Assembly: GCA_002269645.1 (NCBI GenBank) | Contig: NIVC01002433.1 | Coordinates: 1-64,000 of the forward strand | Direction of reading: 5' to 3' | DNA length: 64,000 bases | Source: Macrostomum lignano | Taxonomy: Eukaryota | Part shown: piece by piece, positions 1-64,000 of the stretch | Layout of the letters: each line of letters starts with the position of its first letter | How positions within the stretch are numbered: position 1 is the stretch's first letter | The notes under the pieces: model-generated | Seen by the model: the letters and a program-made list of their open reading frames with translations, nothing else | Told to the model about the DNA's origin: nothing | Databases searched by the model: none | Position numbers and translations under genes: made by a program

Positions 1-1410
1 TTCTTGAGATCATAAACATAGATGTTACAATGGCTATAAGCAGTCTTCGGCTCGGGGAGCCCCAGGCCCCGATAAGATCCCAATGTCGTCCTCAAGAAGG
101 GCCTGAGCCCCAACTCCATCAGGGTGCTTACTAAGCTGTTCAATACTTGCTCCCTGCTTGGGTACTTTCCCAAAGCCTGGAAAAAGGGAATCATAAAGAT
201 GATTCCCAAACCCGACAAACCCAAAGGTCAAATTGACAGCTACCGCCCCATCTGCCTAACTTCCTGCTTAGGAAAATTATATGAAAAAATACTCGCTAGA
301 AACTTTCGAACCATTCTTGAAAACCGTAACATTATTAGTTCCGATCAATGTGCATATCGCCAAGATCACTGCACCTTTGACAACATAGTCAGGATCACAG
401 ATGACGTTCTAAAAATGCTGCAGCTTGGGCAATACACCCTTGGTGTCTTTTTTGATGTTAAGGGCGCCTTTGACGGCGTTTGGCATGACTCGCTACGCCT
501 TGATCTTCTCGACAGTGATCTTCCTCACAGCCTCATGAGGTCCATTTCTAGCTACCTTGACGACAGAGAAGTGCTGGTCCAGGTTGGGGGGCCCTGAGTG
601 AGAGCCTCAACCCGGCGGCAGGTGTTCCCCAGGGAGGTGTCCTCTCGCCGCTCCTCTTCCTGGTTTATGTCAACAAAATTCCGCTTCCTGCTGACAGAAA
701 GGTTCGCATTAGTCAGTACGCAGATGACCTGGCCGTTTGGGCCAGCGCCAGAACTTCATCACTTTCTGCTAAGCTGCTAAATGCCTACTTCAAGAAGCTC
801 AAAATCTGGTTAGACGAGGTTGGGATAATTATCAACCCAAATAAGAGCAAAGCTATTTCTTTTTTCAAGCCCTTGGGCAATCACCGGACAGGACCTGATA
901 GGCCCCCTTGCTGCTTGGCAATCAGTCCATTCCTTACTATGACTCTGTGCGTTTTCTAGGAATTATCCTTGATAAACAGCTCACCTATAAACCTCATCTC
1001 ATCAAGGTAATTAATTCTGCGCAGAACAAGCTCCTTGCGCTGCAGCGCCTTGCTAGTAAGACCAAAATCTCCCAGCAGGGGCTTAGACTGATTTATAGGA
1101 TGTATATTGAGAGCTGCATAATTTATGGCGCTCCAGTCTTGATACACCTCAGGATGCTCAACTCAACAAGTTGCAGCTGCTACAGAACAAAGCGCTGAGA
1201 ACGTCACTAGACGCTCCACTGTGCACTAAAATTAGTTACTTACACTACATCACCAAAATGCCGATGATCAAAGAGCGCATTTGGAATCTAGCCAAGCGCT
1301 GGTACAGAAACACCGAGATGTCTGGAGTACACAACTTCGACCTAGACACCAAGAAATGGGATAGGAGAGGGTTCAGGATGCCTGCAGTGGCCCGTCTGAG
1401 AAATGTCTAA
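1..1410 (+). pseudogene. Frameshifted LINE ORF2 reverse transcriptase (element A)
   Basis: ORFs 124-597, 908-1198 and 1171-1410 join via frameshifts near 590, 900 and 1160. No RNase H follows the RT. Confidence 0.9.
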
Positions 1411-2071
1411 TGTGGCACCCATGCTGTGCTTAGGTTCAACTGTGAGCAGTATTGTCAAACAAGAGCAATTATTGATTAAAACCTAACAAACTCTTGATGT
1501 AATTGTAAAAAAAAATGAAATCTCAAATAAATCTGTGATAAAAAATTTTTTACATTAGAAAATATTCATGACAATACATGTATACAATTTTATTGTACAA
1601 CTAACAATTATTTCATTTTATGCCATATTCCAAATATTTAATGCCAATATGCCAAATATTCAATATACAATAACACTGACGCAACTTTGCCTATACCCCT
1701 CGCCTCTTTGTGCTCTGCTTCATCTTCTGTCTCTCTCCCGACTTTGAACTGTACATGTTTTAATCATCTCTACTGTTTTAATTTGTTTTTACATCTCCTC
1801 ACAATTTCCTTTTTCGATTTGTTCTAATGCCTTCGTTCTCTTCATCTTCGATTCACCTTAGTCAGATTTGTTTTATTGCTTCGATTGCTACTTTATATAT
1901 TATCTGATACACTGTTTTATTTGTTTTATTTTATGCACTTTTTAACAAAATATTGAAATCGAATGTCAATAAAAACTCGATAACCTACAAATACATTGTG
2001 CGTAAAGAGCCGAAAAGGCTGAAGCGCCGGGCCTATTTAAGCCCGAATACTCAACAATGAATGAATGAATG
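1..2071 (+). mobile_element. LINE A: 3' part of a Jockey/I-group non-LTR retrotransposon (RT, 3' UTR, (AATG)4 tail)
   Basis: RT motifs across frameshifts: SYRPICLTSCLGKLYEK, FFDVKGAFDGVWH, GVPQGGVLSPLLF, QYADDL (~715-735), FLGIILDKQLTY. AT-rich UTR 1411-2055, then AATG x4 at 2056-2071. The 5' part lies outside the window. Confidence 0.93.
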
Positions 2072-2415
2072 TTGTTTTCCTTTATTCCGTACCTGCTCAA
2101 CTTGCTTGCTTAACACCGCCTGCTCTACATTGCCTGCTCTACATCTCCTGGTGCTCTCCGGCTCTACAGCAGCATCGCACTACGTGCAGGTCCTACATCG
2201 GTCTTTATCTGCACCGGCGTCAGCGGCTACGCACTGCGTACTGGTCCTACTTCTTGGTGGCGGCGGCGGCTCGGTGGCTTGGCTCGGTGGCGGCGCCGTC
2301 GGCTCGTGCGAGACAGCGGCTTTTAGCGCCAGACTTAACGCTTTCAAAGATGCTTGACTGCTTGACTGCTTGATCATCAAAGATGTCCTCCCGCAAGCCT
2401 TTCACCATCTAACTA

Positions 2416-3012
2416 ATGGTAGACCAGAAAAAAAGAAAAATTGTCTGGTACGGCCCGGCATACACCTATTCCGGTGGTAGTCTGGAAGCCAATGAGGCCT
2501 GGTACCCGGAGTTAACCAAGCTAGTTACCTGGCTCCACGTCGAACTTGGGCTACCACTGTTCAACTCCGGCCTAGTAAATTTTTACGAATCGGGGCATGT
2601 TAACATCCCCTGGCACGCTGATGACGAGACCGAACTTGGCCCCAATCCGACAATAGCCTCTATTTCGCTGGGAGCTACAAGAGAATTAGCCATTAGATCC
2701 AAGCAGTCCAAAAACATTGTTTTTAAGCAACCTCTCGAGTCTGGCAGTTTGTTGGTAATGAGTGGTGCAACTCAGAAATATTTTGAGCACAGCATCTACA
2801 AAGACCCTAAAGTAAAAGACATTCGCGTTAATCTCACCTTTCGAATGACTTCTGAAAATCTGGTCTCCGAGTCTCCAGCGCCCTCGTTGAACCCTTGCGT
2901 TCGCCAGTCGCAGGATCTCATCACTCCCACTGATGATCAGCAGTCATCTCTTGCGACCTTGATGACCAAGACTCTATTCGTAGAAAAGCTGAAGAAGAGC
3001 GAGTCAACCTAG
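2416..3012 (+). CDS. AlkB / 2OG-Fe(II) dioxygenase domain (ALKBH2/3-like), N-terminal part of LINE B ORF1
   Basis: RKIVWYG..YTYSG, FNSGLVNFYESG, WHADDE (His 2614, Asp 2620), IASISLGATR, LESGSLLVMSGATQ, FEHS (His 2788), RVNLTFR (ends 2844). This is the classical AlkB HxD..H..RxxxxxR signature. Confidence 0.92.
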   Translation: MVDQKKRKIVWYGPAYTYSGGSLEANEAWYPELTKLVTWLHVELGLPLFNSGLVNFYESGHVNIPWHADDETELGPNPTIASISLGATRELAIRSKQSKNIVFKQPLESGSLLVMSGATQKYFEHSIYKDPKVKDIRVNLTFRMTSENLVSESPAPSLNPCVRQSQDLITPTDDQQSSLATLMTKTLFVEKLKKSEST

Positions 3013-3881
3013 AGAAAATCAGAAGGGCTAGCCAATCCAGCATTAAATCCAGCGCCAACAATAGCCAGTCCAGGCAGACCAAATCTGCACCAGTCATCTT
3101 CGAAGTCGCCCTGGAAGGAAATGATCCAATATAGTTTGAGTGGCTGCTAAAGACTAATTTCCGTAACGTAAGAATCAAATCAGTTAAAGATCTGTGCCAC
3201 TCACCTGGCTACATTGTCCACCCTGAGCATCCCAGGGACTTCAATACGCTCTTAACAGCTCCAATGAAAATCAGCTCAATTAATGACTTTGAAGTCACCA
3301 GGCGCACTGCTGCTAAGAGACCTGTCCACCAAGCTAATGACCAGCCGAGGGTTCGAGCCCCCCTCAAATCTCCGAACGTTCTCTCCTTCATTGTCCGTAA
3401 CGTTCCGCTAGCGGTCGACGTAAGCGGTCTAGCCAAGCACCTAAATGACTCTGACCAGCAACTCTCAATAGATGGAGCAGTTAGAATTATCTCCAAACAG
3501 ACTGGCCAGCCGACTCCCTTCGTAAGGCTATTCACCAAGTGCCAAAGAGTAGTAGATAGCTGCATCCAACAGGGTATCTACCTAGGATTTGTGAAATATA
3601 GATGCGAAGAATCTAATAGTCTCCCGCCCGTCAGAGCTATCCAGTGCAAGCGGTGCTCAGGACTCGGTCACCATGAGGCGCGCTGCACAGCAAACTATAG
3701 GTGCAACAAATGCGCTGGCAATCATTTCTCAATGGATTGCCCCAAAGACCAAGTCTTCAAGTGTGCAAATTGCGGCGAAAACCATCCGGCATTCTCATTC
3801 AAATGCTCTAAAGTCCGAGAGGCTAACGAATTGGCAACCGCAAAGAACATGACCGAATCCGAAAGCAACAACAACAGCTGA
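2952..3881 (+). CDS. LINE B ORF1 central and C-terminal part: RRM-like region plus three Gag-type zinc knuckles
   Basis: CKRCSGLGHHEARC (CX2CX4HX4C), CNKCAGNHFSMDC (CX2CX3HX4C), CANCGENHPAFSFKC (CX2CX3HX6C), the typical Jockey/I/R1 ORF1 triplet. The same frame extends back to 2952 with one internal TAG near 3130. Confidence 0.88.
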
Positions 3882-4511
3882 GAGCCCATAAGCCAGAAAA
3901 CAGCCAGACCCTTGGGGAAACCTTCGGCGTCCCTGGGCCAATCTCCTACGCAGATGCCATGCGTCCGCAGCCGGTTCTCGGGCCAATAGCCTTCTCTAAC
4001 CGAGCTGCCAAAGCTGCCGAAGCCCAACGAGCATCATTCCCCGCCTCATCTGCCAATGCTGCCGCCGCCGCCTCAGTCGCCTCAGCCAACCAGAATGCTC
4101 TGTCTGATGCAATCAACACATTTGAGCCGCCAACAACTGCTCCAGCCAATCCGGTCATGATGCATCCAGGAGTTGAATCAACTAACCAAATAGGACCAAG
4201 TGAGAGGGGCTTTTTCTCTCGGGAAGATGTGCTCGATGTAGTGTTACAGGCGCTCGACCGACTCATGAACATTGAACAAGGACGGATGTTCACATCCTGG
4301 GAGGCGGGGCAATCGTCTTCCGGGTGGTGTCTGAAGTCGTTAGGGTGTTCAGGTGTCAAAGAGGGCCTGTTGCTGAGTCAGGGGACACCAAAGTCGTGCA
4401 AGCGAACGGAGGTGAAACCTGAACTCTCTTTCTATAGTCTGCTTAGCTCTGCTCTATTAATTCAACTCTCCTCGTAATACTTCTACGACTAAGACTAAAA
4501 GTCACTCTGTT

Positions 4512-5186
4512 GTGCGGGACTCCCTCATTATTGGACACCTGAACTGCAACGGGCTCAGCAACAAAATCTATGAGATAATCTCGTGGCTAAAAAATGAGGA
4601 CTTAGACATAGGACTTTTCTCTGAAACTGGCTTAGTTGACACAAACCCTTTCTTTGTCCAAGACTACGCCATCCTTAGATTTGATAAACCTCACTGTAGA
4701 AGAGGCCTCGCAGTTGCTTACAAAAATAATCTAAACATTATGAATGTCAAAAAGTATTTTGATAACAGTAACCATGAGTTTATTAGCTTTGAGGTTTTCT
4801 TAAAGCATAATAGGCTAAACAAACTTAATATAGTCCTCTTCTACAGGGCGCCTAACCCTACCAAGCTAAACTGCGACATTCTAAAAAATCTTTTCACAAA
4901 TTCCTCCACTTTGGTTATAGGGGACTTCAACTGTAACCACTCTGCCCTAGGTGGAGACACAAATTACAATTACCCCGGCAGACAGCTCTTTGACTGGCTT
5001 GAAAACCACCCCAACCCCCCTATTTTATTAAATAACTATGGTGAATTCAGCAGAGTGTGTAATCGTGGCGGCTCCCACACCGCTAATGAGCTGGACTTGG
5101 GGCTTTGCTCCCCCAATCTTGGTCCTCACACTAGTGAGGTTCCCATAGGTGATGACATGGATAGTGACACTTTCCCATCATCATAA
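4512..5186 (+). CDS. APE-type endonuclease of LINE B ORF2
   Basis: HLNCNGL, DIGLFSET, GLAVAYK, IVLFYRAP, VIGDFNCNH, ELDLGL and SD motifs. Confidence 0.92.
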   Translation: MRDSLIIGHLNCNGLSNKIYEIISWLKNEDLDIGLFSETGLVDTNPFFVQDYAILRFDKPHCRRGLAVAYKNNLNIMNVKKYFDNSNHEFISFEVFLKHNRLNKLNIVLFYRAPNPTKLNCDILKNLFTNSSTLVIGDFNCNHSALGGDTNYNYPGRQLFDWLENHPNPPILLNNYGEFSRVCNRGGSHTANELDLGLCSPNLGPHTSEVPIGDDMDSDTFPSS

Positions 5187-5639
5187 AAGTTTACCTTGAC
5201 CCAAACTGTAAAATTTCGAACCCCCCCCCTAAAAGCTTCTGGAGCACTGATTGGGAAACCTTCAGGGCTGTTCTCCAGGACAAACTCAGTGATAAACTAA
5301 TCAACTATCTCAGGTTGGCCACTCCAGCTGAATTAGATAGGGCTGTAGACCTGCTAACCCAGGGCTTGCACGACACGATTGAGGAGGTGATCCCAAACAG
5401 AGATCCCGCGGACAACTCCCCCCAGACATAATAGCAAAAATTAAACACAGGAGGAAACTTAGAAAACTCTTTAGAAACACCCGGATTGACCATTTTATGA
5501 TTCAGGCGAATCAAGCCGCTAAGGAGATCAGGCTCGCCATCCGTATGCATAGATATAGGAAGTTTGAAAAGTTATGCAAAAAAATTTCCAAAACCAGCTA
5601 CCGAAATGAACCAAAATTTTTTTGGATTGATATAAAAAA

Positions 5640-6853
5640 ATGACGGGGGAAGGTCCTAAACCGATCTCGTACCCCCCAATCGTTCTCAAGGATTCTGTTG
5701 CTGAAACTGAAGCTGAGAAAGCACAGGCCTTCAAGGAGTTCCTTGAGGCTCAGATGCGTCCCTGTCCAGACAGATCCTCCCAGCTCTATAAGAGAATTGA
5801 GGCCCAAAAAGATCATGAGATCTACAAACCCCATAACATCTTAGCTGCGTTAACCTATCATAAAGACCATGCCGATCCTGATAATCCAGACAAAAAAGAC
5901 ATTGAAGCTGATATTCTCAACATCATAGATCAGGATGTTCTTTGGGAGAGTAGGAAGCTCAGGGCAGGAGGGGCTCCCGGGCCTGACAAGATTCCGAACA
6001 TTGTCCTCAAATTTGGCCTGAGTCCAGACTCCATCAGAGTCCTTGCAAAGATCTTTAATGCTAGCTTCCTCCTTGGATACTTCCCAAGCGATGGAAAATG
6101 GCTACTGTCAAAATGATACCCAAACCAAATAAACCTAAAAACCTCATTGATAGCTATAGGCCTATCAGCCTTACCTCTTGTTTAGGCAAGCTTTATGAAA
6201 AAACCTTAGCATGTCTGCTAAAATACTCAATGACTACTTTATCCGACTCAAAAGGTGGCTTGATGCCGTTGGCATTACTATTAATCCCTCTAAAAGTAAA
6301 GCAATCTCCTTCTTTAAGGCAAATGGCAACAAAACAGGCCCGGGTGAACCCCTGATCAAACTCGGGAACAACATAATTAGTTATTATGACACTGTCACCT
6401 TTCTTGGAATGGTCCTAGACAAACAACTCAACTACAAATCTCATATTAACAAGGTCGTTGGTTCTACCACAAATAAGGTTGCTGCGTTAGCCAGAATGGC
6501 AAAAAGAATCTCCCAGCACGGACTAGGACTGATCTACAGGTCTTTCATTGAAAGTACCATCACTTACGGTGCTCCCATCCTTCTTAATCTTCCCGACTTC
6601 CAAGTCAACAGAATTCAGGTACTCTAAAACAAGGCTCTGCGCATCTCCCTTGATGCTCCGCCTTACATAAAAAACTCTTACATCCACTTGGTCACCAACA
6701 TGCCCATGATCAAATATCGCCTACTTAGCCTAGGGAAAAATGGTTCAAAAAGCGTTAGTGGTATTCACAAATTCAAAGATGACACCAAAGAATGGTTGAG
6801 ACCCGGCTTTCGAGTCCCGGTCACAGCTGCGCTCAGGAAAAAACTTAATGCCT
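5640..6853 (+). pseudogene. LINE B reverse transcriptase with frameshifts and an internal deletion
   Basis: APGPDKIPN, SYRPISLTSCLGKLYEK, then an abrupt jump at ~6208 to SAKILNDYF...FLGMVLDKQLNY. The AFD, QG and YADD blocks present in element A are absent. Confidence 0.88.
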
Positions 6854-7834
6854 AATTTATAGCCAGATTCCTGGCTATAAAACAAATATTGTGCTTTTCA
6901 GTTGGAGTTTGGTCTGTCGACCCTCTTCCCTTTGTATAATTGCAATTTTTTGCCGTATGACGGAACGGCTCCCGAAGTTATCGCCTGCCTTCCAAGGGGT
7001 ACTAGCATTGGCTAGGCTGCATAGCCCTCTCTATCCACAGCTCCCTCAGGCGGGGACGTTTTAAACCTGGAACCCCAAACCAGGTGGACCAAAAGGCCCT
7101 TAACTCTGACTGAGTGAGCTGTTATTCACCCCGTAGGGTCCAGTTAGCTATTTATACGGACAAAGTTTGACTCGACTAGTTTGATTAGGATTTGACATTA
7201 TATATTGATTATTCCTTGGAATAATTGATTAAAATATAGACACGAGCACCTCTCTCCGGGAGAGAATCCAACCTTTACTGCAGGCGTATTCTAATTGATG
7301 ACTAAGTATTAATCCAATGCAATTATTTTTGTATTCAAATTATTAAGACATCATATTTTTTAAAAATATTGCCAACTGTTTTACCTCATTTTTTCCAATA
7401 TTGCTAAAAAACTTTTAATTTTGTCCAATATTGCTCAAATATTTTCTTTGTGTTTTATTCTTTGTTTTTAATCCTAAATTTATAAAAAAATGATCGTTTT
7501 AGTTTATTTCTCAAACTCTCAAATTCTTGTTTTACACTTGACCTCATCTTTTGTTCCTTTTTATACTAGTATTATTTGTTAATAGCTACCCCAAATATTT
7601 GTTTTATGTAAATACTCCTCGATTTTATTTTTTTCCTAAATTGGACGACTATAACTTCTAATAATTCGAACATACGCGTAAAAATATAAAGTTGCGCAAG
7701 AGGCCTTCAAAGGGCTGAGGCGCAGGGCAACATTATATTAGCCCCTACTTATTAAAGTAAAAAAAGTAAAAGTTGTTTTCATTTATTAATTTTGGCTTTA
7801 TTTTGTCAACACTTAGTACTAGCATCAATCTGCA

Positions 7835-8679
7835 ATGGAAGTAGAAGTCAATAGCAAAAGATGTGCCTCTAGAGACACTGACTCGCCGCCAGTCAGCACC
7901 AAGAAGGCCAACAACCGGTCCTCCTTCGGTCCAGACCAGAGGTCCTGTTCTGCGTCCTCCAGCAATGCGCCGACTTGTGTGCAACAGCAGACAGTGACTG
8001 AAGAACTTCATGTGGCCAGCGATGGTGAGAGCCAGCCTGTCAAGAGTAGTAAACTAGCAGACTTAGGAAAAGCAACTAAAATATTGATACTCAGTCTACC
8101 AGAACCAGACCTCACAGATGACAAAACTGGCCAGCCTTTAACTAACTGCAAAATTAGATATCTGCCAAATGCGCTCAAATCTTCTGAAGCCAAGCTAAAT
8201 AAAATTTTAATGGAAGACATTTATCCAAACTCATTCCACCATCTAACCAAGGGCAAGCCTGAGGCCAGGAAAATAGTTTGGTATGGGCTTGAGTACACCT
8301 ACGGGGGTACTAAGATTGAGTGCAACGACGCTTGGCACCCAGTCGTCACTCACTTAGCCATTTGGCTTCACGTCGAGCTTAGATTGCCACTAGCTAATTC
8401 GTGCCTGATCAACTTTTATAAAGATGGATCGGTAGCCATCCCATGGCACTCTGACAACGAACCAGAGTTAGGCCACGACCCGACCATTGTGTCGGTGTCG
8501 CTGGGAGCTCAGCGAGACTTCCAGCTTAGGACTAAGGGCCAGAGCCAGAATATAGTCTACTCGCAGAGGCTTGCCAGTGGTAGCATCACGATAATGAGTG
8601 GGCTACGCAACGGTTCTTGCAACACTCAATCACAAAGGACCTCAAAGTTAAGGAACCTCGAATTAATTTAACATTCAGA
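7835..8679 (+). CDS. AlkB / 2OG-Fe(II) dioxygenase domain at the N-terminus of LINE C ORF1 (1-nt frameshift at ~8601)
   Basis: RKIVWYG, NSCLINFYKDG, WHSDNE (His 8447, Asp 8453), IVSVSLGAQR. After a single-base shift it reads ATQRFLQHS (His 8623)...RINLTFR (ends 8679). Confidence 0.9.
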
Positions 8680-8796
8680 GTCACTAGTGATAACAGAATC
8701 TTCGACTCACCAGCTTCTTAGCCTGGCAATCCTTGCATCCAGCTTCCTGAAGAGGCCATCACCTGCGACCTCGATGACGCAGAGTCTGTACGCCGT

Positions 8797-9480
8797 ATGG
8801 CCAGGCAGGAGGCTGAAAACATTAGCAAAATTAGATCACGTTCCAGCAGTAACTCGAGGCGAAAAGCTAAATCCGACCAAACAGACCAAACTCAACCAGC
8901 CAATCAGCGGTCTCAAGCAACCACTCAGCAATCTAAACCTAACACTCAGCAGTCAGAATCTCAGAAGGTAGCTACTCAGCAGTCAAAGCCAAACACTCAG
9001 CAGCCAAACGCAGCCAATCAGCACACACAATCAGGCACTCAGCAACATTCGTCAAACACTCAGCAGAATCATGCAGCCAATCGGCACTCACAATCAGGCA
9101 CGCAACAATCACTAGCAGCCACTCAGCCAGGCACTCAGCAGTCAAAATCAGTTACTCAGCAGTCACAACCAGTCACTCAGCAGTCACCACCAGGCTTACA
9201 GCAAACACAACGAGAGACGCAGCAGACACAATCAACCAACCAATAAACTAATTTTGCAAACCAGACTCGACAGCCAGCTACGGCTAGCACTGTGAATTCC
9301 GTGCAGTCAACTAAACCTAAGCATCCAGACACTCAGCAATCAAGCACCCACACTCAGCAGCCTAATAGCTACCATCTGCCAGCAACTCAGCAATCAACCA
9401 CTCGCACTCAGCAGCAAGCACTCGCACTCAGCAGCCAAGCACTCACACTCAGCAGCCACAAGCACGCACTCAGCAGTCAA
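8797..9480 (+). repeat. Degenerate ACTCAGCAG-based repeats encoding a Q/S/T-rich linker in LINE C ORF1
   Basis: Many TQQS/TQQP units in ORFs 8797-9246 and 9292-9510. Confidence 0.75.
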
Positions 9481-9837
9481 ACTCACAACAATCTAATAAT
9501 TCTAAATTAACTAAAATTACGCCAGTTGTATTTGAGATGCCCTTTGAGGCCAAGAATCATATTAAATTCAAACATTAAAAAAAATTAACTTTCCTAACAC
9601 TTGCATCGTGTCAGTAAAAGAGCTGTATCATAGCTCAAGATACTACGTATTTACTAATTCTCCACACGACATGAACAACTTATTGACAACAACACTAAAA
9701 GTTAACGAAATTAATGGGCACACTGTCACTAGGCGCCTGCCTCAGGCCAACCGACACCTCTCATCAGGATGTTTACAAAGTCAAGGGCAACTTACGACAC
9801 CTGCCTGGAGAACGGCATAAAGCTTGGGCACTGAAAT

Positions 9838-10107
9838 TCCGGTGCGAAGAACCGCACAACCTTCCACCGGTCAAGGAGATTCAGTGCCACAGGTGTCAAG
9901 GCCTTGGACACACCGAAAGCAGGTGCAACGCCGGTTTTGTGTGCAACGTGTGCCGGGACGCACTATTCCGGCGACTGCCCCAAAGATACGGGCTTTAAGT
10001 GCGCTAATTGTGGGGGTGAAAACCCGGCGTTCTCCTTCAAATGCCCAAAGGTTCAGCATGCAAATGAGAGGCGACTGAAAAAGAGCATCATAGGATTCAA
10101 GCTTTAA
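9838..10107 (+). CDS. LINE C ORF1 zinc-knuckle region
   Basis: FRCEEPHNLPPVKEIQCHRCQGLGHTESRC, CNVC/AGTHYSGDC (frameshifted), CANCGGENPAFSFKC; collinear with element B. Confidence 0.85.
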   Translation, partial: SGAKNRTTFHRSRRFSATGVKALDTPKAGATPVLCATCAGTHYSGDCPKDTGFKCANCGGENPAFSFKCPKVQHANERRLKKSIIGFKL

Positions 10108-10159
10108 GACTTAAATTCGAACAGACTAGAAAATTAGAACCTACTCAAACACTAGCTGA

Positions 10160-11155
10160 TGTAGTGAGCCGCTAGTTTATGGTTAGGCGTCGCCCTTGTC
10201 AGCTGTTCCCTCGCCCTCGCCCTGGGTTGCTGTCTGCCGCTGGTCAGCTTCCCACCCCCCCTTTTGTCTGCTTGTTGTCGCCCGCCCTTTTGTCGCTCGG
10301 TTGCGTCTCTGTTCTCAGCCCCCAGCCTCTCGGCTGTTAGCTGTCTCTGTTTCGCTCCCGTCCCGTTTTCCCTGTCTTGTGAGCAAGTCACATGACAGTT
10401 CTTGCGTTCTTTGAGTCTTAAAGTGCAGTAAACATGTTTACTGCACTCGTTGGCCCTGTTTACCGGGTGAGTCACGTGCTTTCGGACCCCTCCCTTCTCT
10501 AAGGAGAGGAGTGACTCATGTTGCTAAAAATAGCAACTGAGTCACAGCCGCGTGTACTCTGGCCGGGGACCTCAAGTGACGTCAGTTCTAAAAATAGAAC
10601 AATTCACGAGGTCTTCCGCGCGCTTGTACCCTGCCCGAGACTCTCGAGTGACGTCAGTTCTAAAAATAGAACAAGTCACGAGGTCTTGAGCGCGGGTGTT
10701 TCCCGGCTATAAATAGGAGCCCTCTCCCCCTTGTTTCCGTCAAGGAGTCTTCTTTCTGTTCAACCTCGAGTTCTACGTCTGCGTGTGACTAAATCCCGAG
10801 TGTCTGAGCCTTTGCGCATATTGATTCTATTCCTATTGCTCCGACTGAAACCCGACCAAGTCAACCCAAGTCTACGAGAGGCTAACTCAGCCCTCCCTCT
10901 ACCATCCTAGCCCGGCAGGTACTGCTGACGAGACGCCCTATTCGTTGCGCTCTAAATCTGCACGCTGTGCTGTGTTCGTTGACTTCATTATTTCGTTCCG
11001 ACGGGAAGCTCACCTCACCGAAGGCCGAGACCTGAAGGAACTGATGGCAGCACTACCTACGCTACTGAGAGTTGAGAGAACTTCCCACTGAAGAGGCTCG
11101 AGTCTTAAGGTAATCCTTAAGTGCCTAAACCGGCAAGAAACCCAACTGTACTTCA
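10160..11155 (+). mobile_element. Probable 5' LTR of Gypsy element 1
   Basis: TGTAGT...ACTTCA termini (imperfect inverted), TATAAATA at 10708-10715, followed by a PBS and gag. No matching 3' LTR was found in the window. Confidence 0.7.
10468..10715 (+). promoter_or_regulatory. LTR enhancer/promoter: 3 MEF2-consensus sites, 3 AP-1 sites, 2 CRE sites, TATA box
   Basis: CTAAAAATAG at ~10524, 10588 and 10660; TGAGTCA/TGACTCA at 10468, 10512 and 10538; TGACGTCA at 10577 and 10649; 41-bp direct repeat with 72-bp period. Confidence 0.6.
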
Positions 11156-11156
11156 C

Positions 11157-11176
11157 TGGTGACGCAGCGGTGAGAT
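11157..11176 (+). other. Primer-binding site, tRNA-Leu-like
   Basis: TGGTGACGCAGCGGTGAGAT versus the tRNA-Leu 3' complement TGGTGGCAGCGGTGGGAT, 1 nt after the LTR-terminal CA. Confidence 0.6.
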
Positions 11177-12418
11177 CCGACTACGACACACCCAAGCCAA
11201 CCTCTCTTTCGAGAACGACATCGGCCAGTAACTACTACGAGTTCAACATGTTCAACGAACGAGACGAGAGCCGGTGCAGCAGCCGGCTGGATCAGCACAT
11301 CAGCAGTTCGAGGCCTGCGGCAGCGGACGCCGCAGCAGCAGCAGCGATCAACGACTTTGGTCAGCAGCCAACGCCGAGGCAAGGTGCGAGAAGCGAGGTG
11401 TCCGACGACCCGCCAGACGAGCTTCTGCAAGGCCTGGACAACATCGGCCGGAACATCATGCACCAGGACGTGAGGACCATCATGGCAGCTCTGCAGCAGC
11501 AGATGGAGCGGCCCGTGAGTAAACAAGTTAAAATTGTGAAGTTTACTCCAAGTCAGGACATTCATGTCTGGCTTGCCGCGTTCGAGCAGCGTTGCGAGAT
11601 GGAGCGCATCGTCGACCCGTTCGAGATGAAACAACACCTCATCGCGAGTCTTGATTTGGCTACTGCGTATCCTTCCTTGCTTAGTATGAATCTTCCGCGT
11701 TTCGCCAGCTACGAGGAGGTCAAGCAGCGTCTGATTGAGCGATTTGCCCGTCATGGTGGTGCTGATGAGTACAGAGAACTGTTGCGACGTCGTCAACAAG
11801 GCAAGAATGAGTCAGCAGAAGAGTTTGCTGACGCCCTGAGAACTCTTGGTGAACGTGTATCCTCGGATGCACCCTGAAGACCACGAGAAGGAGATTGCGG
11901 ATCAATTTCTTGCTGGTATTCGGACGACTCCAGACCTGCGTGAACGGCTGTACTGGGTCCGCCCAAATAATCTTCTTGCTGCGATTCGAGAACTACGACG
12001 ACTAGAAGGCGCCAAAGAATTGGCGCAGCGAACCGCTCAACCCCCGGTTAGGATGTTGGACGGGGAGCAGGACGGCGACCCGAAGCCCGACGTCACCGCC
12101 CAAGCCTTGCTAACTCTAACCGACTTGATCGAGAAGCAGCAGCGACTGCTTGATCACCTAGTGCAGCGTGACCAGCAGCAGGTAGCAAGTCCGCCGCAGA
12201 GGGCCATAGTCCGTTATGGCTGCGGACAGCCAGGTCACCGCATTACCCAGTGCCCGATGCGCCAGAACCAGGGAAACGGCCAGGCGGAGAGCGACAACGG
12301 CACCGCCCTCCGCGAGGTCCAAGTCCAGGCTACGTGGCAGACTCCGAGAGGTCACCAGAAGAAGAGGATGTCGGCTGTGCAGGCGCCAATGCCCACTCCG
12401 ACAGTCGCTCGTCAGTAA
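11170..12418 (+). pseudogene. Gypsy 1 gag (frameshift at ~11860; degenerate zinc knuckle)
   Basis: Retrotransposon gag-like WLAAFEQRCE...YEEVKQRLIERF...RRQQGKNESAEEFADALR, DQFLAGI, and knuckle RYGCGQPGHRITQC (first Cys replaced by Arg). Confidence 0.85.
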
Positions 12419-15400
12419 GTGACGCGGAGTGCGGAGGTTTCGTGGACACCTCCCCGAATCAAAAAATCCATGCGCGTGAGGCCGATCCGTACGTCACAGG
12501 TCGAGTTGCGAGTCGAGAGGTCCCTTTCTTGCTTGACAGCGGCAGCCGGAAAAACTTTCTTGGTTCGTCAACCTGGGCCGCTATTAGACGCCGGATGCCT
12601 CGTTGTATTATATCGCATGCTATTCCCGATTGCGTAACTATGTATGATGGGACGCAGCTCCCACTTGCTTGTAAGGTGACCATTCCGGTGGAGTTCGGTG
12701 ATGTCGTCGCGGACACCGAATTCCTCGTCATGGTCTCCGATTGCGAAAATTTGCTTGGCGTATCGTTTATGCGAGAGCACTGCCAGAACTTGGACTTCGC
12801 TCAAGGAATGTTGAAGTTTAACAATGGCGCGTGCATCCCCGTTCGTTATTCGCGGCGTGAGCTTCAGAACTGCCGAGTGTACACCTCTGAGAAGTGCACC
12901 CTGCCGCCTAGAAGTTCAGCGCTGCTTGCCGTCAGACTGGATGACGGCCACCCTGAGAATCGAGGATCGCCATCAATTGTCGAGCTGGTTAAGTCGAGGC
13001 TGCATCCCAGCTGCAACGCTCTGGAAGCAGCGCCTGCTCTGATGACGATGCCTGAAGGTCGCGGCTACATTGAGGTCGTCAACACCGCCGACAGCGAGGT
13101 GTTCCTGCAAGCCGGTATCCGTGTTGGTGTTGCAACCCCACTCCGAACTGCCGACCTGATGTACTTGAGCGAGACGCCCGAACCTGAAGTGCGACACCTC
13201 CCGAAGAACTCTGAAGAGTCCAGCACAGCATGGCTAGATGAAGTCGAGATCAACAGCGAATTGTCCAAAGAACAACATCAAAGAGTGCGAGATCTACTAG
13301 TCGAATGTCAAGCGGCCTTCTCCAAGCACTCGCTAGACGCCGGCCTGACTCACCTGGTGACCCACGAGATCATCTTGAAGGACCGGACACCAGTCGCGCT
13401 ACCACCGCGCCGAATCCCGCTTCATCTGAAGGACAAACTCGACGCCCTGCTGGACGAGATGTTGGCGAAGCACATCATTCGCCCTGCCTACTCGAGCTAC
13501 AATTCGCCAATGCTCATCGTGCCCAAGAAGGACGGCAACATCCGACTAGTCCACGACTTCAGAGCTCTCAACAACAGGTGTGTGTATCACCCGTATCCGC
13601 TGCCGCACATCCAGGAAACCTTCGCGAAGCTTCGTGGTGCTCAGTGGTATTCCAGCTTGGACCTTGCTCAAGGATTCTGGCAGATCCCGCTGCGCGACTG
13701 CGACCAGCACTTGACGGCATTCTCAGTAATCGACCGCGGCCAATTCTGTTTTAACGTTCTACCGATGGGTCTCCACGATAGTCCCGGCAGCTTTCAGCGT
13801 TGCATCAATAAGCTCCTGGACGGCCTGACGCCAAGGACTGCGCTTGGCTACATGGATGACATCGTGGTGCACTTAGTGACTTTCGAGGAACAGCTGGATA
13901 ATTTGCGAACTGTACTCCAGCGCATCATCGCAGCCAACCTCAAAGTGAAACCGAAGAAGTGTCATTTGTTCCTCAAGGAGCTGCATTATTTAGGTCACGT
14001 CCTGACTCCCGACGGCCTGAAGACCTGTGAGGACAAGATTGCGCAGATCCGTGATTGGCCCGTGCCACAGTCCGTTACTTAACTGAGACAATTCCTAGGC
14101 CTCGCCAATTACTACCACAAGTTTGTCGACGGCTACGCTGGAGTGGCTGCGCCGCTGCATGCCCTGACGCGAAAGGACATTGGCAGCCTGCGGCAGCACT
14201 GGACTCCCGAGCATCAGGTAGCGTTCGACACCTTGAAGAAGAAATTGTGTTCTACTGAAGTTCTCGCTCTGCCTGAATTTAATTCTGATCCTGCTGTGAA
14301 GTTTGTCCTCGACACGAATGCCTCTGATATTCGAATAGGCGCTTGCCTTGGACAACTGCAATCCGACGGCGTCGAACGTCCAATTGCATTCTTTAGCCGT
14401 AAACTTCGCGATCCTGAGAAGCGCTACACGGTCACGAAGAAAGAGCTGCTTGCAATTGTGGACGCTATGCGACATTTCCGTCATTACCTAATCGGCAAGA
14501 AGTTTGAAGTTCGATCCGATCATCGGGCCTTACTGTGGTTACTGAACCAGACTCAGGCCACAGGTATTTTAGGCCGCTGGATCGAACGCCTAAGCGAGTT
14601 CCGCTTCCAGCTCAACCACCGCAAGGGCAAGGACCACGCCAACGCTGATGCCCTGTCAAGAGGACCGGAGGCGCCGCCGATCTCCTTCGAGCATGGCAGA
14701 CTGCTAGAGCAACCTGGTTCTACAGCCCGACCCGGTGACGACCACGACCTGGAACCGGATTTGGACCCGAAACCCGAGGCCACTGCCAGAGCAGCCCTCC
14801 TGAAGACAGTCCACTCTCGCTGCTTGGAGGCCGAGACTGACCTGGACGAAGACCTGGAAGCCACCGCGCCAGCAGCCTTCCAGCACGACGCCCACCGCTG
14901 CAGTCAACGCCTGGAGACCGGCCTGGACGACAACTCAGAGGCCACTGCGACAACAGTCCTCTGCCGCGATGCCCATGCCGCCCGCTGCAATTTGGAGACC
15001 AACCTGGACAAGACCTTGAGGCCACTGGGGACACAGACCTTGACGACGCCCAAGACTACAGGTCTCGGACTCTGAAGACGCACACGGACCAAGATTCAAA
15101 GGCCACCGCACCAGCAGCCCTTCTGATGACGGCCCGCAACGCAACTCCAGGCAAGCAATTTAACTACAACCCCTCCGAGCCTTTCGCTGAGATTTCTCGC
15201 CGTGTTGACAGAGGCCAGAATCTCGCGCCAGCTGCAAGGTCGAAGCTCTGTCCCCCGGGCCGACAGACAGCTGCTCATCGCCTGTGCGGAAAGTCGAGTC
15301 CCCCTTTGCGACACCGTCCAGTGCAGGAGAAGACTCACCCAATTTCGACGACGACTGAGCCGACGGCTACGGCTGCCTGTGACGAGGCGTGCTTCACGTG

Positions 15401-17654
15401 TTGCGTCCCGCCCTACAGCCAAGAGTCGCCTGGGCTAGGCAGTGGAGGCATGCGCGCTGCTCCATCTGCGGAATTTTCTGTCAAGAGAGCGACGATGAGA
15501 ACTTCGATTCGAGATCAACGGACGTACTCCGACGTTGAGACAAAGTCCCTCGGAGCGACCTAATCCTGACGCCGACAAGACGGTGCCGTGTGATCGACTT
15601 GGAGCCATTAAAGCGGAGACTGCGGGAATCCGGACCCCTCAGCCATGCCACGCTGTGCTCACTGATTTTCTGAAGCTGCCGATGACTCGCCAACAGTTCG
15701 TTGACGCCCAACGCGCTGACCGAGCCATCAGCTACGTGCTCAACCTGGTCGAGAACGAAGCCCCGAAGCCTGAGTTCGACGCCCGGTTGCGACTGACGAA
15801 GGAGCAGCGGAACCTGCTCGGATACTACGATAACCTGGAGGAGGACAACGGCCTGCTGCTGATTGACCTGTCCGATGGCCAGCAGCCGCCAAAGGTTGTT
15901 CTGCCTGAGGCCCTTGACGCCCAGGTGCTCCAGGAGCTCCACAGTTCGCCACTGTGTGGACACCTCGGCGAGACGAAGACGTTACTGCGGCTACTCTGGA
16001 GACCCGGATTAGCCCGTGCTACCAAGACCTTCATCAGTAAGTGCCGCACCTGCCTTGAAAGTAAATCGCGACGGCGAGAGAGAGTTCCGGTCCAGAGCTT
16101 CCCAGTTTGCGAAGTTCTGGGTAGAATCCACTGTGATGTAGTAGGACCGATCGCGCAGGAGAGCAAGAGCGGCAACCGCTACATCATGACCTTGTGCGAT
16201 GCGCCGTCGAAGTATCCATTCGCCTACCCGATGAGAAACCAGGAAGCCAAGACAGTCATCAAGCTTCTGCAGGAGCGCTTCATCCCCGAGTTCGGTGTAC
16301 CATGCTGGATCCACACCGACCAAGGCACCAACTTCACCAGTTCGGCCTTCAAGAAGTTCTGCGACCTGTTTGGCATTCGGAATACGACAACAACACCGTA
16401 CAATCCAGCTTCCAATGGACAAGTCGAGAACCTCAACAAGCAGTTGAAGAGTGTCCTCACCTGTCTGCTCGAGCGCAACCACAACGACTGGGACACCTTC
16501 CTCCCGGCCTGCCTGATGGCTCTCCGCTCCAGCGTGCACCCGGTGACCGGTTTCACGCCTCACTACCTGGTGTTCGGCCGTGACTTCCGACTCCAGATCG
16601 ACAACGCGCTGAAGAAGCTGCCCTAAAGAAGCTGCCCGAGTATGCCGACCTGCCCGACTACGTCAAGGACTTCCAACGTCGCCTGGACGAGGCGACTGAG
16701 CTAGCCAAGGAGCGCCTGCATCTGCACCAGCAACTGCGAGACGAGCACTACTCGAACCTGCCCGCCGCCAAGAAGCTTCAACCCGGTGATCTGGTCTTCC
16801 TCAACAATCCGGTGCTTGAACCGGACGAGGCGGAGAAGTTTCATCGACAGCGCAAAGCACTGTACGAAGTTGTCGAGCCTAAGGGCGAGGTTGTCTACAA
16901 GATTCGACGGAGACTGCCCAACCCGAGAGCTAGACGAGACGAACTAGTCGTCCATCGCCGGAACCTTCTGCTCGTGCCTGACGCTGACTACACGAGGACA
17001 TCTGATCCTGAAGTCGACAAGCCGAAGAAACGCCGGCGGCCGCCCGACGTCCCCGATTGCGCAGGACCCGCGACCCTGACGCCGATTCCCGAAGACGACC
17101 AGGACGACCCCGACGATGATGATGATGACGGCTACGACGCAAGGCCGGCCTTCCGATGGCACTTCCGGCCTTTGGCGATCCCGGAGGTGCAGCCAGGAGG
17201 TGGACCGGTCACGACACCAGCGAACCAGGCAAGTGCACTTCGGCGTGAGCCAGTGCCGTATGGTGAATGTCATTTGCATGAGCCTGTTCTTGATGCGTCT
17301 ATGCCTGCTGTTTCTTTTCCGCCCGTTTCTGCTCCCGTCCCCAGTGCTGATTTTTCTGTGGTCCAGACCCCTGGGCCGTCGCTATGCACCACTCCGGTGG
17401 AAGCGCCTGTAGGAATTGTAGATGCCGGTAGGCCGGCTAGGAATCGTAGGCAGCCTGAGAGGCTGATTATTAATCCTAGGGCCAAGACTTATGTTAGCCG
17501 CATCGCCCGCATCCGCTCGCAAATTGAACCGCATTTCAGCACAGAAATGCACCGCCGAGCATTCAAGCGCACTGAGCGCTCGCCAACCGAAGAGGACCGA
17601 GCCTCTTCCCGCCGCAACCGGCCTAGGACGGAGTTGCCGTTTCCAACGGACTAG
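12250..17654 (+). pseudogene. Gypsy 1 pol: protease, RT, RNase H, repeat linker, integrase (disrupted)
   Basis: LLDSGS protease; YNSPMLIV, YPLP, SSLDLAQGFWQI, YMDD; in-frame TAA at 14080; DTNAS/KELLAIV/SDH/ADALSR RNase H; H-H-C-C and CDVVGP/TDQG/VENLN integrase; frameshift at ~16625 from a short duplication; C-terminal domain to 17654. Confidence 0.95.
14745..15140 (+). repeat. About 5 degenerate 81-bp repeats between RNase H and integrase
   Basis: CCTGGAC anchors at 14841, 14922 and 15003 (81-bp period); 27-aa LETxLDxxxEATA units. Confidence 0.75.
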
Positions 17655-17659
17655 GCGAG

Positions 17660-18333
17660 ATGAATATCGCAGTAGATTGCGTTGCTGACACGATTAGCAG
17701 CAGCAGTACGACTGCTGGTGGTGGCGCTTCTGCGGCCGCGGTGTCTGCAGCTCCGTTGCTGGACGACATGGACCTGCGCGCTCAGATCCGAATGTCGTCA
17801 GTGAACCAGCGGAAACGTGAGCCCGAGACGAGGTCCTTGACAGCGCGCTGTCCCGACGTCGTCGTGTCGGCCACCGACTATGCAAGGATAAAGCATGCTG
17901 TGTCCGCCTATGTCAAGGGAGGTTACAGGAGTACTGACGCAGATAAATTGCTTCGGACCTTGTACCTAGCAATTTTCACGGAAGATGAGCTGACTACCTG
18001 CTCTTACACGGGACGTAGGTCGACAAAAACTGGTCCGCCACCAAAAGCGGAAGTGGCAAAGAGAAAAAATTCGCCATTAAGGCGTTTATTCACGGCCTGC
18101 AGTTTCCCAACCAAATTCCGGAAAGAAACTATGCCGAGATGTTTAAGTGCATTGGATTCTGTACTGCGCGAAAACTAAAAAAATCGCTCAAAGTGGCACC
18201 CAGCGGCGATAATAAAAGAAGCAATGAGGTGGCGACGATCGACATCGATGCCGATGAGGACGCCAACAGTGGTGACAACGGCGATCACAATGACGACGAA
18301 GCTGCAGCCTCTCATCCATCTGCAAATCCATGA
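17660..18333 (+). CDS. BEN-domain-like ORF (frameshift at ~18060)
   Basis: KLLRTLYLAIFTEDELTTCSYTGRRS...K, then in the shifted frame EKKFAIKAFIHGLQFPNQ...MFKCIGFCTARKLKK. Matches the BEN pattern LFTxEEL..S.TG.RS...AI..FV...FP by eye. Confidence 0.65.
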
Positions 18334-18579
18334 GTAGAAGTGTACACAGACTGAAATGCAGCCATTTCAGGCATTTTATTATTAACTGGGCGTTTTCTGA
18401 CCTTATCGGGAATTATAGAAAATGGAGAGAGTTGGAGGGAGAAATTTGTGTATGCAACATATCATGTTACGTTAGGCATTGTGCTAAACTAAACAAAGCT
18501 AAACTACACAAAGCTAAATTAAACAAAGCTAAACTAAACCTAAACGTCGCAGTACAATTGGTTTCTAAACTGCTTAACT

Positions 18580-18815
18580 TTTGGTCGCACACGTCTGCCA
18601 TGTCCCACTAGTTCAATTAATTGTTTTTTGGCGCACTTCTGCGATGTCCCACAAATTCAACTAGTTCTTTTTGGCGCACTTCTGCGATTTCCCACTAGTT
18701 CAACTAGTTCTTTTTTGGCGCACTTCTGCGATGTCCCACTAGTTCAACTAGTTCTTTTTTGGCGCACTTCTGCGATGTCCCACTACTTCAACTAGTTCTT
18801 TTTTGGCGCACTTCT
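18580..18815. repeat. 44-bp tandem repeat, about 5 copies
   Basis: Unit TTTTTTGGCGCACTTCTGCGATGTCCCACTAGTTCAACTAGTTC; GGCG anchors at 18717 and 18761. Confidence 0.9.
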
Positions 18816-19320
18816 GGTAACTATATGCACCATATAATGCATTTGAATACTAGCGCGCTTCGCGTAAAGCTTTATTGCTGTAACTACTGGTTATTTCACA
18901 TCTAATATATTTCTGCTGATTCGTATTCCTGTTACTTATTTACATATTATAATACTGTTGGTCAATAGTCAGAAAAGGAACACACAAGGTCACAAAACGG
19001 TCACAAAATACGGTAACAGTAAACAGTAACATAGTACCCTAAACAAAACTGTCACAAAGTATGGTAACATTGATCGGTAACATGTGAGTCTGAACAAACG
19101 GTAGGAAACTACAGTAACATTGATCGGTAACATGTGACTCTGAAAAAAACGGTCACAAATATGGTAACTATGAACGGTATCGTGTTACCTTATTATCATG
19201 AACATAAACGGTCACAATAAACGGTCACAATCATTACAGACCACGGTATCAAGTGGAACGGTAACAGCCCCTTTTTGTGACCGTTTTGTTTTATACGGGC
19301 TTGCGAATTTTCTGGCCAGG

Positions 19321-19600
19321 GATGCACTTCCGCTTGCGAACAGCCGAGGCTTATCATCTGGGCGTACTCTTGAACTTGAGAGCCATGAATCGCGAGAATG
19401 TCGCCGGTAGACCAATTATTCAAGAGAATATACGTCACAAAACTAATGTGACAAATCTAATAGCTTTATTTTTTACAGTCGGACTCTGCCGATTCTGCCT
19501 GCGGCGCGGCCACATCGCTGCAGAGTGCCGTGATCTACCCCGCCGCAGCCGCAGCCGCAGCCGCAGCCGCAGCGGCAGCCGCAGCACCGTTGAAGAATGA
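19321..19600 (+). CDS. Spliced fragment encoding a CCHC knuckle plus RS-repeat tail
   Basis: CRFCLRRGHIAAEC followed by RRSRSRSRSRSGSRS; candidate GT-AG intron at ~19407-19479 (TTTTTACAG acceptor). Confidence 0.45.
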
Positions 19601-19938
19601 AGAAGTTTTCTATCCAAACGTTTTCTGTTTCTGACACCTGACAAATTGATAAGTTCAGTAGCATAACTCTATACATAGCAACTGTTGAGAGAGTTTTTTT
19701 AAACGATAAAAATGATTTCCTATATTCCCTAGATTTCCTATTCATTTTTATTATTTGCTATATGTATACTCTGTCAGTTGCTAGGGCACACATAAACAGT
19801 TTTTGAAGTAGTTTAACAATTGCTTAATTAAAAATTGTAAAAGAAAGCGTACAAATAATTTGTCAAATAAAGATCCACAGAATTTATTACTGGGCACCTG
19901 TTCTGTCTGTCCAGTTTGTTAACCTGGAATGGAACCAG

Positions 19939-21750
19939 GATTGGGATAAATGGGATCAGGATTGTAAGATTGGAATAAATGGGATAAGGATTGGGATAAA
20001 TGGGATCAGGATTGCAAGATTGGAATAAATAGGATAAGGATTGGGATAAATAGGATCAGGATTGCAAGATTGGAATAAATGGGATAGGGATTGGGATAAA
20101 TCGGATCAGGATTGCAAGATTGGAATAAATGGGATCGGGATTGGAATAAGTGGGATCAGGACTGCAAGATTGAAATAAATGGGATCGGGATTGAGATAAA
20201 TCGGATCGGGATTAAAATAAATCGGATCAGGATTGCAAGATTGGAATAAATGGGATCGGGATTAGAATAAAAGGGATCAGGATTGCAAGATTGGAATAAA
20301 TGGGATCGGGATTGGGATAAATAGGATCAGGATTGCAAGATTGGAATAAATGGAATCGGGATTGGAATAAATGGGATCAGGATTGCAAGATTGGAATAAA
20401 TGGGATCGGGATTGGAATAAATGGGATCAGGATTGCAAGATTGGAATAAATGGGATCGGGATTGAAATAAATGGGATCAGGATTGCAAGATTGGAATAAA
20501 TGGGATCGGGATTGAGATAAATCGGATCAGGATTGCAAGATTGGAATAAATGGGATCGGGATTGGAATAAATGGGATCAGGATTGCAAGACTAGAATAAA
20601 TGGGATCGGGATTCGGATAAATGGGATTAGGAGTGCAAGATTGGAATAAATGGGATCGGGATTGGGATAAATCGGATCAGGATTGCAAGATTGGAATCAT
20701 CGGGATTGGGATAAATGGGGTCAGGAGTGCAAAATTGGAATAAATGGGATCGGGATTGGGATAGATCGGATCAGGATTGCAAGATTGGAATAAATGGAAT
20801 CGGGATCGGAATAAATGGGATCAGGATTGCAAGATTGGAAAAAATGGGATGGGGATTGGAATAAATGGGATCAGGATTGCAAGATTGGAATAAATGGGAT
20901 CGGGATTGGAATAAATGGGATCAGGATTGCAAGATTGGAAAAAATGGGATCGGGATTGGAATAAATGGGATCAGGATTGCAAGATTGAAATAAATGGGAT
21001 CGGGATTGAGATAAATCGGATCGGGATTGAGATAAATCGGATCAGGATTGCAAGATTGGAATAAATGGGATCGGGATTAGAATAAATGGGATCAGGATTG
21101 CAAGATTGGAATAAATGGGATCGGGATTGGAATAAATGGGATCAGGATTGCAAGATTAGAATAAATGGGATCGGGATTGGAATAAATGGGATCAGGATTG
21201 CAAGATTGGAAAAAATGGGATCGGGATTGGAATAAATGGGATCAGGATTGCAAGATTGGAATAAATGGGATCGGGATTGGAATAAATGGGATCAGGATTG
21301 CAAGATTAGAATAAATGGGATCGGGATTGGGATAAATCGGATCAGGATTGCAAGATTGGAATCATCGGGATTGGGATAAATGGGGTCAGGAGTGCAAAAT
21401 TGGAATAAATGGGATCGGGATTGGGATAGATCGGATCAGGATTGCAAGATTGGAATCATCGGGATTGGGATAAATGGGGTCAGGAGTGCAAAATTGGAAT
21501 AAATGGGATCGGGATTGAGATAAATCGGATCAGGATTGCAAGATTGGAATAAATGGGATCGGGATTGGAATAAATGGGATCAGGATTGCAAGATTAGAAT
21601 AAATGGGATCGGGATTGGGATAAATGGGATCAGGAGTGCAAGATTGGAATAAATGGGATTAGGAGTGCAAAATTGGAATAAATGGGATCGGGATTGGGAT
21701 AAATCGGATCAGGATTGCAAGATTGGAACCATCGGGATTGGGATAAATGG
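19939..21750. repeat. 50-bp satellite array, about 36 units
   Basis: Unit GGATTGCAAGATTGGAATAAATGGGATCGGGATTGGAATAAATGGGATCA, built from two ~20-bp subunits plus a 10-bp spacer. Confidence 0.95.
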
Positions 21751-22837
21751 GGGCAACTTTTGGGAACTTTTGGGACTCCCTATCCCCTAACGTGTAAAAT
21801 AGAAATGGTAACTTTTGGTAACTTTTCTGCAAAAAGTTACCATATTCCGGCCCTCTGATTGGCTATGTGTGTAAATGTTTCCTAAGGCGTACGCCTTCCA
21901 ATTGGCTGCGAGAACGGTAAATTTTTGGTAACTTTCATAGGCAAAAGTTCCCATAAATGTTTCCATAATTTTTCAACGGGTTCCCTCCCTCCTGACCCTT
22001 GTTTCCCTCCCTTCTGACCTGTGGCTTCCCTCCCTCCTGACCCATGGCTCCCTCTCTTCTGAACCCTGGATTCCCTCACTCCTGACCCTTGTTTCACTCT
22101 CTCCTGACCCATGGCTTCCTCTACTGACCCATGGCTTCCCTCACTCCTGACTAGTGGCTCTGCCTCCTTGCTCTTTCCCCCGTGCTCTGCCTCCTGGTTA
22201 TCTGCCCTCTGCTCTGTCCGCACGGCTTTTCTTCCTGCTCTGCCCTCCCTGCTGTCTGCTCTACCCTGCTTCTCCGCCCTCTGCTAAAGTAGTCTCGTAT
22301 TAGTACCAAGCAACACAGCTTATTGAAAGCACATTCTTCCTTCAGAAAAAGCTACCGGTGAAGCCCAGCTGCTGTCCCATTGGCACCTTTGCTTTGGTCT
22401 CCGCCTCGAACAACGCTGCTGCGGCCGGGACTGCCGCTGGTTCTGCTCGAACAGCCGCCTCGAACGCTACAGTCGGCGCAAAGCGTACTATAACCTTCAG
22501 CAATGCGGTGATCGTACCAAAGTTAGCTCAGAATGGAACGGTCGTTGAAAGGATTTTGTCTTGAGCTGTCAGCAAATGGAAATTCGTATCATTGACAGTT
22601 CATGTTAGCTTTATTTACAGTCAAGTTTTTAACTTTGCTTATCTGTACCTTTTACCCTTGCTCTACTTTTATCCATAACTTGTTAGTTTCTTGCTCATGT
22701 ACTCTATGCATGCACATATACATGCATTAGTACTTCCGATCACCGTTAGTGAGGTTTCACAAGTCACCAATAGCCATAACACAAAAGCCATGGATTGACA
22801 AGCCATATCTAACTTTTGCAGAGGCGAGGAGAGCGGT

Positions 22838-23025
22838 AAGGTGGCATGAGCTGAGAGAGGGAAGGTAGCATGAGCTGAGAGCGGGAAGGTGGCGGGAGCT
22901 GAGAGCGGGAAGGTGGCGGGAGCTGAGAGCGGAAAGGTGGCATGAGCTGAGAGCGGTAAAGTAGCATGAGCTGAGAGCGGGAAGGTGGCGGGAGCTGAGA
23001 GCGGGAAGGTGGCGGGAGCTGAGAG
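22838..23025. repeat. 24-bp tandem repeat, about 8 copies
   Basis: GAGCTGAGAGCGGGAAGGTGGCGG and variants. Confidence 0.9.
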
Positions 23026-23399
23026 CATATATGAGAATATATTAGGAAGATAGTAAAAATAGGCAATAAGTTTTATACTACCTTGGCAACTTCGACTATC
23101 ACAAAATAAAACAAAAAAGTTATTTTAATTGTTGATAAAGCTTATATGCAGCCTAGAGTTGCTTTGAAAATGTAGTTCTTAAAGTGCACTTTAATGTTAT
23201 AAAATTTCATTCGTATATATATTGCTAATCAATAGATAAAACACTGCAAAGTTGCCTTCGACCATCACACAAAAATTGAGCAAGTTGTCTCCCATTTGAT
23301 CTATGGTATAAAGTTTTTATTTTCAGTAATTTTATTAAACCAAGTAGGGGTTCCAAGTAGAATATAACAAATAATACATTTAATGTATGCCAGTAGATA

Positions 23400-24330
23400 A
23401 TGAATTCCAATAGTGCCCAGCCAAATGTTAGTGCCCAAGCTAAGTCCAATGCCCAACGTAGTAAGGAGTATCGGGCTAGAAATGCTGATAGGTTGAAAAC
23501 TAAGGAAAAAGAGCGCAGAAGACTTCGTCGTCTACTTAGCTCTGATGAGCAAAAGGCCAAGGCCAAGGCACAAACCCTAGTGCGATATCAAAAGAACTCT
23601 GCCATTGCCCTTGAAAAAGCTGCCAATGCGATCCAGAGTACATCATCTGCTTATGCCAACAGACAGGCCGAATCTCGCGCTTTTAACAGGTACAGTTTCA
23701 AGTTTGGTGTTCTCAGTAAAGCATACTGTAATGTGCTACATAACTTTCTTAAGTAACTTTGTGACAACTACCAATACCAACAGAGCTCGCGCTGCACTGC
23801 CTGAAACACCAAATCGTAGACAGGCTGTCTTGGCAAAGCTCTCCGCTGAGCATGGTGTTGTTGTAGCAAAGCCTGTGATCTTGAGGCCTCGTTTATCACA
23901 GGAAACTGTCGATGCTGTATTGGCTTTTTTCCTGCGAGAAGACGTTTCTCAGTGGTAAAACTGGTCGCTGGTCGCCGCGAATTCGTCAAGGTTCAAGGCG
24001 AGAAAGTGCAGAAGCGGTACCTACTTATGAGCTTAAAGGAAGCTCATGCACTTTTTCTGCGAGAGTTCGACTGCTTCAAGATATCTCGAGCTGCATTTTG
24101 TGAGCTCCGATCAGCGCATGTTGTGCCATTCGGAAATACTCCGCTGATTGCCTGCTGCTGCACTGAGCATGAGAACTTTCGAAGGTAATAATTTTAGCTA
24201 GTGTTAGTATTAACGTATTTACATTTTAGTAGGGAATAAAAATTAGCTCAACACTGACTTGAATGTTTTTTCGTTCACTAATGTTTTAGTATCTGCAATG
24301 CTTTGAGTGGCAAGTTGCCTGGGCTACCAC
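23400..24330 (+). pseudogene. N-terminal fragment of a spliced DNA transposase-like gene (superfamily not assigned)
   Basis: Basic helical N-terminus; VLAFFLREDVSQ, KVQKRYLLMSLKEAHALF, ISRAAFCELR, CCCTEHEN pattern recalled from invertebrate DNA transposases; GT-AG introns. No catalytic core seen downstream. Confidence 0.5.
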
Positions 24331-25601
24331 CATATTCATCAGATTGGTTGAATGAAGTGGTGCTTTTTTGTTGTGTTTATTTTGCTTTGACGGAACTGCA
24401 GTAACATAGTCTATACATGCACTCCGCTTCACAACTTATTGTTGAGCGCACTTGATTTTGTTTCTTTAGTTTTAGTACAAACATAAAAGCTTCTTTGATT
24501 TCTCTGATTTTGGTACTTGGCCTATTTTACAATTTTTGTTCTTTTTGAGTTAATTTAAGTGTTCTAGGGCCTAATATATACGAGCTTTATATTTCTGCTT
24601 CGGGCATCCATCCCCTATACTAAAAATCAGAAAGTATTAGTCAAGATATTATCGATACACTATGTCCAAAACTGCGTCTCAACGGCATGCAAAAATAAAG
24701 TTTGATGAATTGCTTCAAGAGGTAGCTTCAACATCTGATGTTGATGAAGAAGATGCACCTAATTATGCTGTCACTGGGCCTAGTGAACATGTTCATACTA
24801 TAACTACTTCTGCCATTGACAATGAATGCTGTGGAGCAATGGATGTTGATTCAATGTTTGCTACTGATCTATATGACTTTGAATCATCATCTGATGAATC
24901 ATCTGTTGATTCAGTTAGTGCAAGTGGAGCTTCTTTAATTGAACAGCTACGAGATTGGGACAAGGCTTACAACATTACACTAACAGCAATAACTGCTCTT
25001 TTAAAGATCCCTTGTCTGCTACTTTACTTTTCTTCCACGGTGCTATAACACTCTTGCAAACTCCTCGTAATATCAAGGTTGAACCAATGGGATCTGGTAG
25101 TTTTCTATATTTTGGACTTGATTGTATTAGTAAAACCCTTGAGTTGTCAACATCTAAGCTACAGCTTCAAATTAATATTGATGGTCTCCCAATTTCAAAA
25201 AGTACTCAAGATGCATTTTGGCCTATTCTTGGAGCATTAGATGGCTCTGAGCCATTCATTATTGCTATCTTTCATGGAGTTGGCAAACCACCAATTAAAA
25301 GTTTCCTAAAGCAACGTGTTTATGATTTGCTAATTATTGAGTCAAAAGTCAATATTATGTTCATTTGTGATGCACCAGCTCGTGCCTTTATTAAGTGTAT
25401 AAAAGGGCATAGTGGCTATGCTTCTTGTGAAAGGTGCATAGTTCATGGCTATTTTGAAAAACATGTTATTTTAGATGAGACCAATGCAGCATTGCGAACA
25501 GACCAATCCTTTCGAGCCCAAACTGATGAAGATCATCATACTGGTATTAGTCCACGAATTTTACTAAAAGTAAATATGATTTTGGCATTTCCATTAGACT
25601 A

Positions 25602-26936
25602 CTTCGCCTGTCCGGAAAGTCGTGAGAATGTGTCAGTCAAGCAAGAAAGCAGCAAGCTGATGACATGGCACACATAAAATTTCAATAATAGACATATATG
25701 TCTATGGTGAAAATTCTTGTTATTCTAGCAGCAAAATTGGGGGCAGGGGCGAGCTCAGCATAAAGTGCTCAATAACCAATGCAACGCGGTGATCAAGCTT
25801 GAAAAATTTAATAGCGAGTTCGTCAAAATGGAAGATTTCCAGGCTTATGCCTACGCTACGAGCGTAGATACCGTCTTGGAATCTCTGTTATTAGTTGTTA
25901 TGACGAACTAATTAAAGTTTATGGAGATGCCGCACCAGGTCAGTCAACGGTTTACAGATGGTACTCAAAGTTCCGTGATGAAGCATTTCCCCTGGCCTCA
26001 GCTCCTCGGACTGGCCGGCCACGGTCAACAAGGACAACGGAACTGATCGGATGATTCAAAAGTTAGTGTCCGAGACCTCGCTGACTTTTTGGAAGTTGAT
26101 AAAACAACAGTGCACGAAATTTTGACCGAGGATTTGCACCTTCGAAACGTTTCTGCCGTCTGGGTTCCTCATGCTCTATCCGAGGAGAACAAGACTGCTC
26201 GCATCAATTGTGCCAAGCAAATCCGCAGGCTTTTTTACAACGAGGGGGTGGAAAACTTTTGCGACAAGTACGTTGTGGAAGATGAGACGTGGGTGTACCT
26301 GAACAACACTGGCACAAAGCAAAACAACAGGTGCTGGCTTGGCCAAGGAGATCATCGGCCCCAGGTTGTCAGGCACTCGGTCGGGAATGCAAAGACAATG
26401 CTTCTGGTTGCTTTCACTCCAAGCAAGCGCTTCTCCATTAAATCCACAGCCCCGAAGCAAACTGTTGATGCAGATGGCATAGTTGAATTCATTCGGCACA
26501 CTGGAGACCTATGGCGTACTCTGAGGTCAAAGCCAATTCACCTGTCGGATGTTCTTTGGCAGTGGGACAATGCGCGACCTCACGTAGCCCGTTCTGTGCA
26601 GCAGTACATGGAGTCCCGTGGAGTTCAGCTGGTATTTCAGAGTCCTTACAGCCCAGACTTCAATCTGTGCTACCGTTTTTTGTTCAGTTGGATGAAGAAT
26701 GATTTCTCCAGGCGAGTGTTCAGCGACCACAATGAAGTTCGAGAAGCTGCGTTGCAGTGGGCAAGAGGCCTTGACGAAGATTGCTTAAAAAGAGAGGTTC
26801 AGCGACTCGTTGACCATTGCCAAGCTGTAATCAATGCAACGGGAGATTACAATACCAACTAGTGCTGTTATCGTGTTTTTTGATAGTTCTGACTGATTTT
26901 TTAAATACATTCTCGCGACTTTCTGGACAGCCGAAG
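25602..26936 (+). mobile_element. Mariner element, 1335 bp, 29-bp TIRs, TA target duplication
   Basis: Left TIR CTTCGCCTGTCCGGAAAGTCGTGAGAATG; right TIR matches at 26/29; TA at 25600-25601 and 26937-26938. Removing the element restores GAC TAT ATG CAT (DYMH). Confidence 0.95.
26089..26862 (+). pseudogene. Mariner transposase C-terminal part (DD34D, third Asp replaced by Tyr)
   Basis: WVPHAL, VEDETW, WDNARPH, SPYSPDFNLCY. The N-terminal helix-turn-helix part (25830-26088) is frameshifted. Confidence 0.92.
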
Positions 26937-28020
26937 TATATGCATTTAGTATGTCTTGGAGTTGTGAAGCGGCTTTTGATGCTATGGACTTGTGGACCTC
27001 AGTATAGACTTCAGTCCAGGGTCATTACTCATATTAGTGATAATCTTCAAGTCATGTCTTCCTTTTTCCCATCTGAATTTTTAAGGAATCCAAGAGGACT
27101 AAATGATCTAACGTTTTGGGAAGCAAATGAATTCCGTACCTTTTTGCTCTATTCTGGATTAGTAGCATTAAAGTCAGCTATTCCAACTAAGTTGTACAAA
27201 AACTTTCTGCTTCTAAGCACTGCAATTACAATTTTATGTAACCCTATTTTGAGTATTGAAATCTATGCATACGCTAATACACTGCTTCAAACTTTTGTGT
27301 CAACAAGTATTAATATTTATGGTATACAGTTCCTAACCTATAATGTGCATAATCTTATTTACATTGCTGATGATGTCAAAAGCAATGGCAGTTTAGATAG
27401 TTTCTCAGCATTCAAGTTTGAAAATTTCATGCAAAAAAATTAAAAGAATGCTTCGTTCCAGTTATCTTCCACTTATCTTTAACACAAATTGGTGGCAGGT
27501 TGCAAGAATTTAATATGATAAAATCAACTAAAGATAAAATCACAACTTCAAACCTAAAATATATTAAGCAACATTCTAATGGACCTATCCCAAACAATGT
27601 TTCTTTCAACTTTGTGTCTCAACAATACCATGCTGTGTGCACAAATCAGCATCGACTTTCTGCTTCTCAAAGAGATTGTAATATTGAAGATAAGAATGGA
27701 ATCCTTTATAAAATACATAATATTTTATGTATTAACCAGCAGGCAATGCTTATTTGTCAGCAATTTAAATCAAAAGAATCTTTCTTTAATTATCCTATGG
27801 AATCTAGCAAACTATCTATTCATCTTGTGTCTAACCTAGATAATACACTTACATGTATCCCACTTAATAATGTTATTAGGAAGTACTGTGGAATTCCAGT
27901 AGATAGAAAGGTTTTGTTTATTCCAATGTTTTTATAAGTGAAATATATCTGTTATGAAGATTCTATAATGCTCAATAACAATTTATTATATGCAAAATAA
28001 TTTATATTCTTAAACAATCT

Positions 28021-30485
28021 ATAGGATACATTCAGCATTGTCCTTTTTGACCATGATTTAGTTGAGTATGTCAGTGGCAACTGGCTAATTGGTCGAACTC
28101 AGTGTCTTTGGCCAAAATGTGACTCAACTGAATTAAGATCTTTACGGAGTAGGCATGCAAAGCCAGAAGAAGGTTGGGAGTTGCATCCTTGCAAAATTTT
28201 GTCTACAACATCCTGTGAAATAATTGCACGACATCGGCTGAGAAAGGCAACAATGGGAAATGATGACTTGTCCACAGATACAGAACAGAGAAGGGTATCT
28301 GTGCCACCACAAAAATTTGCCAACGAGAGTTTCACTAGCAGGCAGGGTCCTAGCAAAAAGTCACATGTACCAGCTGAAAATTCTGACTCTGATAGTGACA
28401 ATGAAGCTGATAACATGGTCAATGATTTTATCCCACCATTTCCTGAACTGACAGGTATGTAAAAAATTGGTATCAATTGCCATATATTTATTACATCTTG
28501 TAATTCAAAAGTTGTTTCCACTTTTTCATCAAGGCTGCTCAACAATTTTCAATCCTGAGTTTGCTGGTGTCAATCAGCCAGAGATTTCTGCTAACTCAAA
28601 TCTGGTGTTGCACACACAGTCTGGACTTGCTTGTAAGTGCTTAATGTTGCTATTGGCATTGGTGTTTTTGCATAGTTTTATTTTAAACAAATTCAAATGC
28701 TTTCAGCAGCCTCCATTTCACATGAACAACCTGCTGGTATTGACGCAGGTGCTGTTGGCTATGGTTTACAGTCCGAGTTAAACTCAGACTTTCTGGCTGC
28801 TGAGCAGAATTGTGCCTATGGACAGGAAGGTATGTATCTAGTAGAATATTCTTATAGGTTTTTAATACACCTTTTTTGGCCATACAGTAGCGTGGTAAAG
28901 AAACGAAAAACTATTTCAGTTAATTATACCAGCAAGTAGTTTGTATTTTGTATAGATATGATTGATTGTTGTATGCAATTAAACTACCCCCCCCTCCACC
29001 CTTTTAACATAGATCCAGGCGGATTAGTAGCTAAGCTTTATGCAGATGATGGCAGTCACAGGCAAAGTGCCAGCTCAATTGTGACAGCTCAACACACATG
29101 TAAGTATATATTTGATACAATTTCCTGTGATTTTTTCAATCTGGTTTATGCTCAATTATTTTTTGTTTAACAGCCGGCATTGCATTAACACCAAATGGTT
29201 TCCGAACAGCTGCATGTCGACGATCAAAACATTGCCGCCAGAGAACAAAATGATTTGTTTGGGGACTTTGGTCGAAACTCCAGCTTACAGAGTCAGCCAA
29301 CAAGTAAGCATTTGTTAGTGGAAAGTTTTATCGCTGATGCGAGGCAAAAATTAAAATTATATGTTTTGCAGGAGTTGAGCGGATCATACTGCGAGAGCTG
29401 GCGGCCATACGGCAGCAAAACTGTGAAATTGCTCGGAGTCTAGCCTACTTGACCAGCCGTCGGGGTGTTGCCATTGCCATGCCTATCTCATTGCCGTGTC
29501 GCTCTGAAGTAGACTTTTAGAGACTCTCTGAATTCGTTACTACTGAAGCAAACGCTGAAAATCTGGTAAGAGCATTTGGCTATTCGCTGGGTTAGATTGT
29601 ATAATACTCCGAGTCGTGTCTTGTTTTTAATTGTAAATTTTGGATTGAGTGAATTAGTGAGGCACTATAATGTATTCTAGATTGTCGCAATTTCCAGTAT
29701 GTACTATAATCATCTTGATAATTTTGCAACTGTACTCTTTCTTTTATTTAACTTACGTATTTCATTGTTATGTACCTGTTAATCTGTACATAGTGATTTT
29801 TTATGTTCATTTCTAGCAAAGGCAGCTATCATGTGCTGGTGGCAATGATCTGCGGGATGTTGTACGGCGAATACTTCGCAATCTACTGACACCTGGAGTG
29901 GCCGCACTCTTTAATTTCCGTGGAAGAGGAGCAAAGATGGCATTCAAAGGTACTCCACTGTGGCCAGTTGTGCGAGGTGCAGCAATGCTGTCAATACGAA
30001 CAACCGAAAAGGATGTTGAGGATGCTACCAAAGATTGCCTAAAGCATGCCAAAGACCCTGAGCGCATTAGGGTAGCAACCTCTTCGCTTCGAACGGCGGG
30101 GCAGCGGATGTCCTCTGGCTCTGGTGGAGCGGCTGCAGCACCTCTGGCGTCGAGGCAACTGGTATCGCCTGGCTCTGGTGGAGCGGCTGCAGCACCTCCG
30201 GCGTCGAGGCAACTGGTGTCGCCTGGCTCTGGTGGAGCGGCTGCAGCAACTCCGGCGTCGAGGCAACTGGTGTCGCCTGGCTCTGGTGGAGCGGCTGCAG
30301 CACCTCCGGTGTCGAGGCAACTGGTGTCGCCTGGCTCTGGTGGAGCGGCTGCAGCAACTCCGGCGTCGAGGCAACTGGTGTCGCCTGGCTCTGGTGGAGC
30401 GGCTGCAGCACCTCCGGTGTCGAGGCAACTGGTGTCGCCTGGCTCTGGTGGGGTGGCATCGCTTCGGCCAGCGAGGAATTTGTAA
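28021..30485 (+). CDS. Multi-exon accessory gene of the EnSpm-like element (DUF4806-like C-terminal domain)
   Basis: KPEEGWELHPCKIL..IARHRLRKAT N-terminus and GGNDLRDVVRRILRNLL...FNFRGRGAKMAFKGTPLWPVVRGA...ATKDCLKHAKD; several GT-AG introns. Exon borders are not fully resolved. Confidence 0.65.
30112..30460 (+). repeat. 54-bp coding tandem repeat, about 6.5 copies
   Basis: Encodes SPGSGGAAAAPPASRQLV units. Confidence 0.92.
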
Positions 30486-31570
30486 CAGTAGTATACGCTG
30501 TATACATTTTTGACATTATGTCTGACGCAGACCCCCTTTTAGGACTCTTGGGTCTCGCATGTTTTTTGTTTAAATTGTTATTTGCACTCAGTACTTTGTT
30601 TATTAAGTATAATAATAGTCGAAACTGCAATTATTTTTTCTTTGGCCAGTACTAAATGTGTACCAGTGTTGCCACTGCTTCTACTTTTTATCGCTAGCGA
30701 ATTTTATTGAAAAATTTTGCAATATTGAGCATTACCTGCGATTTTTTGGCAACCCAGTTCAGGACACTGACAGTGTTCAAACTCCTGCTGAAGCAACCCT
30801 TGCAAGTTGCAGTCCACTCTCAATACGGTATGGTATAACGGTATGGTCGCTAATGGGTTGCCAAATGACACTCTGGCAACGGTCGCCAAAATACGTATTG
30901 GCAACATCGTCTGGCGCGACAAAGTATACTAAGTAGCAACCCTTTATTTGCTACGTGTACGCGACATTGACCCACACTCAGGAAGGTTACATGTACGCCG
31001 TAATTTTCCGGCGTACCATTTAAGAGTTTTGCTGTTTTGGCGTACCACTTTGGCGTACCACTTAGAGCTCAAGATATTTTTTGGCGTACCACTTTGAGCT
31101 TGAGAAACTTTTTTAGCGCACCAACTGCAATAATTTTTCTTTTACAAAACTATATGTACGTGATGTGCGTTTTAAAGACAGCAAAAGTTTCAAAAAATTC
31201 CATATTTATTTATAATACCAATAATACTTTTCCAAATATAAACTTCAAAAAACTCTTTTATTGTTTAAAAATTTATTAGTAATAATATTTTGCTTTTTTC
31301 AAAATGTTATAGAAAAGTTTTTGTTTAAAAACATTTATTAAAAAATTTAAAGTGTTTCTTCGATTTCTTCGATTGCATTTTTCTCTCTACCATATGGCGT
31401 ACATGTAAACTAAAAGCCTTTTTCTCATTCTTGTTTTCTTTTACTCTTAATTGCTTGACTGTTTGTTATTTATTAAGTATTTGCTTATTGTTGTTTCTAT
31501 AGTGTAAAATAGCTATTGTTCTATTTCAAATTCACTGACTATTTATTTTCCTAGTTGATTTTTTACCAAA

Positions 31571-33290
31571 ATGTCCGACTCCATCTCTGATTTACCCGAC
31601 TGTAACTTAGATAACGATAACTTGGAGATTCAGGATGAGGTTGAGCAAGAGTGCCAAGAGCAACTTGAACAATTAGAGTGCCACAGATTCTGCCTCAGAT
31701 TCAGATTCTGAGCCACTACCTCTGCTGCTGCTGGAGATAAAGATGCAGCTATGTGGGCTACGCCTGCTTCTGGTTCTGGTTCTTCTAAAAATGCTCGTAA
31801 GTTAGTTCAAATAAACTGTAGTCTTTAATTAATTGTTATCTTTTCTTGCTTAAGTAAGTTAGCATATGCAGACTCAGTGACTGTGGTGTCTATGGACCAT
31901 GCAATATTTTTGGCTTTATACACTAGGTCTAGTCACTGTATAGTTTTTGGCGTTTTGTAAAATATCTGCAAAATGTACATTATATTATGTTTTGCAGTTT
32001 CTTTCATTTAATTTAAAGCATTTAGCCATTTACTAATGTTCAATGTTGTAGTTGTACCAATAACCAGTTTAATAGTTGTAATTGTAGTTATATCAAACCA
32101 AATCAATGCTATACAGTAATACAGTACAGTACATTACAATCATATATTATACAAAACACATGGTACATCTTCATAGTTTATTCTTGTATCAATTATTAAA
32201 AATTTACAAATGTACATTTGTTTATAGTTAATTTTTCATAATAATATAACTCATAATTTATACATATAATGTGTATAATGTATAATATAGGATAGCATTG
32301 TTTTAATTTATAAAGTTTATATGTATAGATAGAAGATAGCCACAAACAGTACCAATACCAATAAATGCTAATATAATACTACCCTTTTTCTTTTTAGGTA
32401 TAAGAAATGCATTTGATTTATTAATGCCACCACAAACAAGCCAGAAGAGGCCTAGCGCTAGCCAAGATGTATCTACCACTTTAAAAACAGGGCTAGATGG
32501 TGAGCCTGAACTTAAAAGACGAAAAAAAGACTTTACCAAGAGAATAAGGGCACCTGGTTTTGCTAAGGATACACACTACTGTGTGCATTGCTTGAAATCT
32601 AGCCAGCCTCTTCAGTTTTGCAAAATATATAATGCTGCTGATAGGGCTTGTAACCGCCACAAAGCCAGGTAATTTGTCTATTGAATATTTATATATATTC
32701 ATCATTAACAATATATTTATAGTTATTTTTCATTAGAAACTTAGAAAACAATAAACATATTGGACAGCATTTGAAATAACCCCAAATACTACCTTAATCC
32801 AGGCACCATAAAAACCAAACTGGCTATGTAGAGCAATTTCTAAGGCCTGATTGCCTTGTTGTGCAGCAGCTTTTGGCTTCTCGGAGTCAGAGTCAGCAGT
32901 CTCAGCAGCCACCCTTGGCAGAGGCCACAGAGCCAGAGGCAGAGGCTTCAGTGCTCACCATTGAAACAGCTGAACCTTCTGCTGCTGCTGTTAACAGCAA
33001 TGTCAACATATCAGCTGCTTGTGCAGATGCTGCAACAACTGTTGCTAAAAAACTGGGCAATTAGAAGACTGTCAGCATCTGCTCTCTATCGGGCCATTCA
33101 CCCAGTCTCAATTTCAACTGAGCTTTAATGCTCCGCAATCATCGCCTGCTCCTGTAGAACAAGCCATGGCTGCAGGTACAGGCATGTTGGGTATGCTTCA
33201 GCAAATAGCATCTCAACAGGAGAGACTGGTGAAGATGTTCGAAGCTACTCTTCAGCAAGAAAAGATCAGTGTTTCTGCAGCTGTTGGTAT
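31571..33290 (+). pseudogene. Spliced gene fragment with a possible BED-type zinc finger (transposon-like), cut off by Gypsy 2
   Basis: Acidic first exon; YCVHCLK...ACNRHKAR|HH (CxxC...HxxxH); GGCGTACC repeats upstream at 31000-31090. Confidence 0.35.
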
Positions 33291-33376
33291 GTATTTTTCT
33301 GTTTATATTTAGAAGTGTTTAGGGAGCTTATGGGCTTGTAGCCTACAGGAAGATTTTATCTTCTTCTTAATGCTTA

Positions 33377-35052
33377 ATGCTTCTTAGAGCTTCTGACCTA
33401 GTGGCAAAAAAGACTAAATTAAAGTGGACAGAGGAAGCAAACCACACCTTCGATGCTATGAAAAAATGGATAGCAGAGGATCTCAGACTAGCACACCCGG
33501 ATTTTAACAACCAGTTTATAGTCTCAAGTGACGCCTCAACTAAGGGAATAGGAGCGATGCTTTCGCAGAAAGATGAGATGGGAAGGGAGAGACCGATAGC
33601 GTTTACGAGTAGACAGCTTAGAGATGCAGAAACGAGATACGGAATTACTCACCTGGAACTCTTAGCAGTTTACCATGCGTTCAGAACTTTTGAACAGTTC
33701 TTATACGCTGCTCCCATACCCACACTACTAAGAGTAGACCACGCCCCACTCAGAGGTTTACTTACAGGTAGAATACTGCAAAACAACCAAATCTTGAGAT
33801 GGTTACTGTACTTACAGCAGTTCCAGATACAAATCGAATATGTACCTGGAGCTTCAGTCACACATGCAGTACCAGATGCACTCTCAAGATTATACGACGA
33901 GAAACCAACTGATCAAATCAATTACGTAACAATATCTTATCCGATTCCACACCTGCAAGCACTCAAGGACGCCCAGGCAGAAGATTCATTCTGTCAGCAA
34001 ATCCGAGCACTTTGGAACGGTGAACCAGCAGTGGAATCACTGGCCCCGAAGTATAGGCGTCACATCGAGCGACACCTGGCAGACTATGCGGAGATTGCAG
34101 GAGTCCTGCACAGAACTGCAGATCAGACACAGCAGATCATCCTACCGTTCAAGTATCGTGAGACAATCTGTCACTCACTACACGCATTGCCATTAGCGGC
34201 ACATTTGGGATTTGAGAAAACCTTAGAGAGAATCCGTAGACACTACTTCTGGATCACCATGGTATCAGACATCAAGGGATTCTGCAACAGTTGCATAGAG
34301 TGCGCCAGGAATAAATCAGGAAAAATCCATAAGGGATTAATTCAGTTTTCGGAGATCCCAATGAAGCCAATGGACAAATTGTCGGTTGACATAGTGGGTC
34401 CTATGGTTCCCACCAAAGTGAGAAATGAGACTGTGACGCACATTCTCACGATTCTCTGCTGCTTCTCAAAATTCGCATTCGCGATCCCGATCCCAGACCT
34501 CACAGCCGAAACGACTGCTGAGACATTGTTTACAGTGTTTTGTACTTTTGGGATCCCAGTAGAGATGTCCACTGACAATGGGAAGAACTTCACTGCGACA
34601 TTGTTAGCTGAAGCTCTAGAGATCCTGGGGATTAAACATATTCTAACATCCCCATACAACCCTCGAGCGAATCATGTGGAACGCCTACACGCCACACTCC
34701 ATAATATGCTACGTCACTACACAGCGGAGAACCCAGATCAGTGGCATAAATACCTGCAGGCCACGATGTTCGCCTACAACACGGCAAAGCAAGCATCATC
34801 GACCTACTCCCCATTCGAGTTAGTCTTTGCGAGTCCTTTCAGGTGCACACTGACAGGCTGAAGCCAATGGCCACGCCAACACCACACGTGATGCTTCCTG
34901 ACCTCAGACCGAGCGACCCGCAGCGCCACCAGCGACAGCCAAGGCAGCGATTCACCAAGGAAGTGAGCGTGCAGGCGGAGGAGCTGGACGCGCAGGCCGA
35001 CACAGCCCGCAAGAAGTACAATCTGAGGAGCCAAGTGAAACTTCCTTGACAA
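33377..35052 (+). pseudogene. Gypsy 2 pol, 5'-truncated: RNase H and integrase
   Basis: SSDASTKGIGAMLSQ, ELLAV, VDH, PDALSR; HALPLAAH...CIEC; VDIVGP, TDNG, VERLH; frameshift at ~34840. Confidence 0.93.
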
Positions 35053-35514
35053 TTGATGGCAAGGAAGAGAGGAAGTAGACGGACAATTTTACATTTTTTA
35101 TACCAATATTTATTACGCTGTCGGTGTGCGCTCTGATAATTAGAATAGAATAGTTCACACTACTCATACGTAGCCTCTATAAACATATTTAATCACTCAC
35201 AAATAGTTAACCCACCCTTCGGACAATCAGATGTACTCGACGGAGCTAGACACAGTGGATGACCGTACCATTGACGAGCCGATTAACGCCTATACCCTAG
35301 TCAAGCCACTGTTTGCATCGGCAGAACCAAGCAGGGCAGCCGGAAGGAGACGAACCTCAGGAACAGCGCTGCTACTGAACAGCAACGGCGACATCTCCAA
35401 GCCCAATGTGAGATCAGAAGATCGAGAAACGGACTGCCGCAATGCCCAGCAACACTGAGGGAGAGCTACAAACGGGGAGAAAAAGACCTTCCATTCAATG
35501 AGTTCTACAACCTT

Positions 35515-35991
35515 ATGGACAAACAGCCCATCCAAAGCAAGCCCAATCGGCATGGTGAGATGAAACTATTCAATATTCACCTGGACATGCTGGATGCGCC
35601 ACGAATTCCAGCTAATGTAGTGACGCACTTGACAACGAAGCGCATCCTGGCTGACGACAATAACCCAATATGGCTCCTCTCAGACTACAACATTCTACGT
35701 AACCGCACAACAATCTTCTTTCACTATGGGGAACAAGACGCGTTCACCTGCGTCATAATCAAGGTTCTTTGCCGTACTCTAGCCGTCAATCTGATTCACC
35801 CTTGGGGCCCGCAACCCAATGCGATATACACCACGTTATTTAATTACTTGTCCCACGTGCTGGCCTATCATGGAATACAGAGTAGTCGCCACGAAATGAC
35901 AAAACTAGTAGTCCGAACGTATTCACCGGCGCTGCTCCAGTGGCCACAACTAAAGACGGCACTGGAAGCCTCGCTAGCGCCTACTCTTTAG
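35515..35991 (+). CDS. Unknown 158-aa ORF 3' of Gypsy 2 pol
   Basis: ATG-initiated, globular-looking composition, no recognised family. Confidence 0.4.
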   Translation: MDKQPIQSKPNRHGEMKLFNIHLDMLDAPRIPANVVTHLTTKRILADDNNPIWLLSDYNILRNRTTIFFHYGEQDAFTCVIIKVLCRTLAVNLIHPWGPQPNAIYTTLFNYLSHVLAYHGIQSSRHEMTKLVVRTYSPALLQWPQLKTALEASLAPTL

Positions 35992-36440
35992 TAGGGATTT
36001 CGGGACGCGAAAGTGTAAGGGCATAAGGAGAAACGAGAGCAGAGACACTGACACAATGGTAGGACAGATGGGTCGTCACGACCGGAAGTCTTATCCTTGT
36101 GGCACTCTCACTCGAGGTGCAATCCTAAGGCAAGAACCAGTCTCACGGAAAGAACTTTGGGAAGCGTCTCGCTACCTGAAGATTCTGACCGGTGAACTAG
36201 TTGAAGCCAGCCCCGTCAATCAAAGCAAACCCAAACTTAGAATAACCAAGTACAAAGGCAAGGCACTACCAAATTCCATGATCCAGCACTCATTGTTTTA
36301 TTGTACAAAAATAGTAACCAGCACCATTACTCACTCCTACACGTTAAGCACTGCACAACAGTCAATAGCAAAAAATCCAACAAGGGGGATAAGGATAGAC
36401 AAGAAAAAGCACACGATTATGAAGTAGCATAGGAAAATTG

Positions 36441-36698
36441 TCAAATTGTCACGACGGTGGACTCGGCTAGGGGGCTCCGACGTCGCCGGCAGCAGACGAA
36501 CAGCAGAACGAGGCCGAGGATCACGAAGACCAGGCCTCCGGCCCCCAGACCGCCAGAGAGTCCACGAACGGTCAGGAGGCCGCTTTCAAGGGACGTCGTC
36601 CGAGCTATTTCCACGGCCAGGTGGGCCTCTAGGCGGCTGACTCGGGCCTCCAGATGAGACAGGAGCTCAATGAGCTGGGCAACCTCATAGCGAGACAT
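36441..36698 (-). CDS. Antisense 85-aa ORF: coiled coil, one transmembrane helix, CCRRRR
   Basis: LIELLSHLEARVSRLEAHL heptads; GLVFVILGLVLLFV hydrophobic stretch followed by a basic stop-transfer. Confidence 0.5.
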   Translation of the reverse strand: MSRYEVAQLIELLSHLEARVSRLEAHLAVEIARTTSLESGLLTVRGLSGGLGAGGLVFVILGLVLLFVCCRRRRSPLAESTVVTI

Positions 36699-37750
36699 GA
36701 ATTGAAATATGCGAGTGACAAGAATGAAGCTAGCGATTCGTAATAACGAAGACTAAAAGCTGAAGATAGTCGCTTTAGAAGGAGCAGGGAACCCCAGTGA
36801 GGAATTGATATAACACCGCCTCAGAAGGACGAAGAGAAAGCAAAAATTACAGCCACCCCCTCCGCCGCGGGGAGCGGACCTAAATGTACACTGCGAGAGG
36901 GACAGTAAAACCACCCGTGTCGCCCCAAACCCTCCACGAGACTAAAAATAGCAACAAAAGGCCCCACAGAAGTCACAAGTCGAGATTATGTTAGTTCAAC
37001 CACGGCCCCAACAGAAATAAGATACTGGCGACAGCGGATAACAAACAAACCACACTCGAGAATCGAGATTGATACAAGCAGGGGAAACAGCTAAAATCAG
37101 AATACACACAATATTATAACCAATTGCTATAATGATATAACTAGAGTGAGGCGCTGGAACAAGAATCAAAACTCGTGCATACTCACGACATAGTTATCCA
37201 TATATTTATTAAAATGTTTGATTACCCATTTACCCTAATTTCAGATCTCAAACGTCTTATATGCTCACAGACCTACTGGTAGTAGGTTGATTAGCAACTC
37301 GAGAATAATTTAGGAAGACAATAGGCCGCATCAACTTGACCAGTCACAGAATTTTCAAAAGGGGGATGATATAAGACTTAGAAATCTGAAACGAATTCAA
37401 GAGAGCTCTAGGATAAAATCAGGCAGAAAATAGCAACAGTAGAGAGGGCAAGCAACTGACAGCAGAGAGGTTAGATGAGGACACGCCCGGAGCTCACCCT
37501 TTCATTACAGCGCGAACGCGGCCCGGACCGACAGCAAAACTGGAACTGGTTGGAACCGGCCCGCGGGGGAGACTGATGAGGAGTTGACCTGGACCCCGCC
37601 TGGAGACGAAAGCCGGAGAAGGCCGGGACCGCACAAGAAGACTGGATCGATGAAGGGGAAAGGGATAACGAACAGTAGGAAAGAGATCTCGGTAAAAGCG
37701 CAAACACTTCCTAACTTAGCAAATGCGTTTCAGGGCTGCCCCCCGCTACC

Positions 37751-38232
37751 ATAGAAAAGGGGTTGGTGTGCCTACCAACCAACTAGCTCAAGGCTTATGA
37801 GTTATGACTGTGCTAGAGTTGAGGCTGTGACCTCGTTCAGGACAAATCCTCTTGCTTGCCGTTGCTAAGTTTTTCATCCCCTCGGTTTCGAGAATATTAT
37901 ATAAGTCGGAGCGGAGCGCGGAAAAACGCACCCCGCGGTTTTGCTAGAGAGTTAGCTTGGAGCTCCGTTAGGTTAACCTACCAGATAAACATACTGTGTT
38001 CGAGTTCTTTCTTGGTCTGATATCCGATCACCGTGGTGAGGATCGAGGAGGGAATTATAGCCGCCAGCCGGGAAACTGAGTATCGATAGTCGTCAGTAGT
38101 TATAGCCTTCAAGTCAACGGACTGCCACAAAACCGCTAGACTACCTATAGGAAAACATAAAGCTGAAGACACATAGAGAAGCCAGATACGAACGACACGT
38201 GAAGAGCTATACAGAAGTTGCGCTCGGCGGCA
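37751..38232 (+). mobile_element. Candidate polypurine tract and 3' LTR of Gypsy 2
   Basis: ATAGAAAAGGGG tract at 37751, then TGCC (37769)...GGCA (38232) inverted ends, TATA-like TATTATATAAG near 37896. No partner LTR to confirm. Confidence 0.4.
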
Positions 38233-38249
38233 GTGGTACGTAATTTAAT

Positions 38250-41200
38250 GCGATGCTCGATTGTCGACATTGAATCTGCTGCAGCTGGCTGCCACTACGA
38301 GACATTTGTCTGTCTGCTTTCCTCGTGTGGAGCAAACATAGGCAACATTTGTCACGGATCGTAAGTTTATAGACAGAGATATGTATTTACAATCAGAAAA
38401 AATCTGCATTCTTCTCCCCACATTCAATTCGCAACGCAAAGCGTTGAAACCAGATCCCTTTTTAACTTTTAGATGTGATGTAAATTGTAAGTTTTTATTG
38501 TTTTACATACCCGTAAATGACGCACTTTTTGAACAAGCATTAACAAAAAAGCATGAACGTCCCCCGATTTCACATCATCCAGGGACTTTGGGCGGGAGCT
38601 TTGGCATGTGTTCGAAGCTTGCCTCGATGAAAGCACGGTGAGCTTTCTGCGCCGTCCACTGCCGTCGACTGGTCGACCGCCTTGCTTCAGCGTCACGTGC
38701 GACAAGAGCATGCCAGGTAAACTGTTTAACTAGACCTCTCTGGACGCTTTAGGATAGTTTTCGTCAAGAAGATGGGATGTTATTTTGTTGTACCTGGGTG
38801 GGTAGTGTGGAACACACTAACGGCATAAAACAACCAAATCTTTCTACTATAATTGTAAATTATACTAATTATAATTATGAGCTTTACTCATAATTAATAA
38901 AGCACCAACGACTCGATTGCCTAGAGGCTGCTTAGCAGACTAAATCACATTAATCTTGACAAGCAGTTTATTTCAGAGAGCAATTTTCATTTCATTTACA
39001 GGCCGGATCACCAATCAGGCTGTTTTACTTCTGGCCCGCTGTGACACAGGTGCAGCTGTCGCTATCCCTGGCGGAGCTCCGGCCGTTTATGAAGACGACA
39101 TGGATGCAACAGGTGCCTCTTTGGCTAACCGCCTGTTTGCAGGCATTGCTAGGTTCGACCCTCCGCTAGGACAGTTGGTTGGTGTCGTTGCTGATGGTCA
39201 ATACCAGACTGCTCCCTTCAAAACAGCGGTGCGCAACAAGCTTAAAGTTGCTCAAGTTGGGGGCACTGTTCCGGTCAATTGGGACGCCAGCCACTTTATT
39301 AACTTGGCTGTCAACGAGGTGCGGGATGGACCAGATGGCAAACCCCTACGCATTTTCATTCGCCGAGCGAATCAATTTGCACAACATTTTGGTCATGGAC
39401 GGGGATTTGCTGTTCTGGAGGTAAAAAATACCAGAAATCTGGGTAAGGGTTATACATATAATTTGCATTTATACTTTAACTCTGCGCACTCTCACACTCA
39501 GGCCACCTCAGAGTTGTCTGCGCGGGTTGTGCCAACCTTCGCCACGCAACGATTCCTGAGTTTTGCGATGAAACAGTGGGATGCCATTGTGGAGTCCTAT
39601 GGTAATCTTCGCGCGGCGTTCATCCAGGAGTATAGCTCCAATGAGAACGAAACTCTGCAGTATGAGATGTTCAGAAGCGACTTTGTTGCTGACATTCTCT
39701 GCCTGCTAGATCTGCTCGGCCCGGTGCGCGCGCTGATGATTCTAGTGCAAAACACTCAGCTGCTGCACTGGAAAGTTGCAACTCTGTGGGAAGACATTGC
39801 CGAGTATCTGCGAGTCCGCGGAGAGGCTTTTCGCAGGGAGGGCTATCCCCAGTATGACCGCTGTGCAGACGACATCCATCCTGGTGGAAAGTTTACGGGC
39901 GCAGAGCTGCTCAAAGGCTGGCTCGTAGAGACACAGCAGGCTGATAGAGTGGCCAGCGGCAGCCGATGCAAGCCACCACGTATCCAATGGACATACCGCG
40001 AGCAGGCAGTAAGTATTATGTGCACTTGCTGTTTGTTTATTGGTTGTATGTATCCGAATTGCAAAAATCCTAATTCTATTTGAGCCCATCTAATTTCATA
40101 ACAAGCTTATTTCATTCACAAAAAAAAAATTAACCCATGCAACCGCTACTGATACTGTCGCAGCCTGAATTATTAGTATTTTCCCCATGAATGCAGGATA
40201 TTGAGGCAGATATCTGACATCTCGCTGCCGCCCTGCACCAAGCTTTTGTTGCCAAGATGCAGCGCTGCATGGATGACAGTCTTAAGGACTACATCGTTTG
40301 ACGTTGCGAACGTTATCACTATACTGGCTTCCCCGGACAGCAAGGTGGCACTTGAGAAAGCAGCCTCACAGCCATGTTGTACGCAGCTTGTCGAACAAGC
40401 ATCCGGCTTCGCACACCTGTCGGACCTGAACCCCAAGCTCTCACAAAAGTACATTTTGGCATACATGGATGCGATCAAGCATGTAAGACAAGTACATTTT
40501 GTATCATATTTCTTAGAAGGGGATTAGTAGAAGAAAAAATTTCTTTGTTCATGTCAATCATTTATATGGCTACCAAATGTGAGGTTTACTCCCTTATATG
40601 TACAAATGCATGATAATTAATGACACAAGAAAAACTTGGTTCACATTAACAACTAAGAAAAATATTGCTTTTATAACCAATTTTTAGGTGTCGCTTATAG
40701 GCGACGGTCGTGAAGGCTGGCTTAGCCCGACAATTGAAGGAAAAATCGTTCAGCTGCGTGCTTCGCCCTTTAGCCTTTCTGACCTCCGTCTGCGGTTATG
40801 TGGTACGATGCACACTGGTATCAACTTTACCACCATGCTCGACGAAGCCGCCGTGTACCGATTGTTTTATTCAAACTCGCGAGTCTACAAACTTGCAGGA
40901 AAGCAAGCTTGCTCGCTTCTCGACTTTGCTCTGCATTGCGGAGGCACCGGTAGGCCATATGTTCGCCATATATGTTGACTGAATTGGCAATGCATGTAAA
41001 CATAATATATCAATGTATAAACAAACTGAAATCCTCTCTCCCTTTTTCTCTCAGAGTCTATAGTCGAGAGTTTTTACTTCACTATGCGTGCGCAGCAATG
41101 CTACGGCGGCCAGTCTAACAACACGCTGCAGCAGCGAGCAAAGCTTCGCTGGATGCTGCCACCCATAGGCAGCCTCGCCTGCGAGCACTTTCTAGACGCC

Positions 41201-41250
41201 GCTGCAAAGAAATACTTTGCTGGTGACACCAGCAGAAGCATCCACTGTCA
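38250..41250 (+). pseudogene. Intron-containing hAT-like transposase
   Basis: FSVTCDKSMP|GRITNQAVLL (first Asp), VVADGQY (second Asp), VNWDASH (CxxH-equivalent), FATQRF, and ESIVESFYFTM...QSNNTLQQRAKLRW; GT-AG introns. Confidence 0.65.
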
Positions 41251-41426
41251 CCGGGTGCCTTTCTTTGTAGTGGGCTTGTGCGCCAACAATTATAGTGTCA
41301 GCAAAGTTGTGGACAAGCGGAAGACGGCAACTTCTCGCTGTCCATTTGTTGGCGCGGTTATAGAATGCAATTAATGACTTAACTTGTCTTAATTTTTGCG
41401 ATATAAAAGTGACATTGTTTAGAATG

Positions 41427-41610
41427 AAACTGCAAAAAAAGGACCTTTATTGTCATAAGCACAAACTGCAAAAAATGTCCTTTATTGTCGCAAGCGCAGA
41501 CTGCAAAAAATGTCCTTTATTTTCGCAAGCACAAACTGCAAAAAATGTCCTTTATTGTTGCAAGCGCAAACTGCAAAAAAGGTCCTTTATTGTCGCAACT
41601 GCAAAAAAGG
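41427..41610. repeat. 35-bp tandem repeat, 5-6 copies
   Basis: AAACTGCAAAAAATGTCCTTTATTGTCGCAAGCGC; CTGC anchors at 41466, 41501, 41536 and 41571. Confidence 0.88.
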
Positions 41611-43789
41611 TGGCTTACCATTGGCGCATTATATAACGAAAGAGGCTTTTTTTCCAGCATACCATGCTGCACCATCTGAATTATGGACATTGACGTGATG
41701 CAAATGTTTGTCTGGGTTAGAACCCCTACTGTCACATTTCATTGAAATAATTTTTATTGAATTCTCATTGATACCATAATCAATTAATAAACTGAGGTTA
41801 CATTACCATAGGCAAAGAATATAGCTTTTTGGTGATTTTTTTTTGCTTTTTTATTATTTTGGGCATCTACAAATTGTCTGGTAAAATTAAAAAACCCCGG
41901 AAAATTGGAAGTATTTTATCAACATAAACTTGAGGAAGGCTAAATTATAGAACATTACTTCTATATAATTTTTTAGATTAAATCATACAGTTCTATAAAT
42001 AATATTATTTTTAAATAGTAAAGGTGCTTTTTGTTTAAAATTCATTTTATAAAATGTTATCAACAACATAATTACTTAAATTATAAATTGTTTTTCATAT
42101 ATTGATTAATTTGAGATAATGAGATATAGCCATAGGATACTTACTATAGTCTATATAAAACTAATCTACACTATTATTATTAGGCCTAATTTCATTTTTA
42201 GTATTATGCATTAAGCTAGGCCTAGGCTATACTACTACTAAATAAGGCCAAATACACTAATAGGCTACGCCTAGAAGTAGAAGTAGGCCTACTCATTATA
42301 ACTAACTAAATTTAAGTCACATTGAAAATAATGCAATGTAACATTTTTAAAAAAGAACAAAAACAGAACTTACTTGAGATTGAGACAAAGTAGGCCATTG
42401 ATTGCTCCTGGGTCCTGGTTAGTCTGGTCTGGCTTGGTGTTTTCCTGACTTTCCGAACGAACGAATAGAGACGCACAGGCTGCGCGATTGAATGGCTGAA
42501 AATCCGCCTAACGGAATATGTTACAAAGCGTGTTAAAACAAATTTTTACTGCTTTAAAAACTAAATAAACATCAATGTTTAAAAAACTCCAACTAAAATA
42601 CTATATTGTTTCAACCTTTTCTTTTTTATTTATAAGTTTTGGTAGAAACAAGTACTAAAATAAAAGCAAATATTAAAAAACTACTGTTTGATCGAGCAGC
42701 TCGATCTCTCATTATCGTTTGTATGTGATAATGTAACGATAACGATGTGAAGTAAGAACTCTTTTAAATTTGAAAAAATAAACTATTAAATATGTAGAAT
42801 AAATAAACAAAGCAACAAGTAGACATTTATAAAATAATGTTTCGTTCTTTTTACACTTGATAAAGGCAGTAGTTAACTACAGTTTTTAAAGTTAACTACA
42901 ATTACTTTGAACTCAAAAATTTTGTGTTAATTTAATAAGCTAATTAATATCAATTCAAATAATGGTGTTAATTTACGCCAAAAATTCGTAAAAGTTTAAT
43001 TGGTCCTTTAACATGGGTTTTGAATATTACATGTGAAATAAAAACATATATTAATTGAGATAAAAATATTATATAAGATAAGATAAATGTAATTTATAAG
43101 ATTGTGGTGTTAGTTCTCCAGAAGAATACATGTAATTGTCATTAAAAATTCTATCAATAACTTAATACAGTCAATACGTGAATCCGGATCGTATTGTAAT
43201 GCACCTTGAATGATTAATTGTAATTTCTCTGCAATTTGTCTCCTTACAAATCTAATTTATCACATATTATACATGTAAATATGTTGCACAATTAGATATA
43301 ATTCTTAGCTTGCATGTGATCAGGGACATCAGCGCGTCGCTATGGATTTTATGGTGGGGGACAAAGTCAAGAATTCTAAATGACGAAATTCCTACATTAT
43401 TTTTGGGTATCGGTGTTGTTTACGTTAACACTCAATTTTGTTGCCACACAGACACTCATTTTGTTCATTTTGTAATAGCTTTTACTCAGGCCAGGGAGGG
43501 GGGGCATATGCACAGTTTTCCCGATATGTCGGTCCTTGACCCCCGTGGTGACGTGGGCCCTCCTTTGCATTTAATACATTTAAAGTACATTTTCGTAAAA
43601 TGAAACAAAGTACAAGCTGGAATAATTGCATATGAATTGAGTCTGCCGCGCCAGCATGAACCTCGGAAAAATAGGAAATTAAAGGAGTTACAACTCTGAA
43701 GGGCCGTAGAGACCTTTCACGACTCTGTGATCGAAAGGTCTCGGTCTTTACTCGCCGTTTGTTAGGGTTTTAAATTATTATGGCATTAT

Positions 43790-45180
43790 ATTGATTCAGT
43801 GCTAAGAGCAGCACTTCCTTTTGTCCTACGAACCTGTCGAGTCCCCAGCAGCTAGTTGACGCCATCATATCGCTCTATGGTGATACGCTGTGTTGGTGAC
43901 GGCAGACGGGGCTTGTCTGACCTGTCTGAAACTTCGTTTAGGAGTGCTACACAGAGCGACACATTCAGCGCCGTTTCTCTTCGTGCTGCTCCTGGATTGT
44001 GCAGCTCCGGAACGCACCCCCTTCAGCAGGCGACGGCTTCCTGCTGCGCAGACACATCGGTCGCAGCCACAATGAGAAGCGCCTCAGGGTTTCTGAGCTA
44101 CGCCGACGACCTCACACTCCTGTCCTCGACTGTTGATGGAGCACAGCGCTAGATTAAGGTTGGTCGAGGTGGCATCAAAGCGTGGGCCTATCTATCGACA
44201 CGCTGAAGACCGAGGCGCTGACATGACCATCTCAGCGAGCCGATATCCCAGCGGAGCTGACATGCTGTCTGGTGCCCAACGTTTAGGACGAAATTCGGCG
44301 ACGCAGATCTGATCGAGAGGACTTGCCTGGACAGCCTACCGGTCGATTCGCGTCATCCTTCAGTCCAAAGCGCTTCCCGATCGTCAGAGGGCTCGGCTGT
44401 TGAGACTGTCTTGCTCGACAACGCTGAGACGTGGATGTTTAAGGGACGCTAGAATTCGCGCGAATGGATTTTGCGCTAATTGTTTTCTGCGCGCCAGGAT
44501 TTTGCGCGAATCGGATGATTTTAGGCGACTTGAAATTGAATCGACTACATCATTTCTCGCGACTTATTTCGCGCGACGTAGAATTCAAGCGACTGTATTT
44601 CGCGCAACCGGATTTCGATCGACTGGATTTAAATCCAGTCGTGGGAAATCCAGTCGCTAGTAGAAAGAAGTCGCGCGCTTCAATTCCAGGTCGTGCAATT
44701 TCCAGTCGCGCAAATCCAGTTGCGCGAATTCTAGCGTCCCGATGTTAACGGCCACGCTGGAGCAACAGCTAGACAATTGGAGCACTCGGCCCGCGGGGCT
44801 GCTCCATGCATTCAGGCTGACAAAAGCGTCCTGTCCAAGGACCTGTGCGAGAGGACGCACAGCTGCAAGACAAAAAATACATGTACCACCCTACGCCGAG
44901 ACGGCGACTCCAACTACTGACAGGCGCTACGTCATCTGGGCTATTGCCCAAGCCTGTCCAGGACATCCTGCCGCTCACTTTGCGGGAACCGTTCAGGTGG
45001 GCTCAAGCGATCGAGGACACGGAGATACGTGGACTTCATCCTGAGCATCCGAGGCGCCCGACACTGTCGATCAATGGGCCGGACAATTGATTCTTTGCCT
45101 GCTGGCGCTTTGTTAACCTGACGCTCCCTCCACTGACTACTGGGGCGACTGCATATTTTTTGTTGCTGTTGTTCTAATCT
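43790..45180 (+). mobile_element. Decayed RTE-like LINE 3' fragment
   Basis: Degenerate G.LQGD...FVLLLD, SYADDLTLLSST, ETWMLTATLEQQLD and RRRLQL motifs. Confidence 0.7.
44443..44740. mobile_element. 298-bp MITE inserted in the RTE fragment
   Basis: TIR GGGACGCTAGAATTCGCGC (19 bp perfect, about 33 bp imperfect); flanks GATGTTTAA and GATGTTAA (8-bp TSD with one extra T). Confidence 0.88.
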
Positions 45181-45310
45181 ACGAGTATAAGCTAGTTATT
45201 TTACAAATTCAACGCTACAAACCTTTGTAGCTACAAAATCGTACAGTTTCTGACGTTTCAACATCACGCTATGCAAGATTGGAGACGTGCGCTGAAGAAA
45301 CAGTAAGGTC

Positions 45311-45666
45311 AGGAGGGCCGTAGCCCAGCGGTAGCGCAGCTGCTCTGGTGTGCCAGCGACCCAGGCTCGATTCCAAGTGCAGTCACATTAATTTGGGGCT
45401 GAATTGGAATCTCGGCTTGGCTCTGCTCGTGCAATTAACGGCCTTGAGAACCAACCCCCCAAGGCGCAGTGAAGTGTACATGCCTAACGATAATATAAAG
45501 TTAGGGTCGCTGTACACTCCTGTGTGAGTGTGTGCCTGCGTACGTATCCGCGCGCTTGTGTGCCTGCTCAGGGGAGTCGGCGGAATGGGCAGTAATGCCT
45601 CTCGCCGGTTGTGTGCCTATGACGCTTAAAGTGCGTCAGGGTGCACAAACCCCCCTGCCTCTAATC
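45311..45666 (+). mobile_element. tRNA-derived SINE with 13-bp TSD
   Basis: A box TAGCCCAGCGGTAG, B box GGCTCGATTCC; TSD AAACAGTAAGGTC at 45298-45310 and 45667-45679. Confidence 0.88.
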
Positions 45667-45835
45667 AAACAGTAAGGTCTGTGAAGCTGATTTTTTATAT
45701 AAACACAGATTTCAAATGGTAAATTTTAGTTTCGAGTCAAAAATCCTTTTACTTTCAATTGTTTTTTTGCCAAATCGAACTTTTTGTTATTTTTTTCTTA
45801 TTGGAAACTGGAACTGAAAAACCGGTCATAAACGC

Positions 45836-46313
45836 GGTCTCCCTAAAACACGCACCGGCGGCCACCGGGTCTCCCTAAAACACACCCCACACCGCCCTGC
45901 AGCGCTACACATTAAAACAAATTGGACTATAACTGAAGACATTTCAAAATGCGTTTTCTGTTAAGCTTTAAGTTTTTATTAAATTTAGTTTTTTTTTACT
46001 TTGAAATATTATATTCGGTGAATAATAAGTGATATTATTAGTAATATTAATCAAATAATATTAATATAATTTAATAATAAAAACGAGAATATGAAAACTA
46101 ATAATATTATTTAAAATATTAACTAAAGTTATTTATTGCATTACTCGTACAACAAATAGTTTTCTCTGCGATCAAATACTGCATTGATAAAAAATTTTAT
46201 AATGTGTAGCGGTTCGGGGCGGTTCGGTGCGTGTTTTAGGGAGACCCCAAGCACCGCAACGGGCCCCAAACCGCTACACATTATAACATTTTTTGTCAAT
46301 GCAGTATTTGATT
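45836..46313. repeat. Foldback / nested inverted-repeat element
   Basis: GGTCTCCCTAAAACAC...GCTACACATT (45867-45913) inverted at 46201-46247; a second pair at 46170-46220 and 46262-46313. Confidence 0.75.
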
Positions 46314-46319
46314 AAAATT

Positions 46320-46700
46320 AAGCGCCCGCAACGCTTACCAGCCGGTCCAGCTTGTGATGGGCGCCCTCGACGGTCGAGGACAGCAGGGCGAGATCGTCAG
46401 CGTAGCCAAGCACACTGAACCGCCTCTCCGGTTGGCGTCGACCCACGCGTCGCCGCAGCACGAAGCCATCTTCGTTAGAAGAGAGAGCAGTCTGCAACAC
46501 ACCTAGTCAAGCACCAGGACGAACAGGAACTGCGCAAGCGTATAGGATGTCTCAAAGAAATCCGACAGGCCCTCCGGTGTTAGCACAGCAGCGCTCGTGC
46601 CTGGTACAGCGCCATGATGGCGGAAATCAGCTGCTCTGACGCGTTGTACGCACGAAGCACCATTGGGAGCATGGCCCTCACGACCCGTTTTTGGAATTGG
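46320..46700 (-). mobile_element. RTE-like RT fragment
   Basis: LAQFLFVLVLD...FSVLGYADDLALLSSTVEGA on the minus strand. Confidence 0.75.
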
Positions 46701-47271
46701 GGGAAGGGGAGGCAATTTGCTCGAATCATTACGAATGGTAACGTTGGTTAGACGATAATAATTAGCCATTAGTAAAATTTATTCTGGCATTGTGGCATTG
46801 ATCAAAGAGTGGGAAGAAGGGGAGTGGATGTCTGATGAGCAAAAGAGTAGAAATATCAGAGTTGCCAGGCTTATACGCATGTTCATAAACTTTTTTCCCT
46901 GAGTCAGCCGTTCCCAGTGGAATCCCTGATGCGTCCTGCATTATCTGTGTCCAGAAATAACTGCATGGTGAATTAGTCTTACCCTGTCCTCATAAAAGAT
47001 CTGAGAACTCTTAAAACGTCGAAACAGGTTTTTAGGGTGGCCTGTACTCGTACATGTACTTAATTTCAATGCCGTCAAAAAGCACTTGAGATTTTTTGTA
47101 AGAATTCAAAAGTCCACATGTCTACTGCACCTCCACCATGTTCTGATAACACTGCGCAGCTCCATCTATTGGTGTCTACTGCCACTCCTATCTCAAATAT
47201 ACTCCCTAATATAATATCATTACAGCTAGGGATCTTAGTTTCTGTCATGGTAATAATAACAATAAGAAAAA

Positions 47272-47494
47272 GAATTGCCGCAGGGTTCCGCTAACTCCTG
47301 AGCATACCCGTAGAAGCGTGCGGATACTGTATGTATGCAGGCGCGCACTCTCGTATGTACGGCTCACAACAGGTGTACAGAGGCCTTGACTCTCTCTAAT
47401 CGTTTGAATCTCTTTCGTGGCCCTCATTTGGGTTTGAATCGAACTCAGATCCCGGGCCGAAAGGCCGATTGCTACCAAAAACGTCTAGATCGCC
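47272..47494 (-). mobile_element. tRNA-derived SINE related to the copy at 45311
   Basis: Minus strand has GGTAG...GAGTTCGATTC boxes and the shared core TGTACAC..TGTGAG..GTATCCGC..TGCTCAGG.AGT..GCGGAA. Confidence 0.7.
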
Positions 47495-48459
47495 TTTTCT
47501 GCACTGGAAAACATTCGAAAAGTTATTGCAAAACTTTCGCTTTCGTGAAATGAAATCACACTATTTGCCATAAGCACATGCGAAATTTCTCGAAATTAGA
47601 CAAGTCAGGTTTGTTCCTAGAAAAAGTGTTTTTTGTATTCCATCACCAGGCTGACGTTTGTCAATTCCCACACTCTATATTTACTTTGTGGAACCTGATC
47701 TGTACACTGCGCAGTTGAGACCCACGCAGCTTTATCTCCTGAAATGTGGCGAAATCTGTTCAAATTCCGTTAGATTTATTTTGGCTTGATTATTTGAACG
47801 GTATTCAGATTCGGTCGTGAAACTCAACTAAGAAATCGACATCCAGCAACCAGTTTAACTGTTGAGATCGAGTTTGCCTCCGGCATCGCGCGGGTTGGTA
47901 CGGCATGTAAACATTCATCTTGGCAACTGCAAACTCTGATATTTAACACCGAACCAGATAGAGTTTGCCAGGCGAGTTCAGTGCTCAGCTCAGTTATAAA
48001 CTACTCTTAATTCTTGAGCGGAGAGCTACAAGCATTCTTAATTTGACTGTTCCGCTGTTAAATATGCGTATAAATTTATTTCAAATCCTGTCAATTGGTA
48101 AGACTTTTTTGCTTTTAATAGCCTTGAATTGGTTAATTATTGAGAATATGTAAATTAATGCTCCACTTAAATTGAAGCAAATAATGTAAAAACATGGCTA
48201 ATGTTAACCAAGGTTTTGTTATTTTCGAAACGAAATTAAGCTCTATGACTACCAATAGAGCTATAACAGAGGCAACACGTATCAAAAGATGATCGAACAT
48301 TGGGTCTGCCTGCTATCAAAAGAAATTAAAATTCTTTGCTGATACAATGAAAGCCTTCCATCTCCATAATGTATTGTTTACTCCTCGATCTGCAGGATGA
48401 ATATAGTTTATGTAATGTGGGATTAGCAAGTACATTATAAGAACTACTGTTTTCTCAGC

Positions 48460-49918
48460 TCTCCAATTGCAGTTGTCTGCAGTTCCCTATGCAATGCTCA
48501 GCGCAGCTCTGTCCACAAGTACCTGAAGTGCCCCGAGCCGCAGATGTTGCTTTCAAAGGCAGCTAAACGAGTCAACAACAATGCTACCATGGTCACCACC
48601 GCGAGGTCGGACGCTGACTGCCTGGCAAAGTGCCAGAAATTTGACTGCGCAATCGCAGTCTCAATGAAGAGTCAGGCCAGATGCGAGATTTCCACCATCA
48701 GGTCTGCGGTTCCATCGAATACTGTAAGCTTCTCACTGACTGTCCTGGGTACTCAGACCGGTGCAAAGATTTGGAAGGCAACTGGAAGCGATCGGACCAT
48801 TACTGAAGTGAAGTTTAAGAGTAAGTTCGTGGTATGGCATGACACGGACACCAGAACTGGCGGTGTTGTTCACTGTAGTTGATCAACCACCAACGTTGTT
48901 CCAATTGTAGACAGCCGCACGGGAAGAGCTGGCTCAATCCAAAGCCTCCTGATTGCAACAAGCGGCTGCTACCTGATCAAAGCTGCCGGTGCCAGAGGTG
49001 GTAGCAACACCCGGACGGGCACTCACGGAGGCCAGGGAGCCCAGGTGAGCGCCAGGGTCGGCCTGACAGCCGGCACCCGGCTGAGCATCGTTGTCGGCCA
49101 GGCGGGCGGCTCGACCTCCCGGAGTGAAGAAGGAGGCGGCGGAGGCGGCGGCAGCTTCGTGTACCGGACGGGCGACCGGCTGCCGCTGATGGCTGCTGGC
49201 GGTGGCGGGGGCGCTGCGATTACAAGGAATGGTGAGCAAGGAGGACTTGAGTCGTTGATTTTAGAACGAAGTTTATTGACTTAAGGCATCTCAGCAACGC
49301 CCCACGAAGCCATATCATCTCAGCAACTCCCAATCGACTCAAAGCATCTCAGCAACTCCCAAATTGACTCAAAGCATCTCAGCAACTCCCAAATACCACC
49401 TCAGCAACTAAGCATTGAGCCATAACAATTTCATCGCAGGAAGACCAGGACGGACCGGAACTGCCGGCTCGGACAGCAAAGGAAATAAGAAGAGAAAAGG
49501 CTCCGGCGGCATCAACGGCCAGCCCGGCTCCAACAATCCAGGGCGCACGGCACGAAACTCCAACCACGGCGGCTGCGGCGCCGGCTGGCTTGGCAGGGCC
49601 GCCAAACGGAGGCGGAGCTCCTGGGACGGGCAGCGAGGCGGCAGTCAGGCCCAAGGCTGGGTCGGCGGCCGCGCCGGTGGTCACAGCGCCTGCCACGGCG
49701 GTTTCGGTGGCGGTGGCGGCTGCGGCTGCATGCGCGGCTCGAAAGGCGGGGCTGGCGGCGGAGGCGGCGGCTTCAGCGGGGGAGGCGCTGGTGGCGGTCA
49801 CTACCACAGCGGCGGCGGCGGTGGCTCATTCTGCTCGGGTGGCTGCGTTTCTGGCAGCAGCTGGACTGGCAATCACGGCTTCGTGTCCGTCAGGTTCGCG
49901 TCAGCCAGCTGCGGCTGA
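48460..49918 (+). CDS. Secreted protein: PAN/apple-like exon plus ALK/LTK-type glycine-rich domain
   Basis: Exons 48460-48820, 48911-49231 and 49413-49918 join by phase-1 GT-AG introns into one frame. Motifs ARSDADCLAKCQKFDC; GCYLIKAAGARGG, LSIVVGQAG, GGGGGSFV, LMAAGGGGGAA, GGFGGGGG, GGGGGFSGG, SGGGGGSF, NHGFVSV. The first exon was not located. Confidence 0.8.
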
Positions 49919-52589
49919 TGCTTGACAACATAGAAATGTTTTGAGAAACAATCTATTAAAAACAAACTGTATGACGATATCCAGGAAGCGTCTTCTCAGA
50001 AGATGAAAACCTTCAATCAAATCTTCTAAAACTTTTCACAGCTAAAATTTATAGTGATCTATTAAGGTAATTTGATTTTTAGTCAATTTATTTAAAGTTT
50101 CAAAGTTTAAAGTTTGAGATAAATGTAAAAAGTGTTTTAAAATTTTTAAGCACTACAACCTACTTTCCGAATCAGGGTTTAAAATGTGCAGCTAAAAACT
50201 TGGAGCTTGGAGATATTGGAGCTGGGAGATATTGGAGCTGGGAGATATTGGAGCTTGGAGGTTATAGCAAATCAGTTGTATAATATTCACCCATGCCTTT
50301 TATTCACCATCATTCGTGCTAAAAGTTCTCTAATTCGTTTCAGTTTGTCATCCATCCCTAAAGGCCTCTTCATATGTTAAAAAATAAATTCGTCAAATTT
50401 CTTGAATTATCACTTTTTGTTTGCAAAATTTCCAACTCATTGACTTCATAATTTGGTGCTAACGGCGTATTATGTAGAAGTTAGAAGTATTTAACCATAC
50501 AAATTTGATTGTGGATGTCAAAAATGTCAAACAGGTGCTAAGACATACACTGTACATACATACAGAACTAAATTTAGGAAACCCAATTTTTAGTTTACAG
50601 CAGCATTTCAATTACTCGTACGCTCGTTTTGAGAAACATTTTGAGAAACCGGCAAGCAAATTCAGGCAGCAAAATTGCCGCAAGCAAACTTCGGCAGGCA
50701 AACTTCGTACTCCCATTATACAAAGTGCATTCGAATTGCGCAAATATGACACGCCCTATTGATTCAAACACCCTTTTTACTCGTCTATCTGCTCCTGATT
50801 CTATAGTTTTAGTACGAGCTACATAATATAGATTCCTTTGCCGAATGCAGTTATCGAAAAGGAACGAACCGACGCCTTTGCCGTTGTACTTATTGAGCAA
50901 ATCGCCTACTGGCGCATTCCCCAATATGGACGCAGAACAGAGAGAAGAGGTGGTGAAACAGTTTATCAAAGGGGCCTGTCGAGGTGTTGCCGATCAGACG
51001 ATGACAGTGTGAGCAATTTGAGACGACGGTGCTTTCCGGCTTTGCAGCAGTATAGTCCCGCCTCTTCCTAATCCTATCTATATCCGTCTCGTCGTAACTA
51101 CATGCTTTGTAGGCCGCTGTCCTCAGCATAGATACAGTAGACGCAAAACTAAAAAAAATCGCTTTTACAGTATTGTGTCGGCCGGCTAGTCCGCGGTCGG
51201 TGCACCTGCAACTGAAAGGGGATGTGAACTTAAAAGTCAAAATAGAGGTTGAAATATTCGGTCCTGATTTCTCTTTGCCAATCTCTTCATTTGGAGCCAA
51301 GCTCCCGTAATGTCGAAAACCCGACCACTTTAGCATTCGCAAGGGATCTCTATGGGGAGAAATGGAATAAATAGGGATTTCATGTGAACTTAATTTAAAG
51401 CTCCAGAATTGAGCATGAAGCTTTAATTATGTTTAAATGACGAGGTGACAGTGATAAACGCTCTTTTTATGTTTATTTAAAGAATAAGAGTGATAGTAAT
51501 GTTATGTTATGCTCCCAATATCCCAAAATGTTATCTTTTAATGATGTTTATGTCACCCCCCCCCTCAAGCTCTCATGTTGTCTCCCCGCCTCGATGGAGA
51601 CGTAAATAGCGTCAAGGCCGTTTGTGTCACACATTTTAGTCAGATGATTTCTACCTCGACGAAGTAGATCGGGTAACCCGACATTTCGAGATGGAGGGTG
51701 GTAAACATCATTTTCGCACATTATACATGTATATATTGTGGTCAATTGTGGAAATCGAAAGTCCAGGAAATTAGATAGCTCGTATATTGTTATTATGGTG
51801 CTAAAAGTTAGTAGCTCGTACATTCCTATATTCTAGCTAGCTACTCCATTTTTCAAGTGTAGCATTCTGCTTATTTAGTTGTGCATATATCTTCTAGCTG
51901 CAGAAGCCCCATATGCAAACTTTAGTCTTTCTTATAGCATTTCTTCAGCGAAACCATGGCGATCTCGAAAGGAACGGCCAGAAACGGTCCATGGTCTATG
52001 GATACTAAGGAGATTAAACGGAGCAGCTTCACGAACTCTTTATTAGTAGTGACCGGGGTAAATCTGATTTCAACAAGTGAGGACTTATTTTAAAACTGAG
52101 GTGTTTCTACCTCTCGCTGCAAACTGCTCAGTATGAATGAGAATAAGTCGCAACTTGTTGTCAGCTCACTATTCTCATTACCCACCTGTCAACTGCCAGC
52201 TTCATCCAGTGAAGCTGCAGCAGGATTGCTCATTAAAGTCGATGGCTAAGCATAGAGCCAGTTTTTGCTGCATGAATTCAACCCGTATGAAGTTGGGAAC
52301 CCCTAACATTCCCTCTTAATAGCTAGGCATTCCTTCCTTCCCAACTAATATACTAAAGCAAATAATTTGAGAGAAATCTTTTAATAGTATAACTCTGCCC
52401 AGTGAATAGCAATTTAAAGCCTCCAAATAGCTTTTAAGCTGTGTTTTTATTCCATTAGAGCCTCTCCAATGTGTATACAGATATGCTGGCAGAGACTGAG
52501 CAGTGCCCGAGTGGTAAGATACTGTAATATTTGGCCATCTAAATATTTTCTTATTACTCGTATATATATACTACTGGTTCACCAAGTCC

Positions 52590-53130
52590 TATCACCTATT
52601 CATGCCCAAGCTTCTCCAACACTGCCATTGTCCATCCGGTCCATTCTTTCAGGTCATCCTCTCACTGCTTTTTCGGTCTTCCTCTTCTTCCTTCACCTTC
52701 CACTTCTCCTTGAACACAAGCATTTGCCATGGCTCCCTTCCTCGTCTGATTTCCGTAATATTTGAGCTTCCTCCACTTGATGATCCCCTCCACAGAATCA
52801 GGTTCCACCTCTTTAACTTTTCGCCAGACTCAGGCATTTGTCATTTTCTCTTTCCACGAAATCCTTAGCATTCTTCTGTAACATTTCACTCCAAACGCTT
52901 TGAGTGTCAGCATAATTTTCTTCCCCAGGGTCCAGCCCTCGCACCCATAGAGCAGCGTTGCTTAGGTGACCGCCTTTGTGATCTTGAGCCGATTCTTCAA
53001 AACCGACTCCACGGAGCCGCCAAAGTTCATCAAGCCTTGTCATTGAGCCGGAAGTTGTTGATATTCATTCCTCCGCAGCTGGTTCCAGTTCCTCAATAGG
53101 TTTTGTCATTATCCGTTCCAGGAAAAGATT
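52590..53130 (-). mobile_element. Decayed RTE/BovB-like LINE 3' fragment
   Basis: Minus strand gives ATLLYGCEGWTL, CYRRMLRISWKEK, GEVEGERRRGRP across stops. Confidence 0.75.
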
Positions 53131-53158
53131 GCAGAGAGAGTAGGTGGTGGGACGCATC

Positions 53159-53463
53159 CAGGGGCGTCGCCATGGATTTTATGGTGGGGGGGGGCAAAGC
53201 CAAGAATCCAACATGTACATGACTAAATTCCAAAATTTCCATTATTTTGAGAATCGTGTTGTCAGCGCTCATTTTGGCGCCGCGGGCAATTTTTTGGCGC
53301 CTTGGCGCCCTGAAGAAAAATTATTGACTACCACAACGACTCACAAGGTGGGGTGGGGGGACAAGCGTTGGCATGTCCCACCCCCCATAGCTTTTACTGG
53401 GGGGGGGGAACATGTCCCCTCTATCCCCCCTCATGTCTTTTGCTTCGTAGCTCCCGTCGCCTG
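53159..53463. repeat. Short dispersed repeat, possibly a non-autonomous DNA element
   Basis: Starts CAGGGGCGTCGCCATGGATTTTATGGTGGGGG; the same head recurs at ~43334-43375. Terminal inverted match and TSD are weak. Confidence 0.45.
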
Positions 53464-54379
53464 TCACAGCTATCGAGGACCTCTTTGGTAATTCATGGCT
53501 TTCTGATTTTTTTAGCGGTTTCTCAGAACTTTATCTGCTGCTTTCGATTTGCCATTTTTGAATTCATCACACTAACTTTGTGGCTGCTGCTGGTCTTCTG
53601 CGAGTAGTAGCAGAGCCGCAAATCTCGATGCAAGTTGGCTCTGGAATTTAAGACTTAGATTTGTGCCAACTGGATAATCCAGAGACCAATGCAAATAGGT
53701 CTATTTTATGATGGGCGTCTATTTTATACAGATTGGCATATTTGACCCCCCGCCGCCGGTGGGGTGTCTTCGCGTGGTTAGCAATAGAAAATCTGGGACT
53801 CAGTTCCCTAGTTGTACACGAATTTAGTTAGTTCTAGTAGGTTTCTAAGTGTGAGGGTTAGAGATTATTCAGGGTTTTGCAAATCTTATATGTTGCGTTG
53901 GATAAAGAGATTACAGAAAAAGAGCTTAGTTTTCCTTTCTTAACTCTGTCCATGGTTGATTACACAGTCCTCTCTCGCTCTCTCTCTCTCGGTTGTCAAG
54001 CTTCTTGGGGTTGATCTCGCCTTCTTGGGCAGCTCCAGGTTGAATAGGAGTCCGTGGGCGGGCAACCTCCTCTCGTGCCCGTGCCGATCGTCCTTTTAAC
54101 TTCATTGCTCTCTAAGTCGGGCCTCTCCTTGGTTCGCTTCTCCCGGCCGGTTTGAGCGCCATTGTGCCTGCGGCGGGGTGTTGCTACTCACTGGAATGGA
54201 AAGAGGCTTTATTAGATTCGGTCATTCATATCTGACTTGACAGTTGATTAATTGTCTTAATGCTGCTTCTGTTTGCCCTTCTAATAGCTATCTGAAGGTC
54301 ATTGTGCTTTTCTGCCTCGCCCTTCACTGCGCCTGGGGACTTCATAATTTTCTACCTATCTTCCGGCTAAGGTAGTGTG

Positions 54380-56200
54380 ACGTTGCTAGTTTAAAGTGGT
54401 CCCGCAAAAGGGCCGTTGGACTGCAATTTTCCTTACAATTTCTCATTTAAAATTTCCAATTGTGTATTCTCACGTTTACTTGTAGTAGCGCGCAACTAAT
54501 CTGTATCAATTGCTAAATCACTGCGTACTTTGTAAGCTTTGCGTACGCCTGTAGAGTCACGCGCGATCGATAATTTCTGTTTCTCGTTTTTCCCTCGCCA
54601 GCCAATGATAACTCTCCGTATATATTATGTTAACCCTCCTGCGCTCCTTTATTAACCCCGCCTGGCGGCGGGCTGGGGGTTTTTTCACTTTCGCTCCCTC
54701 GCTCTCCTTTCCTTCGTTTCCTCGCTCTCGTTCTGGCGTGCCTTCCTTTCCTTCTCTCTCCTTATCTCTCGCCACGGCCCCACTTTGTCTGGGCCAGCCT
54801 GTCTACGCACCTTTGCTCCACTGTTTACTGCCACGGGCTAACGCCCAATCTCGCCACTACTTGTCTGCCTGTCTACTTGCTACTTACTGCCATCACTGTG
54901 CTCACCGCCATCACTTACCACGTTGCGTCGCCACTGCATCTTTTGTCAACTACCTGACTTCATAATTCCATTTACATTCAAAACCATTGTTGCAGCCGCC
55001 AGTGCCCCAGAACGCTATAAGTTTTGTATTGACATAAATCAATTATCATATTAATAACGATAATAAATTAGCTTACGGCAGTCCCCTGCCTTTATACGCC
55101 AAGTGCTCCGCTACACAATCCGCTTCGCAAGAATTGACTTCGCAATTACTTTTGGACTGCAACGGCCCTTTTAAGGGTTGTAGTCACCACGCCAATAACG
55201 TGACAGTAGCTTCAGATTTCTAACTCTTATAGTCTAGCTTGAACTATCTAGACTATTTAGACGCTTGTGAAACTTTGTCTATTGGACATATCAATATATA
55301 ACCTCATGCTCCCTGTGATTCTACTTTTTCATCAAGTGTATGTGTGTGCAGCTTATCACAGCAAGGATCACCAGAAAAACATGAGCTGATTGTGACGTTG
55401 TCAGTTGAGGTGGCCCCGACAAGGGCCGTTTTAGCGAAAGCAGTGCCATTCTATAATATTGCTAATTTAATGTCATTTTTCGCCATTTAGATGGTCTCGT
55501 ACTCTAACGACTGCTTATAGTAATGCCCAAGGAATTTTAAAAACATTGCGCGACGTTCGTAGCTCGTAAAGCCTATGTACAATGCGATCGATAGTTTCTG
55601 TTTTCAAGTTGGTTTTCACGCCGGCTAATAGGAAGGCCGTGCATATTTTATGCTAGCCTGAAATTAAGCTTTAGTTGTGCGCCCACCCCCAGCCCGCTCG
55701 TTATCAGTCCTGTCTGGCTGGGGCGCCCGGGGTTAGAGGTTTTCCGGCCCACGCTCTTTCTCTACCCGCCACTGCCAAGTTCACTCTGCCAAGTTCACTC
55801 TGCCAAGTTCACTCTGCCAAGTTCAAGCCACGCCACTGCTAAGTTCCTTGCCACAGAGAGTGCTGCCTCCATTCGATCACGCCACTGTCCCGAGTGGGGA
55901 TCACGCCACGCCTTCACCGTCGCCACTTCATCGCCGTAGCCTATTAGCCATCCATCGCCATTTTTGTTGCCTGCCGCAGTGCCCAGAGTACCATAGTACG
56001 GATTCCGCACCAATCAGGCCCAGTCCCACTCTTATATTGCCGACAGAAATCTATAGCGAGCGGGTCTATATGACCATAATGAATTGTCGCCATCGGCCAT
56101 AACCTAAACAATTGTATCAACTGTCTAAGTCTGAGTGCTACCGCTACACAAATTGCCTCCGTTATTATTCGCCTTCATCATTTGATCCTGGGACTGTGTC
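54380..56200 (+). repeat. Diverged ~1-kb tandem duplication
   Basis: Collinear blocks AAGGGCCGTT (54408, 55421), GCGATCGATA.TTTCTGTTT (54563, 55584), CAGTGCCC (~55000, 55977), GCTACACAA (~55110, 56143). Confidence 0.6.
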
Positions 56201-57391
56201 GCCTTAATCGTCACAATAATAATATAATAATTATATATTCACATAAGAATAAAGAATTATACAAGAATAATAATTAATAATAAGATAATAATAATTAATA
56301 ATAAGATATAATAATAATTTTTATATTAATATAATTATTAATATAATATCATTATAAGAATTATAATTATTATTCTTACAATATGTTCTATCGGCGTTTA
56401 CAGAGTTGTCCAGCAATATCGTTGTTGCGCGAGTACTAATTTGATCGATTTGAACAAACGAAATAGGAAGATTATGTTGCCAAGCTCTTTGAAACAGCTC
56501 CCTGTTTAGATGAACCTCTGCCAGCAACGACTGCATGGTATGAAAAAAACAATTTTAAATTATTACAATAATATTTTGCTCACATCATTTGTTTTAACAT
56601 AATATTGGGGTTGGGTGAGGCGGAACGCCTGGCTATTGAGGGGGGGGGGCTCCCAACTTTATACGGGTTGAATTCACGCAGTAAAGAACTGGTCTATGCG
56701 CTGGACTTTGTCATCAATTTTTTATGAGGGGTCCTGCTGCAGAGTCAGTGGATGCAAGGCTTCCCAAGGAATGGGAAGGAAATGCTATTTTTTAATAATA
56801 TCATTATTGAATACTCGCGCCCATTTTATAGCGTATGATACTCTTTGAAAATTAGTAAATAGTTCGTAAGAGGTTTTGCTTCCTTATAGCGCTGGGCGGA
56901 AAGTTCCAAGCCAGATTTTTTAAATTGGACTGGGGCTGTTATGGTGGATGCGGCATCACCTTCCAGTTCAGATGCAGTTTTTAGTACAGTACGCTGAAGA
57001 TATTCTAAGAGAAACTGAATTTCCCATCATATTCTAGTTTGAAGATGTATCATAGACGACTAAAGTAGAAAGAAGTATTGCAATTTATAATTTAAAAAAA
57101 TTCAGTTATAATTTACAAAGCGGATTATTTTTTGTTCACTAAAGATGGCCTGCATTGTAAAAAACTCATTTTATTAACGTTATTGCCATGCTTTTTATAA
57201 CAAATAAAAAATATAGTTAACTTTAACTGGGCCAAAAATTAAATTTTAAAATTCGTTAATTTAACAAGCACTTAAACTTTGTATGCATATTCAAAGTTTA
57301 GATAGCAAGGATATATATTGTCTTATGGTAGCCGCTGCTTGTCAATCATGCTTAACGTCCTCAACATTAACTATTGCAATAATAGTGGGTT

Positions 57392-58452
57392 TCACACAAC
57401 TAGTCCGGGTGACACTCCGAAAATTTCAACTTCGCAAAGAGTCAATGAGCCACTCGGCAGGCCAATTCGAACCCGGCTGCCGTACATGTAGCTTGCGCAG
57501 TTCACAGTAAGTGTTGAGAAGCTCTGGGTTCTGTCAACAGCCGCGCACTCCACACCGTCAATGAGCACTGTAAATTTATTGAGCCTATGAGCACAACAGT
57601 CCTGCCTGTTGTACACCTTGACAGCGGAGATCTTGGACACCTGAGCCAGCTGCACCTCCCACCACGAGTTTGGTTCATTAACGGTGTGCGTGCAGGAATG
57701 CTGAGAAAAATGTTGAATCGAGTTTCCATCGATTGCGCGACTGCAGTCTGCACCGTAATCTGTTGAGCTCTGATTGCACGAGACAATGCGAATACCAGAT
57801 TCTGAAATGTTTGGCGTGCCGCAGTGTCTGGGTAGTTTTCTCATCTTGCTACAATAAATATTGTTTTTCTTAATAAAGACTGTACTGAAGTATCGGGGGT
57901 GGGGATGGGGGGCACAGTAGCTTATTGGGGGATTTTCAAGCGCTAGACAGCCATATGATGGCCAACCCACTAGCTGAATTTTTGGTCCTTAGCGAAAAAG
58001 TGCGTAAAAAACAAAATTCTAGTGACCTTCTACAGATAAAGTCAACTGAATTTAGGATTTTTTGAGTCAAAAAATTATCCAGAAACTTTTATTATGCAAC
58101 TTTTTGACGACCACTTACCAACAGTCGGTGACAGAGTGTAGACGGCGGCAGGCTCAGAGCCGGCCACCCAGGTGTTGTTGTTGAAGTACGCCGATGCGTT
58201 GAACAGTCGACACACTGGCGAGCTCTTCAACATGTAGAAGCCGAAGCAGACTTCCAGCTTCAGCTTGCAGAGCATCGGGCACTGCATCCGGTTAGCAACG
58301 ATGTTTTCATATGACTTGAAGTGCTCAGGCACAGTTGAGCTGTCTGCTTTGAGCAAAGAAAAAGTGCTCTTGCTGCGGCAGACACCCAGCACTTGAACAG
58401 TCGGCGCAACCAGTAAATATATCAGAATGGTCAGTGCGCTACAGCTCTTCAT
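57392..58452 (-). CDS. Secreted PAN/apple-like plus F-type lectin (fucolectin/FTP) domain protein
   Basis: Exon 1 58452-58119 (signal peptide, QCPMLC...CFGF...CRLF); phase-1 intron; exon 2 57801-57392 with RAIDGN, CTHT, WWEVQL, YNRQDCCAHRL, LCEVEIFG. Canonical HX26RXDX4R motif. Confidence 0.9.
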
Positions 58453-58809
58453 TGCTCAGCTTGGTGCTTGCTGACTCTCAAAATTTAGCTGTCCAAAGAG
58501 ATTTGAGTTGACGGTTCCACGCTGATAAAACGTTTGTATCAAAAAGGGGAAGTCTCTACCCTCACAGGCGCGTATGTCGCCATGACAACCGCAGCCAGCT
58601 GCGTACGTACAGTATTTTCCCAATTTTTATATTGATTCCAATATAAATTTTCAACAGGAAAAATATCGATAAACTATACCCGGTTTCTAAATATACTACT
58701 GCCCTAACTACCTTGAAGTAGGTAGTGCGATATGATAGAAATAATTCATGAATTATAAGCTTTAAGGAAAACTTTATTTAAAAAAACAGTACTGGTCAAG
58801 ACCAATAGG

Positions 58810-59456
58810 GTGCATAACAGAGGTGCATAACAGTGACGTGCATAACAGAGGTGCATAACAGTGACGTGCATAACAGTGACGTGCATAACAGAGGTTCATA
58901 ACAGTGAGGTGCATAACAGTGACGTGCATAACAGTGACGTGCATAACAGAGGTTCATAACAGTGAGGTGCATAACAGTGAGGTGCATAACAGTGAGGTAC
59001 ATAACAGTGAGGTACATAACAGTGACGTGCATAACAGTGACGTGCATAACAGTGAGGTTCATAACAGTGAGGTGCATAACAGTGAGGTACATAACAGTGA
59101 GGTACATAACAGTGACGTGCATAACAGTGAGGTGCATAACAGTGAGGTGCATAACAGTGAGGTACATAACAGTGAGGTACATAACAGTGACGTGCATAAC
59201 AGTGACGTGCATAACAGTGAGGTTCATAACAGTGAGGTGCATAACAGTGAGGTACATAACAGTGAGGTGCATAACAGTGAGGTACATAACAGTGAGGTGC
59301 ATAACAGTGAGATGCATAACAGTGAGATGCATAACAGTGAGATGCATAACAGTGAGATGCATAACAGTGAGATGCATAACAGTGAGATGCATAACAGTGA
59401 GGTGCATAACAGTGAGGTACATAACAGTGAGATGCATAACAGTGAGGTGCATAACA
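58810..59456. repeat. 15-bp minisatellite, about 43 copies, between the divergent lectin genes
   Basis: GTGCATAACAGTGAG with variant blocks (GAC, GTAC, GTTC, GATG). Confidence 0.95.
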
Positions 59457-59710
59457 TTGAAATTGTAGAGGGTGGCTCTCGAATTCCACGGAATGTAGGA
59501 AGCCCTGTGCCCGGTTTCGATCAGCTCATCAGTGCGCAGAGGATTAAGAAGCATCACCCAATCCCAGAGCTTGGATGCAGGGAACGGGGAGCTGATGGGT
59601 CAGCTGCCCATTCACCCCTACAAAAATGATTAAAACCATTTGGTTGATTATTTTTCTTCCAACAAAGCTGTATATCCAACGCCGAGCTATAACACTCAAG
59701 CAGATAAATT

Positions 59711-61005
59711 ATGGCTTCGTTACGTGTGTTGAAAGTGCTGCTCGTCCTGATTATGGCTGCCTGTCAGGTAGATTGTGCTACCGATTTCGCCAAGTTCAAC
59801 GAAATCGTTCTCAACAGTTCTCTGATGCTTCCAGCCAATTTTTTATTTGAGTCTGCTGCTAGAAGCGATGCTGACTGCGCCTTACAATGCTTGAGCCACG
59901 CACCGGACTGTTTCGGGTTTGCCTGGCTGCAAGGCCTGTGCCGTCTGTTCAACATGACGGAGCTGTACACCCGACAGACCTGGCAGGCCGCAGTCCAGTC
60001 GGTCGGCGTGTTCGGGAGAGGAATCGGTGAGTGTCGGGGGTGGCCCGCATGCGGAGCAGCTGAGCAGTTTAACGGTAGAGACGTTTGACACTTGATTTGA
60101 TTCCGTCTTGGGCTTAATTGTGTGCTCGAGGGGGGTTGTTCACAGGCATGAAGGCCAACACCGAAGGCACAGAGAGTGTCCATGCTGCACGATTAGAAAG
60201 CCAGGACAGCTGTACGGTACACCCGGTGTGAGCGTGTGTATGAGTTTGTACCTGCGTACAGTATATTGGCGCCCTTGTGTGTGCTCAGGGAGTCAGCGAA
60301 ATGGGCAGAATTGCCTCATGGGGAGACGATGTCGCCGAAGGTCCCGGATTTGTATCATGGATAAATAAGATTGAAGGACGCTAAACTTGCAGATATAGTG
60401 TGCAACTTTCAAAATAGAGACCGCGGTCTGTCGCTACACAGAATGTTTGGATCTAGATAGAAGGTTTTCAGTTCCCTTAGCACGCTATAAGTTGACAATG
60501 ACTAACCCTCTGAACTTCCTGAGAAAACCTGAAGGATCAATAGCAGAAAACATGCAAGAAGCATTTTGAATAACTCATATCCACTAATAACGCCATCGAT
60601 CTTGCAGAGGTTTCCAAGCTGCAGTTTACCGGCTGCAATCAGAGCTCCGTATTTGGACATGGCAACTGCTCCAAGGCCCTCGATGGCAACACTGATCAGA
60701 ACCATATAAACCTCGGCGGTTCCTGCTCTCACACTTACTCCGGAAATGCCTGGTGGGAGGCCCATCTGTCAAGCAAAAGTCTGATCTCTCACGTGACCAT
60801 CTACAATAGGCAGGACTGCTGTGCTGACAGGTTTAACGAGTTCTCCCTGCTGGTAGACGGCCTGGAGTGCAACCGAGTGAGCCTGACGGTGCCGTTCTCC
60901 GTGGCCAACTTCACCTGCATGCGGATTGGCACCTCCGTTCGAATTGTCAATCAGAATGGTGGGGCCGTTCTGCTGTGCGAGTTCATGGCCTACGGTTTGG
61001 TGTGA
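59711..61005 (+). CDS. Secreted PAN/apple-like plus F-type lectin domain protein (paralog)
   Basis: Exon 1 59711-60026 (signal peptide, ARSDADCALQC...CFGF...CRLF); phase-1 intron; exon 2 60608-61005 with KALDGN, CSHT, WWEAHL, YNRQDCCADRF, LCEFMAYG. Confidence 0.9.
60100..60390 (+). mobile_element. 5'-truncated SINE copy in the lectin intron
   Basis: GTGCTCAGGGAGTCAGCGAAATGGGCAGAATTGCCTC matches 45560-45601. Confidence 0.65.
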
Positions 61006-61822
61006 TTCTTTTAATAATCAGAGCGGGTTCTATCTAACCCAGGTAGTACTTTAAGAATTGGAATCGAGCCGAACTCAAGCGTGACAAATTTTAAAAACAG
61101 ATTTTTGATTGAGAAGTTACTACCTGTACGATATTAAAAACTCTTATTTTAATTGTTAAGATGCCCAAATTTAGTAAATTCTTAATTTCATAAGAAATAA
61201 ACAATAAACAATAAGAAATAAGAAACAATAATAAACAAGGTGGCTAATTTTTGTATCTAAATAATTGCTTATTTCATAAAGTTTGTAATAATTTTGTTAT
61301 AATGTCCCATAATTTTCGGCTTTAAAACATCTGTTTTAATCAGTTTTTCGTTATTTTAGTTACTTGTTTTAATCCTCGGTTCTAATCGCTAGCTAGTTTT
61401 GCGTCAGATTAGATGTGTTTGTTATATTTTATTAGAACAAAATTTAAGTCCTTTTTCCTAGGAAAAATAAAATATTTTTCAATAATGCTGTAATTATTCA
61501 GATTAAAAGTTTCTTTAGCTTATATAACTATGTACCCAGACCGATGCACTTGATAACATTTTTTTCTCGAAGCTAATTTTATATTACCTAATTTTCATTG
61601 CTTCATGCTCTTATGAAAAGTTTTCCTCTTGCTACTATGTTTAATGTTTAAAAAAATATTTTTCCAAAATACGATTGCAGCCACTTAATTATACGCAAAG
61701 AAGTTTGTTTAATAAAAAAATATACTAATCCTAAACCATTTTGTTTTATCGTTATGTGGCCGAAATCATTGGTGTTTTTTATTGAAATAAAAATCAAACT
61801 GCTCCTGCTCAACGAATGTTTC

Positions 61823-62491
61823 TGGTATGGTATCGTGGCATTATGGTTTCTAGTATCATTGTGCCTGGTATCATTGATGTCTGGTATCATGGTGTCTGGT
61901 ATCAGTGATGTCTGGTATCATTGTGCCTGGTATCATTGATGTCTGGTATCATGGTGTCTGGTATCATGGTGTCTGGTATCATGGTGTCTGGTATCATGGT
62001 GTCTGGTATCATGGTGTCTGGTATCATGGTGTCTGGTATCATGGTGTCTGGTATCATGGTGTCTGGTATCATGGTGTCTGGTATCATGGTGTCTGGTATC
62101 ATGGTGTCTGGTATCATGGTGTCTGGTATCATGGTGTCTGGTATCATGGTGTCTGGTATCATGGTGTCTGGTATCATGGTGTCTGGTATCATGGTGTCTG
62201 GTATCAGTGATGTCTGGTATCATGGTGTCTGGTATCATGGTGTCTGGTATCATGGTGTCTGGTATCATGGTGTCTGGTATCATGGTGTCTGGTATCATGG
62301 TGTCTGGTATCATGGTGTCTGGTATCATGGTGTCTGGTATCATGGTGTCTGGTATCATGGTGTCTGGTATCATGGTGTCTGGTATCATGGTGTCTGGTAT
62401 CATGGTGTCTGGTATCATGGTGTCTGGTATCATGGTGTCTGGTATCATGGTGTCTGGTATCATGGTGTCTGGTATCATGGTGTCTGGTATC
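61823..62491. repeat. 15-bp minisatellite, about 44 copies
   Basis: GGTATCATGGTGTCT, near-perfect from 61948. Confidence 0.95.
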
Positions 62492-63229
62492 AATCAAGGT
62501 GTTTTATGTCTGGAATCTACGTCAAAACTAAGCCATATTGATTTGAGATTTGAAAACAAGGCCGTTTGAGATAGTATACTCGTAGTTGAGCCCATTTGAA
62601 AGATACATTCTCATTGCATCATCCTCATAGCTAGTCAAAAAGACGCAACAAAGTCAGATCCCTGAGGGTGGCCATCGTTTCCATGGCAACGCGGGGAAGG
62701 ATGAAGGGAAGGGAGGGAGGGCAGATAACAGCTTAAGTGCTAAAACCTCTAAAAACCAACTGCCCCATCACCCCAGCAGCTGTCAACTGGTAACCTCGCG
62801 CAAGCGGCCATCATAAACCAATTAACTATGAGCAGCGTTTAAAAGAACTCAATTCGACTCTCTCTGACTTCAGGGGGTCGTTGATAAAACCCACAATCAT
62901 GCAGCTAGCAGTAAAAAGTTGCAATTAGTTAAAACCTTTATTGATTTGGCAGTGAGGACACCAACCCCACCAACCTCTGAACTGCAGCTCACAAGAATTC
63001 AGAAGTTATCCCGAAGGTAGTTCCACACAGCTACGAGTACATGACATGCCATACTCCAGCCTTGTGTTATGCCATTTTTGATCAACTCCTAATACAAGAA
63101 TTCAAGTTTTTAGCGTGTAAACTTGTATGAGTGATATTACTTTATAAAAGAATACGTAGAAAAAGCAAAAAGTCTGTCAGACTCCATATTGAGACACGTA
63201 CCATATAAGCTTCATATACCAGATATATA

Positions 63230-63870
63230 CCAAGCACCAGACATCAAATATATTACTCAGACATCAGACATCAGACGCCAGACATCAGAAATCGAGAAAT
63301 GAGACACCAGATATCAGACACCAGACATCAGACACAAGACATCAGACATCAGACACCAGAGATCAGATATCACTCAGATATCAGACACAAGACATCAGAC
63401 ACCAGAGATCAGATATCACTCAGATATCAGACACAAGACATCAGACATCAGACACCAGAGATCAGGTATCATTCAGATATCAGACACCAGACATCAGACT
63501 TTAGACACCAGACATCAGACACAAGACATCAGACATCAGACACCAGAGATCAGATATCACTCAGATATCAGACACAAGACATCAGACACCAGAGATCAGG
63601 TATCATTCAGATATCAGACACCAGACATCAGACTTTAGACACCAGACATCAGACACAAGACATCAGACATCAGGCACCAGAGATCAGATATCACCCAGAC
63701 ATCAGACACAAGACATCAGGCACTAGAGATCAAATATCACCCAGACATCAGACACAAGACATCAGGCACCAGAGATCAGATATCACCCAGACATCAGACA
63801 CAAGACATCAGGCATCAGAAATCTGACACCAGACATCAGACTTTAGACATCAGACATCAGACATCAAACA
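63230..63870. repeat. Composite repeat built on 7-bp CAGACAT-like units
   Basis: GACATCA/GACACCA/GACACAA/GAGATCA/GATATCA units in higher-order blocks. Confidence 0.9.
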
Positions 63871-64000
63871 TGTACATTTGCGCTGAAGCCTGCTAGATGC
63901 TATTCTTGACATAAATGTAAATCATAAAAAAAACAGTAAAGTCAGTGTTGCTGAATATGTGGAGTTTAATTTTATTGATGAGTCTTTCAGAGACAATTCA

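What the first reader, a model, noticed from the sequence alone, without database searches (positions are those of the whole stretch)
2380..3881. LINE retrotransposon whose ORF1 begins with an AlkB (ALKBH2/3-like) dioxygenase domain
Seen: a complete AlkB fold (WHAD, His 2788, RVNLTFR) lies 5' of the three zinc knuckles, APE and RT of LINE B. The knuckle frame runs back to 2952, overlapping the AlkB ORF tail, so one frameshift and one stop separate them, as expected for a decayed single ORF1. Established: ALKBH2/3-type enzymes oxidatively remove m1A and m3C from DNA or RNA; AlkB domains occur in replicases of plant RNA viruses (Alpha-/Betaflexiviridae, Closteroviridae); m1A/m3C impede reverse transcriptases. 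Inference: ORF1p coats the element RNA, so a fused AlkB could erase damage or host methyl marks from the template or cDNA, as repair or counter-silencing. I am not aware of a characterised AlkB-ORF1 LINE, but I cannot run a literature or Repbase search.
Basis: partly seen in the sequence, partly recalled or inferred. Interest (0 to 1): 0.93.

Follow-up and report, generated by a model that had tools for sequence, protein, structure and literature searches.

The report
LINE retrotransposon carrying AlkB demethylase domain
Two dead copies of a flatworm-type LINE retrotransposon in this window encode, in the same first gene as their RNA-binding domains, an ALKBH2/3-like enzyme domain that removes methyl damage from nucleic acids; intact relatives elsewhere show the fusion is real and conserved, and I found no published report of it.

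Summary
Window 2416-2850 encodes an AlkB dioxygenase core: Pfam PF13532 E=9e-28, and an AF2 model that matches human ALKBH3 at TM 0.92. All cofactor residues are intact. It lies 5' of two RRMs, three CCHC knuckles, APE and RT.

A second copy, 60% identical at the protein level, lies at 7835-10107 with the same domain order. Both copies are dead. Copy A has 2 stops and 4 frameshifts in ORF1 and a deleted RT core. Its ORF1 really spans about 2061-4420.

An exhaustive HMMER search found intact single ORFs of 757-962 aa with AlkB, RRMs and knuckles. One 9-kb contig carries such an ORF1 followed by an intact APE-RT ORF2. Several Macrostomum lignano proteins match too, named only "Fe2OG dioxygenase domain-containing".

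Between diverged lineages the AlkB domain is as constrained as the RRM and CCHC domains (dN 0.24-0.30, against about 0.6 in the linkers).

AlkB also sits in ORF1 of three other retroelement designs: an esterase-type LINE, a coiled-coil-type LINE and a Penelope-like element.

The likely role is cis repair of m1A and m3C, which block reverse transcription, on element RNA or cDNA. This is inferred, not tested. The only retrotransposon AlkB found in the searchable literature is the orchid Ty3/Gypsy ALKBH5-like case.

The parts
2004..2100 (+). Copy A: conserved 5' leader block (gaaaaggctgaagcgccgggc ... gttgttttcctttatt), shared with copy B at about 7690-7790. It places the element's 5' UTR upstream of AlkB.
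   Evidence: Pairwise DNA alignment; sequence read.
2061..2357 (+). Copy A: inferred ORF1 start (ATG 2061) and N-terminal region. It is in the same frame as the N-terminal part of the AlkB domain and ends at the in-frame TGA 2355-2357.
   Evidence: ORF list and frame translations. A GGGGSVA motif is shared with the M. lignano protein P0001.
2331..2850 (+). Copy A: AlkB (ALKBH2/3-class Fe(II)/2OG dioxygenase) domain. The N-terminal part 2331-2429 is in frame 0, with a stop at 2355 and a frameshift in the A-run 2428-2443. The core 2428-2850 is in frame 1. It carries NxY (2560-2586), HxD (2611-2628), His (2788) and RxNxTxR (2824-2844).
   Evidence: Pfam E=8.7e-28. PDB ALKBH3 E=2e-24. AF2 pLDDT 96. 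Foldseek ALKBH3 TM 0.92-0.93. Motif table.
2851..3086 (+). Copy A: AlkB-RRM linker with the conserved motif ISCDLDDQDSIRRKAEEE. The frameshift 1->0 lies at about 2930-2950.
   Evidence: tblastn of intact ORF1s. Alignment with P0001, P0157 and P0009.
3087..3610 (+). Copy A: two RRM-fold modules of ORF1, with TAG at 3132-3134 inside the first.
   Evidence: AF2 model, pLDDT 80. Foldseek best hits are tandem RRM proteins such as Pub1, HuR and hnRNPA2B1.
3645..3806 (+). Copy A: three CCHC zinc knuckles.
   Evidence: Coordinates. Cys and His are invariant in the ORF1 alignment.
3830..4420 (+). Copy A: ORF1 C-terminal region (GETFGVPGPISYADAMRP ... VLDVVLQALDRLM). It is reached through frameshifts at about 3830-3880 and about 4303-4312, and is homologous to the C-termini of P0008, P0014 and P0157.
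   Evidence: tblastn; alignment.
4512..5186 (+). Copy A: ORF2 apurinic/apyrimidinic-type endonuclease.
   Evidence: Pfam Exo_endo_phos_2 and Exo_endo_phos. tblastn with the intact L001 ORF2, residues 11-230.
5392..6855 (+). Copy A: ORF2 reverse transcriptase remnants in three frames. The RT core, equivalent to L001 ORF2 residues about 563-722, is deleted near 6211-6226. The stop is at 6853-6855.
   Evidence: tblastn; ORF list.
7835..8700 (+). Copy B: ORF1 start (ATG 7835), N-terminal region and a second AlkB domain. The domain runs about 8144-8679 with a frameshift at about 8600. HxD is at 8444-8461, His at 8617-8631 and RINLTFR at 8659-8679. It is 60% aa identical to copy A.
   Evidence: Pfam E=4e-20. 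tblastn. Frames. Coordinates.
8758..9500 (+). Copy B: conserved linker motif ITCDLDDAES (8758-8787), then an expanded Q/T/S-rich repetitive linker.
9513..10107 (+). Copy B: RRM remnants (9513-9880, three frames) and three CCHC knuckles (9885-9926, 9940-9978, 10000-10044). The element is truncated right after, with no APE or RT.
   Evidence: tblastn; frames.
52..1410 (+). A third related LINE, RT 3' half only, head-to-tail upstream of copy A. An A-rich tail lies at about 1504-1512.
   Evidence: Pfam RVT_1; tblastn with L001 ORF2 residues 481-925.

Best explanation
The window holds two decayed copies, from two diverged subfamilies, of a non-LTR (LINE) retrotransposon family of a Macrostomum-like flatworm.

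Its ORF1 protein is a single polypeptide. From N- to C-terminus it has a short N-terminal region, an ALKBH2/3-class Fe(II)/2-oxoglutarate dioxygenase (AlkB), a linker, two RRMs, three CCHC knuckles and a helical C-terminus. ORF2 encodes APE and RT.

In live copies the AlkB domain is most likely an active oxidative demethylase. LINE ORF1 proteins coat the RNA that encoded them, so the enzyme would be held on the element's own RNA and on the single-stranded DNA intermediates of target-primed reverse transcription. There it would remove N1-methyladenine and N3-methylcytosine, which block Watson-Crick pairing and stall reverse transcriptase. That would raise the yield of full-length insertions. 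This is the retrotransposon counterpart of the AlkB domains in plant RNA-virus replicases.

Shown here: the architecture, the intact catalytic motifs, the ALKBH3-like fold, intact relatives, and purifying selection on the domain. Inferred: catalytic activity, substrate, cis action and the benefit to retrotransposition.
For: Domain identity:
- Pfam PF13532 at E=8.7e-28 for copy A and 4e-20 for copy B.
- ALKBH3 E=2e-24 to 2e-27, ALKBH2 about 1e-17 to 1e-19, E. coli AlkB only 3e-5.
- AF2 pLDDT 96. Foldseek TM 0.92-0.93 to ALKBH3 and 0.90 to ALKBH2, against 0.71-0.76 for EcAlkB, ALKBH5 and ALKBH6.

Fusion is real:
- Two collinear copies lie in the window.
- Intact single ORFs exist: P0010 (757 aa), P0011 (962), P0012 (843) and P0013 (892).
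- L001 is a full element, ORF1 843 aa plus ORF2 948 aa with APE and RT. L003 has ORF1 plus APE.
- M. lignano proteins have the same order.

RNA-binding context: tandem RRM folds plus CCHC knuckles.

Selection:
- NxY, HxD, H and RxNxTxR are kept in every lineage.
- AlkB aa identity is 61-68% and dN 0.24-0.30. That equals RRM and CCHC (dN 0.23-0.36) and is far below the linkers (about 0.6). dN/dS is about 0.11 where computable.

Analogy: viral AlkBs repair m1A and m3C and prefer RNA (PMC2553587).
Against: - No biochemical or genetic test exists for any of these proteins.
- The two window copies are dead, so nothing here functions in situ.
- dS is saturated, so dN/dS values are rough.
- Substrate cannot be read from sequence. 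ALKBH2/3-class enzymes also act on DNA, and ALKBH3 on tRNA.
- Related ORF1s without AlkB exist (P0022, P0037, P0040 and others), so the domain is dispensable for this LINE lineage in general.
- The host species of the intact contigs is unknown, and the LINE clade could not be named.
Confidence: 0.6

Rival explanations
1. Epitranscriptomic counter-silencing. The ORF1 AlkB erases an enzymatically written regulatory mark on the element's transcript, such as m6A or programmed m1A. This would let the RNA escape host decay or sequestration. The precedents are the orchid Gypsy ALKBH5-like protein and the effect of host ALKBH9B on the plant Onsen element.
For: - A retrotransposon-encoded AlkB with in-vitro m6A demethylase activity exists (PMC9289625).
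- m6A influences L1 and Onsen mobility (PMC7873242 and PMC10686560, listed).
- Tethering the enzyme to the RRM and CCHC domains fits an RNA substrate.
Against: The domain is ALKBH2/3-class by sequence and fold, not ALKBH5 or FTO class. TM is 0.92 against 0.73-0.76, and E=1e-27 against no sequence hit. The established main substrates of the ALKBH2/3 class are m1A and m3C. In mammals m6A promotes L1 rather than repressing it (abstract of PMC7873242).
Confidence: 0.15
2. DNA-side repair. The domain acts on single-stranded DNA rather than RNA, either the nicked target or the first-strand cDNA. Alternatively it removes 3mC that DNA methyltransferases introduce as collateral damage when the host methylates transposon DNA.
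For: - ALKBH3 and ALKBH2 are DNA repair enzymes, and the best structural matches are ALKBH3-ssDNA complexes.
- DNMT1/3 generate 3mC and co-evolve with ALKB2. M. lignano is reported to retain DNMT1 and DNMT3 (PMC9246332).
Against: ORF1p is an RNA-binding cytoplasmic RNP component. Nothing suggests it reaches genomic copies of the element. The RRM and CCHC context favours RNA. Methylation patterns in free-living flatworms are unknown.
Confidence: 0.15
3. The AlkB fold has been co-opted as a non-catalytic nucleic-acid-binding or oligomerisation module of ORF1p.
For: P0136 carries a second AlkB-like repeat that has lost the HxD motif. Degenerate, presumably non-catalytic copies can therefore persist.
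Against: Every metal-binding and 2OG-binding residue is retained in all other retroelement AlkBs, across about 40% sequence divergence. A purely structural role would not require that.
Confidence: 0.05
4. There is no real fusion. The AlkB ORF is a host gene fragment, a transduced exon or an assembly artefact that happens to lie 5' of a LINE.
For: None beyond the fact that the window copies are broken by stops and frameshifts.
Against: - Two diverged collinear copies share 5' leader blocks.
- The linker between AlkB and the RRMs is conserved and coding.
- Several intact single ORFs come from independent sequencing runs.
- M. lignano gene models match.
Confidence: 0.01

Closest known systems
LINEs with type I ORF1p (RRM plus CCHC knuckles; Jockey, I and CR1 group of non-LTR retrotransposons; modular ORF1 as reviewed in PMC4120745)
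   Same: The layout is two ORFs. ORF1 has RRM folds followed by three CCHC knuckles, and ORF2 has APE then RT without RNase H. AlkB-less ORF1 homologues with the same RRM-RRM-CCHC layout exist (P0022, P0037 and others).
   Different: An N-terminal AlkB dioxygenase of about 190 aa is added. That paper does not mention AlkB, oxygenase or 2OG. The exact clade could not be named with the tools at hand.
Esterase (SGNH) domain in ORF1 of CR1/L2-type LINEs (PMC3905857)
   Same: It is a precedent for a bona fide enzyme domain inside a LINE ORF1 protein. One relative found here (P0136 on L008) combines AlkB with a C-terminal SGNH-like region.
   Different: The enzyme class and presumed substrate differ: lipids against methylated nucleobases. 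The window elements have no esterase.
AlkB domains in replicases of plant RNA viruses (Alpha- and Betaflexiviridae, Closteroviridae; PMC544882, PMC2553587)
   Same: A selfish RNA-templated replicator carries its own AlkB. Viral AlkBs are shown to demethylate m1A and m3C and to prefer RNA. The logic is the same: protect the template.
   Different: The viral domain sits inside the replicase polyprotein of RNA viruses of plants. Here it sits in the RNA-binding ORF1p of an animal retrotransposon, and the polymerase it would serve is a reverse transcriptase.
paALKBH5-like protein of Phalaenopsis Ty3/Gypsy elements (PMC9289625)
   Same: It is the only retrotransposon-encoded AlkB found in the searchable literature. 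Its cofactor residues are conserved, and a role against host RNA-level control was proposed.
   Different: It is an LTR element of plants, the AlkB is in a separate ORF2, and it belongs to the ALKBH5/9B/10B subfamily with m6A activity. Here the element is a LINE, the AlkB is fused to ORF1, and it belongs to the ALKBH2/3 subfamily.
Human ALKBH3 and ALKBH2
   Same: Identity is 39-43% over the core, TM is 0.90-0.93, and all Fe(II) and 2OG ligands are present.
   Different: The LINE domain lacks the ALKBH3 insertion PPPEENGDYTYVERVK. In the CCHC-type LINEs and the Penelope-like copy, the WxQ segment of cellular AlkBs is replaced by an LLPxA motif. The domain is fused to RRMs and knuckles. Its phylogenetic origin, host or bacterial-like, is unresolved.

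Membership tests
AlkB family, ALKBH2/3 subgroup | Significant match to the AlkB-type 2OG-Fe(II) oxygenase profile (PF13532), above the curated cutoff | tested here: met
   Copy A scores 98.3 bits and copy B 73.3 bits, against a cutoff of 31.2. Intact relatives score 98-108 bits.
AlkB family, ALKBH2/3 subgroup | Fe(II) triad HxD...H, 2OG-binding RxNxTxR and the NxY motif | tested here: met
   All are present in window copies A and B and in every retroelement AlkB aligned.
AlkB family, ALKBH2/3 subgroup | Double-stranded beta-helix fold closest to ALKBH2/3 rather than to EcAlkB, ALKBH5, FTO or ALKBH8 | tested here: met
   AF2 pLDDT 96. TM is 0.92-0.93 to ALKBH3 and 0.90 to ALKBH2, against 0.75 to EcAlkB and 0.73-0.76 to ALKBH5. 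Sequence E-values are 2e-27, 2e-19 and 3e-5.
AlkB family, ALKBH2/3 subgroup | Fe(II)/2OG-dependent demethylation of m1A and m3C | not testable with these tools
   Needs recombinant protein assays.
Non-LTR (LINE) retrotransposon | ORF2 with an N-terminal APE endonuclease followed by RT, downstream of ORF1 on the same strand | tested here: met
   Window copy A has APE at 4512-5186 and RT at 5392-6855, broken. The intact equivalent is on L001, with others on L003, L008 and L009.
Non-LTR (LINE) retrotransposon | Element termini: 3' poly(A) or simple-repeat tail and target-site duplications | tested here: inconclusive
   An A-run at 1504-1512 follows the first LINE. No clear tail or TSD was found for copy A or B. 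The 5' ends could not be fixed because related contigs were identical over their whole overlap.
Type I ORF1p (RRM plus CCHC) | At least one RRM fold followed by CCHC zinc knuckles in ORF1 | tested here: met
   Two RRM-fold modules. Three CCHC knuckles with invariant Cys and His. Pfam zf-CCHC hit in P0013.
A named LINE clade (Jockey, CR1, I, R1, ...) | RT phylogenetic placement with reference elements | not tested
   No Repbase or Dfam reference set was available. The ORF2 homologue search returned unnamed proteins.
Viral AlkB domain (Flexiviridae type) | AlkB embedded in an alphavirus-like replicase polyprotein (methyltransferase, AlkB, helicase, RdRp) | tested here: not met
   The flanking domains are RRM and CCHC in ORF1, then APE and RT in ORF2. 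No viral replicase domains were found.
Orchid Ty3/Gypsy paALKBH5-like | LTR element with the AlkB in a separate ORF, of the ALKBH5 subfamily | tested here: not met
   The element is a LINE, the AlkB is fused into ORF1, and it belongs to the ALKBH2/3 subfamily.

The most novel reading that the evidence does not exclude
Reverse-transcribing elements of at least four unrelated designs have each recruited an ALKBH2/3-class dioxygenase into their first ORF. The four are CCHC-type LINEs, an esterase-type LINE, a coiled-coil-type LINE and a Penelope-like element. This would mean that methylation of the Watson-Crick face of template RNA or ssDNA is a general and so far unrecognised barrier to retrotransposition in animals. 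The methylation could be chemical damage, DNMT collateral 3mC, or a deliberate host defence. Elements would counter it with a template-tethered eraser.
Probability: 0.35. Interest if true: 0.9.

Novelty: new variant of a known kind. Interest (0 to 1): 0.78.

Why it matters
LINE ORF1 proteins are regarded as RNA-binding chaperones. The only enzyme domain described in them so far is the esterase of CR1/L2-type elements. A conserved nucleic-acid demethylase fused to the RNA-coating protein would mean some retrotransposons carry their own template-repair or mark-erasing activity. That would make lesions or marks such as m1A and m3C relevant to retrotransposon fitness.

It gives a directly testable system. 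Intact genes are available, and M. lignano has transgenesis. It also parallels the AlkB domains of plant RNA viruses and of orchid Gypsy elements.

Finding AlkB in ORF1 of three further retroelement designs suggests convergent pressure rather than a one-off accident.

There is a practical point as well. These many TE-borne copies, annotated only as 'Fe2OG dioxygenase domain-containing protein', can confound homology-based calls of host ALKB2/ALKBH3 presence in flatworm genomes. Such calls are used in arguments about DNMT-ALKB2 co-evolution.

Tried and rejected
- Word-indexed protein search with the RRM-knuckle ORF found nothing.
- Exact-sequence look-ups of the window ORFs and of P0001 found no contigs. 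The window's own source was therefore not identified. A Macrostomum-like origin is inferred only from best hits of 57-65% identity.
- The ORF2 homologue search gave no named clade.
- The Biopython NJ bootstrap timed out and was replaced by a numpy NJ.
- The AlkB tree is poorly resolved. The CCHC-LINE plus Penelope-like AlkB clade has only 32-37% bootstrap, so single or multiple capture within that group is open. P0126 and P0136 fall outside it in more than 98% of replicates.
- dN/dS is limited by saturated synonymous sites.
- The esterase assignment of the P0136 C-terminus is weak: Pfam E=0.004 and PDB 4c1b E=0.64, plus SGNH blocks seen by eye.
- The guess that the P0126 C-terminus is an L1-type RRM got no sequence support.
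- Comparing contigs to find element ends failed, because L002 is identical to L001 over its full length.
- Rfam and tRNA scans of the window found nothing.
- Rejected: host gene fragment or chance adjacency (see rival explanations).
- Rejected: AlkB as a separate upstream ORF0. It is in-frame with the RRMs in all intact relatives.
Full report
**What is in the window**

The region is a transposon-rich stretch of eukaryotic DNA. ORF 2416-3012 (+) matches Pfam 2OG-FeII_Oxy_2 (PF13532) at E=8.7e-28, far above the curated cutoff. Its best solved relatives are human ALKBH3 (E=2e-24) and ALKBH2 (about 1e-17).

- HxD in WHADDE at 2611-2628
- the second iron-binding His at 2788
- RVNLTFR at 2824-2844
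- the 2OG-stabilising NxY at 2560-2586

Downstream on the same strand lie three CCHC knuckles (3645-3806), an APE endonuclease (4512-5186) and reverse transcriptase remnants up to the stop at 6853-6855. An AlphaFold2 model of the uninterrupted core (2428-2850) has pLDDT 96. It superposes on ALKBH3-ssDNA crystal structures with TM 0.92-0.93 and rmsd 1.1-2.0 A, and on ALKBH2 with TM 0.90. E. coli AlkB, ALKBH5 and ALKBH6 reach only 0.71-0.76. The observation and the ALKBH2/3-class assignment are confirmed.

**Corrections to the anatomy**

The ORF covers only profile positions 48-194. The N-terminal strand and helix of the domain lie upstream in another frame (2331-2429). They are interrupted by a TGA at 2355-2357 and separated from the core by a frameshift in the A-run 2428-2443. 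That upstream frame is open back to ATG 2061, which is the likely ORF1 start.

After the knuckles, ORF1 does not end at 3881. Through two further frameshifts it continues to about 4420, in a region (GETFGVPGPISYADAMRP ... VLDVVLQALDRLM) homologous to the C-termini of intact relatives.

Copy A's ORF1 therefore spans about 2061-4420 and carries two stops and four frameshifts. Its ORF2 lacks the RT core, residues about 563-722 of an intact relative. This copy is dead.

Between AlkB and the knuckles an AF2 model (pLDDT 80) shows two alpha/beta modules. Their best structural matches are tandem RRM proteins. The ORF1 layout is AlkB, linker, RRM, RRM, three CCHC knuckles and a C-terminal helix.

**A second copy in the same window**

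At 7835-10107 there is a second element with the same order:
- an ATG, an N-terminal region and an AlkB domain (PF13532 E=4e-20, 60% aa identical to copy A)
- the same linker motif (ITCDLDDAES against ISCDLDDQDS)
- an expanded Q-rich linker, RRM remnants and three knuckles (44% identical)

It has at least five frameshifts and stops right after the knuckles. The two copies also share short blocks of 5' leader upstream of the coding region. They are too diverged for blastn. They therefore represent two old sublineages that both carried AlkB, which excludes a chance juxtaposition.

**Relatives elsewhere**

The word-indexed search found one close protein, a Macrostomum lignano 'Fe2OG dioxygenase domain-containing protein'. 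In it, AlkB and the linker are one frame.

I then ran an exhaustive phmmer search of 1.8 billion representative proteins, using a conceptual translation of copy A's ORF1. It returned uninterrupted proteins of 757, 962, 843 and 892 aa (P0010-P0013). Each starts with Met and holds AlkB, both RRMs, three knuckles and the C-terminal region. It also returned further M. lignano gene models (P0008, P0157, P0014, P0017, P0160, P0181).

The intact proteins come from assemblies of several sequencing runs. Contig L001 (9,079 bp) carries ORF1 (843 aa), followed by an intact ORF2 of 948 aa with APE and RT. L003 carries ORF1 (962 aa) followed by APE.

ORF1 homologues without AlkB also exist (P0022, P0037, P0040, P0058, P0068, P0101, P0117). 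In a tree of the RRM-CCHC part, the AlkB-bearing and AlkB-less proteins form the two sides of one split, with 52% bootstrap. This is compatible with one gain inside this LINE lineage.

**Is the domain maintained by selection?**

Two pairs of intact, diverged ORF1s were compared: P0012 with P0013, and P0010 with P0011. Synonymous sites are saturated (pS 0.6-0.8).

| ORF1 region | aa identity | dN |
|---|---|---|
| AlkB | 61-68% | 0.24-0.30 |
| RRMs | 57-65% | 0.29-0.36 |
| CCHC knuckles | 55-66% | 0.23-0.34 |
| Linkers and termini | 35-48% | 0.50-0.63 |

The one computable dN/dS for AlkB is about 0.11. The dioxygenase is thus at least as constrained as the RNA-binding core of ORF1. Together with full retention of the cofactor ligands, this argues for a catalytic role in live elements.

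**Wider pattern found on the way**

The same search turned up AlkB in the first ORF of three other retroelement designs.
- L008 is a metagenome contig. Its ORF1 of 1,596 aa has a degenerate AlkB repeat, a coiled coil, an intact AlkB and a C-terminal SGNH-esterase-like region. An ORF2 with APE and RT follows.
- L009 has an ORF1 of 717 aa with N-terminal AlkB and a coiled coil, followed by APE and RT.
- L004 has a 1,012-aa protein with AlkB, followed by an ORF with Penelope-type RT motifs (LPKIHK, GRPIVS) and a GIY-YIG nuclease.

In a neighbour-joining tree, the AlkBs of L008 and L009 do not group with the CCHC-type LINE AlkBs (1.5% of replicates or fewer). The Penelope-linked one groups with them only weakly (32-37%). 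The tree is poorly resolved. Several independent captures, or transfers between elements, are therefore likely but not proven.

**Mechanism**

LINE ORF1 proteins bind the RNA that encodes them and travel with it into target-primed reverse transcription. This is established knowledge of LINE biology and was not tested here. ALKBH2/3-class enzymes remove m1A and m3C, lesions on the Watson-Crick face that stall polymerases, including reverse transcriptases. Plant-virus AlkB domains repair these lesions and prefer RNA (PMC2553587).

The best-supported reading is therefore a template-tethered repair enzyme that keeps the element's RNA, and possibly its cDNA, readable by its own RT. I put this at about 0.6.

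The rivals are:
- erasure of a regulatory mark such as m6A, as in the orchid Gypsy ALKBH5-like protein (PMC9289625). This is less likely given the subfamily.
- action on ssDNA, including DNMT-induced 3mC. M. lignano is reported to keep DNMT1 and DNMT3 (PMC9246332).
- a non-catalytic role.

**Novelty**

Ten full-text searches found no description of an AlkB domain in a LINE or a Penelope-like element. They combined AlkB, ALKBH or 2OG-FeII with non-LTR, LINE, ORF1, retrotransposon, retroelement, Penelope-like or Macrostomum. The only retrotransposon case is the orchid Ty3/Gypsy ALKBH5-like ORF.

The library lacks most subscription journals, and Repbase and Dfam could not be searched. Priority therefore cannot be claimed with certainty. 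Public databases hold the M. lignano proteins only under automatic names.

I rate the finding a new variant of a known kind: a LINE with a new enzymatic ORF1 domain, and a new host class for selfish-element AlkBs. Interest is 0.78.

Noticed in passing
window 1-10130: Three related LINEs lie head to tail on the + strand: an RT-only 3' part at 1-1512, copy A at about 2004-6900, and copy B at about 7690-10130. AT-rich spacers separate them. Whether this reflects insertion into each other's tails or a tandem structure was not resolved.
   Followed up: partly
window 10130-18200: Copy B ends abruptly after its knuckles. A GC-rich Ty3/Gypsy-type LTR-retrotransposon interior follows: a gag-like ORF at 11170-12418, RT at 12250-14082, RNase H at 14143-15075 and integrase at 15535-16626. 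No LTR pair and no continuation of copy B downstream was detected.
   Followed up: partly
window 33377-34861 and 26089-26862: There is a second Gypsy-type fragment (RNase H plus integrase) and a DDE_3 (Tc1/mariner-like) transposase ORF.
   Followed up: no
window 19928-21728; 30115-30451; 58809-59460; 61827-62492; 63257-63871: Several satellite-like tandem arrays are present: a 50-bp unit x35 with strong GC skew (0.56), a 54-bp unit x6, two different 15-bp units x44 each, and a 7/46-bp unit.
   Followed up: no
window 8800-9500: The AlkB-RRM linker of copy B is expanded into imperfect Q/T/S-rich repeats (TQQS.., SQ..). The M. lignano homologues P0008 and P0157 also have a long Q-rich linker. The linker seems to be a hot spot for low-complexity expansion.
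   Followed up: partly
window 2353-2376: A short tandem repeat, cttgactg x about 3, overlaps the in-frame TGA (2355-2357) that breaks the N-terminal part of copy A's AlkB domain.
   Followed up: no
L004 2120-7398 (SRR19430222 contig): This is a Penelope-like element (RT motifs LPKIHK and GRPIVS plus GIY-YIG). Its upstream 1,012-aa ORF contains an intact AlkB domain. That AlkB shares the LLPxA motif with the CCHC-type LINE AlkBs.
   Followed up: partly
L008 242-9031 (ENA ERZ23489742 scaffold_855) and L009 248-4609 (JGI 3300086443): These are two further full or partial LINEs with AlkB in ORF1 but different ORF1 designs. One has a degenerate AlkB, a coiled coil, an intact AlkB and an SGNH-esterase-like C-terminus. 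The other has AlkB and a coiled coil. The host organisms are unknown.
   Followed up: partly
M. lignano proteins P0008, P0157, P0014, P0017, P0160 and P0181 (UniRef A0A1I8JCX4, A0A1I8GKP7, A0A1I8HIG4, A0A267DYY1, A0A267EIX3, A0A267DK61): TE-borne AlkB copies are annotated only as 'Fe2OG dioxygenase domain-containing' or hypothetical proteins. Homology-based statements that M. lignano retains ALKB2 (PMC9246332) could be confounded by them.
   Followed up: no
L001 4346-4717; L006 3269-3643; L007 3177-3551: A small ORF of 123-124 aa with no Pfam hit lies between ORF1 and ORF2 in two diverged intact elements. Whether it is conserved coding sequence was not examined.
   Followed up: no

What the first reader, a model, noticed from the sequence alone, without database searches (positions are those of the whole stretch)
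7835..10107. A second, diverged LINE family keeps the same AlkB-ORF1 fusion
Element C has the same order: AlkB, then NPC..TCDLDD..KIR linker, SVK.L.HS block and three knuckles. My hand alignment gives about 83 of 138 identical residues (~60%) to B's AlkB, with all Fe- and 2OG-binding residues conserved and mostly conservative substitutions. Homology extends on both sides of the domain (FHHLT..PE.RKIVWYG upstream). This argues for an old capture maintained by purifying selection across family radiation, not a chance insertion.
Basis: partly seen in the sequence, partly recalled or inferred. Interest (0 to 1): 0.85.

Follow-up and report, generated by a model that had tools for sequence, protein, structure and literature searches.

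The report
LINE retrotransposons carrying an AlkB demethylase
A decayed jumping gene (LINE) in what looks like a Macrostomum-type flatworm genome has an ALKBH2/3-type nucleic-acid demethylase fused to its RNA-binding protein; selection has kept the same fusion in at least six diverged LINE families, which suggests these elements clean methyl damage or marks off their own RNA.

Summary
Window 7835-10172 (+) is the ORF1 of a dead, 3'-truncated LINE copy ("C"). Its order is N-terminal AlkB dioxygenase domain, NPC..TCDLDD..KIR linker, Q-rich repeats, RRM-like block, three CCHC knuckles. This is the order of element B (2071-7760).

B and C share 94/150 AlkB residues but only 61% of nucleotides. pN is 0.26 and pS 0.84, so this is protein-level purifying selection between two distinct families.

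The same architecture occurs in two more Macrostomum lignano families and in two families assembled from unrelated public sequencing runs. One of those is an intact full-length element (AlkB-ORF1 843 aa, APE-RT ORF2 948 aa). AlkB, ORF1 core and endonuclease diverge in parallel. The LINE-borne AlkBs are each other's best matches, ahead of the ~145 closest non-TE AlkBs kept from a library of 1.8 billion representative proteins.

By sequence and predicted fold the domain is ALKBH3/ALKBH2-like, not ALKBH5/FTO-like, and every Fe/2OG ligand is kept.

The best reading is one old fusion, probably serving to demethylate m1A/m3C on the element's own RNA or cDNA. That activity is inferred, not shown. I found no published description. 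I rate it a new variant of a known kind.

The parts
7772..7834 (+). Element C, presumed 5' end and 5' UTR (GTTGTTTTCATTTATT...)
   Evidence: The same 5'-terminal string starts element B at 2071 (GTTGTTTTCCTTTATT), directly after the tail of the preceding element. That this is the true 5' end is an inference.
7835..8134 (+). C ORF1 start codon and N-terminal extension (MEVEVNSKRCASRDTDSPPVSTKK...)
   Evidence: The N-terminus is shared with M. lignano protein P0009 (KWCSRDTDSPPSVSTK). tblastn of P0009 residues 4-245 maps to 7868-8665.
8135..8688 (+). C AlkB (Fe(II)/2OG dioxygenase) domain, broken by a 1-nt deletion at 8602
   Evidence: Pfam PF13532, E=4e-20. 94/150 residues identical to B. HxD 8447-8455, His 8623-8625, RxxxxxR 8659-8679.
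8719..8721 (+). In-frame TAG stop between the AlkB domain and the linker in copy C
   Evidence: Direct reading and translation.
8725..8844 (+). Conserved linker GNPCIQL..ITCDLDDAESVRR..ENISKIRSRS
   Evidence: Also present in B (2887-3035) and in M. lignano P0001/P0009/P0010/P0158.
8880..9480 (+). Q-rich low-complexity spacer made of degenerate 21-bp (7-aa, ..TQQS..) repeats; contains a TAA stop at ~9244
   Evidence: TRF finds period 21/42/63 arrays. Q-rich spacers sit at the same place in P0158, P0013 and P0015.
9519..9857 (+). ORF1 core, RRM-like region (TPVVFE.., IVSVKELYHSSRY, GQPTPLIRMF, ALKFRCEE), with several frame changes and a ~60-aa deletion
   Evidence: Alignment with B, P0158, P0011, P0012, P0013 and P0015; coordinates.
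9885..10044 (+). Three CCHC zinc knuckles (CHRCQGLGHTESRC; CNVCAGTHYSGDC; CANCGGENPAFSFKC), with a frameshift inside the second
   Evidence: Direct reading. The Cys/His columns are invariant across the five sequences of alignment A3 (B and the four Logan proteins; C is not in A3).
10045..10172 (+). Remnant of the ORF1 C-terminal part (..TLADVVSR, matching LSYADAMRP of relatives), then truncation
   Evidence: Comparison with B and P0158. A Gypsy-type gag-pol follows from ~11170. No APE/RT of C is found in the window.
2071..7760 (+). Element B, the comparator: AlkB 2304-2853, linker 2887-3035, ORF1 core 3084-3830, ORF1 tail to ~4477, APE 4512-5186, RT ~5390-6856, 3' UTR to ~7760
   Evidence: Pfam hits for AlkB and Exo_endo_phos_2; tblastn with the ORF2 of L001; sequence reading.
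1..2060 (+). Element A: 3' part of a related LINE (RT to ~1410, 3' UTR, (ATGA)3 tail), lying head-to-tail with B
   Evidence: Pfam RVT_1 E=5e-16. 50-83% identity to B's RT pieces. Sequence.

Best explanation
SHOWN. Window 7835-10172 is the ORF1 of a dead, 3'-truncated copy of an APE-type LINE. The ORF1 protein of this lineage begins with a complete AlkB-family Fe(II)/2-oxoglutarate dioxygenase domain of the ALKBH2/ALKBH3 type. A conserved linker and a Q-rich spacer join it to an ordinary LINE RNA-binding module (RRM-like region plus three CCHC knuckles). The same one-ORF architecture is kept in at least six LINE families that differ by 30-60% in protein sequence. Purifying selection on the AlkB part is as strong as on the RNA-binding core. 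The simplest history is therefore one old fusion inherited through the radiation of this LINE lineage.

INFERRED. ORF1 proteins coat the element's own RNA, so the fusion puts many demethylase domains on that RNA. They most likely remove N1-methyladenine and N3-methylcytosine. These lesions or marks disrupt Watson-Crick pairing and stall reverse transcriptases. They would be removed from the LINE RNA template, and possibly from the single-stranded cDNA or target DNA, so that translation and target-primed reverse transcription can run to full length. This is the same logic as the AlkB domains of plant RNA viruses.
For: Domain identity:
- Pfam PF13532 E=4e-20 (C), 9e-28 (B), and ~1e-30 for intact relatives, covering profile positions 6-194 of 194.
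- A PDB profile search gives ALKBH3 at E=2e-30 and ALKBH2 at 6e-22.
- The AlphaFold model of the AlkB part has pLDDT 80-96. Its best Foldseek matches are ALKBH3 bound to 3mC ssDNA (TM 0.75-0.83, 33-35% identity) and ALKBH2. E. coli AlkB and the m6A eraser ALKBH5 reach only TM ~0.6 at ~20% identity.
- N/Y, HxD(D), H and RxNxTFR are kept in all families.

Selection:
- B vs C: pN 0.257 against pS 0.843, p=2e-26.
- Intact pairs P0011/P0012 and P0013/P0015: AlkB dN 0.24-0.30 against linkers 0.62-0.74.

Breadth and single-ORF fusion:
- P0011, P0012, P0013 and P0015 (757-962 aa) are uninterrupted ORFs with AlkB, core and knuckles.
- L001 is a full element with an APE+RT ORF2.
- In the M. lignano genome loci L005/L006, AlkB is followed by the ORF1 core and a ~930-aa ORF2.

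Common origin:
- The ORF1 core is alignable across families with invariant Cys/His.
- Identities are congruent across AlkB, core and APE.
- The TE-borne AlkBs are mutual best BLAST hits, ahead of the ~145 closest non-TE AlkBs retained from the search of 1.84 billion representative proteins.

Analogy: viral AlkB domains repair m1A/m3C and prefer RNA (PMC2553587).
Against: - No enzymatic, expression or retrotransposition data exist. Substrate and benefit are inferred from homology only.
- ALKBH2/3-like folds act on DNA as well as RNA, so an RNA preference is not shown.
- Deep nodes of the AlkB tree have bootstrap support <=33%, so monophyly rests on BLAST ranking and shared architecture.
- No AlkB-less sister lineage was found that would bracket the fusion event.
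- An AlkB of the same clade also sits next to a probable Penelope-like RT/GIY-YIG gene (L004). The module has therefore moved between element types at least once, so strict vertical descent everywhere is not guaranteed.
- Copy C itself, and B, are pseudogenes and do nothing today.
Confidence: 0.6

Rival explanations
1. The domain works as an epitranscriptomic eraser. It removes regulatory m6A (or m1A marks written by the host) from LINE RNA to escape methylation-dependent decay or silencing, rather than repairing damage.
For: An AlkB protein encoded by an orchid Ty3/Gypsy element has m6A demethylase activity in vitro, and its authors propose this role (PMC9289625). m6A is reported to affect L1 activity in mammals (titles and abstracts listed).
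Against: Sequence and predicted fold are clearly nearer to the m1A/m3C repair enzymes ALKBH3/ALKBH2 (TM 0.75-0.83, 33-35% identity) than to ALKBH5 (TM ~0.6, 19%). The HSDDE motif is shared with ALKBH3 and with the two ~200-aa, probably bacterial, AlkB-like proteins in the alignment (P0017, P0002).
Confidence: 0.15
2. The domain acts on DNA, not RNA. It removes 1mA/3mC from the single-stranded target or nascent cDNA during target-primed reverse transcription, for example 3mC made as a by-product of DNA methyltransferases.
For: The best structural matches are ALKBH3 on ssDNA and ALKBH2 on dsDNA. A review states that M. lignano retains DNMT1/DNMT3 and that DNMTs create 3mC (PMC9246332).
Against: The domain is fused to the RNA-coating ORF1 protein and not to ORF2, which handles the DNA. 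There are no data on nuclear import or DNA binding.
Confidence: 0.15
3. B and C acquired AlkB independently and recently from a host gene, or the juxtaposition is an assembly chimera or a chance insertion of a LINE next to an ALKBH gene.
For: Bootstrap support for a single LINE-AlkB clade is weak at deep nodes. AlkB modules do occur in other element contexts (P0160 next to a GIY-YIG RT gene; P0102 with an esterase).
Against: - The same N-terminal extension, linker motifs and position occur in B, C and M. lignano proteins.
- Uninterrupted AlkB-ORF1 ORFs occur in several independent assemblies.
- AlkB divergence (42-71% identity) parallels ORF1-core and APE divergence.
- The TE AlkBs are mutual best hits.
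Confidence: 0.04
4. The AlkB segment is a functionless passenger that merely hitch-hikes in ORF1.
For: Copies B and C are themselves pseudogenes.
Against: pN is far below pS. All catalytic ligands are conserved across families that are only 42-52% identical. AlkB is the slowest-evolving ORF1 segment.
Confidence: 0.03

Closest known systems
AlkB domains in the replicase polyproteins of plant +ssRNA viruses (Alpha-/Betaflexiviridae, some Closteroviridae) (PMC2553587, PMC544882)
   Same: An AlkB-family dioxygenase domain is built into a protein of an RNA-based selfish replicator. Activity on m1A/m3C with a preference for RNA has been shown, and it is read as repair of the element's own RNA.
   Different: In viruses the host protein is a replicase, not a LINE ORF1 RNA chaperone. 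Those are viruses of plants, and this is a retrotransposon of an animal. The viral acquisition is inferred to be recent and spread by recombination. Here the fusion is old and co-diverges with the element. No activity has been measured here.
AlkB (2-ODD) ORF of giant Ty3/Gypsy elements in Phalaenopsis orchids (PMC9289625)
   Same: A retrotransposon-encoded AlkB-family protein that its authors propose acts on TE RNA.
   Different: That is an LTR element with a separate extra ORF and an ALKBH5-like m6A demethylase, recent and confined to one plant genus. Here it is a non-LTR element with an N-terminal domain of ORF1p, ALKBH2/3-like, present in several diverged families.
LINE ORF1 proteins with RRM plus CCHC knuckles ('type I' ORF1p of Khazina & Weichenrieder) and ORF1 proteins with accessory enzymatic domains (SGNH esterase of CR1/L2 elements); both recalled from my own knowledge of the literature
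   Same: The C-terminal two-thirds of the protein has an RRM-like region plus a CX2CX4HX4C / CX2CX3HX4C / CX2CX3HX6C triplet, upstream of an APE-RT ORF2. Modular addition of an enzyme to ORF1 has a precedent.
   Different: To my knowledge, and in the searched library, no ORF1 with an AlkB dioxygenase has been described.
Human ALKBH3 and ALKBH2 (m1A/m3C repair dioxygenases)
   Same: Same fold and the same Fe/2OG ligands, 33-35% identity, best sequence and structure matches.
   Different: Those are cellular single-domain repair enzymes. Here the domain is part of a transposon protein. Which of the two it resembles functionally (ssDNA/RNA or dsDNA) is undecided.

Membership tests
AlkB family of Fe(II)/2-oxoglutarate dioxygenases (Pfam PF13532) | Significant match to the family profile over the whole domain | tested here: met
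   C E=4e-20 (cut short by its frameshift), B E=9e-28, P0015 E=1e-30 over profile positions 6-194 of 194.
AlkB family of Fe(II)/2-oxoglutarate dioxygenases (Pfam PF13532) | HxD...H iron triad and the N/Y plus RxxxxxR 2-oxoglutarate ligands | tested here: met
   C: NSCLINFY, WHSDNE, LQHS, RINLTFR. B: NSGLVNFY, WHADDE, FEHS, RVNLTFR. All other families with a complete domain keep them too; P0018 is cut off before the second His and RxNxTFR.
AlkB family of Fe(II)/2-oxoglutarate dioxygenases (Pfam PF13532) | Double-stranded beta-helix fold with a nucleotide-recognition lid | tested here: met
   The AlphaFold model of relative P0001 has pLDDT 80-96 over residues ~116-304. TM is 0.75-0.83 to ALKBH3 and ALKBH2. 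The model is of a relative (57% identical to C), not of C itself.
AlkB family of Fe(II)/2-oxoglutarate dioxygenases (Pfam PF13532) | Oxidative demethylase activity | not testable with these tools
   Needs a biochemical assay.
ALKBH5/FTO-type m6A erasers | Closest sequence and structure similarity to ALKBH5 or FTO | tested here: not met
   ALKBH5 reaches TM ~0.6 at 19% identity, against 0.75-0.83 at 33-35% for ALKBH3/2. No ALKBH5 or FTO appears in the PDB sequence search at E<=1e-3.
APE-type non-LTR retrotransposon (LINE) | ORF2 with an apurinic-like endonuclease followed by a reverse transcriptase | tested here: inconclusive
   Copy C has no ORF2 in the window. Its relatives do: B (APE 4512-5186, RT to ~6856), L001 (948 aa, Exo_endo_phos_2 + RVT_1) and L006. 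C's membership therefore rests on ORF1 homology.
APE-type non-LTR retrotransposon (LINE) | ORF1 nucleic-acid-binding protein upstream of ORF2 | tested here: met
   Three CCHC knuckles and an RRM-like region align across families. Distant AlkB-less ORF1 proteins with the same knuckle triplet were retrieved.
APE-type non-LTR retrotransposon (LINE) | Assignment to a named RT clade (Jockey, CR1, R1, I ...) | not tested
   No reference RT set was available. The ORF2 search gave only unnamed hits at <=35% identity. There is no RNase H domain in ORF2.
APE-type non-LTR retrotransposon (LINE) | Target-site duplications and a 3' tail | tested here: inconclusive
   A ends in (ATGA)3 and B in an A-rich stretch. 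No TSDs could be defined, because the copies abut each other.

The most novel reading that the evidence does not exclude
A whole lineage of animal LINEs, and at least one probable Penelope-like element that holds the same module, depends on a self-encoded ALKBH3-like demethylase tethered to its RNA by ORF1p. Base methylation of RNA (m1A/m3C, whether damage or host-written) would then be a real barrier, or a host restriction, to reverse transcription in vivo, and retroelements would have evolved their own counter-measure. As a by-product, TE-borne copies may inflate 'ALKB2 present' calls in flatworm genome surveys.
Probability: 0.35. Interest if true: 0.85.

Novelty: new variant of a known kind. 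Interest (0 to 1): 0.65.

Why it matters
LINE ORF1 proteins are usually pure RNA chaperones. An enzymatic nucleic-acid repair or demethylation domain that stays under strong selection across a family radiation says these elements need to edit the chemical state of their own template.

This offers a natural experimental handle on an open question: does RNA base methylation (m1A/m3C damage or marks) limit reverse transcription and retrotransposition in vivo? It parallels what plant RNA viruses and one orchid LTR element do, so the same solution would have arisen in three unrelated kinds of RNA-based replicators.

On the practical side, it warns that ALKBH2/3 presence/absence surveys and gene annotations in flatworms (the 'Fe2OG dioxygenase domain-containing protein' entries of M. 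lignano) include transposon proteins.

Tried and rejected
- Finding C's ORF2 beyond the Gypsy insertion: tblastn with B's APE/RT found nothing downstream. No LTR pair was found in 9800-24000.
- Exact-sequence look-ups of P0001 and of C's ORF returned nothing, so the window's source record was not identified.
- blastn of the window against 42 kb of M. lignano genome (L005/L006) and the Logan loci gave no hit at E<1e-10. The species of the window therefore remains 'Macrostomum-like', not proven.
- RT clade naming: the ORF2 homology search gave 14 unnamed hits at <=35% identity. I had set the E-value limit too strictly, at 1e-20.
- Search for AlkB-less sister ORF1s using a profile of the ORF1 core: only four distant knuckle proteins came back, which is uninformative for dating.
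- NJ bootstrap of the AlkB core: deep nodes are unresolved. In that tree P0102 and P0137 grouped with the LINE AlkBs, but BLAST ranks show their best hits are cellular AlkBs. I therefore rejected them as members of the clade.
- NG86/YN00 dS estimates failed because of saturation. I report pN/pS and LWL85/ML only as bounds.
- Seven literature searches found no report of AlkB in non-LTR elements. The library does not cover subscription journals or Repbase Reports.
Full report
**What is at the coordinates**

The window is a transposon-rich eukaryotic sequence.
- ATG at 7835, followed by a ~100-aa N-terminal extension;
- an AlkB domain at 8135-8688;
- a conserved linker at 8725-8844 (GNPCIQL..ITCDLDDAESVRR..ENISKIRSRS);
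- a Q-rich spacer at 8880-9480, made of degenerate 21-bp repeats;
- an RRM-like region at 9519-9857 (TPVVFE.., IVSVKELYHSSRY, GQPTPLIRMF, ALKFRCEE);
- three CCHC knuckles at 9885-10044;
- a short remnant of the ORF1 tail, to ~10172.

Pfam finds PF13532 (2OG-FeII_Oxy_2) in the 7835-8671 ORF at E=4e-20, and in B's ORF 2416-3012 at E=9e-28. Element B (2071-7760) has the same order, followed by an APE (4512-5186) and an RT (to ~6856).

**The copy is dead**

C carries a 1-nt deletion at 8602 inside the AlkB domain and in-frame stops at 8719 and ~9244. It has at least five more frame changes and a ~60-aa deletion in the RRM-like region. It has no ORF2 anywhere in the window. A Gypsy-type gag-pol follows from ~11170. 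B is also damaged, with an extra base at 2433, a stop at 2355 and a frame change between 2907 and 2946. Nothing said below about function applies to these two copies today. It applies to the active lineages they came from.

**Is the similarity more than chance, and is it selected?**

tblastn of B's AlkB ORF hits C at E=9e-51. B's knuckle ORF hits C at E=4e-25. After frame correction, 94 of 150 AlkB residues are identical (63%), yet only 61% of nucleotides are. Differences at codon positions 1/2/3 are 47/33/95 (chi-square p=1e-13). pN is 0.257 against pS 0.843 (Fisher p=2e-26). dN is about 0.30-0.33 with dS saturated, so omega is at most about 0.14. Post-insertion decay can only push omega towards 1, so the active ancestors were under stronger constraint than this. 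At 61% nucleotide identity B and C are different families by any TE convention.

**The fusion elsewhere**

A word-indexed search with C's ORF found one close relative, a Macrostomum lignano 'Fe2OG dioxygenase domain-containing protein' (57% identity), and otherwise AlkB-like proteins at 34-52% identity over partial alignments, one of them named for the bacterium Halomonas.

An exhaustive HMMER search of 1.84 billion representative proteins, using a B/C/P0001 profile, gave 10,686 hits. A distinct top group consisted of long proteins.
- P0009, P0010/P0158 and P0016/P0161 come from M. lignano.
- P0011, P0012, P0013 and P0015 (757-962 aa) come from Logan assemblies of runs SRR31628392-437.
- These four are uninterrupted ORFs containing AlkB, a spacer, the same RRM-like region and the same three knuckles.

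Contig L001 (9,079 bp) is a complete element. It has an AlkB-ORF1 at 1752-4283 and an ORF2 at 4710-7556 with Exo_endo_phos_2 and RVT_1. In M. lignano genome contigs (GCA_002269645.1; L005, L006) the P0161-type AlkB gene is followed by the ORF1 core and a ~930-aa APE-RT ORF2, which is 39% identical to that of L001.

At least six families in four deep groups therefore share the architecture:
- window B and C, plus M. lignano D;
- M. lignano E;
- Logan F;
- Logan G.

**One capture or several?**

Identity between groups is 42-52% for AlkB, 32-41% for the ORF1 core and 37-44% for the APE. The same groups are recovered by the AlkB and ORF1-core alignments, and the APE is about equally distant between the four groups that have an ORF2. 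Pairwise AlkB and core identities correlate (Pearson r=0.88, Spearman 0.56).

In BLAST rankings, every TE-borne AlkB has other TE-borne AlkBs as its top hits, ahead of the ~145 closest non-TE proteins retained from the 1.84-billion-protein library. They also share a (L/I)LP.A motif at the position where the two ~200-aa, probably bacterial, AlkB-like proteins in the alignment (P0017, P0002) have WQQ.

Neighbour-joining bootstrap on the 143-column core supports only the B/C/D clade (88%). Deeper nodes are unresolved. A single ancient fusion is therefore the simplest reading, but it is not proven by tree topology.

In the two intact pairs, AlkB has the lowest dN of all ORF1 segments (0.24-0.30, against 0.28-0.33 for the core and 0.62-0.74 for the linkers). 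Omega is at most 0.12-0.18.

**What kind of AlkB?**

- Sequence: a profile search of PDB sequences gives ALKBH3 (E=2e-30), then ALKBH2 (6e-22). E. coli AlkB, ALKBH5 and FTO do not appear at E<=1e-3.
- Fold: an AlphaFold model of P0001, built from a 10-row alignment, is confident over the AlkB part (pLDDT 80-96) and disordered elsewhere. Foldseek places it with ALKBH3 bound to 3mC ssDNA and with ALKBH2 (TM 0.75-0.83, 33-35% identity). E. coli AlkB, ALKBH6 and ALKBH5 reach only TM ~0.6 at ~20% identity.
- Catalytic residues: the 2OG ligands N and Y, the HxD..H triad and RxNxTFR are kept in every family, as is the Asp after HxD (HSDDE). Only the dead copy C has Asn at that Asp position.

From established knowledge of AlkB, ALKBH2 and ALKBH3, this is the signature of m1A/m3C oxidative demethylases.

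**Mechanism (inferred)**

LINE ORF1 proteins bind the RNA that encoded them. Fusing AlkB to ORF1p would load the element's ribonucleoprotein with demethylase. m1A and m3C block Watson-Crick pairing and stall reverse transcriptases. Removing them from the template, or from single-stranded cDNA or target DNA, would favour full-length target-primed reverse transcription.

The nearest functional precedent is the AlkB domain of plant RNA viruses, which repairs m1A/m3C and prefers RNA (PMC2553587). An orchid Gypsy element encodes an ALKBH5-like m6A demethylase (PMC9289625). That is the basis for the rival 'eraser' model, which the ALKBH2/3-like fold makes less likely here. A DNA-side role cannot be excluded, for example on 3mC produced by DNMTs, which M. 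lignano is reported to retain (PMC9246332).

**Novelty**

Seven full-text searches found no description of an AlkB domain in a non-LTR retrotransposon. The library does not include subscription journals or Repbase Reports, so this is absence of evidence only. I class the finding as a new variant of known kinds: LINE ORF1 proteins with accessory domains, and AlkB domains in selfish RNA-based replicators.

**Verdict**

Three things remain open: the substrate, the RT clade, and the organisms involved and hence the age of the fusion.

Noticed in passing
window 1-10172; L005 9128-16547; L006 9714-21146: These LINEs lie head-to-tail. A's tail, (ATGA)3 at ~2050-2066, abuts B's 5' end at 2071, and B's A-rich tail abuts C's 5' end at 7772. 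Both 5' ends start GTTGTTTTC(C/A)TTTATT. In the M. lignano genome the P0161-type element forms tandem copies 99.7% identical with a 6,457-bp period. This suggests insertion into, or template switching at, the tail of a resident copy.
   Followed up: partly
window 1999-2045 and 7695-7745: A conserved GC-rich motif (GCG[TC]AA.GAG.C....AAAGG.CTGA.GCGC.GGGC...TTA.GCCC) sits just before the 3' ends of elements A and B, inside otherwise AT-rich 3' UTRs. It may be a 3' recognition stem-loop for the RT.
   Followed up: no
L004 2120-5158 and 5542-7398 (Logan SRR19430222): P0160 (1,012 aa) carries an AlkB of the same TE clade by BLAST rank but has no knuckle core. The next ORF has weak RVT_1 and GIY-YIG hits, the hallmark pair of Penelope-like elements. 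The AlkB module may have moved between retroelement classes.
   Followed up: partly
L007 275-2545 (ENA ERZ23497163): P0102 (756 aa) has two AlkB-like domains followed by a GDSL/SGNH esterase, the accessory domain of CR1/L2-type ORF1 proteins. Its AlkB best hits are cellular, so this may be an independent capture. The contig is too short to show an ORF2.
   Followed up: partly
window ~10175-18200: A Gypsy-type LTR retrotransposon (gag 11170-12418, PR-RT 12250-14082, RNase H 14143-15075, integrase 15535-16626, then extra ORFs to 18178) truncates element C. No LTR pair of 80 bp or more was detected in 9800-24000.
   Followed up: partly
window 18580-18847 and 19828-22000: A 44-bp tandem repeat is followed by a ~2-kb 50-bp (21+29) satellite with a very strong GC skew (+0.56).
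   Followed up: no
window 26089-26862; 24955-25677 and 26817-27443: An intact-looking 257-aa mariner/Tc1-like transposase ORF appears to be inserted within another transposase-like gene whose halves flank it.
   Followed up: no
window 29898-30630; 58796-59629; 61921-62541; 63299-63826: Several long coding-looking ORFs on both strands are artefacts of minisatellite or microsatellite arrays, for example SGGAAAAP..SRQLVSPG repeats and (VMHLT)n.
   Followed up: no
M. lignano proteins P0001, P0009, P0010, P0158, P0016, P0161: UniProt/NCBI entries named 'Fe2OG dioxygenase domain-containing protein' or 'hypothetical protein' are LINE ORF1 proteins. Surveys reporting ALKB2 as retained in M. lignano (PMC9246332) could be confounded by such TE copies.
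   Followed up: no
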